The notes beneath the pieces are model-generated. The model did not search any database. It saw nothing but the letters and a program-made list of their open reading frames with translations, and was not told the origin of the DNA. This document shows, piece after piece, positions 1 to 24,000 of a DNA stretch of 24,000 bases. Within the stretch, counting starts at the first letter, position 1. The number at the start of each line of letters is the position of its first letter. The position numbers and the translations under genes were made by a program. The DNA comes from Candidatus Saccharimonadota bacterium (GTDB lineage Bacteria; Patescibacteriota; Saccharimonadia; Saccharimonadales; UBA10212), in assembly GCA_028288985.1 (NCBI GenBank), contig JAQGHE010000007.1:1-24000 (forward strand), written 5' to 3'.

Positions 1-3000
1 GACCGCGGTAACATCAAAGCCAACTTCAACAGTATCGGCGAGGTGACCTTCACTGATAAGAATGTGGTTTCTGATAATATTCGTAATTACGCCCCAAACG
101 GCTCGGACTTTTGCCGGCCCGATACGATTGTTTCTAATCCCGATAAGCTTAAGACAAACATCGGTTACGGCATCAACGTCAGCCCTGCCGGAAGTTTTAG
201 CGCCACGGCCGCCAACGGCCAAACCACGCTGGGCCTAGATGCGGAAGTAAAACTAGGTTTTAAGGGAGCAGCGGGTGCCTGCCAAGGTGTATTATTTAAG
301 GCTAAAATAAGCAACCCAGACGGCGTGGCGGAGGCTCTCTTCAAATGGAACGGAGCCAGCATATCAACTCTAGATGGGGCCCAAGACCAGTATACGTTTG
401 ACCAAGGCTCCGGCCTTCTCTACTTGTCGGGTTCTGCTTGCGGTACCTCAACTCTACGGGCAATCTTACTGGACTCTAGCGGGAGTAGCACCGGAAAATA
501 CTATGAGCTGCAAGACATTGGGTTCAACACCTCTAACATCCCTGGTCAATATCCGGCTCTCAATAAGCCTGAGTTCGGTTTTTCAGCCGGTTGTAATGTC
601 TTAGATGGAAGCTTCAAGACAATTAGGATTGCCGGCGCTTCAAGCGGCACCGGGCCCTCGTCATCTACCTCATCATCAACTACAGACGATACTTCCGCTT
701 GCATCCTTAATAGCAACACGACTCTGGAATGGCTTGCCTGTCCTGTAATAACAGCTATTAGTAAAACTGCCGATGGACTCAATAAATTAGTTGAAGATCA
801 GCTAAATTTCAAGACCCAGAAATTCTTAACGCCGGATGTACACAAAGTATGGGCGATCTTCAAAAACTTAGTATCGTCCATGCTTGTGATTGTGATGTTA
901 ATTATGGTTTTTGCACAGGCAATAGGCAGCCAACGGCTGGATGCCTACACGGTCAAAAAAATGCTGCCAAGGCTAGTGATCGCCGTCATAGGTATGCAGA
1001 TTTCATGGGATTTATGCCAGTGGATAATTGGGCTAGCAAACCACGCAGGGGAGGGGATAGGCCAGATAATGGCCGCGCCATTTGGAGGGGCTGGTAATTT
1101 GGATTTAGGTAGTTTGCTAAACCATCTTAACCCGGTGTGGGCAGGTGTAACGTCCGTTACATTAGTGGCTCTTTTGTTTGCAGCCCCCACCCTCGGCTTT
1201 CTATTTCTTCCCGGGGTCGCTTTGGCGGCCTTTGGGGTCTTTATGTCGGTATTAGTAGCACTGGCTACTTTGCTGTTCCGAAATGCGTTGATCATCACCC
1301 TAGTTATGGTATCGCCTATTGCACTCCTCCTATGGGTTTTCCCGGGTTCCGGGACACAGAAGTACTGGAAGTTATGGACGGATAACTTCACCAAAATACT
1401 GCTTCTCTTCCCAATCATGATATCTGTGATTTATGGAGGGCGTATTTTTGCCTATGTGGCGGGGGGACTTCAACCTCCGGGAGTTCTAGATTTTGTTATG
1501 GTATTAATAGGATTCTTTGCACCTTACGCCATACTGCCAAAGGCCTTCAAGTGGGGCGGATCGTTCCTCTCTGCGGCTTATCGAAATGCCGGCGAAAGCG
1601 GCCTAACCAAAAGGCTCCGTGATAGCGGCAATAGGCTTGTCGGGCAGGACTTCAATAACTACTGGAAGGGCAGGATGGCCCGTGAAAGGTATGATCCTTA
1701 TGATAAAAAGTATGGGGTCAGCAGGGCCAAAGTAAGAGGGAAAAGTATCCCAATCCCCATATTGAGGGGCAGGCTGGCGGGGAGGCTTGGTTCTCAGCAC
1801 TTGATGCCCACGGCCCACGGCCGCGCACAGGCCTTACGGGAGGGTGCTACCTGGGCAGGTGAGAGGAAGCAAGATGCTGAAGCCTTCGACAGAAGGATGT
1901 TTGACCTGGCCCAAGAACATGGTTATGCCGTCGATGAGGAAGACAAAGCCTTCCTGCCCGGATTGCCGGAAAATAAGAACAGAAAAGCCAAAAAATACAC
2001 AAATGCCAGGGGTGAAGAAAAGGAGGCCAGGTGGGAACCGGGCGTCGCCGCCGCCAAACAGGCCTTGGTTGATTTAACTTCAATTGCTAACAGTGGAGAT
2101 AAGCGTGTCTCGCAAATGGCCATAGATCTACTTGTTGCAACCAGTTCTAACCCTGAGATTGAAAACAATGTAGTCACCCACGGACCAGAGGCGGGTACCC
2201 GCGTATTCCGCACCAAGACATCAACCGGCAACACCGTCTGGGAAGAGTATATTGGCGGCAGCGACAAGTATGGCACCATAGCCCAAAGCAACTACGACCT
2301 TCAGACCCATGTCCTACAGTACAAATATGATAAAGAAAGGCCCGATCCAAAGAAGAACCCATTGGCGGCCTTCTTGTACGATAAGGCTTTGGTAGAAGGA
2401 CATACTCCCAAAGATCTTGAGGCCGGGACGATTAGAATGGATGACCCGGAGCGCACCCTATACGTAATGGCCAAGGACGCTACGCTGAATGAGTTATCTC
2501 CTCAGAGCCTAGGCTTCTGGCAGCGCCAGCAACGACACCAGCGCTCCGGTGACAAGGAAACACAGCAAGCAATAGGTGATGCCTTGCTGCTCAAACAATT
2601 CGCTAAACTGGTGGCCTTGGGTCCGGGCGGTGTGGGTCAATTTGCGCCTTTCAGGGGTGAGAAGGAAGATATTATCAATAGGATGTTGGCCGAATCCGGC
2701 GCCAAAACGCTAGATGGGAAAAACATAACCGTGGACAATTTGGTTGACATGGCCGGCGACCGCCAAAAATTAGAGGAACATGTCGCTTGGGCACGACCAA
2801 AGTCAAGAGCCCTTGGCGACGAAGACGATGATGGCCCCCCGCCACCACCGCCTCCAGGCGGCCCACCACCATCAGGCAGTCCGCCACCAGCTGGCTCGCC
2901 TCCAACTCCACCAACCAGCGGATCTTCGCCGCCATCGCCTAGTGACGGTCCGGAAACTCCTGCGGGGCCGAGCGCTTCAGGAGGGCTACCATCGGACCCC

Positions 3001-3399
3001 TCCCTCGGAGGAGGTGGTGGTGGCGCAGATGACCATACCGGTGACCGTTCTAGAAGTGCTGGTTCCGGGGCAGCCGGCACCAGAAACGCTTCCCCCAACG
3101 AGCTAATAGTCAATCATCGAAACCGAGCAGAGAACGTAAGCGGAAGCGCCACCGGCACAGGCGCCCCGATTGAAGTCAAGATTTCTTCAGAGTCTATGGG
3201 CGGTCTAACAGATCGCTTGAGACCGGCAATGAAATCTGAATTCAACAAATCGCTGGAAAATTCCGGCCTGATGGATAGACCGCGCCCTCAATGGACTCCA
3301 CCACCAAGTTCAGTCTCAACGCCACCCCCTGGAGCAACTATCCGGCCGAGTGAATCTCCCGAGGCGCCAGCAACCGAACCTGATGAGGAGAATAAGTAA
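1..3399 (+). CDS. VirB6/TrbL-like polytopic membrane protein of a T4SS-like apparatus, probably 5'-truncated by the window, with a long hydrophilic C-terminal region and a Pro/Gly-rich tail
   Basis: Frame 1 is open from nt 1 (DRGNIKANFNSIGE precedes the GTG at 43). The first ~270 aa have no signal peptide or TM although they look extracytoplasmic (Cys pairs, S/T linker GPSSSTSSSTTDD), so the true start is probably upstream. Residues ~270-500 carry about seven hydrophobic helices (e.g. LVSSMLVIVMLIMVFAQAI, VTLVALLFAAPTLGFLFLPGVALAAFGVFMSVLVALATLLF, LIITLVMVSPIALLLWVF, ILLLFPIMISVIYGGRIFAYVAGG, FVMVLIGFFAPYAIL). The gene sits directly upstream of the PrgI-like and VirB4 genes with a TAATG stop/start overlap at 3397-3401. 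The family call rests on architecture and context, not on a recognised motif. Confidence 0.6.
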   Translation, partial: DRGNIKANFNSIGEVTFTDKNVVSDNIRNYAPNGSDFCRPDTIVSNPDKLKTNIGYGINVSPAGSFSATAANGQTTLGLDAEVKLGFKGAAGACQGVLFKAKISNPDGVAEALFKWNGASISTLDGAQDQYTFDQGSGLLYLSGSACGTSTLRAILLDSSGSSTGKYYELQDIGFNTSNIPGQYPALNKPEFGFSAGCNVLDGSFKTIRIAGASSGTGPSSSTSSSTTDDTSACILNSNTTLEWLACPVITAISKTADGLNKLVEDQLNFKTQKFLTPDVHKVWAIFKNLVSSMLVIVMLIMVFAQAIGSQRLDAYTVKKMLPRLVIAVIGMQISWDLCQWIIGLANHAGEGIGQIMAAPFGGAGNLDLGSLLNHLNPVWAGVTSVTLVALLFAAPTLGFLFLPGVALAAFGVFMSVLVALATLLFRNALIITLVMVSPIALLLWVFPGSGTQKYWKLWTDNFTKILLLFPIMISVIYGGRIFAYVAGGLQPPGVLDFVMVLIGFFAPYAILPKAFKWGGSFLSAAYRNAGESGLTKRLRDSGNRLVGQDFNNYWKGRMARERYDPYDKKYGVSRAKVRGKSIPIPILRGRLAGRLGSQHLMPTAHGRAQALREGATWAGERKQDAEAFDRRMFDLAQEHGYAVDEEDKAFLPGLPENKNRKAKKYTNARGEEKEARWEPGVAAAKQALVDLTSIANSGDKRVSQMAIDLLVATSSNPEIENNVVTHGPEAGTRVFRTKTSTGNTVWEEYIGGSDKYGTIAQSNYDLQTHVLQYKYDKERPDPKKNPLAAFLYDKALVEGHTPKDLEAGTIRMDDPERTLYVMAKDATLNELSPQSLGFWQRQQRHQRSGDKETQQAIGDALLLKQFAKLVALGPGGVGQFAPFRGEKEDIINRMLAESGAKTLDGKNITVDNLVDMAGDRQKLEEHVAWARPKSRALGDEDDDGPPPPPPPGGPPPSGSPPPAGSPPTPPTSGSSPPSPSDGPETPAGPSASGGLPSDPSLGGGGGGADDHTGDRSRSAGSGAAGTRNASPNELIVNHRNRAENVSGSATGTGAPIEVKISSESMGGLTDRLRPAMKSEFNKSLENSGLMDRPRPQWTPPPSSVSTPPPGATIRPSESPEAPATEPDEENK
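2821..3025 (+). repeat. Low-complexity Pro/Ser/Gly-rich coding tract inside the VirB6-like gene
   Basis: Translates to DEDDDGPPPPPPPGGPPPSGSPPPAGSPPTPPTSGSSPPSPSDGPETPAGPSASGGLPSDPSLGGGGGG. The DNA is runs of ccn/ggn codons, which also create a stop-free antisense shadow ORF (2637..3113). Confidence 0.85.
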
Positions 3400-4406
3400 T
3401 GGCAGTATATAAGGTAATCCAGGATATTGAGGCCGAGGATAAACTGCTGGGACCGCTGACCTTCAAGGGCTTGGTTTATGCCGGGATAGCCGTAATCTGC
3501 GGCTTCATCAACTTCAAGCTTCTGACTGTCACAGCCCTAGGACCTTTTAAGTGGGTTTTAATTTTAGCTTTACTGTTTCCGATGATTCTGTTCGGTGTTT
3601 TAGCCTCTCCCCTTGGCCGGGAACAGCCGACTGAGGTGTGGCTGTTGTCGCGCGTGCGCTTTTTTCTAAAACCGCATGTGCGTATCTGGGACCAGTCCGG
3701 TATTACCGAGCTGGTAACCATTACCGTGCCCAAGAAAGTCATGAGGCAGCTGACTAAAAGCTTCAGCCAGGGCGAGGTAACCAGCCGGCTGCAGGCTCTC
3801 GCCACCACCCTTGATAGTCGCGGCTGGGCGGTTAAAAACATTAACGTAAACCTTAATGCCGAACCAAATTACTTTTCCGCCCAAGATGAGTCCGATCGGC
3901 TGATTGCCGCCGAGAACATGGCCATGGAAGTACCGGAAATTGATGTGCACGCCGCCGATGACATGCTAGACGAACAAAGCAATCCTACTGCTCAAAACTT
4001 CCAGAACATGATTGTCCAAGCTGAAGAAGCAAGGCGTCAACAGATGGCCGAGCGGTTAAACCAGGCTCGTTTGGCGGCTGAGACTGCCGCCGCCAAGGCC
4101 GCAGCCGAAGCAGCAAAGAGGCCCCCAAAATCTCTAATTCCCGAACCCGAACAAATAGAAAGGCTACAGGAAATCCATCCACATGAGGAGAAGATCCATG
4201 ACTTGCGGCCAATTTACGAGATCCACCGCAGTGCTAAATCCGGCTTAATTCACGACCTTAAATCAGGAAGCCCTAACAGAGTGACAGCCGAAGGCCAAAC
4301 TGATAAACTGGAGCTAGCCCAAAGTGGTAATGATTTAAGCGTGGCTTCTATCGCGAGTTTGGCAAACCGCAATCCCCGGGGTGAAGCGGCATCAGCAGCC
4401 AGTTAA
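3399..4406 (+). CDS. PrgI-family (VirB3-like) T4SS membrane protein with a ~200-aa C-terminal extension
   Basis: The N-terminus MAVYKVIQDIEAEDKLLGPLTFKGLVYAGIAVICGFINFKLL is followed by a second TM (FKWVLILALLFPMILFGVLASPL) and then GREQPTEVWLLSRVRFFLKP. This matches the pattern I know from PrgI-family proteins that precede VirB4 in Gram-positive conjugation systems. GAGGAG Shine-Dalgarno (SD) ~8 nt upstream; start overlaps the upstream stop (TAATG). The C-terminal part is hydrophilic with an Ala-rich, coiled-coil-like stretch (RRQQMAERLNQARLAAETAAAKAAAEAAK). Confidence 0.6.
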   Translation: MAVYKVIQDIEAEDKLLGPLTFKGLVYAGIAVICGFINFKLLTVTALGPFKWVLILALLFPMILFGVLASPLGREQPTEVWLLSRVRFFLKPHVRIWDQSGITELVTITVPKKVMRQLTKSFSQGEVTSRLQALATTLDSRGWAVKNINVNLNAEPNYFSAQDESDRLIAAENMAMEVPEIDVHAADDMLDEQSNPTAQNFQNMIVQAEEARRQQMAERLNQARLAAETAAAKAAAEAAKRPPKSLIPEPEQIERLQEIHPHEEKIHDLRPIYEIHRSAKSGLIHDLKSGSPNRVTAEGQTDKLELAQSGNDLSVASIASLANRNPRGEAASAAS

Positions 4407-4439
4407 AACTAAAATTCAGTACCAGCGGGTGGGTAAAAA

Positions 4440-5264
4440 ATGAATGACGCTCCTACAAATTATCAGACCACTCCAGCCGCGGCTGGCGGCCAACCCATGC
4501 CCGCGCAAACAGGCGCGGCGGCTGTTAAAAATAATCCCAACTCCACTCAAAATACGCTGTTAATAGGCGAGATTCGTGACGGTATCGTCATTATGAACGA
4601 CGGAACTTTCCGGGCGGTAGTTATGTGCAAATCGATCAACTTTGATCTGATGAGTCCCCAGGAAAGGGAAGCAGTGGAATTCAGCTACCAGGGATTCTTA
4701 AACTCACTATATTTTCCAGTCCAAATTTTTATCCGCAGCCAACGGGTCGATATCCGGCCTTACCTGGAGAAACTAGCCAAAATCCGCGGCGAGCACGACA
4801 ACATGCTGCTTGGTCTTTTGATGGATGATTACATCGACTTTCTGGCTAACATTGCCCAACAGACAAACATCATGGATAAGCGCTTTTATGTAGTCATCCA
4901 GTACCCGGACCCGGACGAAAAAGCCAGAAGCGCCCTGCGCCAATCGAAAAGCTTTTTTGGCGGCTTATCAGAGATGTTTACGCCCAATAAGATTCCTCAC
5001 ATCACCATAGACGAAACCCACCTGGAAAACGCCAAGACCGAACTGCGCAACCGGGTTCAGGCCGTCATGCAGGGGCTGCAGCAGTGCGGCGTACAGAGTC
5101 TGCCGCTTGATACCGAGGAACTGATTGAGCTTTATTACGGCGCCTATAACCCGGATACGGCTACCCGCCAGCAGCTTAAAAACTTCGAGAATATGACCGC
5201 TTCGGTTATCACGGGCGGAGCCGGGGCGGCTCCTCAGCCTAATCTTGATCGGGAGGTAAGCTAA
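4440..5264 (+). CDS. T4SS-associated protein resembling the N-terminal (pre-ATPase) domain of Tn916-Orf16/ConE-type VirB4, with no ATPase motifs
   Basis: A disordered N-terminus is followed by LLIGEIRDGIVIMNDGTFRAVVMCKSINFDLMSPQEREAVEFSYQGFLNSLYFPVQIFIRSQRVDIRPYLEKL. This follows the I-x-DGI-x-DG-x-Y/F...INF-x-L...E-x-E...F-x-x-FLN pattern I recall from N-termini of Gram-positive VirB4 homologues. No Walker motif is present. The stop overlaps the VirB4 start (TAATG at 5262-5266). The CDS is solid; the function is tentative. Confidence 0.55.
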   Translation: MNDAPTNYQTTPAAAGGQPMPAQTGAAAVKNNPNSTQNTLLIGEIRDGIVIMNDGTFRAVVMCKSINFDLMSPQEREAVEFSYQGFLNSLYFPVQIFIRSQRVDIRPYLEKLAKIRGEHDNMLLGLLMDDYIDFLANIAQQTNIMDKRFYVVIQYPDPDEKARSALRQSKSFFGGLSEMFTPNKIPHITIDETHLENAKTELRNRVQAVMQGLQQCGVQSLPLDTEELIELYYGAYNPDTATRQQLKNFENMTASVITGGAGAAPQPNLDREVS

Positions 5265-7189
5265 TGGGCTTACTTGGCAAAAGGAAGCAGCCCCAGGTAG
5301 ACCCGGCCGTTCTTCAGCAGGCCCGCGAACAGCAGGAGGTCAGCGCTGCTTTCGCTAAAGGCATTACGGCTCTACGCGACTTTATTGCTCCCAGTTCGCT
5401 GGAGTTTGCCGGCAATTATTTTCAGTTGGGCACGCGCTACGCCCGAACTTATTATGTGTACGGTTACCCGCGCCAACTTTACACCGGCTGGCTTTCCGGC
5501 ATGGTGAACCTCGATGAAGTCATCGACCTTTCGCTTATAGTCCAGCCCGTGCGAAGCGAGATCGTACTGGATAATCTGCGCAAAAAAGTTTCTCAGCTAG
5601 AAGCCGGTATCCAGATAGATTCCGAAAAGGGCAGGGTGCGCGACCCCGGTAAGCAAGCTGCTGTGCAGGATGCCGAGGAGATGCGCGATAAACTGCAGGT
5701 GGGCGAGGAACGTTTTTTCCGCTTCGGCCTGTACTTCACTATTTATGGCAGCTCAATGGAAGAACTGGAGTTCGTTAGCCACAAAGTTGAGTCGCTGCTC
5801 GGCCAGCAGCTAGTCTACTCCAAGCCGGCCACCGCCCAGCAGGAGCAGGCCCTAAATAGCGTAGTGCCGCAGTTTGCCGACCAACTGCAGATCTACCGCA
5901 ATATGAATACCGGCGCCCTGTCGACCAGCTTCCCATTCACATCGGCCGATTTGACGCAGGAAAACGGCATTTTGTACGGCATCAATATGCATAACTCCGG
6001 TCTGGTTATTTTTGACCGCTTCAGTTTAGAAAACGGCAACAGCGTAGTTTTTGCCAAATCCGGCGCCGGTAAAAGCTTTGCCGTAAAACTTGAGGCTCTG
6101 CGCAGCATGATGTTCGGTACCGAAATCTTTATAATCGATCCTGAAAACGAGTACCAGAAAATGTGCGACGCTGTCGGCGGGGCTTATGTGCGCCTCAGCC
6201 TTAATTCCAGCACGCGCATCAATCCGTTTGACTTGCCGCAAGTGGTCGACTCTGAGGAGTCCGACAACCCCCTGCGCTCCAACCTGATTACCCTGCACGG
6301 CTTGCTGCGCCTAATGATGGGCGGGGCTCAGGCTCAGGTGCAGCAGCAGGGCGGAACGACCATGATGCCGGCCCTTACCCCGGCAGAAGAGGCTGATCTG
6401 GATGCCGCCTTGATTGAGACTTATGCCAAAGCCGGTATTACTAATGATCCGCTGACGCATGGTTCGCCGCCGCCGACCATCAGTGATCTTTATGAAACAC
6501 TCCTGCACATGGGCGGCACTGGGCCGCAGCTGGCGCAGCGTCTGCGAAAATACACTAGCGGCACCTTCGCGGGCATCTTCAGCCAGCCCAGCAACGTCAA
6601 CGTCAATAACTCCATGGTAGTTTTCAACATTCGCGATCTGGAGGACGAGCTGCGCCCCGTGGCTATGTATATCGTGCTGAACCATATATGGAACCGCACC
6701 AAAGTGGATAAAAAGCGCCGCATGCTTATAGTCGACGAGGCCTGGCAGCTGATGAAATACGAAGACAGTGCAAACTTTTTATTCTCCTTGGCCAAACGGG
6801 CCCGCAAATATAACCTCGGCATCACTACCATAACCCAGGATGTGGAGGACTTTATGGCCAGCCGTATGGGCCGGGCAATTGTGGCCAATGCCAGCATGCA
6901 GCTGCTGCTTAAGCAGTCACCAACGGCTGTGGACGTCCTGGCCGACGTCTTTAAGCTGACTAGCGAAGAGAAGAAACGCCTCAGTCAATTTCCAGTCGGC
7001 CAAGGCTTATTTTTCGCCGGTCAAAACCACGTGCACATCCAGATCATACCCAGCCAAACTGAGGCCGATCTAATCAGCACCACGCCGGTGCCAACTCAAC
7101 AAACTCCAGCGAATCCCAATGTCTTACCTCAATATAGCCCTACTCCCCTCACTCCCGCTACCAATGAGATCCAGCCCCCGGGAGCTTAA
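5264..7189 (+). CDS. virB4: VirB4/TraE/PrgJ-type T4SS ATPase
   Basis: Walker A AKSGAGKS at 6053..6076 and Walker B LIVDEAW at 6725..6745. The PrgJ-like N-terminal domain is present (FIAPSSLEFAGNYFQLGTRYARTYYVYGYPRQLYTGWLSGMVNLDEVIDLSLIVQPV), and the C-terminal motif ITTITQDVEDF is typical of the family. GGGAGG SD 7 nt upstream. Confidence 0.9.
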   Translation: MGLLGKRKQPQVDPAVLQQAREQQEVSAAFAKGITALRDFIAPSSLEFAGNYFQLGTRYARTYYVYGYPRQLYTGWLSGMVNLDEVIDLSLIVQPVRSEIVLDNLRKKVSQLEAGIQIDSEKGRVRDPGKQAAVQDAEEMRDKLQVGEERFFRFGLYFTIYGSSMEELEFVSHKVESLLGQQLVYSKPATAQQEQALNSVVPQFADQLQIYRNMNTGALSTSFPFTSADLTQENGILYGINMHNSGLVIFDRFSLENGNSVVFAKSGAGKSFAVKLEALRSMMFGTEIFIIDPENEYQKMCDAVGGAYVRLSLNSSTRINPFDLPQVVDSEESDNPLRSNLITLHGLLRLMMGGAQAQVQQQGGTTMMPALTPAEEADLDAALIETYAKAGITNDPLTHGSPPPTISDLYETLLHMGGTGPQLAQRLRKYTSGTFAGIFSQPSNVNVNNSMVVFNIRDLEDELRPVAMYIVLNHIWNRTKVDKKRRMLIVDEAWQLMKYEDSANFLFSLAKRARKYNLGITTITQDVEDFMASRMGRAIVANASMQLLLKQSPTAVDVLADVFKLTSEEKKRLSQFPVGQGLFFAGQNHVHIQIIPSQTEADLISTTPVPTQQTPANPNVLPQYSPTPLTPATNEIQPPGA

Positions 7190-7202
7190 GGCTATATAAG
7201 CT

Positions 7203-10200
7203 ATGGCTAATGTGACCCTAGACCCTCGTCAGCAGGGCAATTCTAGTCAAAACTCTGGCGGAAGGGGCCGGCGGACCCGCATCAGGCTAAAGGCCAACGT
7301 TGAAACCGAGACAAAAATTGACTCTGCAACCCCCGTTTCTTCCAGCTCTACTCAAAACGCTCCAGCGATTAATGCGAACAGCCCGGCGCCTGAACCGGCG
7401 CCAAGTGCGCCGTCAAGCTACGGCAATATGCAACCGGCTCAGTCGCCGTACGACTCTCCGGGGAGTCAAACTTCTGAACCGTGGGGTGGCTCTAAAAATA
7501 AAAGTGAGGATGGGCCTGCAGAGACCGGCAGAGGTGATCAGAATACTGGTAGGGCTGATAACCAAGAGGCGACTCAAAGTAATAATCAATCAGTTCCAAA
7601 TACTGCCCAGAGTAACCCTAATATGGGACAATCCCAGCCTACAGCCGGCACTAGAGAAAGTGGCGAGGACGACAAAAATACAAGCTACGGCAGCCAAGGG
7701 GCGAGTCCCAATAGCGGGGGCGGCGGGGAATCAAATGATACGACGGCAGACCCCCAAAAACCAGGCAGCCAAACTTCGGCGTCTGACATTAATGAGTCTA
7801 CTTACGATACTCCCGGCAACCAGCCCTCCAAAGCTGACGATGCTCAACCATCTGGCAATAGCAATCCGGAATCGGAAGGCAAACAATCGGCTTCTCCTCG
7901 GGAAAACTTAGCCAAAGAGGAGGCTGCAGCTGCCGGTTTTAATTACTCCGGAGGCTCAGGCCATGAGAACAAGGTAGGCAAAGGCTATAACAAAAGCCCG
8001 CTTGCTAAAAACCGCCTAGGATTTTTTGGCCAGCGACGGGCGCTTCTGGGCTTAATAAGCGTAGCCCTTGTCGGCGGACTGCTCTCTTTTGGCAGTTTTT
8101 TCAGCACCTTTAAGCTAAACGGTATCATGGAGAATGTTTCGGCCCGCACCTTCGCCCGGCTTAACGGGGTGGAAGATAGGCGCTCTCAGGCTTGGACGCG
8201 TGCCTACATACAGATGAGGTTGATGGACTGGGGCAATAACCCGGATATGACCCCAGGTAAAGAGGAGAATGCCTTGTTTCGGGCTAGCCGGGTCAATCAT
8301 GGATTTACGATTAACCAACTGGCGCTGGACTGGTACCGCACGCTGCGAACCTCGTCGTTCGAGCAGGATGTTTTTGAAAAGCATGGTATTAAGTTTACCT
8401 CTGTTTTCACAGCCGACGGTAAAGTGCGCCCCGGAATAATTAACATCAACGGCGAGAAGACAATGATTGAGCCGGGCAAGGATATACCGATTGCCGATTA
8501 TGAGGGTATTGCCAATGGCAATATAAAAGTCCTCAACAAATACCAAGCCATGCTTGATACCAAGGTCTTTGCTAACGATAAATCCGCCCGCAAAGAAATA
8601 AAGGCGGTTGTAGACAATAACACTCACCATTGGCAGGTTTTCCAGCGGCGGCAGATCAGAAAATCCATCCAGAATATGACGGGGGTACGAAACTGGCGCT
8701 TTTTTGAGAAAACCCGCAATAAGATTGATGATAGTAAAATAAAGATTCGCAACAATATAATCGCTGCCGCCATTCCGGAAAGTACAAAGTCCGGAAAGTT
8801 CGTACGTTGCCTGTTTGGTATATCCTCGTGTACATTCAGCGAGGATCCAGCAGACCCCCAAAATCAGAGCAATAGGGACCTGGCAGGCAACAGCACCACC
8901 AACCCTGGAGACTCCGTAAAAGAAATAGACCCTTCAACCGGCAAGACGATAGACAGCAAGGTTGTCATTGACCTTCAGCCGGCTGCCGATATGGTTAAGA
9001 AAGTAACGGCCGATATCCTGCAAAAGGCAGCACCTGTCATAAATGCTTTAAATATAGTCTCTACCCTGGATAGTCTGAAGGGTATCGATAAAGCTATCCA
9101 AAACAACGATATCAGCAAGTCCGTGGCGGTTGCCAGAGGCATACAGGCTATGGGGCTTTACCAGGTTTTCCAGACGGCCAGCGATCAGTTGAAGACCGGC
9201 CAAGTCAACGGACAGCAGGTCAATGAGTTTATGAAAGTCATCGGACCGGCAGCCTCCAGCGAAGGCTACACCAAAGTTATTGCCGGTAGTGGAGACGGTA
9301 CACCTTTTACGGCGCTTGGCTGGCCTAAATCAGTCAATGCGGCCGCCGACCCCACCAAACTGACCGATTCTGATAAAGCCAAATTTTACTGCACACCAGA
9401 AAACCAGGCTAAGCTGCAAAAAGACCCCAGCCTAGCCGACAAGGATCCAAGGTTTTCTTTCGCTTATCTGTGCCCGGACAAACAGATCGGCAGCAGCACC
9501 AACGCTAATAAAATACAAACCGCCTATAACAGTAGTATCGGCGGTGTCATCCACCCCCTCCTTACTGCCTATGGAAAGGTACGAGATATACCGCTCCTTG
9601 GCGATCTGCTTAGCCTCGCCAACAACATGCTAGGCAGATTATCCGGGTTGGCAACCTCGACTATAAAACCGATACTTTCTGCCCTGGGAATATCCGACGA
9701 CATTACCAAATTTATGGAGTACGTGACACTTAAGATTACCGCCTTCCTGGGCGCCGGGCCGATCATGTCCGGCACAGAGCAGGCTGGTGTTTTTATAAAC
9801 TGGGTGATCCAGGGCGGCGCCTACTCGGCCGAGGCCAGCTCTAGGGCTAACGGCGCTAGTCTTACCACTCCACAGAGCATGGCTGAGTCTACCTTGGCTC
9901 TTAACGGCTATCTGCAAGATAAAAATTCTCAAACCTCCGTGGCGACCAAACTGTTCTCTCTGTCTAATCCGGACTCGCTGGCTTATCGAGCATCGTTTGC
10001 CATCAGCGATCTCAGCCTTTCAAATATATCCAACCGTTTAGTTGGTTTTGCTTCCGGCTTTGGTTCTATTTTCGGATTAGCCTTCCACCATGCGGCCGCG
10101 GCTGCTCCCAGTGGCTATGCGGCTTCCAATTTTGCCGGCATACACACCTTTGATTTTCCATCCCAGTGCTACGGAGACCCTCTACTGGCGACCCCTCAAA

Positions 10201-10979
10201 GCAGCACCAATATCCAGCAGGTTCTCAAAGATAAGAATATCCCCGATAGCGAACTGACTTGGGATTTAGTTACTAATTCTGACAGCTGGTACCAATACGT
10301 CTACAGCAAGACAGACAACGACAGCCTAGCCCAACAGATATATAACTGTGCTCTGCTGGATACTTCTATCAGGGGCGGCCTTGGCAACTTATATGGCTAC
10401 ACCTCCGATAACGGCTTGAATGATTCGGCCGCGCCCTCGGCTGCTACTCAAGTAGCAGCCGGATCAGTGGATATGGCCAGTCTGTTTAATGACTCGCAGA
10501 GTGTCGCCTGTGCGCCAAACACTAAGGATTTGGGCATTCAAGATGGCTACCACACCGGTCAGCTGGTAAAAATCCGGATTTGTTCCGTGCCTGCGGTCCC
10601 CAGCACTTCCCAAGAAAGCAATGGGGGTTTTGGAGTAAGCGGAGCCGGAGGAGGGGTAGTGGTTAATTCCAGGGTCTCGGGAGCAGTCTATGCTATGGCT
10701 CAGGCCGCTAAAGCCAGCGGGGTTTCGCTTACGGCCACCAGCGGATTCAGGACTATGTCCCATCAGCAGTCGCTATGTCCTTGCGACGGCGTGAGGGTAG
10801 GCCTGCCTGGCTATTCCAATCACCAGATGGGATTGGCTATTGATTTTGGCGATCTGCCATCAACTCCGGGTCCTGTACCGGGCAATACCGTCTGGGCGTG
10901 GCTAAGCGGCAACGCTGACAAGTTCGGTTATAAAAATTACCAAGCCGAAGCCTGGCATTGGTCCCCGACCGGCAATTAA
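7203..10979 (+). CDS. Giant bitopic T4SS-associated protein: disordered cytoplasmic N-terminus, one TM, large extracytoplasmic region, C-terminal peptidase M15 (VanY/D-Ala-D-Ala carboxypeptidase-like) cell-wall hydrolase domain
   Basis: The ~280-aa N-terminus is S/N/Q/P/G-rich low complexity (7203..~8040). A single TM, ALLGLISVALVGGLLSFGSFFSTF, lies at ~8041..8110. The C-terminal motifs are SGFRTMSHQQSL, SNHQMGLAIDF (H-x6-D at 10821..10844) and AEAWHWSP (His at 10956..10958). Together these give the H/D/H zinc-ligand pattern of the VanY/M15B family. Confidence 0.75.
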   Translation: MANVTLDPRQQGNSSQNSGGRGRRTRIRLKANVETETKIDSATPVSSSSTQNAPAINANSPAPEPAPSAPSSYGNMQPAQSPYDSPGSQTSEPWGGSKNKSEDGPAETGRGDQNTGRADNQEATQSNNQSVPNTAQSNPNMGQSQPTAGTRESGEDDKNTSYGSQGASPNSGGGGESNDTTADPQKPGSQTSASDINESTYDTPGNQPSKADDAQPSGNSNPESEGKQSASPRENLAKEEAAAAGFNYSGGSGHENKVGKGYNKSPLAKNRLGFFGQRRALLGLISVALVGGLLSFGSFFSTFKLNGIMENVSARTFARLNGVEDRRSQAWTRAYIQMRLMDWGNNPDMTPGKEENALFRASRVNHGFTINQLALDWYRTLRTSSFEQDVFEKHGIKFTSVFTADGKVRPGIININGEKTMIEPGKDIPIADYEGIANGNIKVLNKYQAMLDTKVFANDKSARKEIKAVVDNNTHHWQVFQRRQIRKSIQNMTGVRNWRFFEKTRNKIDDSKIKIRNNIIAAAIPESTKSGKFVRCLFGISSCTFSEDPADPQNQSNRDLAGNSTTNPGDSVKEIDPSTGKTIDSKVVIDLQPAADMVKKVTADILQKAAPVINALNIVSTLDSLKGIDKAIQNNDISKSVAVARGIQAMGLYQVFQTASDQLKTGQVNGQQVNEFMKVIGPAASSEGYTKVIAGSGDGTPFTALGWPKSVNAAADPTKLTDSDKAKFYCTPENQAKLQKDPSLADKDPRFSFAYLCPDKQIGSSTNANKIQTAYNSSIGGVIHPLLTAYGKVRDIPLLGDLLSLANNMLGRLSGLATSTIKPILSALGISDDITKFMEYVTLKITAFLGAGPIMSGTEQAGVFINWVIQGGAYSAEASSRANGASLTTPQSMAESTLALNGYLQDKNSQTSVATKLFSLSNPDSLAYRASFAISDLSLSNISNRLVGFASGFGSIFGLAFHHAAAAAPSGYAASNFAGIHTFDFPSQCYGDPLLATPQSSTNIQQVLKDKNIPDSELTWDLVTNSDSWYQYVYSKTDNDSLAQQIYNCALLDTSIRGGLGNLYGYTSDNGLNDSAAPSAATQVAAGSVDMASLFNDSQSVACAPNTKDLGIQDGYHTGQLVKIRICSVPAVPSTSQESNGGFGVSGAGGGVVVNSRVSGAVYAMAQAAKASGVSLTATSGFRTMSHQQSLCPCDGVRVGLPGYSNHQMGLAIDFGDLPSTPGPVPGNTVWAWLSGNADKFGYKNYQAEAWHWSPTGN

Positions 10980-10986
10980 ACCGCTA

Positions 10987-11015
10987 TTGCTTTTCCTTAT
11001 AAAATATGCTATTAT
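10987..11015 (+). promoter_or_regulatory. Candidate sigma70-type promoter with extended -10 (TTGCTT-17 nt-TATTAT; TGCTATTAT at 11007..11015)
   Basis: TTGCTT at 10987..10992, a 17-nt spacer, then TATTAT at 11010..11015 preceded by TGc. It lies in the AT-rich gap immediately after the M15-protein stop and upstream of the high-GC ORF. An overlapping alternative is TTAAAC (10976..10981)-18 nt-TAAAAT (11000..11005). Confidence 0.4.
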
Positions 11016-11104
11016 AGCGTAGTTCCTCGGTTCTAGCTAGCCCCCAAGGGCCAAGCTTCCGAGAGAACGTTCTTCCCGACAATCTACGCGTGAAAGGTGA
11101 GACG

Positions 11105-11590
11105 ATGCGCCGCAAGCGGACATTCGTTCTTCTGGTCATGAGCTTTGCAGCCATGACCGCAGTGTTCGGCGCCGCCACCGGCAGCGCCGCCACGACCTCG
11201 AAGAAGTTCAGCGTGACTCCCGTCTTGAGCAAACTTCCGGACGGGACCATCAAGGTTGTCCTCACCCTCAAGTACGACGGCCCCGGTAACTCCGGTCGGA
11301 TCTCCGTCGTCTACTCGAGCTTCGCTACGAGACCGTGGCATGTCCAGACGGTCCACCCCCTCATGGGTTCGCTGAAGGCCCGCGGCTACCAGTCGCGGCA
11401 CAACCCAAGTATGCCGGACTACGAAGTGATGGTGATCGGCGGGATCAACTCCGGCGACACCACTAGCGTCTCGGCGCTCTACAGGCTCCCCTTTAAGGGT
11501 GAGTTCTTCCTGAACTTCTTCAGCTGTCCGCTGAAGTACTACAAGAGCGACCCCAAGACCTACTGCGTGACCCAACTATTCCACATCTAA
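11105..11590 (+). CDS. Small secreted protein of unknown function in a compositionally foreign (high GC3) cassette
   Basis: ATG at 11105 is preceded by GAAAGGTGAG (SD-like); the GTG at 11090 in the ORF track is less likely. The N-terminus MRRKRTFVLLVMSFAAMTAVFGAATGSAA is a classic Sec signal peptide with A-x-A-like cleavage. The mature ~135 aa has two Cys (FSCPLKYYKSDPKTYC). Codon third positions are strongly G/C, and two hairpins follow the stop. I recognise no family. Confidence 0.75.
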   Translation: MRRKRTFVLLVMSFAAMTAVFGAATGSAATTSKKFSVTPVLSKLPDGTIKVVLTLKYDGPGNSGRISVVYSSFATRPWHVQTVHPLMGSLKARGYQSRHNPSMPDYEVMVIGGINSGDTTSVSALYRLPFKGEFFLNFFSCPLKYYKSDPKTYCVTQLFHI

Positions 11591-11602
11591 GTCGGGAAGA
11601 GT

Positions 11603-11624
11603 CCGCCGCCCTCCGGGGCGGCGG
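11603..11624 (+). terminator. GC-rich perfect hairpin (CCGCCGCCC-TCCG-GGGCGGCGG) without a U-tract
   Basis: A 9-bp all-G/C stem with a 4-nt loop, 13 nt after the stop at 11590. It resembles the tail-less I-shaped terminators common in high-GC Actinomycetota. Confidence 0.5.
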
Positions 11625-11643
11625 CACTCCCAAGTACGAGACG

Positions 11644-11669
11644 ACCCGCTAACAGCGGGTTTTTTGTTT
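11644..11669 (+). terminator. Rho-independent terminator (ACCCGC-TAACA-GCGGGT followed by TTTTTGTTT)
   Basis: A 6-bp GC-rich stem (11644..11649 / 11655..11660) is immediately followed by a T-run at 11661..11669. Confidence 0.8.
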
Positions 11670-11694
11670 ATAACACCTTAGGGCATGATAAAAT
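11664..11694 (+). promoter_or_regulatory. Candidate promoter with extended -10 (TGaTAAAAT) placed 6 nt before the ATG at 11701, implying a leaderless mRNA
   Basis: TTGTTT at 11664..11669, TG at 11686..11687 and TAAAAT at 11689..11694. A 6-nt spacer (ACGCTT) precedes ATG 11701. There is no SD-like purine tract before this ATG. Confidence 0.45.
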
Positions 11695-11700
11695 ACGCTT

Positions 11701-13005
11701 ATGCTAAAAGAAGGGCGCCGCAGAGCTTCGTGTGCATTGCTGACTCTTCTTTTTTTATGCCTATATATATTTTCTCCCGTTGCCAGCGCCATAAATGCTG
11801 ACGCTATAAAAGCCCTGCAGACGCCGTTTTATGACCCCAACGATAGCATTAGTTGCGGCTCGGCGGCAGTAGGATCAGTTGCTTCGCAGAAGAACATAGA
11901 CTATGCCGGGAGGCCTATTCTTAACCAGGGAATGCTGAAGGCTCTTGCTGAGAACCAGCCGGTTTACGTGCAGGCGGCGGACGCGGCCGGGATCCCTTGG
12001 CAGGCTTTAGCGGCGCTGCACTACCGGGAGCACAGCCTCATCGCCGACTCGCCGAACTCTGACGGAGCCTATCAGATAGTGGGCGGAAAGTACCCTGTGG
12101 GCAATCTGACAAAAGAGCAGTTTTTGGCCCAAAGCATTGATGCCGCTAACTTCATCAAACAGAAAGAGCCGGATTTAACCACAAGCCCCGCGGCAGCAAC
12201 CATAAAGAATGCCTTCGCCCTATATAACGGTTTGCCCGCTTTGTATAAAAGCCAGGCGGTAGCACTCGGATTCAAGGATTCTCAAGGCTATGAGGGCTCT
12301 CCGTATGTCATGAATATAGCAGACGCGCGGAGGGATAACAGCGCAGTGGGGGCTAACCCTAACACATGGCTGCAGTATAGAAGCGCTTCAATTACGGCGC
12401 CGGCCACCAATGACCAATATGGAGCATTTATGGTATACGCCAGCTTGGCCGGGCTGGCTGCTGACGGCGGAGCGTGCGTAGCCAGTACCTGCAGCAACGG
12501 ACCGAGTAATGCCAGCCAGGGATTAAGCCAGGTGCGTCAAAACGTGGTCTGCCTGACTCTGCAGGAGCTGCAAAAATGGGATGTACACAGCGGCAAACTA
12601 ACGCCTGGCAGCGGGTACCTTACATACAGCCAGGATCGCCACGAAGACTGGTGCGCCGACTTCGCCAGCTGGATATACAAACAGGCCGGCTACCCCTTTG
12701 GTGACGGAAACGCTTGGGGCATCCCGGGCGTAGCCAACATCCAGGCGCTAGGGGAGAAGGACAAGAATTTCCATTGGCACCCGGTTGGGACATATGGTCC
12801 CCAGCCCGGAGACCTGGCCATCCACGGCGACAACCACGGCGACTACCACGTGAACCTAGTTACCGGTGTCAACGGTGTCCACCTAACCCTGATCGGGGGC
12901 AACCAGGGCGGGTCCAGCGGCTTTGAAACATCAAGAGTGACAACCTATACGTCTTCGGATTTAACTGACGGAGGCGACATAACGGGCTTTGTGTCGCCGG
13001 AATAA
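11701..13005 (+). CDS. Secreted peptidoglycan hydrolase: C-terminal CHAP domain, possible N-terminal lytic-transglycosylase (SLT)-like region (TraG/PrgK/CwlT-type T4SS hydrolase)
   Basis: Signal peptide MLKEGRRRASCALLTLLFLCLYIFSPVASA. CHAP signature HEDWCADFASWIYKQAGYP (Cys codon 12652..12654) ... GDLAIHGD ... GDYHVNLV (His codon 12847..12849) ... LIGGNQG. The N-terminal half has GIPWQALAALHYREHS...DGAYQIVG (~11989..12090), which loosely recalls the SLT E-S ... G-x-x-Q pattern. This second domain is tentative. Confidence 0.75.
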   Translation: MLKEGRRRASCALLTLLFLCLYIFSPVASAINADAIKALQTPFYDPNDSISCGSAAVGSVASQKNIDYAGRPILNQGMLKALAENQPVYVQAADAAGIPWQALAALHYREHSLIADSPNSDGAYQIVGGKYPVGNLTKEQFLAQSIDAANFIKQKEPDLTTSPAAATIKNAFALYNGLPALYKSQAVALGFKDSQGYEGSPYVMNIADARRDNSAVGANPNTWLQYRSASITAPATNDQYGAFMVYASLAGLAADGGACVASTCSNGPSNASQGLSQVRQNVVCLTLQELQKWDVHSGKLTPGSGYLTYSQDRHEDWCADFASWIYKQAGYPFGDGNAWGIPGVANIQALGEKDKNFHWHPVGTYGPQPGDLAIHGDNHGDYHVNLVTGVNGVHLTLIGGNQGGSSGFETSRVTTYTSSDLTDGGDITGFVSPE

Positions 13006-13014
13006 GGAGATTTT

Positions 13015-13419
13015 ATGTATGACAATCGCCGAAAGAAAATGATAATCGCAGTTGGAGCGGTAGTGTTGGTGTTGATTGCCGGGGCTCTTATTGCAGTCCG
13101 TGGCAACAATCATGCGAAAGACCCTCTCCAGCAGCAGCAGGAGAAGTTCGATAAAACAGCTACGGCTGATCCGATTCTTAACTATCTGCCATATGGGGAC
13201 CTTGGCTACAATATCGTGCCCACCTTCATGGACAAGGATGGTAAACGAATCCTGGTTCTAAACGTATCAGTGATTCTGGCGGGAGCGGATTACAAGCTGC
13301 CGGCGGCGGCTCTTGATAAATTAATCGCTCAGCGGGAGCAGGACGCGCTTTCCTATATAAAATCATCCGGGTTCGATACCAACAAATACACGATTAGCTA
13401 TGAGGTGCCCGCTCACTAG
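13015..13419 (+). CDS. Small N-terminally membrane-anchored protein, last gene of the T4SS-like operon, function unknown
   Basis: Strong SD AAGGAG 7 nt upstream. One TM (MIIAVGAVVLVLIAGALIAV) is followed by a ~100-aa soluble domain. I recognise no family. Confidence 0.7.
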   Translation: MYDNRRKKMIIAVGAVVLVLIAGALIAVRGNNHAKDPLQQQQEKFDKTATADPILNYLPYGDLGYNIVPTFMDKDGKRILVLNVSVILAGADYKLPAAALDKLIAQREQDALSYIKSSGFDTNKYTISYEVPAH

Positions 13420-14483
13420 TCTTTTTGAAGCGGTATGATCCTATGGTTGCCGGTAGCAAAATAGTCCACTACTGTATCGGCATCTGTGGTGGTAATTATT
13501 GTTTGACGGTCTTTTAAGAATTCCACCAAGGCCTTGCGGCGGGCGCCGTCCAGCTCTGAGAAAACGTCGTCCAGCAGGAATATCGGCGAGATGCCGCGCG
13601 ATCTCTCTATCAAATCGAGTTCATATACCTTTAGAGCCAGCATTAAGCTGCGGTTTTCGCCGCGGGATGCCGTAATATTCGCCGGTTGGGCGGCGATATC
13701 GACAGCAAAGTCTTCCCGGTGCGGACCATGCCCGGTAAAACCTCTTTCAAAATCAGCTTGCGCCGTGGCTTCCAGTTTTGACAGCATCCGGCTGCCGTAA
13801 TTATCGGCGGGGAATTGGCTTTTATATTCAAGGCTCACTTTGGTTTTACTGTGGGCAATTTGGCTATACGTCGCACTAAGATTTTTATTAATATCATCGG
13901 TTAGTTCCTGGCGGGCTCTGGCAATCAACTCTCCCAGCTCGCTCAGGCGGATATCCCAGGCGAATAGCTGCTGCTGGCCATACCCGGGGCCTCGTTTTAG
14001 TAGGGCATTACGCTGAGCCAGCGTCCTTTTGTAGTTATTGGCGAGAGGTTTAAACTGTGGGCGGCTGCGGGCCAGCAAATCATCCATATAGTCGCGGCGG
14101 GCATCCGGGCCGCGCGTAATAAGCTGAAGGTGGTTGGGCTCAAAATATACGACTGGCACCGTTTTATCCAAGCCCACGCGTTTATAAGTCTTTTCATCGA
14201 ACAGGTAGGTCTTTTCCAGAGATCCTTCTCGGTACTCTATCTTCAGAGACCTGGTGGATTTATCGAAGTAGCCATCCAGCCGGGTCCAGGGTTTTTTGAA
14301 CTTGATCAGCTCCGGGTCGCGGGCGCGGTAAGAGCTTCCCTCGCACAATACCAATACGGCCTCCATTAGGTTGGTCTTGCCGCTGGCGTTAGGGCCGACG
14401 ATGATGTTAACACCAGGCTCGAACTCAAACGAGTCGTCGCGGTATGAACGGAAGTTCTGCAGACGGATACTGGTTATCATCAA
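13416..14483 (-). CDS. recF: DNA replication and repair protein RecF
   Basis: MMITSIRLQNFRSYRDDSFEFEPGVNIIVGPNASGKTNLMEAV (Walker A GPNASGKT), C-terminal LLDDVFSELD (Walker B/D-loop), and the conserved position after dnaN. Confidence 0.93.
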   Translation of the reverse strand: MMITSIRLQNFRSYRDDSFEFEPGVNIIVGPNASGKTNLMEAVLVLCEGSSYRARDPELIKFKKPWTRLDGYFDKSTRSLKIEYREGSLEKTYLFDEKTYKRVGLDKTVPVVYFEPNHLQLITRGPDARRDYMDDLLARSRPQFKPLANNYKRTLAQRNALLKRGPGYGQQQLFAWDIRLSELGELIARARQELTDDINKNLSATYSQIAHSKTKVSLEYKSQFPADNYGSRMLSKLEATAQADFERGFTGHGPHREDFAVDIAAQPANITASRGENRSLMLALKVYELDLIERSRGISPIFLLDDVFSELDGARRKALVEFLKDRQTIITTTDADTVVDYFATGNHRIIPLQKD

Positions 14484-14499
14484 GGTCTATTATGCGGGT

Positions 14500-15585
14500 T
14501 TAGCTGCGGAGCGGCATAATCAGATGCAGATAGCTGGGATCGCTTCCGCTGCGCAGGATGCAGGGCTCAAGCTTGCCGTTAAAACAAAACTCAATATCTT
14601 CGGTTGAGAAGGCGTTTAGAGCCTCTACCAGGTAACGGGAGTTCAGGGTGACCTCGCCGCCACCAGTTACTTCTGCGTCGGCTGTGGCGGTGTTCTCGCC
14701 GACCTGGGAGGCTATGGAATTGATACTAACCGACTTATCTTCAACTTTTATAGTTATGCTTCCGGCGCTTTCGCGGGCAAACAGGCTGGAGACCTTGGCG
14801 ATGTTCAGAAAGTCGGCTCTGGTTAGGCGGGCTGTGGTTTCAAACTTGGAGGGGATAAGTTTTTTGTAGTCCGGGTAGTTGCCCTCGATCAGGCGGGCCA
14901 CCAAGGTAACATCGCCGACCTGGAAGAGCACCTGCTGTTCGTCGTGGGTGACGGCCACTTCTTTATCGCCATCTGAAATTATCCTAAGCAGATCGGCCGC
15001 AGCACTAGCCGGGACCAGGAAGTTTATAGCTTCCTTGGACTTGCCAACTTTGCGCTCTGCCAGGCGGTAGCTGTCTGTGGCGGCCGCGATTACATTGCCA
15101 CCCTCAGCGTGGAAGTAGACGCCTGTCAGCACTGGACGGGCATCGTCATTACTGGCGGCCAGCACCACCTGCGAAAGGGCTTTTTTAAACTCTTTGGCAT
15201 CGATATTCCAGAGGTTGTCGCCTTTAATGGCCGGCATGACCGGGAAGTCTTCAGCCGGAATGCCGTTGATGGTGGAGTGGTATTTATCGGTGTTTATTTT
15301 TAGTTTATTCTCCGTTAACTCCAGATCCAAAACGCTGTCGGGCAGATTGCTGATAAAGTCCTGCATCAGCCGGGCAGGTACAGTGATGGCGCCGTTCTTT
15401 TCTATCTTGGAGCCGATAAAGTGGGTTATGGCTATATCCAGATTGGTGGCGGCTATACTGAGCCGGTTGTTCTCTGTTTTAAGCAAGACATTGGATAGGA
15501 TCGGCAGGGCATTACGAGAATTGGCGATACGGGCTACTGAACTAAGAGCTTTGGCTAGATTTTCCTGGGTGACCTGTAGCTTCAT
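14500..15585 (-). CDS. dnaN: DNA polymerase III beta sliding clamp
   Basis: MKLQVTQENLAKALSSVARIANSRNALPILSNVLLKTENNRLSIAATNLDIAI is a typical DnaN N-terminus. Length 361 aa, located between dnaA and recF. Confidence 0.95.
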   Translation of the reverse strand: MKLQVTQENLAKALSSVARIANSRNALPILSNVLLKTENNRLSIAATNLDIAITHFIGSKIEKNGAITVPARLMQDFISNLPDSVLDLELTENKLKINTDKYHSTINGIPAEDFPVMPAIKGDNLWNIDAKEFKKALSQVVLAASNDDARPVLTGVYFHAEGGNVIAAATDSYRLAERKVGKSKEAINFLVPASAAADLLRIISDGDKEVAVTHDEQQVLFQVGDVTLVARLIEGNYPDYKKLIPSKFETTARLTRADFLNIAKVSSLFARESAGSITIKVEDKSVSINSIASQVGENTATADAEVTGGGEVTLNSRYLVEALNAFSTEDIEFCFNGKLEPCILRSGSDPSYLHLIMPLRS

Positions 15586-15855
15586 GTTTATTAAAATCCT
15601 TTTAAATTAATAGCAGTATTAGTTATAAGGCCTGTGGACACGGGGGATAATAAATGCGTATCGGGAGAAAAACTAGGCCTGGGGGTGTGTGTAAACCTGT
15701 GGACGATAAGTCGACAAACTGTGACTAGCCTGTGAGAAATTTCACAGAGACTTCTTAAAAATACAACGCTGGCTGTGGTATGTGTGGAGTAAACAGCGCT
15801 TTTTTCAGGCGTTTTCCCGGACTTGTACACGGGCTTTCCACAGAAAGAGGCAGCT
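15586..15855. promoter_or_regulatory. dnaA-dnaN intergenic origin element: DnaA-box-like sites plus an AT-rich candidate unwinding region next to dnaN
   Basis: TGTGGACA at 15633..15640, TGTGGACG at 15698..15705, TGTGGAG at 15783..15789 and CTTTCCACA at 15834..15842, all close variants of TTATCCACA or its complement. The stretch 15586..15628 is strongly AT-rich. Confidence 0.6.
15731..15746. promoter_or_regulatory. Perfect TGTGA-N6-TCACA palindrome (Crp/Fnr-family consensus half-sites)
   Basis: The sequence is TGTGAGAAATTTCACA and extends to CTGTGA...TCACAG (15730..15747). It lies in the dnaA-dnaN intergenic region. Its function is unknown. Confidence 0.3.
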
Positions 15856-17244
15856 TTATGCATAAAGTTTCTCCTTCAACTCATTAACGTATTGATGAAT
15901 AATGCTGTCGTAACTCATCTCTTTTTCGATTTTTTCAATGGAATGGATGGCGGTAGTGTGGTCTTTGCGGCCAAGTTCATGGGCGATCTTCGGGAAGCTG
16001 AGGTGAAGCTCGCTTCGGAGCATATACATGGCGATTTGGCGGGGAACTACTATATCCTTATCGCGTTTAGGGCCCAGGATGTCCTCCATGGAGACGTGGA
16101 AGTGTTTGGCGGTGCGTTCGATGATGTGGCGGGCGCTGATGTGCTTGGGGCGGTTCTTGCTGCCCTCGAACAAGGTGGAAACAATCTGGATGCTGGGTTC
16201 AACGGCCCGCATATCGCAGTAGGCCAGCAGCTGGTTGAGGGCACCCTCCAGCTCGCGGATGTTGCTTTGGACGCGGCTGGCTAAGAACTCCACTACGGCT
16301 GACTCGAGTTCGATATTTTGGGTGGCGGCCTTGGTCTGCAAAATAGCGCAGCGGGTTTCAAAATCAGGGTTTTGCATGTCGATAGTCATACCCCAGGCAA
16401 AGCGGCTGCGCAGGCGCTCTTCCAGCGTAGGAATGTCCTTGGGCTGTTTATCGCTGCTCATAATAATCTGGCGGTTGCCCTGATGAAGGGCGTTGAAGGT
16501 GTGGAAGAATTCCTCCTGGACTCTCTCCTTGCCGGCCAAAAACTGGACGTCATCTACGATTAAAACATCAGCACTGCGGTAGAAGCCGGCAAAGTCGCTG
16601 GTGTTCCTCTTGAAGCGCAGTGCGTCTACAAATTCTTGCACAAACTGCTCAGTAGATATGTAAACTACCTTGGCGCCGGGCCGGGCCGTTAATACGGCAT
16701 TGCCGACGGCTTGTATAAGGTGGGTTTTGCCTATACCGACACCGCCGTAAAGAAATAGGGGGTTATATTTAGTGCCCGGGGCGTTGGCGATAGATTGGCA
16801 AGCGGCGTAGGCCAGTTCGTTGCCGGCCCCAACCACGAAATTATCAAATGTGTACCTCTCATTGATGCCTTGGCGGTAAGTGTGGCTACCCTGGGCTACG
16901 GCCACCTTCGGACGGGTTGCGGTGACGGCCGGCGACGAGCCCTCGCTGCGGGGGTTTCTCAGCACATTGTCGTCATCCTGGCGGGAGGCCGGGCTCATTC
17001 CGGTATGTATTTTGTACTCTACACGGTCAGGTTCTACACCGTTCTTGGCCAGTACCTCTACGATCAGATCGTTGAACTTACGCTCCAGCTGGTTTTTGAC
17101 GAATATATTAGGGACTCCGACGATTACCACCCCGTCCCGGTTACGAATAAGTTGGGTGTTCTTGAACCACGTTACAAAGTTGCCTCTGGATATGCTTAGT
17201 TCAACTTCACCGAGGACTGCCTGCCATAGAGTGGTTTCTTGCAT
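15856..17244 (-). CDS. dnaA: Chromosomal replication initiator protein DnaA
   Basis: N-terminus LWQAVLGEVELSISRGNFVTWFKNTQL, AAA+ Walker A GGVGIGKTHL, Walker B VLIVDDVQFL, and the C-terminal DNA-binding helix-turn-helix HTTAIHSIEKI. Length 462 aa. Confidence 0.97.
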   Translation of the reverse strand: MQETTLWQAVLGEVELSISRGNFVTWFKNTQLIRNRDGVVIVGVPNIFVKNQLERKFNDLIVEVLAKNGVEPDRVEYKIHTGMSPASRQDDDNVLRNPRSEGSSPAVTATRPKVAVAQGSHTYRQGINERYTFDNFVVGAGNELAYAACQSIANAPGTKYNPLFLYGGVGIGKTHLIQAVGNAVLTARPGAKVVYISTEQFVQEFVDALRFKRNTSDFAGFYRSADVLIVDDVQFLAGKERVQEEFFHTFNALHQGNRQIIMSSDKQPKDIPTLEERLRSRFAWGMTIDMQNPDFETRCAILQTKAATQNIELESAVVEFLASRVQSNIRELEGALNQLLAYCDMRAVEPSIQIVSTLFEGSKNRPKHISARHIIERTAKHFHVSMEDILGPKRDKDIVVPRQIAMYMLRSELHLSFPKIAHELGRKDHTTAIHSIEKIEKEMSYDSIIHQYVNELKEKLYA

Positions 17245-17558
17245 TTTTGTAGTTTAAAAGCTCTCTCAACTCGCTTTAATGTGACCCAAAGTTATCCACT
17301 ACTATAAAGCACGAAGGTATAGTTTTTCCACAGCTTCAGCAAAAAACACTACACAGGCATACTAAAAGTCACGCTTAGGTGAATATTTATGCACACCGCA
17401 AGAGGCCATCTGTTAATGTGTGGATAAAACCACCCCTAAAGTGGACAAGTCTGCCGTTTTTTGTGGCTTACCATTGTTTTTTTAACGTAAGCACGACTTT
17501 GTGGTTGCAAAAAGCCGTACTTCGTGACCTGCGGCTAAAAGTTTGCTAAGGTAGAGGG
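17245..17558. promoter_or_regulatory. dnaA-rpmH intergenic DnaA-box cluster (second part of a bipartite oriC, plus divergent promoters)
   Basis: TTATCCACT at 17292..17300, TTTTCCACA at 17324..17332, a perfect TGTGGATAA (complement of TTATCCACA) at 17419..17427, AGTGGACAA at 17440..17448, and weaker TGTGGCTTA at ~17472..17480. Confidence 0.65.
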
Positions 17559-17696
17559 ATGCCTAAAAGAACATACCAGCCTAAGAAAAGACAGCGCAGC
17601 CGGGAACATGGATTCATGAAGCGGATGGCCACCAAGGCCGGCCGGAATGTACTAAAGCGCCGCCGCCTTAAGGGCCGGGCCCGCCTTTCTCACTAG
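17559..17696 (+). CDS. rpmH: 50S ribosomal protein L34 (not in the ORF track because it is under 60 aa)
   Basis: Translates to [45 protein letters not shown], the canonical L34 sequence. It sits directly upstream of rnpA. Confidence 0.93.
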
Positions 17697-17797
17697 AAGC
17701 AAGTAATTAGCGATCAGAAATTAGCGTTAAGCGAACCAAGCCCAACAGATTACTGATTTCTATTTCTTAGTTACTACTTCCTAGCTACTATATATAT

Positions 17798-18151
17798 ATG
17801 ATCTCAAGGTTTCATCGTTTCCACGGCTATGGCAGCCTGAAATACGTATACCGAAATGCCAACACGGTGCGCGGGCCGCTGTTTTCAATAAAAAGTGCTC
17901 CCAACCCAAAACGCAACACATACCGGTTTGCAGTCGTTGTTAGCCGTAAGGTTAATAAATCAGCCGTTGCCCGCAATCGGATCCGACGTCGCTTCTATGA
18001 GGCTATGCGCTCCATGGAGGGGCAGGTTAACGGTGCGCCGGACATCGTGCTGACCGTATTTCACGATAGCGTGGGGCAAGAAGATTACCCAAACCTTGTC
18101 CGCCAGCTAAAAAAGCAACTGCGCCAAGCCGGGGCTTTAATTAAGCAGTAG
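17798..18151 (+). CDS. rnpA: Ribonuclease P protein component
   Basis: 117 aa and basic, with the RNR-type motif KSAVARNRIRRRFYEA. It occupies the conserved rpmH-rnpA-yidC position. Confidence 0.9.
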   Translation: MISRFHRFHGYGSLKYVYRNANTVRGPLFSIKSAPNPKRNTYRFAVVVSRKVNKSAVARNRIRRRFYEAMRSMEGQVNGAPDIVLTVFHDSVGQEDYPNLVRQLKKQLRQAGALIKQ

Positions 18152-18174
18152 CCCCTTAGTTTACGCTAAAGGCG

Positions 18175-18183
18175 TGCTATCAT
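18175..18183 (+). promoter_or_regulatory. Candidate extended -10 element TGCTATCAT upstream of yidC
   Basis: The same TGCTAT-N-AT-type motif is seen at 11007..11015 and, on the minus strand, at 20853..20861. It lies 27 nt before the yidC ATG. Confidence 0.35.
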
Positions 18184-18209
18184 AGTCGAGAGAAAGTCTC
18201 TTTATATTT

Positions 18210-19154
18210 ATGTTTACGACAATCATCGTCCAGCCAATCTTTAACCTGCTCGTATTAATAACGGCGCTTATTCCGGGCCATAACTTTGGCCTGGCGATTA
18301 TCATATTCACGATCCTGGTCCGCCTGTTGATGTGGCCGCTCGTCAAGAAGCAGCTGCACCACGCTAAAGCCATGCGGGATCTGCAGCCGGAGCTTAAGAA
18401 AATCAAAGCCGCTGCCGGGGGAGATCGCCAAAAAGAGTACGCCATGAGCATGGAGCTTTATAAGGAGCGAGAAATAAAGCCGATGGCTTCGTTTGGCATC
18501 CTTATCGTCCAGTTGCCGATCCTTATCGGCCTATATAGCGGCATCAGAAAACTGATTAGCGACCCGCACCAGATCATCACCTTCAGCTATCCTGCCTTGC
18601 ACCACCTGCCGTGGATGCAGTCGCTGACACAGGATATACACCGCTTCGATTCGTCACTGTTCGGCCTGGTCAATCTGACAAGGACGGCTTCCGGCCCCCA
18701 CGGCATCTATTGGCCGGCATTGATAATTGTGGCTGCCAGCGCTGCCGCCCAGTATTTGCAGAGCAAGCAGTTGATGCCAAGCAGCAAAGAGGCTCGCAGC
18801 CTTCGTACCATCATGAAAGAAGCTGGCGGCGGCCAAAAAGCCGACCAGACAGAGCTTAATGCCTCTATCAGCCGCTCCACCCTAATCTTTATCCCATTGA
18901 TCGTCTTTACCGTCTCTTTGCATCTGGCCGTAGCCCTGCCGCTTTACTGGCTGGTCAGCAGCACAGTTGCCTATTTCCAGCAGTCGCGCATTTTAGAGCA
19001 GGATGTGACAGAGGCGGAAGAGATAGCCGATAAACCGCTGCTAAAAAAAGAAAAGAGCACCCCCGGCGGCCTAAAGGTTACCCGTACGACTCTCTCCGAT
19101 TCATCAAAAAGCCAAAGCCAGGGTCCTTCTAAAAAAAGGAAGAAGAAGCGATGA
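18210..19154 (+). CDS. yidC: YidC/Oxa1-family membrane protein insertase (short Gram-positive type, no large periplasmic domain)
   Basis: GLAIIIFTILVRLLMWPLVKKQLHHAKAMRDLQPELKKIK is the conserved TM2/amphipathic region. There are multiple TMs and a basic C-terminal tail (KKRKKKR). The gene ends in TGA, overlapping the jag start (ATGA). Confidence 0.9.
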   Translation: MFTTIIVQPIFNLLVLITALIPGHNFGLAIIIFTILVRLLMWPLVKKQLHHAKAMRDLQPELKKIKAAAGGDRQKEYAMSMELYKEREIKPMASFGILIVQLPILIGLYSGIRKLISDPHQIITFSYPALHHLPWMQSLTQDIHRFDSSLFGLVNLTRTASGPHGIYWPALIIVAASAAAQYLQSKQLMPSSKEARSLRTIMKEAGGGQKADQTELNASISRSTLIFIPLIVFTVSLHLAVALPLYWLVSSTVAYFQQSRILEQDVTEAEEIADKPLLKKEKSTPGGLKVTRTTLSDSSKSQSQGPSKKRKKKR

Positions 19155-19690
19155 CCGCAAAAGACGATGAGCAGGATGGGGCAGTCCGTGGGGCGGCGCT
19201 CAACGAGTCCATGGAAGAGGCGATCATGTACGCTAAAAAATACCTGGAAGATCTTTTATCATTTTTCGGCCTGAATACCGACGTCTACGCCACAACGGAG
19301 GATGAGGAGGTGATTGAGCTGGATATCCCTTCAACTCACCTCAACGGGTTTTTGATAGGGCAGAGGGGTGAAACCATGAGGTCCCTGCAGTATATGATCA
19401 GCTCCGCTCTCCGCAGCCAGAATTTTTATCACACAAGGGTTAATGTGGACGTGGCCGGGTACAAGAAGCAAAGAGGCGAGCGTCTGGCGAAGCAGGCTGA
19501 AGACTGGTTCCGCGAAGTACGCGATAGCGGCAAATCAAAAGAGCTGGCTCCGATGAACGCCGCCGATAGAAGGGTAGTGCACAAGGCGGCCACGGACTAT
19601 GGCCTGGAAACAGAATCGGTCGGCTTTGGCCGCGACAGACATATTGTTTTAAAGCCGGCAGATAAAACGACTGCCCCGGACATTGAATAA
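19151..19690 (+). CDS. jag: Jag/KhpB-like RNA-binding protein (KH + R3H domains)
   Basis: KH-like LIGQRGETMRSLQYM and R3H-like PMNAADRRVVHKAATDYGLETESVGFGRDRHIVLKP. It occupies the conserved position after yidC. Confidence 0.85.
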   Translation: MTAKDDEQDGAVRGAALNESMEEAIMYAKKYLEDLLSFFGLNTDVYATTEDEEVIELDIPSTHLNGFLIGQRGETMRSLQYMISSALRSQNFYHTRVNVDVAGYKKQRGERLAKQAEDWFREVRDSGKSKELAPMNAADRRVVHKAATDYGLETESVGFGRDRHIVLKPADKTTAPDIE

Positions 19691-19708
19691 TACTTGACTA
19701 GTTAAGTA
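19691..19708. terminator. Near-perfect palindrome TACTTGACTAGTTAAGTA filling the 19-bp gap between convergent jag and metK (possible bidirectional terminator)
   Basis: A 7-bp stem (one G-U pair) with a 4-nt loop on either strand, and no clear U-tract. Confidence 0.3.
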
Positions 19709-19709
19709 T

Positions 19710-20672
19710 CTAATTAGTGTCCCAGCTGAAGGAATTCCCGAAATGCCCATAACGGGCCGTTTGCTCAAACTGCGGCTTACGCAGGTCTAAATGTTCAATA
19801 ATTCCGTTCGGTGTCAGATCGTAACCCTCTACAACGTAAATTTTATTATCTACTACCACGGTTGCTTCCACCGGTTCGGCGATGCCGATGGCGTAAGCCA
19901 GATAGCAGAACACTTCATGGGCACTATGCTTTTTTAGATAGTCTACGGCTATACGCCGAGCCATATAGGCTGCTGAGCGGTCTACTTTAGTGGCGTCTTT
20001 GCCGGAGAAAGCGCCGCCGCCAATGGGGATCTGTGGGCCGTAATTATCAATTACCAGCTTGCGCCCGGTTAAGCCGCTATCGGCGTCAAAGCCGCCCTGG
20101 GCCCAGTCGCCGGAAGGGTTGGCGTAGATCAGCACGTCTTTGGAATGGACGTAGTCTTTCAGCCAGGTACTTATAGCCTGCTTCAGCTCGGCTGATTTAG
20201 CGTGCTGGAAACTGGCAACTACGGTCTCGATAGAGCCATCCTTTAAAGTAATCTGGGTTTTGCCATCGTGCGGCCAGCGCTTGAAAAGGTGTTGATTGAG
20301 CTGCCGGGCCAGCACAACTTCCAGTGGTAGAAGCTCTTTAGTCTCAGAGGTGGCATAGCCTACCATAATCCCCTGATCGCCGGCACCGCCCTCATTAACG
20401 CCCGAAGCTATTTCCGGGCTTTGATGAACTATTTTCTGGCGTAGGTTAACATCACCGGCTAGCCGCTTCACTATCGGCTCGATATCTATCTGGCCGCTGG
20501 CAGTCACTTCGCCGACCACGAAAACTTCGCCGTGGCCGCCCACAGTTTCTACCGCCACGCGAGCCTGCGGATCGATGGCTAAATAGGCATCAAGTATTGC
20601 GTCCGATATGGTGTCGCAGAGCTTGTCCGGATGCTTAGGCGAAACACTCTCGGCTGTTCTAAATTTTGGCAT
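19710..20672 (-). CDS. metK: S-adenosylmethionine synthetase (compact, 320 aa)
   Basis: ESVSPKHPDKLCDTISDAILDA, GAGDQGIMVGYA and GGGAFSGKDATKVDRSAAYMAR are the hallmark MetK motifs. It is preceded by a SAM-I riboswitch. Confidence 0.93.
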   Translation of the reverse strand: MPKFRTAESVSPKHPDKLCDTISDAILDAYLAIDPQARVAVETVGGHGEVFVVGEVTASGQIDIEPIVKRLAGDVNLRQKIVHQSPEIASGVNEGGAGDQGIMVGYATSETKELLPLEVVLARQLNQHLFKRWPHDGKTQITLKDGSIETVVASFQHAKSAELKQAISTWLKDYVHSKDVLIYANPSGDWAQGGFDADSGLTGRKLVIDNYGPQIPIGGGAFSGKDATKVDRSAAYMARRIAVDYLKKHSAHEVFCYLAYAIGIAEPVEATVVVDNKIYVVEGYDLTPNGIIEHLDLRKPQFEQTARYGHFGNSFSWDTN

Positions 20673-20836
20673 AAAAAATCCCCTTCTTTTTTACCCTTGG
20701 CTCCAGGGACAGAAGAGGCTTTTAACAAGCAGCTTATCTATCCCGGGACTCCGGGCTGGACTTAGCACCCAGCATTACCTGGGTTGCCGGCAGATCAAAG
20801 GGCCATTTCCCTAACTGCTCTCTTGATAATTAAGTT
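20673..20836 (-). promoter_or_regulatory. SAM-I (S-box) riboswitch leader of metK, with an SD-sequestering/terminator-like expression platform
   Basis: The minus strand reads cuuaaUUAUCAAGAGAGCAGUUAGGGAAAUGGCCCUUUGAUCUGCCGGCAACCCAGGUAAUGCUGGGUGCUAAGUCCAGCCCGGAGUCCCGGGAUAGAUAAG. This matches the S-box core blocks UAUCAAGAGAGG..GGGA..GGCCC..GA..CCGGCAACC ... GGUGCUAA.UCCAGC ... AGAUAAG. Downstream, CCUCUUC (20712..20718) can pair with the SD GAAGGGG (20680..20686). A U6 run follows, immediately before the AUG. Confidence 0.88.
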
Positions 20837-20852
20837 TTAATGTACGATTTCA

Positions 20853-20861
20853 AGTATAGCA
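20853..20861 (-). promoter_or_regulatory. Candidate extended -10 promoter TGCTATACT for the metK riboswitch leader
   Basis: The minus strand reads cgTGcTATACTtgaaatcg, about 20 nt upstream of the riboswitch P1 helix, in the gap after the GT4 gene stop (20870). Confidence 0.35.
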
Positions 20862-20869
20862 CGAGCTTT

Positions 20870-21970
20870 TTATGTTTTTTGCTGCAGCACGCTTTTATAA
20901 ACTTCCAAGGTTTGTTTGGCCATATGGTCCCAAGAGTATTTGGACTCTTGGGCTTGACCGTTTTTGACTAGCTTAGATCTTAAATCATCATCATCTATAA
21001 CTTCACTGATCTTAGCGGCCATGTCTTCTACATCCAGCGGATTGAAGTAGTGGGCGGCGTCTCCATAGATTTCCGGCAGGCAGGTAGCGTTACTGGATAC
21101 TACGGGTGCACCTTGGGCCATAGCTTCCAGACCGGGCAGGCCGAAACCCTCAGAAAGAGATGGGAAGATGTAGGCTTCGGTATTTTCATAAAGCCATCTC
21201 AGCTGGCCTTCGGTGACAAAACCCGTAAAGACTACCGAGTTGCTTAAGTTCTTTTTTCCAACCAGGTGCTTAATCCGCTCATAGTTGGCATCGGTTCTGC
21301 CCGCCAAAGCTAGCAGCATCTCCGGCTTTTCTTCTTTCAAAATCGAGAAGGCTTCGATCAGCCGCTCTAGGTTCTTATGAGGTGTTGGCCGACCGATGTA
21401 CATGATAAATTTCTTGCCCGCTAAAGAGTCTACCTGTTTGGGAGATTCACTAATCTTGTCAGCAGCTTCATAGGTAACAACGACTTTATCCGGATTGATC
21501 CCGGTGTATTTCACCACGTCGTCCTTAACGTAATTACTTGGCACAATGACGTGGCTGGATTTTCGGGCCGCGTTTTTTATAACCCGGCGGTAAACTAGCT
21601 GTTTGGTTTTAAAGACGATTATGTTCTTGTCCGGGTTATTGAAGCGAAGGGTGGTTAGATCGTGTATGGTTGTAACTCTCGGGCCGCGATAACGTACGGG
21701 CTGCTGGGTCATGCCAAAATGTACCAGGTCGGCTTTAAGTGCCCGAAGCTGCTTTAAAAATCCTACTTGCTCCTCAAATGTGAACTCACTAAAGTCAGAT
21801 TCTACGGTTTTGAAGTTGGGCGCGACTGATTTTAAAAACTTAACTCGAGCAGGCTTGGTTAGTACGATTATTTCATCCGCGGGTGCAAGGCTATGCAAGT
21901 GTTCTACCAGCTTATCTATATAGCGGCCGGTGCTGGTGCCGGACTCCCGAGCATCGATAACTATTTTCAT
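20870..21970 (-). CDS. GT4-family (group 1) glycosyltransferase
   Basis: The C-terminal Rossmann domain has the E-x7-E motif EGFGLPGLEAMAQGAPVVSS. Length 366 aa; GGAGG SD 8 nt upstream. Confidence 0.85.
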   Translation of the reverse strand: MKIVIDARESGTSTGRYIDKLVEHLHSLAPADEIIVLTKPARVKFLKSVAPNFKTVESDFSEFTFEEQVGFLKQLRALKADLVHFGMTQQPVRYRGPRVTTIHDLTTLRFNNPDKNIIVFKTKQLVYRRVIKNAARKSSHVIVPSNYVKDDVVKYTGINPDKVVVTYEAADKISESPKQVDSLAGKKFIMYIGRPTPHKNLERLIEAFSILKEEKPEMLLALAGRTDANYERIKHLVGKKNLSNSVVFTGFVTEGQLRWLYENTEAYIFPSLSEGFGLPGLEAMAQGAPVVSSNATCLPEIYGDAAHYFNPLDVEDMAAKISEVIDDDDLRSKLVKNGQAQESKYSWDHMAKQTLEVYKSVLQQKT

Positions 21971-22066
21971 AACCCAACCTCCAAGAAAACATCAAACGGT
22001 AAAACTCCTACTTCCATTTCGGATAGTAATGCTGCCAATCCGGACTTTACTGGCTCCCGGCCCTCA

Positions 22067-23218
22067 TCAAAAGCCATTAATCTTACCAGTCACCTTTTTA
22101 AAGCTGGCCATAACATCAAATGCTACACTATCCCAGTTATATTTTTCCAGTTGGCGCCCCATATTATTTTTGATTGCCTGATCATCCCTGAGTACATTTT
22201 CAATGCTTGTAGCAATCGACCCCACATCGTCCTTGTCAAAGTAAGCTGCCGCATTACCGGCAACCTCATGGAAAACAGGGATATCACTGACGGCGGCCGG
22301 GACTCCATAGCTCATAGCCTCAAGTATAGGCATCCCAAAGCCCTCGTAGTGCGAGGGCATTACCAATAGGGAAGCATTTTGATAAAGATATGTACGCGTA
22401 TCATCGCTGACATATCCAGCCACCACAATATTTTCTCCTTCGCCTTGGAGACGCTTTATATTTGCCATGGCTTCTTCGGTCTCCCAACCGTTTCCACCAG
22501 CTAAAACTAGCCCGTACTCATGCTTTAACTGTCGAGGCAGCAAGCTATAGGCCTTCACCAGATTTATAAAATTTTTCCGGGGCTCAAGTGTGCTCATAAA
22601 TAAAATATATTTCTTTGGTAACTCTATATCCTGGGGCCGGGGAGCCTTCTCTTTAATTGGCTCTGCGGGAGGAATCGGAGTTATCAATATATTCTTCGGA
22701 TCTATATTGTAATGTTTTAAAATAGCCTCTTTGGTGCTCTCCGAAATGGTGATAACCACATCGGCTTTTTTAACGGAATGGGGCACAAATCGCTGTAAGA
22801 AACTACGGTTGGCTTCCTGTAAATACTGCGGGAAGTCCTCGAAACATAAGTCGTGAATCACTACAGCCTTTTTTGCTTTTTGGATCATCGGCAGGCTGAC
22901 AAAGTTCGGGAATAAGGCAATATCGCCCCTAGATTTAATGAGAATGTCGAACGGTAGCTGCAAGCCTAAACGCCTAGCAACGCTAAGGACTTTGCCGGGA
23001 AGCAGAACAGAGGTTTTGTATTTAATATTGGGGTGGTCTGGAAGGTCGGGATTCTTTCGGCCAAGAAAATTAAAATAATGCCCAACCAGCATGAGCTCAT
23101 CGGGATAATTTTTGGCAAGAGCGTCTATCAGCTGATAGGTGTAGTAACCCACTCCGGATTTTTGCCCGGCTACCAGAGGATTAGCATCAAACAGGACAGA
23201 TAGCTTTTGCTTATTCAT
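22067..23218 (-). CDS. GT4-family (group 1) glycosyltransferase
   Basis: HYEGFGMPILEAMSYGVPAAVSDIPVFHEVAG (E-x7-E). Length 383 aa. The start overlaps the stop of the upstream GT gene by 8 nt. Confidence 0.85.
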   Translation of the reverse strand: MNKQKLSVLFDANPLVAGQKSGVGYYTYQLIDALAKNYPDELMLVGHYFNFLGRKNPDLPDHPNIKYKTSVLLPGKVLSVARRLGLQLPFDILIKSRGDIALFPNFVSLPMIQKAKKAVVIHDLCFEDFPQYLQEANRSFLQRFVPHSVKKADVVITISESTKEAILKHYNIDPKNILITPIPPAEPIKEKAPRPQDIELPKKYILFMSTLEPRKNFINLVKAYSLLPRQLKHEYGLVLAGGNGWETEEAMANIKRLQGEGENIVVAGYVSDDTRTYLYQNASLLVMPSHYEGFGMPILEAMSYGVPAAVSDIPVFHEVAGNAAAYFDKDDVGSIATSIENVLRDDQAIKNNMGRQLEKYNWDSVAFDVMASFKKVTGKINGF

Positions 23219-24000
23219 ATAGCGGCAGATATTGTTCTTTTATTATATTTTCAAAGACAAAATTACCTTCGTATGTTTTACGTGCTGCCTTCCCGTATTT
23301 TTCCTTTAGGGTCTTGTCGGTGGCCAGTTTCTTCATTGCAGAGGCCAGTGCTCCCGAATTGCAGGCGGGAATTAGTATGCCGTTAATACCGTCTTTGACC
23401 AATTCCGGGTTGCCGCCTACGTTGCAGGCAATAATGGGCTTGCCCAGCATCGCGGCTTCTATCAGAGAAATGCTGAACCCTTCGAGGTAGCTTGGGTGTA
23501 CGAAAATGTCGGCTTTGGCTACTTGTTCGAGAGTATCTTCGGGGAAGCCTTTAAATTTGATGCCGCTATGACCTGCAGCTTGAGCTACAAATTTCTTTTC
23601 TTCCGGGCCTTCTCCAAAAAGCCATAACTCAGCTGGAAAATCCTGGTCAATCTGCTCAAACGCTTCAATCAATTCGCCTATACCCTTGGCAGTCACTAGC
23701 CTGGAGGTGGCGGCAAAAATTACTTTATTGCCGTCATGTTTCTTGTTCAGCAGTTCCGGCCTATCAAAAATGCCGTTATAGATGACTTTATATTTGTCGT
23801 CAGTCTTGACTCCGAGAGTCTCCTCAACCTGCCGCTTATCATTTTGGCTAGTAAGAATAATGGCGTAAGCTCCTCGGCTGCAGAGCTTTACTAACTTGCC
23901 AATCGGGTTTTTGTACCAAACTTTGTCATTTAGGTATACATATTTTAAATCAGCATGGTCGGACCATATAACGCGCTTGCCCAGTAGTTTGGCGGCGATG
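23211..24000 (-). CDS. GT4-family glycosyltransferase, 5' end outside the window
   Basis: SYLEGFSISLIEAAMLGKPIIACNVGGNPELV (E-x7-E). The ORF track starts it at a GTG (23696), but the frame stays open to the window edge (translation ...IAAKLLGKRVIWSDHADLKYVYLNDKVWYKNPIGKLVKLCSRGAYAIILTSQNDKRQVEETLGV...VIFAATSRLVTAKGIGEL). The gene therefore continues beyond 24000. Confidence 0.8.
   Translation of the reverse strand, partial: IAAKLLGKRVIWSDHADLKYVYLNDKVWYKNPIGKLVKLCSRGAYAIILTSQNDKRQVEETLGVKTDDKYKVIYNGIFDRPELLNKKHDGNKVIFAATSRLVTAKGIGELIEAFEQIDQDFPAELWLFGEGPEEKKFVAQAAGHSGIKFKGFPEDTLEQVAKADIFVHPSYLEGFSISLIEAAMLGKPIIACNVGGNPELVKDGINGILIPACNSGALASAMKKLATDKTLKEKYGKAARKTYEGNFVFENIIKEQYLPLYE

Follow-up and report, generated by a model that had tools for sequence, protein, structure and literature searches.

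The first 13,419 nt of the window (the whole stretch of 24,000 nt that was analysed) carry a chromosomal type IV secretion system (T4SS) cluster that Saccharibacteria keep beside the replication origin. We consider it likely, with a probability of roughly 80%, that the locus is a vertically inherited chromosomal T4SS of Saccharimonadales which acts as a non-conjugative pilus or channel at the epibiont-host interface. Because loci of this kind have already been described, and a cultivated relative was shown to require one for growing on its host bacterium, the present copy is an ordinary new example. The analysis adds a rate contrast between VirB4 and the surface-exposed parts, module swapping on a large protein, and a helical core in that protein without a match among solved structures. 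The original prediction had called the composition largely uncharacterised; this does not stand, as the gene set is already contained in Wang 2023 (PMC10633639) and Quinonero-Coronel 2025 (PMC12102498).

Other points of that prediction hold. The eight ORFs (Table 1) are indeed co-directional, all on the plus strand, and match JWO96_97 to _104 in the deposited annotation of a Candidatus Saccharibacteria MAG. Stop/start overlaps of the type TAATG are real, "several" being generous, as they are present at two junctions only (3399 and 5264); the other junctions among the eight genes have gaps of 9-110 nt. PrgI, VirB4 and two wall hydrolases had been proposed, and in the profile search the PrgI, VirB4, VanY and CHAP matches all exceeded the curated cut-offs. 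The first ORF has an identical database copy, marked 'partial' and likewise 1132 aa long, whose 28,776-nt contig is cut at its left end, so that the assembly contains no sequence upstream of nt 1 for the inspection proposed originally.

Table 1. Features of the secretion locus and of the adjoining origin region in the window.
Feature	Position	Strand	Basis or remark
Extended VirB6-like polytopic membrane protein	1..3399	+	5'-truncated at contig end, 1132 aa visible
PrgI/VirB3-like, 335 aa	3399..4406	+	Pfam PF12666, E 4.9e-8, 33.8 bits vs cut-off 27
TrsD/TraD-like, 274 aa, detached VirB4 N-terminal domain	4440..5264	+	NCBIfam TrsD, E 5.2e-8
VirB4 ATPase, 641 aa	5264..7189	+	NCBIfam NF045971, E 7.5e-108, 361.7 bits vs cut-off 325
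Large single-pass membrane protein, 1258 aa, C-terminal VanY	7203..10979	+	Pfam VanY, E 3.1e-12, 46.8 bits vs cut-off 25
Orphan ORF, 166 aa (161 aa in annotation)	11090..11590	+	Signal-peptide-like N-terminus
Terminator-like GC hairpin + T-run	11643..11661	+	Consensus scan only
Secreted wall hydrolase, 434 aa, signal peptide and C-terminal CHAP cysteine peptidase	11701..13005	+	Pfam CHAP, E 8e-10, 39.5 bits vs cut-off 26
Small single-pass membrane protein, 134 aa	13015..13419	+	Short form of locus-associated family
recF	13416-14483	-	Pfam
dnaN	14500-15585	-	Pfam
dnaA	15856-17244	-	Pfam
dnaA-rpmH spacer, probable oriC	17245..17558	.	DnaA boxes, GC 0.37-0.43

The proposed VirB6-like identity of the first gene product is moderately supported by its transmembrane helices (at least five, AF2 model and hydropathy), by a Foldseek search against the PDB in which R388 TrwI/VirB6 gave the sole high-probability folds (probability 0.75-0.91, E ~1), by an hhalign alignment, at 96% probability, with the VirB6-position protein of an actinobacterial (Embleya) conjugative cluster, and by PF19590 (TrbL_3), precomputed in most of its homologues. 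This TrbL_3 match was not reproduced by hmmscan of the window protein, and hhalign of the family with pCF10 PrgH gave no match. The protein (AF2 pLDDT 79) comprises an outer, beta-rich N-domain containing Cys, a helical transmembrane bundle (about aa 243-563), a helical C-domain (605-898) and a Pro/Gly-rich tail (918-1132). The PrgI/VirB3-like protein consists of an N-terminal two-helix membrane hairpin that is extended at the C-terminus by about 240 aa, and is 36-57% identical across 73 related loci.

The third gene had been overlooked in the original prediction. Profile search identifies its product as a TrsD-like VirB4 N-domain, which aligns to positions 11-135 of the CD1110 VirB4 profile (E 1.5e-7) and whose orthologues carry PF26593 (TraC-like); VirB4 is therefore split over two genes, the end of one overlapping the start of the other. 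The ATPase spans positions 181-741 of the same profile, matches the VirB4 structure 4AG5 in the PDB (E 1.3e-47) and is 25% identical to residues 221-772 of pCF10 PrgJ (E 3e-43), while similarity to CedB is limited to the P-loop region. Median identity in the related loci is 83% for VirB4, a figure biased upward by the choice of loci by VirB4 score, against 68% for DnaA in the same genomes, and this excess fits strong purifying selection. In contrast to VirB4, the surface-exposed parts of the locus diverge fast.

The 1258-aa protein starts with a polar low-complexity tract of about 250 aa, presumably cytoplasmic, followed by a transmembrane helix (aa 281-299), an outer core of about 800 aa that is helical for the most part, and a VanY/LdcB-type zinc peptidase with the motifs H-x6-D and E-x-x-H intact in the translation. 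Foldseek searches of its AF2 model (pLDDT 75.7) against PDB and BFVD matched the VanY domain alone and no known fold for the core. Among 96 homologues the C-terminal modules are swapped, and some carry EEP domains (nuclease/phosphatase-type). The protein represents one fast-evolving family with interchangeable wall-hydrolase modules at the C-terminus. Residues 16-433 of the CHAP hydrolase are 31% identical to an orthologue bearing SLT and CHAP; direct search of the window protein gave no SLT match, and its N-domain is probably lysozyme/SLT-like. The downstream hydrolase genes are hypervariable among relatives.

The predicted adjacency to the origin was borne out. The secretion genes converge on recF-dnaN-dnaA, beyond which rpmH-rnpA-yidC-jag lie on the plus strand. 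Four DnaA-box-like sites (one perfect, three with one mismatch) are clustered at 17292-17427, about 3.9 kb from the secretion genes, and point to the dnaA-rpmH spacer as probable oriC. Contigs of species-representative genomes from 185,579 species were scanned with a VirB4 pattern, which yielded at least 557 confirmed relatives, the best 80 of these all from Saccharimonadales-type MAGs. The synteny comparison that the original prediction had proposed is clear: among the matches listed, recF is convergent in 56 of the 57 loci with enough flank, a divergent VirB2-like pilin array is present in 46 of 49, and a VirB6-like gene in 54 of 59. The pilin array of these relatives lies where the window contig ends. 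For four more distant loci, the genes found within the upstream 10 kb are limited to pilins, Hsp20 and housekeeping functions.

By synteny, SEML1_0004-0011 of Southlakia epibionticum ML1 are the orthologues of the locus. Tn-seq, also proposed originally, has already been published for ML1 and classed the orthologous genes as essential (ES) at outgrowth time points, while SEML1_0014-0019 are pilins (Wang 2023, PMC10633639). SEML1_0004-0019 share with the window the gene order (VirB6-like, PrgI, TrsD-like protein of about 290 aa, VirB4, protein of about 1100 aa, hydrolase, small exported proteins), the convergence on recF-dnaN-dnaA and comparable component sizes (999/1089, 301, 294, 613 and 1114 aa). 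The best structural matches of the ML1 protein of about 1100 aa are M15B/M23 peptidase-domain proteins (PMC10633639), and the hydrolase at the matching position is a lysozyme/cysteine-peptidase protein. In ML1 a non-essential NTF2-like (VirB8-like) gene separates two VirB6-like genes; in the window a single VirB6-like gene is seen and no VirB8-like protein was recognised. The second ML1 hydrolase carries phage-lysozyme, glucosaminidase and cysteine-protease domains instead of the putative SLT-like and CHAP domains. Compared with ML1, the window contains an orphan gene in addition, its last gene is shortened, and the pilin array falls outside the visible sequence. A survey of Patescibacteria T4SSs (Quinonero-Coronel 2025, PMC12102498) likewise reported MPF-FATA-related VirB4 with TrsD, PrgI and VirB6 nearby, no relaxase, a rarely linked coupling protein and a position near dnaA/dnaN/rnpA/rpmH. 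It shows no substantive difference from the window, and C-terminal module swapping and the rate contrast are undescribed there. According to the literature, ML1 has a coupling-protein homologue, which is distant from the locus and non-essential.

Regarding conjugative systems, the pCF10 Prg/Pcf core is collinear with the window (PrgH(VirB6)-PrgI(VirB3)-PrgJ(VirB4)-PrgK(wall hydrolase)-PrgL), with PrgJ homologous to the window VirB4. The separate TrsD/TraD gene 5' of VirB4 follows the pattern of pGO1/pIP501, conjugative T4SSs of Firmicutes (MPF-FATA) that are grouped with pCF10. Unlike the window, pCF10 has the coupling protein PcfC, a relaxase and adhesins, and lacks a pilin array. The components were rightly described as inflated: PrgH has 266 aa (more than 1132 in the window), PrgI 117 (335) and PrgK 871 (1258 and 434), and PrgH and PrgK showed no similarity to the VirB6-like and large-protein families in profile comparison. 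A linear plasmid of Embleya sp. (NZ_CP108778) carries a VirB4 that ranks among the plasmid VirB4s of highest similarity (37.8% identity, 85% query coverage), a homologous VirB6-position protein, a long PrgI (349 aa, fused to a TrsD-like segment, unlike in the window) and a pilin-like ORF upstream. The position straight after VirB4, taken by the hydrolase scaffold in the window, is occupied there by genes for a coupling protein and a replication-relaxation protein. On the megaplasmid of Pontibacillus sp. ALD_SL1 (NZ_CP062975) we found a similar architecture (large membrane protein, small protein, 274-aa TrsD-like, CD1110 VirB4, 1050-aa metallopeptidase) with pilin-like genes (Mbov_0395 family) and no coupling protein or relaxase inside 12 kb. 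This cluster differs in belonging to a Firmicute megaplasmid beside flagellar genes, and its large proteins have no profile similarity to those of the window. Helicobacter ComB is not known to use a coupling protein or relaxase, and Rickettsiales 'extended VirB6' proteins have sizeable additional hydrophilic domains. Bordetella Ptl and Brucella VirB also operate without a coupling protein, as known from the literature. Unlike the window, all of these last systems are diderm, with VirB7/9/10 outer-membrane cores.

We infer that a VirB4 hexamer, made of the TrsD-like N-domain and the ATPase, would be anchored at the membrane by PrgI/VirB3, with the extended VirB6-like protein forming the membrane platform. 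VirB2-like pilins, whose divergent array is seen in relatives only as the window contig ends inside the VirB6-like gene, would be pulled out by VirB4, and their polymerisation on VirB6 would yield a pilus or channel. The anchored scaffold with its VanY-type peptidase and the secreted CHAP enzyme would cut peptidoglycan, letting the structure cross the epibiont wall and probably reach into the host wall. The product would most likely be a contact-dependent conduit or attachment pilus, required for epibiotic growth. This host-contact reading, already part of the original prediction, agrees with how the orthologous system has been interpreted in the literature, essentiality having been found for ML1 (Wang 2023, PMC10633639). 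The pilus-conduit idea was put forward in a review, and a preprint on a Patescibacterium describes tubular structures which, in its words, 'may be' pili of this type.

The locus would not be a conjugation apparatus, because it has neither relaxase nor coupling protein: no family of these or of integrases was matched among the 18 main ORFs of the window, as noted originally, and no att-like flanking repeats, the further expected sign of an integrative conjugative element, were found around the locus in the window. Other parts of the genome could still encode a coupling protein or relaxase. That the locus is the mating-pair-formation module of a (decaying) integrative conjugative element for DNA transfer, with mobility genes upstream or elsewhere, is nevertheless very improbable. 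VirB4 does fall in the CD1110 conjugative family, the closest plasmid relatives include the actinobacterial cluster with VirB6, PrgI, VirB4, coupling protein and relaxase, and the left end of the window is truncated. The reading is opposed by the same site beside recF-dnaN-dnaA in nearly all species-level relatives among the matches listed, by upstream flanks free of mobility genes in the four more distant loci, and by a VirB4 more conserved than DnaA. Absence of relaxase and coupling protein is reported across Patescibacteria, as is the position near dnaA, with a relaxase near virB4 in just 15 cases compared with 2,474 virB4 genes found (Quinonero-Coronel 2025, PMC12102498).

Import of host DNA, RNA or other macromolecules as food, by a logic like that of Helicobacter ComB or archaeal Ced, is a tentative reading and a sub-case of the preferred conduit rather than a full alternative. 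Like ComB, which is not known to use either, the locus lacks coupling protein and relaxase. EEP domains on some scaffold homologues are in line with uptake, a review speculates on import via the pilus, Saccharibacteria lack de novo nucleotide synthesis (literature), and a 2026 preprint reports another Patescibacterium that feeds on host RNA, with tubular structures at the interface. There is, however, no direct evidence of import, and the likeness to CedB ends at the P-loop region. In ML1 comEC is dispensable and the T4SS essential (literature), so that any uptake would not proceed via the competence channel. Export of protein effectors, which would include the wall hydrolases themselves and be injected or released so as to manipulate the host cell or damage it, is a similarly tentative reading. 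Protein export was judged likelier than DNA transport by Wang 2023 (PMC10633639), Ptl and VirB set a precedent for work without a coupling protein, and hypervariable downstream hydrolase genes are expected of host-facing factors. On the other hand, no effector is known, the analysis found neither a chaperone nor a recognisable secretion signal, and the hydrolases need no T4SS for export, each being equipped with a signal peptide or a membrane anchor of its own.

A terminator-like hairpin follows the orphan ORF, and the eight genes may therefore be transcribed as two units. Together with a promoter-like site at 11667-11694, 3' of the hairpin and 5' of the CHAP gene, the hairpin suggests a unit boundary ahead of that gene, in a consensus scan whose total number of sites was not above chance. 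The only database match of the orphan ORF is itself, and tblastn found it neither in 86 related loci nor in plasmids. Its codon score of 0.17 is coding-like, but its GC3 is 0.83 against 0.55-0.65 in neighbouring genes. The family of the 134-aa protein has 87 representatives in a library of 1.84 billion proteins; its usual members have about 230 aa with an added Ig-like Big_5 domain, and in related loci these longer relatives are located directly 3' of the hydrolase gene.

The original prediction placed eight co-directional genes at positions 1-13419, abutting the replication origin, and this arrangement was recovered: eight co-directional ORFs fill the stretch, and recF, dnaN and dnaA follow, together with a cluster of DnaA-box-like sites (see table). 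The contig, from a Candidatus Saccharibacteria MAG, is 28,776 nt long, and the window covers its first 24 kb. Because the first ORF matches a deposited 'partial' protein (JWO96_97, both 1132 residues) residue for residue, the contig begins within the VirB6-like gene, short of where relatives carry a pilin array. TAATG overlaps, predicted at several joins, do exist, but at two junctions only (3399 and 5264), the remaining gaps measuring 9-110 nt. A terminator-like hairpin, the best one in the region, and the promoter-like site after it, both from a consensus scan only, lie just 5' of the CHAP gene, and this gene and the one for the 134-aa protein may thus form a second transcription unit, in which case the 'operon' would be split in two. 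The dnaA-rpmH spacer is AT-rich and is the probable oriC; with the DnaA-box-like cluster situated there, the distance from the end of the last T4SS gene to the probable oriC is about 3.9 kb.

Positions and strands of the T4SS locus genes and of other features in the window
Feature	Position (nt)	Strand	Remark
VirB6-like gene	1-3399	+	
PrgI gene	3399-4406	+	
TrsD-like gene	4440-5264	+	274 aa
VirB4 gene	5264-7189	+	
Gene of the large VanY protein	7203-10979	+	1258 aa
Orphan ORF	11090-11590	+	166 aa, between the two hydrolase genes
Terminator-like hairpin	11643-11661		8 bp stem and T-run
Promoter-like site	up to 11694		
CHAP hydrolase gene	11701-13005	+	
Gene of the 134-aa protein	13015-13419	+	
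recF, dnaN, dnaA		-	downstream of the T4SS genes, convergent with the locus
dnaN-dnaA spacer	15586-15855		
ORF in the dnaN-dnaA spacer	15591-15863		90 aa
DnaA-box-like cluster	17292-17427		4 of the 9 sites of the window within 136 nt, in the dnaA-rpmH spacer
rpmH, rnpA, yidC, jag-like gene		+	beyond dnaA; then metK and two GT4 glycosyltransferase genes
metK	19710-20672		320 aa, short
SAM riboswitch (RF00162)	20731-20832	-	59.7 bits, immediately 5' of metK

Homology to VirB3 and to VirB4, the latter apparently split, was shown. PrgI scores above the curated cut-off of its family (PF12666, 33.8 bits against 27) and contains the two-helix hairpin typical of VirB3, and VirB4 likewise exceeds its threshold (NF045971, CD1110 family, 361.7 bits against a curated 325, profile positions 181-741), so that both predicted assignments hold. 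VirB4 also aligns with PrgJ of the Firmicute conjugative plasmid pCF10 from residue 221 on, and with the solved VirB4 domain 4AG5. No role had been proposed for the gene between those of PrgI and VirB4; its product matches NCBIfam TrsD (E 5.2e-8, 32.9 bits, under the curated cut-off of 200) and, in the CD1110 VirB4 profile, positions 11-135 (E 1.5e-7), and its orthologues carry PF26593. These matches show homology for the domain, the curated subfamily cut-off not being reached. As this gene covers CD1110 positions 11-135 and the next one positions 181-741, VirB4 appears to be encoded in two pieces, the pattern of the pGO1/pIP501 subclass, which has been reported across Patescibacteria (Quinonero-Coronel 2025, PMC12102498).

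The product of the first gene is probably a VirB6 protein. It has at least five transmembrane segments by hydropathy and its gene adjoins virB3/virB4, as expected of the VirB6/TrbL family. An AF2 model of residues 1-900 (mean pLDDT 79) opens with a beta-rich N-domain, followed by a bundle of membrane helices (243-563, pLDDT about 90) and a C-domain that is also helical. The N-domain is placed outside the cell by its conserved cysteines and by the signal-like start of full-length homologues. The family profile matches the VirB6-position protein of an Embleya plasmid over the membrane region with 96% probability (hhalign, E 2e-9), which together with the topology favors the predicted assignment. 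The same kind of comparison with PrgH of pCF10 gave no match. Foldseek gave no PDB match with E below 1e-3, the sole high-probability matches being TrwI/VirB6 chains of R388 (probability 0.75-0.91, TM about 0.5 on the target, E 0.6-1.4); the family profile retrieved only low-complexity or coiled-coil noise from PDB sequences. PF19590 (TrbL_3) is listed in the precomputed annotation of the window protein and of most homologues, and hmmscan against Pfam returned none in 29 members. Since hmmscan missed PF19590, and likewise PF26593 (TraC-like), in proteins precomputed as carrying them, some with E at or below 1e-5, its silence was not counted against VirB6. One related locus (L006, 14648-15200) has an inserted PemK-type toxin gene pair that separates PrgI from the VirB6-like gene, and in another (L005, 10001-13134) the VirB6-like gene is split into ORFs of 622 and 414 aa.

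The locus belongs to a system that has already been described. In Southlakia epibionticum ML1, dnaA, dnaN and recF are followed by convergent genes for small exported proteins (0004 and 0005), a protein with lysozyme-like domains and a cysteine protease (0006), a 1114-aa protein whose top structural matches are M15B/M23 peptidase-domain proteins (0007), VirB4 (0008), a 294-aa protein (0009), PrgI (0010) and two VirB6-like proteins (0011 and 0013) with an NTF2-like, non-essential one between them (0012), and then by divergent pilins (0014-0019) and Hsp20 (Wang 2023, PMC10633639). The Tn-seq experiment proposed with the original prediction is published for this organism: 0004-0019 except 0012 were classed as essential (ES) at outgrowth time points, and it is in ML1 only, by Tn-seq, that a need for epibiotic growth has been demonstrated (PMC10633639). 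The same authors noted a Gram-positive-like composition with unusual pilins, lacking coupling protein and relaxase, and proposed protein export or another role (PMC10633639). Quinonero-Coronel 2025 described a VirB4 clade of Patescibacteria related to MPF-FATA, with TrsD, PrgI, VirB6 and VirB2 arrays, rare relaxases and a position close to dnaA, dnaN, rnpA and rpmH (PMC12102498). The window shows the ML1-type order (VirB6-like, PrgI, TrsD-like, VirB4, large peptidase-bearing protein, second hydrolase) as well as the convergence with recF-dnaN-dnaA beside the origin. The interpretation first put forward, a machine that may serve host contact or effector/DNA exchange rather than plasmid transfer, is correct and agrees with the published reading, yet with both papers describing the system the composition, then thought to be largely uncharacterised, is not new.

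A VirB4-based scan with one genome per species yielded at least 557 confirmed relatives, of which we analysed the best 80, all of them Saccharimonadales-type MAGs with VirB4 80-89% identical to that of the window; by sequence identity, then, the VirB4 of the window falls into the Patescibacteria clade. The comparison of synteny across Saccharibacteria that had been suggested could thus be made for the best 80 of at least 557: recF was convergent in 56 of the 57 loci whose downstream flank measured 9 kb or more (median 6.1 kb past VirB4), a divergent array of PF18895 (VirB2-like) pilin genes was present in 46/49 loci with enough upstream flank, and the VirB6-like gene was recognisable in 54/59. 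Four more distant loci, reached via VirB6-like homologues, carry 4-7 divergent PF18895 pilin genes directly upstream and share the downstream order of the window, one of them also abutting dnaN; Hsp20 lies past the array in three, and the fourth contig ends before that point. Given this conservation of position (56/57 recF) and array (46/49 pilins), the locus is a fixed chromosomal feature and not a mobile element.

A conjugative role is unlikely. With a CD1110-family VirB4 and PrgI/VirB3 the locus resembles the conjugative MPF-FATA T4SS of the pCF10, pIP501 and CTn type, but unlike these it has no VirD4/TcpA-type coupling protein and no relaxase family in the window. As predicted, family searches found neither these nor an integrase among the main ORFs of the window; att-like flanking repeats were not found either, the left boundary of the locus lying past the contig start, and a sequence-only scan of the window for an oriT returned no notable inverted repeat. 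An ordinary ICE was rejected on account of the fixed chromosomal site in 56/57 relatives, and a DNA-uptake system linked to ComEC was rejected since comEC is dispensable in ML1. A conjugative cluster on the Embleya plasmid (NZ_CP108778) does have these parts: it encodes, in this order, VirB6, a PrgI that is fused to a TrsD-like segment, VirB4, a coupling protein and a relaxase. Its 349-aa 'PrgI family protein' (L088, 10308-11357) is a VirB3-TrsD fusion, as the N-part matches the PrgI of the window and the C-part its TrsD-like protein; an unannotated pilin-like ORF lies just 5' of the VirB6-position gene. A cluster of the same logic as the window is found in a Firmicute, on the megaplasmid of Pontibacillus sp. 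ALD_SL1 (NZ_CP062975, 351-361 kb), with a pilin-like Mbov_0395 family gene, a large membrane protein, a 274-aa TrsD-like protein, a CD1110 VirB4 and a 1050-aa metallopeptidase; it adjoins flagellar genes, with no coupling protein or relaxase within 12 kb.

The components diverge at very different rates. Median identities to the window across the best 80 loci were 83% for VirB4 (biased upward, since VirB4 score decided which loci were taken), 66% for the TrsD-like protein, 48% for PrgI and 31% for the membrane part of the VirB6-like protein, next to 68% for DnaA, 63% for DnaN and 52% for RecF. Even allowing for the selection by VirB4, cytoplasmic parts contrast strongly with surface-exposed ones.

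Both predicted cell-wall hydrolases were identified, one by its VanY and the other by its CHAP domain, so that two extracytoplasmic peptidoglycan hydrolases are encoded at the locus. The 1258-aa protein starts with a polar low-complexity head (about 250 aa), crosses the membrane with a single helix and continues in an outer core (about 800 aa) that leads to a C-terminal VanY/LdcB peptidase (PF02557, 46.8 bits against 25; Foldseek probability 1.00 to VanY and LdcB), in which the M15B zinc-ligand motifs H-x6-D and E-x-x-H, read from the translation, are intact. For the mostly helical core Foldseek found no match in the PDB or among viral structure predictions (BFVD), the VanY domain alone being matched, and the family profile retrieved only VanY-type peptidases from PDB sequences. 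A likeness of the core to phage tape-measure or ejection proteins was rejected, those Foldseek hits having a probability of 0.06 or less. The large proteins that relatives encode at this position form, judged by profile alignment, one very fast-evolving family (hhalign probability 99% for the protein of L003, 886 aa, and 98% for that of L008, 1054 aa, both related loci), with no hhalign similarity to pCF10 PrgK; the Pontibacillus large proteins likewise matched none of the window families. BLAST found the core in only 10 of the best 80 loci (median identity 27%). It detected no similarity for the large protein of L008, though VirB4 and DnaA there are 89% and 84% identical to those of the window, and a more distant genome (L030) has a copy 39% identical; this departure from genome relatedness suggests exchange or very uneven divergence.

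Conservation of the large protein stops near residue 1075, beyond which lie interchangeable C-terminal modules. Among the 94 of 96 homologues with a delimitable C-terminal tail, an unnamed H-x6-D...H-x-H peptidase-like domain was most frequent (28), followed by VanY (17), an M23 cluster (12, besides 2-3 singletons that gave M23 hits), M74-like (5) and CHAP (1), while 23 end in a short tail of at most 14 residues with the module absent. Five proteins (P0144, P0155, P0157, P0160 and P0134) have extra domains between conserved core and M23 peptidase, Exo_endo_phos (nuclease/phosphatase-type, one or two per protein) in four and GDSL (lipase-type) in one.

The second hydrolase varies as well. In the window it has a signal peptide, a CHAP domain and an N-half 31% identical to the SLT-bearing orthologue of L003, a putative lysozyme/SLT-like domain in which SLT is not directly detectable; the protein had no sequence match in the PDB. 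The counterparts combine SLT and CHAP in L003, phage-lysozyme and a C39-like domain in L008, and phage-lysozyme and M15_4 in L030. The orphan ORF begins with a signal-peptide-like stretch and has a coding-like codon score. Its GC3 is 0.83, where neighboring genes have 0.55-0.65, and no homologue was found in a set of 5.8 billion proteins, in plasmids or in 86 loci; the gene may have been acquired recently or may evolve very fast. The 134-aa protein represents a short version of a family whose genes, in related loci, come right behind that of the hydrolase; longer members of the family carry an added Ig-like domain. It sits at the position of PrgL, and no ORF of the window gave a family hit to VirB8-like proteins (PrgL/TraM, NTF2 fold). 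From its distribution the small C-terminal domain of this family behaves as a putative mobile extracellular module. It is fused to a different N-terminal region in one database protein (P0202), and another, of 5100 aa (P0172), contains 17 matched stretches of it.

In the Agrobacterium and R388 systems VirB4 acts with VirB3 and VirB6 to extract the VirB2 pilin and polymerise it, for which the coupling protein is not needed. By analogy we infer that the gene set of the locus and the pilin array of its relatives would fit a builder of a pilus or channel. Most likely the machine is a pilus or conduit that works on contact at the epibiont-host interface, for which the hydrolases of the locus would open the wall. 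As to what would pass, we give roughly equal weight to protein export and to the import of host material. A bolder proposal, that the large scaffold is a host-facing tip or penetration device which, with the second hydrolase and the diversified pilins, sets the host walls that can be breached, seems doubtful to us (probability roughly 0.2). If it were true, module type would follow host peptidoglycan chemistry and be a host-range determinant in Saccharibacteria. This type of T4SS matters in itself; what the window contributes is a further orthologous locus, not a new principle. The comparative results could inform experiments that address host specificity or the way in which an epibiont breaches the wall of a Gram-positive host, namely an ATPase seemingly more conserved than DnaA (a selection-biased comparison), a hypervariable helical scaffold with swappable wall-hydrolase modules and a coupling-protein-free locus in a Firmicute.

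Near the origin, the spacer between dnaN and dnaA holds an ORF whose codon score (-0.09) is non-coding-like and whose GC content is low (0.37-0.46), and for which a weak match was seen in one relative only (L008); the spacer could be non-coding origin-associated DNA and not a gene. Further along, the short metK gene is preceded by a SAM riboswitch.

Follow-up and report, generated by a model that had tools for sequence, protein, structure and literature searches.

The 24,000-nucleotide stretch of DNA that was analysed (the window) carries a run of T4SS genes on the plus strand. A VirB6-like protein (43-3399), a PrgI/VirB3-like protein (3399-4406) and a TrsD/TraC-like protein (4440-5264) were assigned by profile matches, with TrbL_3, PrgI and TraC-like proteins at the corresponding positions of syntenic loci, and are followed by a VirB4 ATPase of the CD1110 type (5264-7189), the stop codon of which lies 13 nt ahead of the start of the gene under study. 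The latter is a complete ORF with an ATG start (7203-10979, plus strand), and its 1258-aa product has exactly the sequence deposited as MDB5160721.1 (JWO96_101) for a Candidatus Saccharibacteria MAG. Downstream, also on the plus strand, lie JWO96_102 (11105-11590), a 161-aa secreted ORFan with a signal peptide for which ATG 11105 is the most likely start, and a gene for a second, secreted wall hydrolase of 434 aa with a C-terminal CHAP domain (11701-13005), the counterpart of SEML1_0006. By consensus scan only, a terminator-like hairpin (11643-11661) and then a promoter-like site (11667-11694) were placed on the same strand, between JWO96_102 and the hydrolase gene that follows it.

In the window, as in all 10 homologue loci examined, virB4 is the immediate upstream neighbour of the gene under study, the common order being VirB6-like, PrgI, TrsD-like, VirB4, carrier, second hydrolase, small protein and recF-dnaN-dnaA; the preliminary description was right about the T4SS context. 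That description also expected a canonical T4SS hydrolase of the CHAP or lysozyme type, and such modules are present, but in the window and in the homologue loci they sit in the next large gene and not in the target; the product of 11701-13005 is the more canonical VirB1-like enzyme of the locus.

From its sequence, the 1258-aa protein is a member of what we call the Saccharibacteria 'post-virB4' carrier family. Its first 275 residues (7203-8027) form a low-complexity region, predicted to be cytoplasmic, with a composition of 15% Ser, 12% Gly, 10% Asn, 10% Ala, 9% Pro and 7% Gln and without Cys. This region has roughly double the length of the heads of relatives, which span 102-226 aa, and gave no match by tblastn against ten syntenic loci; a (V/L)G-x-GY motif about 25 aa ahead of the TM helix is conserved, as seen both in the sequences and in the alignment consensus. 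Hydropathy revealed a single TM signal-anchor helix at aa ~276-300 (8028-8102), the hydrophobic stretch proper being at aa ~278-300, with a Kyte-Doolittle maximum of 2.06 and K/R/RR just before it, every other segment being at or below 1.3. The protein is predicted to be bitopic with an N-in/C-out orientation, on the grounds of the positive-inside rule, the wall-enzyme nature of its tail and six Cys conserved in its body. ORF, composition and hydropathy therefore agree with the layout initially proposed, namely a low-complexity N-terminus, one TM helix and a C-terminal peptidase, whereas the '~850-aa unknown ectodomain' of the same proposal was right as to the lack of a known family but really comprises a body of 762 aa, a junction motif and a linker.

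The extracytoplasmic body (aa 305-1066, 8115-10400) was delimited by alignments and structure models. It is mostly alpha-helical in the model, with conserved Cys at positions 536, 543, 730, 757, 989 and 1049, and was modelled confidently as a single fold (pLDDT 77, pTM 0.81). No match was obtained for the body in Pfam, among PDB sequences or by Foldseek with this confident model as query, as had been anticipated; neither sequence nor fold similarity to phage proteins was detected, and Pfam/NCBIfam returned nothing outside the tail of the 1258-aa protein. In the family, the body measures ~740-760 aa, and a 739-position HMM matches the window protein end to end. Clustered at 50% identity, this body family comprises at least 374 clusters, and the genomes carrying labels are almost all Saccharibacteria. 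Across loci, identity amounts to 34-50% for the body, 26-54% for the VirB6-like protein and 81-90% for VirB4, so that the body evolves about as fast as the remaining exposed parts of the T4SS and no faster.

The body is closed by a junction motif, YGY-T-S-D-N-G-L-N-D in the window (10392-10424), which was defined by alignments across tail classes, and a flexible linker rich in Ala, Ser and Gly, also with Thr (10425-10469), leads to a C-terminal zinc peptidase module of the M15B (VanY/LdcB-like) type (10470-10976), assigned by Pfam, structure-chain matches and residue alignment. The VanY core (PF02557) covers aa 1154-1254 (10662-10964; E=3.1e-12) with 46.8 bits, above the curated gathering cut-off of 25 bits, and the module includes a conserved pre-segment containing Cys (C1103, C1127). 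The zinc ligands of the H-x6-D...H triad, H1207, D1214 and H1252, could be aligned to VanY structures and are kept, as is the catalytic Glu of the E-x-x-H motif (E1249), in 33 of the 33 VanY-type tails of the family; the substrate-binding Arg of the S-x-R motif (R1183) is kept in at least 32 of them. These data corroborated the M15/VanY assignment at the extreme C-terminus, and the tail is a VanY/M15B domain with a full predicted catalytic set. It matches solved M15B chains of the VanY/YodJ/LdcB type (PDB 4ox5, 4ox3, 5hnm, 5zhf), with which it has three motifs in common: SxR, S-x-H-x2-G-x-A-x-D and E-x-W-H, where the catalytic Glu and the residues binding zinc are located. However, LdcB, YodJ and VanY are stand-alone proteins of ~200-280 aa acting on precursors or stem peptides of their own wall, whereas the domain in the window forms the end of a 1258-aa protein of a T4SS locus and has the extra Cys-containing pre-segment.

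When the C-termini of 161 family members were compared, 42 (26%) were found to be tail-less, and the others carried VanY, LAS-like, M23, M14, M74, NlpC/P60, CHAP, C39_2 (C39-like), Amidase_2, Amidase_3, SLT_2, GDSL, EEP, GDPD or BSP tails. VanY-type tails were the commonest and other LAS-type peptidases came second, so an M15 tail is not unusual in this family, contrary to the first impression. At least 16 unrelated tail clusters were distinguished in addition to the tail-less forms; the nearest neighbour by body had the same tail class in only 50 of 150 cases, and the body tree needs at least 82 changes of tail class. The check for C-terminal swapping in orthologues proposed at the outset was thus clearly positive, and tail class is nearly uncoupled from body phylogeny. 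In P0008, body identity (37%) and tail identity (61%) are discordant, which suggests recombination. Homology between tail classes ends at the junction motif, which reads YGY-[TK]-x-D-[ND]-G-[LY] in the family, and tail-less members stop 7-19 aa past YGY, with genuine stop codons confirmed in two loci (L004 and L007). Identifiable tails are cell-envelope hydrolases, a few short tails being without assignment; EEP modules are ambiguous, yet they co-occur with GDPD, M23 or CHAP. As a quarter of the members are tail-less, the enzyme cannot be the core function of the family, the conserved part of which is, judging from these alignments, the 760-aa body. Database names of these proteins follow whichever tail is present ('M23 family metallopeptidase', 'MepM/NlpD'), and the present analysis corrects such tail-derived names.

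A counterpart is found in Candidatus Southlakia epibionticum ML1, in which SEML1_0007 and its neighbours 0005-0011 were essential in Tn-seq (Wang et al. 2023, Cell; PMC10633639). SEML1_0007 has 1113 aa with a C-terminal Hedgehog/DD-peptidase domain at 951-1105; it was catalogued merely as 'hypothetical protein' in the supplementary tables, and proteins with 'Peptidase M15B' and 'Peptidase M23' domains were listed as its best structural neighbours (Tables S1/S2; PMC10633639). As in the window, its gene comes next to virB4 on the downstream side, in a T4SS cluster close to dnaA, and the gene after it encodes a lysozyme/cysteine-peptidase protein. Its C-terminal LAS domain and the listed M15B/M23 neighbours agree with the tail variation of the carrier family, whereas the window protein differs in its much longer low-complexity N-terminus and its VanY-type tail. 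Because the gene order in the window is that of the essential Southlakia cluster, the protein would be the positional orthologue of SEML1_0007, an orthology set by position, size and domain description. Since this orthologue is essential, the carrier may be essential as well. In the literature searched, no description was found of the body of SEML1_0007, its family, its tail polymorphism or its tail-less relatives.

The preliminary description likened the protein to the carrier-and-warhead logic of polymorphic toxins. As a classical toxin of this kind, the body would be a delivery carrier, the peptidase a warhead that is set free into or onto a target cell and kills it, and the small secreted neighbour the cognate immunity protein. 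As in the polymorphic toxin systems CdiA-CT, Rhs, LXG and MafB, there is indeed a conserved N-terminal carrier, a demarcation motif and a cassette-like C-terminus swapped independently of the carrier, and the discordance in P0008 also points in this direction. A gene for a small secreted protein does lie just downstream, as had been noticed, and 4 of 11 loci have a small gene after the carrier with a secreted, lipoprotein or TM-anchored product, but these are mutually different. A search of 5.8 billion clusters yielded no homologue of JWO96_102; in L008, the closest VanY-tailed relative examined, an unrelated gene for 157 aa occupies its position despite a tail 71% identical to that of the window; no gene stands there in the VanY-tailed L009 and L010, and 7 of the 11 loci have none. 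JWO96_102 is thus no partner conserved alongside the tail, and the toxin-immunity half of the reading fails. Unlike in polymorphic toxins, no recognised N-terminal trafficking domain (LXG, PAAR/VgrG, TPS, MuF and similar) was found with Pfam/NCBIfam, a TM anchor being present instead, and no orphan tail cassettes were detected in the homologue loci examined. Many members are tail-less, the gene occurs as one copy per genome at a fixed origin-proximal chromosomal locus, probably an essential core one, and no nuclease, deaminase or pore-former family was matched among the identifiable tails. In addition, a positional orthologue essential for growth is unexpected for a competition toxin. From the likeness there remain swapped tails and a junction motif, with neither co-varying immunity nor diverse cytotoxic tails, and a classical toxin is improbable.

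The best reading of these data is that the carrier is a modular wall-cutting part of the T4SS and not a classical toxin, that is, a lineage-specific structural subunit that also tethers an interchangeable envelope-lytic enzyme (probability about 0.7). Its gene order and co-essentiality in another species, Southlakia, suggest that it may be a physical component of the machine. Membrane insertion would be by the signal-anchor and would leave the disordered N-terminus, with the (V/L)GxGY motif, in the cytoplasm beside VirB4/TrsD. The helical body, probably stabilised by disulfides, would be exposed on the outer side of the membrane and would either belong to the extracellular part of the machine or be docked to it. 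The flexible Gly/Ser linker would then present the M15B peptidase so that peptidoglycan stem peptides are cut or trimmed only at the machine site, and the tail and the adjacent secreted lysozyme/CHAP-type hydrolase may together provide a VirB1-like wall-opening function. In this respect, it has been proposed that peptidase and lysozyme homologues 3' of virB4 may substitute for VirB1 (PMC12102498). A hole-cutting role is nevertheless not guaranteed, because VanY, LdcB and YodJ are carboxypeptidases that trim stem peptides and leave cross-links in place.

That these closest solved relatives serve their own wall metabolism, and that no partner gene was found, would also suit a housekeeping enzyme of wall maturation, a membrane-anchored DD- or LD-carboxypeptidase with only incidental T4SS adjacency. 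However, the post-virB4 position is invariant in all loci examined, the catalytic domain is absent or swapped for unrelated enzymes, which fits a fixed reaction poorly, and what is conserved is the body rather than the enzyme, making such a role very unlikely indeed.

Regarding the substrate of the modular T4SS part favoured here, the odds are roughly even that the wall cut is that of the epibiont itself, that of the host or both. The rapid turnover of tails, common even where bodies are 50-70% identical, and the presence of modules not directed to peptidoglycan (EEP, GDPD, GDSL) lean towards the host envelope, whereas a function on the own wall, or an accessory one, is favoured by the tail-less members and the absence of immunity genes. 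In a specific sub-case, which we consider possible but tentative, the carrier would be a device for breaching the host envelope and setting host range, with a fast-evolving body that reaches or recognises the host surface, a tail class matched to host wall chemistry (here meaning peptidoglycan chemotype, O-acetylation, teichoic acids or lipids) and tail swaps accompanying host switching. The wall of the lineage itself should be stable, in contrast to the observed turnover; EEP+GDPD, GDSL, BSP and M14 are atypical of self-wall remodelling for T4SS assembly, and the requirement for the T4SS is confined to epibiotic growth. Moreover, the VanY tail of the window matches a module embedded in the phage tape-measure family PHROG 16823 (E=9.5e-9), in parallel to virion-associated lysins. 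On the other hand, there are tail-less members, the body is no more divergent than other exposed T4SS subunits, and no immunity gene was found. The epibiont would require one if the enzyme could act on its own wall too, except where the tether or the chemistry of that wall affords protection.

The T4SS of Saccharibacteria is essential to epibiotic growth, and its role has been described as completely unknown (PMC11665869). Speculatively, the carrier could be its host-facing 'cutting head', combining a novel-fold body and a cassette enzyme matched to the host envelope. If true, tail exchange would be a genetic factor deciding which Actinobacteria can be parasitised by a given epibiont, and the carrier would be the cellular equivalent of a phage tail lysin, as well as the first component of this essential system known to act on the host. 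In any case, a T4SS gene catalogued as 'hypothetical' now represents a large Saccharibacteria family with a body of no known fold, an interchangeable envelope-degrading cassette and no toxin immunity logic. Southlakia and Nanosynbacter are both amenable to genetic manipulation, and work on the family in them may show by what means such ultrasmall parasites gain access to a host.

The VirB1-like hydrolases of Gram-positive conjugative T4SSs, PrgK (pCF10), TraG (pIP501), TcpG (pCW3) and CwlT (ICEBs1), are essentially enzyme modules, SLT/lysozyme plus CHAP/NlpC-P60 and sometimes LytM. Like the protein studied here, they are encoded in T4SS operons and have a membrane anchor or are secreted; their peptidoglycan-hydrolase domains are modular, act locally and let the machine cross a thick wall (summarised in part in PMC12102498). 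In contrast, the carrier family is defined by its 760-aa non-enzymatic body, the enzyme being optional and interchangeable and of the M15B type in the window; domain searches found no glycan-cleaving module (SLT, lysozyme, glucosaminidase) in the protein, and the glycosidase is supplied by the neighbouring gene instead.

The X-Tfes, the bacteria-killing effectors of the Xanthomonadales X-T4SS, are soluble, recognised by VirD4 via a C-terminal XVIPCD and paired with X-Tfi immunity lipoproteins. They are envelope-degrading enzymes (peptidoglycan hydrolases and lipases) used by a T4SS between bacteria, as the carrier tails may be, but the carrier has no XVIPCD signal, no VirD4 in its locus and no conserved immunity gene, and its enzyme is predicted to be tethered outside the cell by the TM anchor. 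Finally, phage tail-associated lysins and tape-measure proteins resemble the carrier in its proposed role in that a large structural part of an envelope-penetrating machine bears a swappable lytic module, although the carrier, unlike the tape-measure proteins, is of cellular origin, has a membrane anchor and is encoded next to virB4.

The gene located at 7203-10979 (+) consists of an uninterrupted ORF with an ATG start that encodes a protein of 1258 aa, whose sequence is that of MDB5160721.1 (JWO96_101), annotated as 'hypothetical protein' in a Candidatus Saccharibacteria MAG. It is the fifth gene of a co-directional block, encoded on the (+) strand, that starts with the genes for a VirB6-like protein (43-3399), a PrgI/VirB3-like protein (3399-4406), a TrsD/TraC-like protein corresponding to the detached N-terminal part of VirB4 (4440-5264) and a VirB4 of the CD1110 type (5264-7189), and that continues downstream with a small secreted ORF (11105-11590), a 434-aa CHAP-domain hydrolase (11701-13005) and a 134-aa TM protein (13015-13419). 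Beyond the block, the opposite strand carries recF, dnaN and dnaA, and then come rnpA, yidC and jag. The same gene order was found in 10 of 10 homologue loci from metagenomes and MAGs, and in each case at most a few dozen bases lay between the virB4 stop and the start of the family member.

The stop of the TrsD/TraC-like ORF overlaps the virB4 start, and a separate ORF for the N-terminal part of VirB4 has been reported for Patescibacteria generally. The whole T4SS block is abutted by the replication origin genes; between dnaN and dnaA, a 90-aa ORF without Pfam match (15591-15863 (-)) overlaps the dnaA stop by 8 nt, and a gene of 83-115 aa was called at this position in the homologue loci L002, L004, L006, L008, L009 and L010. 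The last gene of the locus is conserved, with products of 232 aa in L002, 240 aa in L004 and 218 aa in L007; the 134-aa TM protein matches only the C-terminal half of these relatives and apparently lacks their N-terminal Ig-like part.

The organisation of the protein agreed with the preliminary description, as the ORF, the TM segment, the ectodomain of no recognised family and the C-terminal M15/VanY domain were all found. The first 275 aa are of low complexity (Ser, Gly, Asn, Ala, Pro and Gln account for ~63%) and Cys-free, with no tandem repeats of note. Hydropathy analysis revealed a sole hydrophobic segment at aa ~278-300, with Lys/Arg just before it, and no further membrane-inserting helices in the body. 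The low-complexity N-terminus (7203-8027 (+)) is placed in the cytoplasm, and 304 aa lie ahead of the body, compared to 102-226 aa in 32 homologues from the first search. Conservation in this region is limited to a short (V/L)G-x-GY motif located ~25 aa upstream of the TM helix. The ectodomain, taken at first as ~850 aa, does contain an unmatched region, but is more exactly divided into a 762-aa body (aa 305-1066), a junction motif and a Gly/Ser-rich linker.

At the C-terminus, aa 1154-1254 matched Pfam VanY (PF02557) with E=3.1e-12 and 46.8 bits against a cut-off of 25 bits, and the tail also matched solved M15B chains (VanY-type carboxypeptidases, YodJ and LdcB). Its motifs are S-G-F-R1183, S-N-H1207-Q-M-G-L-A-I-D1214 and E1249-A-W-H1252. 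When compared with known M15 members, the zinc ligands H1207, D1214 and H1252 were present, and these residues and E1249 are present in each of the 33 family tails of the VanY type, R1183 being found in at least 32 of them. The tail qualifies as a genuine VanY/M15B member on all sequence criteria tested.

A first search yielded 33 homologues, and at least 374 family clusters at E ≤ 1e-30 were obtained when 1.84 billion representatives were searched with a profile. The 22 confirmed loci in species-representative genomes were labelled Saccharibacteria, Saccharimonadales, Saccharimonadia or 'uncultured bacterium', with two exceptions. One is a 562-kb contig labelled Nevskiaceae (DATLCF010000001.1), in which a VirB4 82% identical to that of the window is encoded directly upstream of the family member, so that this bin is probably mislabelled; its family member is M23-tailed and annotated as 'M23 family metallopeptidase'. 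The other is a Parcubacteria-labelled contig, whose match was weak and spanned just 59 aa.

The body had no match in Pfam, NCBIfam or PHROGs, even with a lenient per-member scan of the 33 homologues, and no relative among PDB sequences in a profile search, where the tail alone was matched. Structural models of the body, obtained from 33 sequences (pLDDT 62) and, with better quality, from 78 sequences (pLDDT 77, pTM 0.81), gave no fold match in Foldseek, the best E-values being 1.5 and 1.6 (PDB) and 0.58 (viral BFVD). Low-ranked likenesses to ClyA/AhlB, tape-measure proteins and ABC-transporter helices were rejected as long-helix noise, and a tape-measure-like origin was unsupported by PHROG or structure searches. 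In syntenic loci the body was 34-50% identical to that of the window, similar to the VirB6-like (26-54%) and PrgI (42-52%) proteins and far below VirB4 (81-90%) and TrsD (62-78%). In its evolution it keeps pace with the remaining exposed components of the apparatus and is not exceptionally fast.

Members cease to be homologous past a conserved junction motif, YGY-[TK]-x-D-[ND]-G-[LY]-[ED]-[DS], which is followed by a linker rich in Gly/Ser/Ala/Thr. Among the 161 members with the body end present, 117 carry tails of 60-738 aa and 42 are tail-less, ending 6-20 residues past the junction; two tail-less genes checked on their contigs had real stop codons, with the next gene immediately after. By BLAST, the tails were grouped into 16 clusters under loose and 33 under strict criteria, and their modules were identified by Pfam and profile comparison. 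The most populated classes were VanY/M15B (33 tails) and a Pfam-less LAS-type peptidase (27 tails) with an invariant S-x-H-y-x-G-x-A-v-D ... H-x-H signature, which is related to the former (hhalign probability 94%, E=1e-7). Further tails were M23 (E=1.6e-29), M14 (E=8.7e-18), M74-like (E about 1e-5), NlpC/P60 (E=1.6e-8), CHAP (E=2.5e-13), C39-like (E=6.2e-17), Amidase_2 (E=1.5e-10), Amidase_3 (E=1.2e-12), SLT_2 (E=5.9e-7), GDSL esterase (E about 1e-12), BSP metallopeptidase (E=6.2e-15) and EEP phosphoesterase (E=3.5e-13), the last either alone or with GDPD (E=7.5e-9), M23 or CHAP. A ~200-aa tail domain without Pfam match, with an 'A-x-V-x-WW-x-L-[KR]-EG' stretch, is common to members P0020 and P0024 (L003, about 11700-12300), and in P0024 it sits ahead of an M74-like peptidase.

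Tail class appeared nearly independent of body phylogeny. Nearest body neighbours had a common tail class in 50 of 150 cases, and pairs with 50-70% identical bodies ~30% of the time. Parsimony on a neighbour-joining body tree required at least 82 changes (31 classes, 150 tips), a figure that is indicative only because the tree is crude and each 50% cluster was represented by a single sequence. In close relatives with a VanY tail, the tails were 70-76% identical vs. 48-51% for the bodies, and one discordant member showed 61% and 37%, respectively, suggesting recombination. The C-terminal swapping among orthologues for which the preliminary description had proposed a search was thus found. Judged from these comparisons, the body is the conserved, defining part of the protein, and the enzyme is optional and interchangeable. 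Frequent tail exchange would fit with a cut made in the envelope of the host, and the same reading is favoured by modules such as EEP+GDPD and GDSL, by the presence of the same peptidase module within a phage tape-measure family and by microscopy of another patescibacterium, in which tubular structures (possibly T4SS pili) reach toward the host envelope.

The small secreted protein encoded downstream had been regarded as a possible toxin partner, which the data do not support. Its most likely start is the ATG at 11105, which gives the length annotated for it as JWO96_102; a signal peptide is clearly present, and against 5.8 billion protein clusters the 161-aa protein matched itself alone. A small gene occupies the slot between both hydrolase genes in 4 of 11 loci (the window; L005, 9528-10076; L006, 9338-9880; L008, 9294-9767) and in none of the others. 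The four products are exported, lipoprotein-like or TM-anchored, and an all-against-all BLAST revealed no mutual similarity. In L008, with a VanY tail 71% identical to that of the window, the small neighbour is unrelated, and VanY-tailed L009 and L010 have no small gene in the slot. Therefore, a conserved tail-specific immunity protein is unsupported, and the slot seems to be a hot spot in which small secreted proteins turn over rapidly. A consensus scan located a terminator-like hairpin and a promoter-like site between the small ORF and the CHAP gene. The lack of immunity genes is consistent with a self or accessory role that the tail may have instead, as are the existence of tail-less members and the fact that the closest characterised M15B enzymes are carboxypeptidases.

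The second hydrolase of the locus (window, 11701-13005 (+); L001, 12263-13522; L003, 12948-15044; L006, 10021-11253; L008, 9884-11101; L009, 9217-10431; L010, 9350-11233) is also a mosaic, with Phage_lysozyme2, Peptidase_M15_4, M23, CHAP and C39_2 domains and, in L003, a Beta-lactamase2 (beta-lactamase-like) domain fused to M23. The signal peptide and an N-terminal 'LQ-x-PFYDP' motif are common to its different versions, suggesting a constant segment for docking or targeting to which the enzymes are joined interchangeably. This hydrolase looks like the more canonical VirB1 equivalent.

The T4SS cluster of Southlakia epibionticum ML1, adjoining dnaA-dnaN-recF, has the layout of the window, with SEML1_0011 (VirB6-like), SEML1_0010 (PrgI), SEML1_0009 (TrsD-like), SEML1_0008 (VirB4), SEML1_0007 (1113 aa, 'hypothetical', ECOD Hedgehog/DD-peptidase at 951-1105) and SEML1_0006 (two lysozyme-like domains plus a cysteine proteinase), and SEML1_0005-0011 were essential by Tn-seq (PMC10633639). 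Given this matching layout, the 1258-aa protein is the positional orthologue of SEML1_0007, as judged from position, length and domain description; in the alignment-based homologue search, only environmental sequences and no named TM7x or Southlakia members were found among the matches listed. Since the body defines the protein, the enzyme is exchangeable, the slot after virB4 is never left and the positional orthologue is essential, the protein would be a subunit of the Saccharibacteria T4SS that is specific to this lineage. It would be membrane-anchored beside VirB4, with the extracellular body forming part of, or docked on, the outer machine, and the flexible linker would tether the lytic module in such a way that the envelope is cut only locally.

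SEML1_0007 is already catalogued in supplementary tables (PMC10633639), and the gene gets a single-sentence mention in a later survey; in the searchable literature no account was found of the body as a family, its missing known fold, the cassette tail repertoire or the tail-less forms. The protein is a well-defined, experimentally approachable component of this secretion system, and its modular design is unusual. The observation that started this analysis was confirmed and its interpretation partly supported. As in polymorphic toxins, a carrier is followed by a junction and a variable, swapped tail, but three of the four defining features of such systems, namely an immunity gene, a trafficking domain and a diversity of toxic activities, are missing, and the protein is not a toxin. 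Although it falls outside the domain definition of Gram-positive VirB1-type T4SS hydrolases, having no glycosidase module and a non-enzymatic conserved core, the whole protein is proposed to work like one of them.

Follow-up and report, generated by a model that had tools for sequence, protein, structure and literature searches.

Patescibacteria possess a chromosomal T4SS of the monoderm conjugation (MPF-FATA-like) type that adjoins dnaA (PMC12102498), and Southlakia epibionticum cannot grow as an epibiont without it (PMC10633639). Natural competence is a trait of Saccharibacteria, whose few cultivated members grow on Actinobacteria (PMC10633639); in soil, both groups co-occur (PMC8406219). 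Laterally acquired genes have already been described in these organisms, as mammal-associated Saccharibacteria gained the arginine deiminase system laterally (PMC8764695) and lateral transfers have been inferred across CPR habitat transitions (PMC8406219). A further arrangement worth comparing is that of polymorphic toxin/immunity loci and of the Xanthomonadales T4SS effector-immunity pairs (10.1101/2023.08.28.555164), in which, as in the locus described here, a large protein with a variable C-terminal hydrolase is followed by a small protein, in our case with predicted export.

The window (the whole stretch of 24,000 nucleotides that was analysed) contains an operon matching the Patescibacteria T4SS, with PrgI, a TraC-like protein, a VirB4/TraG P-loop ATPase, the large protein and a CHAP protein, and then recF-dnaN-dnaA. 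Between the genes of the large protein and of the CHAP protein lies a cassette that differs from this scheme, as it is not a T4SS component: it is missing in all seven syntenic relatives and gave no match to T4SS families of Pfam or NCBIfam. We consider it likely that this cassette, a single-gene unit of about 640 bp, was captured recently by horizontal transfer from a high-GC bacterium that is so far unsampled and is most probably an actinomycete. A single-gene transfer from the host phylum is probable because the composition is foreign, the relatives are actinobacterial and the insertion separates genes that otherwise overlap or abut. The core of the original prediction is supported by GC3, by the location of the homologues and by the empty site in relatives.

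The proposed capture can be set beside other laterally acquired Saccharibacteria genes. As in those cases, a foreign gene is found in a reduced epibiont genome, Actinobacteria host the cultivated Saccharibacteria and often live beside them, and competence offers a route (PMC10633639). The cassette differs in being a single orphan gene whose donor-type codons are unameliorated, in lying inside a conserved T4SS operon beside the replication origin, and in having its relatives in soil Gaiellaceae-like Thermoleophilia and not in the known oral hosts. The features of the locus are the following, in window positions:

7203-10979, + strand: large T4SS-operon protein, 1258 aa, with a C-terminal VanY/M15 domain (Pfam VanY, 3.1e-12)
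10980-11021, + strand: AT-rich left junction, GC about 0.28 (sequence, repeat search)
11022-11104, + strand: GC-rich 5' leader of the cassette (sequence, GC profile)
11105-11590, + strand: cassette CDS, 161 aa (GC3, codon log-likelihood ratio, hydropathy, family alignment)
11084-11575, - strand: antisense shadow ORF, 163 aa (GC1 0.84, GC3 0.50, the mirror of the + strand codon bias)
11591-11600, + strand: right arm of a 10-nt inverted repeat, GTCGGGAAGA, directly 3' of the stop codon
11603-11624, + strand: all-G/C 9-bp hairpin CCGCCGCCC-tccg-GGGCGGCGG (arms 11603-11611 and 11616-11624), no T tail
11643-11670, + strand: predicted intrinsic terminator, 8-bp stem GACCCGCT-aac-AGCGGGTT and T-run (terminator call, folding)
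11671-11700, + strand: AT-rich right junction (promoter scan, repeat search)
11701-13005, + strand: CHAP-domain T4SS cell-wall hydrolase, 434 aa, native (Pfam CHAP, 8e-10)

The cassette ORF (11105-11590) has a GC3 of 0.84, while the 18 remaining genes of the window range from 0.40 to 0.66. As a size-matched null we used 468 windows of 161 codons drawn from those 18 genes, and the cassette exceeded all of them (mean 0.578, sd 0.071, maximum 0.764; z = 3.7). Its GC3 excess over the locus mean is +0.27, while none of the 66 genes in seven related Saccharibacteria loci goes beyond +0.17. The composition nulls cover the 24-kb window and these seven loci, and the cassette falls outside the gene-to-gene range in each comparison. 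The hand counts of the original prediction were reproduced, with 50 of the first 60 codons ending in G/C at the start of this ORF versus 26 of 60 for the gene at 11701, Lys encoded 10 times by AAG and once by AAA, and Phe 9 times by TTC and twice by TTT. Moreover, when codons are scored under an actinobacterial versus the native table, the cassette has a log-likelihood ratio of +0.165 per codon and the actinobacterial homologues have +0.09 to +0.19; the 18 native genes are all negative (-0.24 to -0.67). The codon choice of the cassette fits the actinobacterial (Gaiellaceae-like) table and that of every native gene fits the native one.

A 4-mer model built on the same opposition ranked 11051-11400 as the top segment of the window, with the signal back at native values over 11601-11700. 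GC is 0.56 for 11016-11104 and rises above 0.55 from about position 11030, and the composition switch is sharp at both ends of the cassette. GC3, codon-table and k-mer tests all agree, so that the cassette is compositionally foreign and GC-rich, as had been proposed. The stop-free ORF expected on the opposite strand is also present (11084-11575); we ruled it out as a real gene by its codon-position GC and by the homologues, which support the + frame.

We then consider the site itself. In relatives, the operon order is PrgI, TraC-like, VirB4, large protein, CHAP, other genes, recF, dnaN and dnaA, and the distance between the large gene and the CHAP gene is -14 to +1 nt in 7/7 distinct syntenic Saccharibacteria loci, compared to 721 nt in the window. 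The cassette is absent from the corresponding site of these relatives, where the flanking genes overlap or abut in every case. Homologues of the large protein occupy the same position in the seven loci, their C-terminal domain being different or missing; two of these loci (L005 and L006) carry other C-terminal extensions and no gene between the large gene and CHAP. The CHAP protein has 130 homologues, at most 53% identical, of which the named ones belong to Saccharibacteria or Saccharimonadales, and its N-terminus aligns with their start. As the closest Saccharibacteria relatives are this distant, the time of the insertion is poorly bounded and the ancestral state of the lineage is an inferred one. 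Regarding the two neighbors, described originally as an M15 and an SLT/CHAP hydrolase, the VanY/M15 domain (aa 1154-1254, nt ~10662-10964) and the CHAP domain were found while an SLT domain was not detected by Pfam. The last 300 codons of the large gene have a native GC3 (0.50-0.58), and we discarded on this basis the idea that the M15 domain was part of the insert.

A phmmer search against 1.84 billion representatives returned only the protein itself, which is identical to MDB5160722.1 (an entry from a Candidatus Saccharibacteria MAG), and a second protein, P0002 (E 1.2e-4). The database-wide E-value of this homology is modest (1e-4). A pairwise comparison with P0002 gave 30% identity over 137 aa (E 5e-13), and an HMM of the family (44 members, query left out) gave the mature domain a score of 27.4 bits, where none of 2000 shuffles scored above 5.9. 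Altogether, the relatives form about 50 clusters (P0002, P0128-P0176) at 25-31% identity, with matching length and the same layout of a signal peptide followed by a single beta-rich domain, and they share with the window protein an invariant Y-x-G-P-G-x-S-G motif and a C-terminal Cys. The window protein differs in lacking the near-invariant DDTPAG N-terminal motif, in being Lys-rich where the family is Arg/Ala-rich, and in its genomic context. Searches of Pfam, NCBIfam, PHROGs, PADLOC and PDB profiles gave no match for the protein or for its family; the cassette protein belongs to an undescribed family of about 160 aa, and does not represent a new kind of system.

Results showed that, query aside, the homologue-bearing contigs examined come from soil and have 64-68% GC, and that the named carriers are Actinomycetota MAGs. 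The kinase gene of one of these contigs (L007) is 100% identical to that of the MAG 'Actinobacteria bacterium AC_11'. This MAG likewise contains the family gene, and among named organisms it is closest to the Gaiellaceae (Thermoleophilia). The family gene sits at a conserved locus in three actinobacterial MAGs, which fits vertical inheritance there, next to HlyIII, an unknown secreted protein and an OmpR-type two-component system; no M15 or CHAP hydrolase was found beside these homologues. A possible paralogy with the secreted protein encoded upstream was dismissed, as profile comparison showed no relationship. No homologue from Patescibacteria was returned by phmmer (1.84 billion representatives) or by word-indexed searches of a 5.8-billion-cluster collection, and no relative was found on the viral, plasmid and phage records of IMG/VR, PLSDB and INPHARED. 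A confinement of the homologues to Patescibacteria, which would have spoken against host origin, is not what we see. Considering that the relatives are only 25-31% identical, they name an affinity at the level of the phylum, and neither a donor nor a host. A recent transfer, implied by the unameliorated GC3, would mean that the true donor lineage is missing from the 15-billion-protein collection.

The N-terminus of the cassette protein (~aa 1-30) resembles a signal peptide, with MRRKR, a hydrophobic stretch (mean hydropathy of 2.2 over a 15-residue window) and then ATGSA/A. With its positively charged n-region, its hydrophobic h-region and a cleavage motif of small residues (GSA/A), the protein is predicted to be exported by Sec, and the homologues share this layout. 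The mature part (~131 aa, ~14 kDa) is basic and contains 2 Cys and the motif Y-D-G-P-G-N-S-G. AF2 gave a pLDDT of 47 from the single sequence and of 51 from a 44-sequence alignment, both models being too poor for use; the latter places a helix at residues 3-20 with low confidence (pLDDT 51), and beta strands appear in both runs, also with low confidence, so that the mature protein is only tentatively described as beta-rich. Foldseek against the PDB with a low-confidence model returned no match below E 0.2. The ORF has a GC1 of 0.49 and a GC2 of 0.46, and the protein is Lys-rich and Ala-poor. Such a makeup is unusual for an actinobacterial proteome of 65-70% GC and counts against an actinobacterial origin.

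The left junction contains a -10-like box, TTATAAAAT, at 10997-11005, the first copy of a direct repeat, ATAAAATATGCT, at 10999-11010, and a palindrome, GCTATTATAGC, at 11008-11018. The extended -10 promoter that was thought to drive the cassette did not hold up, as the box lacks a TG and the promoter scan made no call on it (10997-11005). Read-through from the operon is equally possible, since no terminator was found between the stop at 10979 and the cassette. Downstream, a Shine-Dalgarno sequence AGGTGA (11095-11100) precedes the cassette ATG by 4 nt, and the leader carries the left arm, TCTTCCCGAC (11071-11080), of a perfect 10-nt inverted repeat that closely brackets the CDS and was matched by 19/3000 shuffles.

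On the 3' side, the two hairpins announced in the original prediction were both found, an all-G/C 9-bp stem without T tail and then a canonical terminator. GC around the first is 0.81-0.84, and this hairpin probably arrived with the foreign DNA. The second (11643-11661), which may be of foreign or of native origin, is followed by the T-run TTTTTGTTT, a GC-rich hairpin with a T-run being what is expected from a Rho-independent terminator. Folded jointly, the tandem hairpins reach -45.4 kcal/mol (z = -5.4), and Rfam on 10900-11800 gave only sub-threshold sRNA matches, on the terminator hairpins. The promoter scan called a promoter-like site for the CHAP gene, TTTATA-16-TAAAAT with TG, with the -10 at 11689-11694, ending 6 nt before the ATG at 11701 with no Shine-Dalgarno; the start of the CHAP gene is a leaderless-type arrangement with its own predicted promoter. 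The second copy of the direct repeat, ATAAAATACGCT, lies at 11688-11699. The 11/12 repeat reported earlier (10999-11010 and 11688-11699) exists, and these two copies are the only mismatch-free matches of ATAAAATAYGCT in the window, while its reading as a promoter duplicated upon insertion rests on a modest p of ~0.016, as the repeat extends no further and 32/2000 flank shuffles do as well. Both copies overlap -10-like boxes, and a shared promoter function could explain their likeness.

We propose that the insert, ~11022-11661, entered the T4SS operon on the chromosome of a soil Saccharibacterium exactly at the junction between the large gene and CHAP, breaking an ancestral overlap, and that it would have carried along a GC-rich leader with its Shine-Dalgarno, the CDS and the GC-only hairpin. 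Entry may have occurred by DNA uptake from a neighbor or host cell followed by illegitimate recombination, uptake being a likely route because Saccharibacteria are naturally competent. The cassette would be transcribed by read-through of the T4SS operon, by initiation at the -10-like box (10997-11005), or by both, and transcription would end at the tandem hairpins (11603-11670). Termination there would have a polar effect on the CHAP gene, whose transcription may depend instead on its own promoter with a leaderless-type start at 11701. Foreign composition, an empty syntenic site and homologues in another lineage of matching composition are found together here, as in genomic islets. Among mobility signatures, no integrase, recombinase, transposase or tRNA was found in the 24-kb window and no target-site duplication, the sole candidate being the 11/12 direct repeat. 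Mobility signatures are not needed for transfer by transformation.

Could the arrangement result from an assembly chimera, with a short stretch of a co-occurring high-GC genome spliced into a Saccharibacteria contig? In favor of this, the sequence comes from a 28.8-kb MAG contig of the short-read era, its composition changes abruptly on either side of the cassette and no closer relative of the genome confirms the arrangement. However, a chimera needs two independent mis-joins within 650 bp, leading back into the same operon in register, and the foreign DNA amounts to precisely one complete gene unit placed between two genes, whereas a random chimera would cut at any point. The only repeat shared by the junctions, of 12 nt, is too short to mislead an assembler, and the AT-rich non-coding junctions together with the promoter-like site of CHAP, devoid of Shine-Dalgarno, fit an adaptation to a polar insertion; we regard a chimera as very unlikely. 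Still less probable is that the gene is native or anciently resident and owes its codon bias to selection such as very high expression, the actinobacterial relatives being recipients or unrelated. Some expression-linked bias may exist, as rpmH, the sole ribosomal-protein gene of the window, is also G/C-leaning (GC3 0.65, 5 AAG and 2 AAA), and GC1 and GC2 of the ORF are native-like. A GC3 of 0.84 is nonetheless far above rpmH and every size-matched window, and the non-coding leader and first hairpin are GC-rich too. Moreover, the gene is absent from 7/7 syntenic relatives and has no Patescibacteria homologue in the representative and cluster collections searched, while it is common in an actinobacterial clade (~50 clusters), at a conserved locus in three MAGs.

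Two other explanations concern the mobility of the cassette and its function. A small mobile element, MITE- or cassette-like and bounded by the 10-nt inverted repeats or the 12-nt direct repeats, would account for an inverted repeat bracketing the CDS this closely (19/3000 shuffles) and for a direct repeat flanking the whole insert (p ~0.016). Against it, the inverted repeats have no target-site duplication beside them, the window holds no transposase, integrase or tRNA, neither the repeats nor the element recur elsewhere in it, no relative turned up on viral, plasmid and phage records, and promoter function could account for the direct repeats, both copies overlapping -10-like boxes. Unlike a MITE or IS, the cassette thus combines a 10-nt inverted repeat with no target-site duplication, transposase or second copy in the window, and unlike an integron cassette it has no integrase within 24 kb and ends in a GC-only stem and a terminator, so that we hold a mobile element to be highly improbable. 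The proposal of a toxin-immunity-like module, in which the protein would inhibit the adjacent M15 or CHAP hydrolase or confer immunity to it, recalls polymorphic toxin/immunity loci in that a gene for a small protein with a predicted export signal lies directly 3' of a variable C-terminal hydrolase domain. However, no co-variation of the C-terminal domain with the downstream gene is seen: the M15 composition is native and that of the cassette is not, so they did not arrive together, and L005 and L006, with their other C-terminal extensions, have no intervening gene. The actinobacterial homologues do not lie beside an M15 or CHAP hydrolase, and Pfam, NCBIfam and PDB gave no match to any known family, inhibitors included. 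This part of the original prediction is unsupported by the M15 composition, the gaps in relatives and the neighbors of the homologues, and appears quite unlikely.

Returning to a captured gene, its protein would be exported to the surface of the epibiont, where it may keep the role that it has in its actinobacterial source and bind or modify a component of an actinobacterial-type cell envelope. With low confidence we propose an envelope-acting accessory factor, not a part of the T4SS; a selectively neutral recent passenger is about as likely. More specifically, the cassette could encode a host-derived envelope protein used at the T4SS contact site, by mimicry or by binding to the host wall, which is rather doubtful. 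If so, its actinobacterial affinity would serve as a fingerprint of the host within the genome, suggesting that uncultivated soil Saccharibacteria live on Thermoleophilia/Gaiellales-like Actinomycetota, and its unameliorated codons would reflect an ongoing gene flow from host to epibiont.

To our knowledge, the hosts of soil Saccharibacteria are essentially unknown. Donor-type codons together with relatives in soil Actinomycetota provide a checkable lead linking an uncultivated epibiont to a host phylum, and the locus would neatly illustrate how a reduced, naturally competent genome continues to capture genes. It also suggests that a conserved T4SS operon tolerates a polar insertion, the homologous operon being essential for epibiotic growth in a cultivated Saccharibacterium, and that a terminator and a new leaderless-type promoter may take the place of a tight gene overlap. 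Finally, another GC peak of the window, at 2700-3150, was considered as a second foreign island and turned out to be a Pro/Gly/Ser-rich linker, with high GC1 and GC2 and a GC3 of 0.47.

The window comes from the chromosome of a Candidatus Saccharibacteria MAG; the 161-aa protein encoded at 11105-11590 has the same sequence as MDB5160722.1 (JWO96_102), found on a 28.8-kb contig. The surrounding operon corresponds to the monoderm conjugation-type T4SS that adjoins the replication origin in Patescibacteria (PMC12102498), and it is homologous to the system that is essential for epibiotic growth in a cultivated Saccharibacteria relative (PMC10633639). An AT-rich gap between dnaA and rpmH (17245-17560, GC about 0.41) is the probable oriC region. 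Genes and cassette parts are arranged in the following order.

T4SS part: 1118-aa protein, PrgI, 274-aa protein (TraC-like in relatives), VirB4/TraG-type ATPase
7203-10979 (+): large gene, 1258-aa protein with a VanY/M15 end
10980-11021: left junction, GC about 0.28, with a -10-like box and direct-repeat copy 1
about 11022: start of the GC-rich DNA; leader with AGGTGA at 11095-11100 and ATG 4 nt on
11105-11590 (+): cassette ORF
3' of the stop: GC-only 9-bp hairpin without T tail (11603-11624), then a hairpin with T-run (11643-11670)
11671-11700: right junction, TTTATA-16-TGATAAAAT, the -10 ending 6 nt before ATG 11701
11701-13005 (+): CHAP-domain protein, followed by a 134-aa protein
thereafter: recF, dnaN, a small ORF and dnaA (other strand), then rpmH, rnpA, yidC and jag

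Of 130 homologues of the CHAP protein, those with a name belong to Saccharibacteria or Saccharimonadales, and the closest is 53% identical; in the protein itself the CHAP domain was found as predicted, while Pfam detected no SLT domain. We analyzed the contexts of seven CHAP homologues, giving seven distinct loci (L002, L004, L005, L006, L063, L064 and L065; L003, a near-identical twin of L002, was counted with it). All seven share the operon and the recF-dnaN-dnaA continuation of the window; each has the large gene overlapping or directly adjoining the CHAP gene (gap of -14 to +1 nt), compared to a gap of 721 nt in the window. Considering that the CHAP start at 11701 also matches the N-terminus of the homologues, the cassette occupies a junction that overlaps or abuts in all sampled relatives, which supports the proposed insertion between these two genes. 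As these relatives are distant, they place the insertion no more precisely than after their divergence from the lineage of the window; that GC3 is still unameliorated speaks for a recent date.

The codon counts of the original prediction were reproduced, with 50 of the first 60 codons of the ORF ending in G/C versus 26 of 60 for the gene that follows, an AAG/AAA ratio of 10/1 and a TTC/TTT ratio of 9/2; the shadow ORF on the opposite strand was also present. Over the whole ORF, GC3 is 0.84, compared to 0.40-0.66 for the 18 other genes of the window. This value lies outside the resident range, both among 468 windows of 161 codons taken from those genes (mean 0.578, sd 0.071, maximum 0.764; z = 3.7 for the cassette) and among 66 genes of the seven related loci, where no gene exceeds its locus mean by more than +0.17, versus +0.27 for the cassette. 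By 4-mer likelihood ratio, 11051-11400 ranks first in the window. Total GC is less distinctive, with comparable peaks at 2700-3150 and 12600-12900. The former, inside the 43-3399 gene, ranks second in GC among the peaks of the window (0.62-0.64); we rejected it as foreign DNA, as it encodes a Pro/Gly/Ser-rich low-complexity linker (PPPPPPPGGPPPSGSPPPAGSPP...) with high GC1/GC2 and a GC3 of 0.47.

Synonymous codon choice was scored against a native table (18 native genes, leave-one-out) and an actinobacterial table built from 14 histidine-kinase genes of Gaiellaceae-like Actinomycetota loci. The cassette favours the actinobacterial table by +0.165 log-likelihood units per codon, as do its actinobacterial homologues (+0.09 to +0.19), while every native gene is negative (-0.24 to -0.67). 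A native gene with extreme codon bias is very improbable. Expression-linked bias in particular is unlikely, considering that rpmH, the sole ribosomal-protein gene available and with 45 codons a thin control, has a GC3 of only 0.65.

A word-indexed search with the cassette protein returned no match but itself, and phmmer, run on 1.84 billion representatives, added a single protein, the 160-aa P0002 (database-wide E 1.2e-4; pairwise, 30% identity over 137 residues, E 5e-13). A metagenome scan and profile search enlarged the family to about 50 clusters, their proteins roughly 160 aa long, and the 11 carrier contigs examined have 64-68% GC. The kinase gene of one carrier locus, L007, is 100% identical to that of the MAG "Actinobacteria bacterium AC_11" (L014), which also encodes a family gene, and kinases 73-84% identical to it were found in MAGs with the label Gaiellaceae, Thermoleophilia or Actinomycetota. 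Relatives are therefore not confined to Patescibacteria. The family gene occupies one common locus in three MAGs (L014, L015 and L052) and is absent from the other loci fetched, indicating a narrow family with apparently vertical inheritance in that actinobacterial clade; no relative was found on the viral, plasmid or phage records searched. With a query-free HMM, the mature domain of the cassette protein scored 27.4 bits versus 5.9 for the best of 2000 shuffles, so that the homology is more than signal-peptide likeness, and the family aligns over its full length with invariant Y57, G59-P60-G61, S63-G64 and C-terminal Cys. Judged from these alignments, the homology is real but remote, and supports an actinobacterial affinity without naming a donor.

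Codon choice, synteny and relatives together support the core of the original prediction, the capture of a foreign high-GC gene from an actinobacterial-type source. Gene transfer into Saccharibacteria, including from the phylum of the cultivated hosts, is known (PMC8764695, PMC8406219), and the cassette is thus a further case. It is a clean one: a single unameliorated gene, with relatives only in soil Actinomycetota, lies within a T4SS operon that is conserved and that has an essential homologue in a cultivated relative. It provides a lead for tying an epibiont to its host and gives access to a family of small proteins that has not been described.

Both predicted 3' hairpins are present, as is the 11/12 direct repeat flanking the cassette (10999-11010 and 11688-11699). 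This 12-nt repeat, matched by 32/2000 shuffles, overlaps both -10-like boxes; it fits a promoter sequence duplicated at insertion, and a shared function explains it equally well. A perfect 10-nt inverted repeat, TCTTCCCGAC (11071-11080) and GTCGGGAAGA (11591-11600), brackets the CDS: one arm lies 25 nt 5' of the ATG, and the other follows the stop codon immediately. Base-pairing between the two ends of the mRNA is one possible role of this repeat, and descent from a former mobile unit a possible origin; its length was matched by only 19/3000 shuffles of the two untranslated regions. A MITE-like mobile element is nonetheless highly unlikely, as the window shows no target-site duplication, transposase or second copy, and neither integrase nor tRNA was found in it. 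An assembly chimera, also unlikely, would require two mis-joins; these would have to excise precisely one complete gene unit and set it right at the boundary of two genes, of which the downstream one by chance has a promoter of its own. For the capture of a foreign gene, the simplest route would be free DNA taken up by a naturally competent cell, as Saccharibacteria are (PMC10633639), followed by illegitimate recombination.

The promoter proposed for the cassette was only partly recovered: an upstream -10-like box exists (TTATAAAAT), but without the TG that would make it an extended -10, and the promoter scan did not call it. Just 3' of this box, at a possible operator/transcription-start position, lies a perfect 11-nt palindrome, GCTATTATAGC (11008-11018). 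With the insertion a terminator would have arrived or arisen, and its polar effect would reach the CHAP gene; that gene would now be transcribed from its own promoter. No Shine-Dalgarno precedes 11701 (11686-11703), suggesting a leaderless-type start on a leaderless mRNA. TATA-rich motifs also lie directly against the ATG at 7203, 17798 and 18210, in genes without obvious SD, and this organism may often use leaderless starts.

The cassette protein begins with MRRKR, a strongly hydrophobic stretch and ATGSA/A, by inspection a putative Sec-type signal. The mature protein of about 131 aa is basic (K+R 15, D+E 7), with two Cys, and all-beta by prediction. Neither it nor its family matched Pfam, NCBIfam, PADLOC, PHROGs or PDB; two structure predictions reached only low confidence (pLDDT 47 and 51), and a fold search on such a model gave no match. 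The suggestion of an inhibitor or immunity factor for a neighbouring hydrolase failed the applicable tests: the M15 domain has native composition, relatives differ in the C-terminal domain of their large protein yet no gene follows there, and the actinobacterial homologues are unlinked to hydrolases. Tentatively, the product may be exported and serve an accessory role, acting on an envelope of actinobacterial type where epibiont and host meet; that the gene is a neutral, recently arrived passenger is about equally probable. The Actinomycetota context (a divergent, unannotated secreted protein, a convergent HlyIII gene and an OmpR-type two-component system) gave no clear lead. In these loci the upstream divergent gene is conserved, the response regulator and histidine kinase lie 1.4 kb off, and the 3' ends of the family and HlyIII genes overlap by 14-17 nt (2046-2531 and 2515-3180 in L007; 1043-1525 and 1512-2123 in L001, another high-GC actinobacterial locus).

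The C-terminus of the large protein (aa about 1000-1258) is variable. Those of L002 (4386-7004) and L004 (4408-6999) end without extra domain, the extensions of L005 (3891-7007) and L006 (2919-6323) are unrelated and Pfam-negative, and compared with these four only the window protein carries VanY/M15, whose native codon usage indicates an older domain gain. Between the small post-CHAP gene and recF, 1-4 extra genes without Pfam match, absent from the window, are found in L002 (8838-9539), L005 (8848-9600) and L006 (8130-10868), making the end of the T4SS operon a second site of variation.
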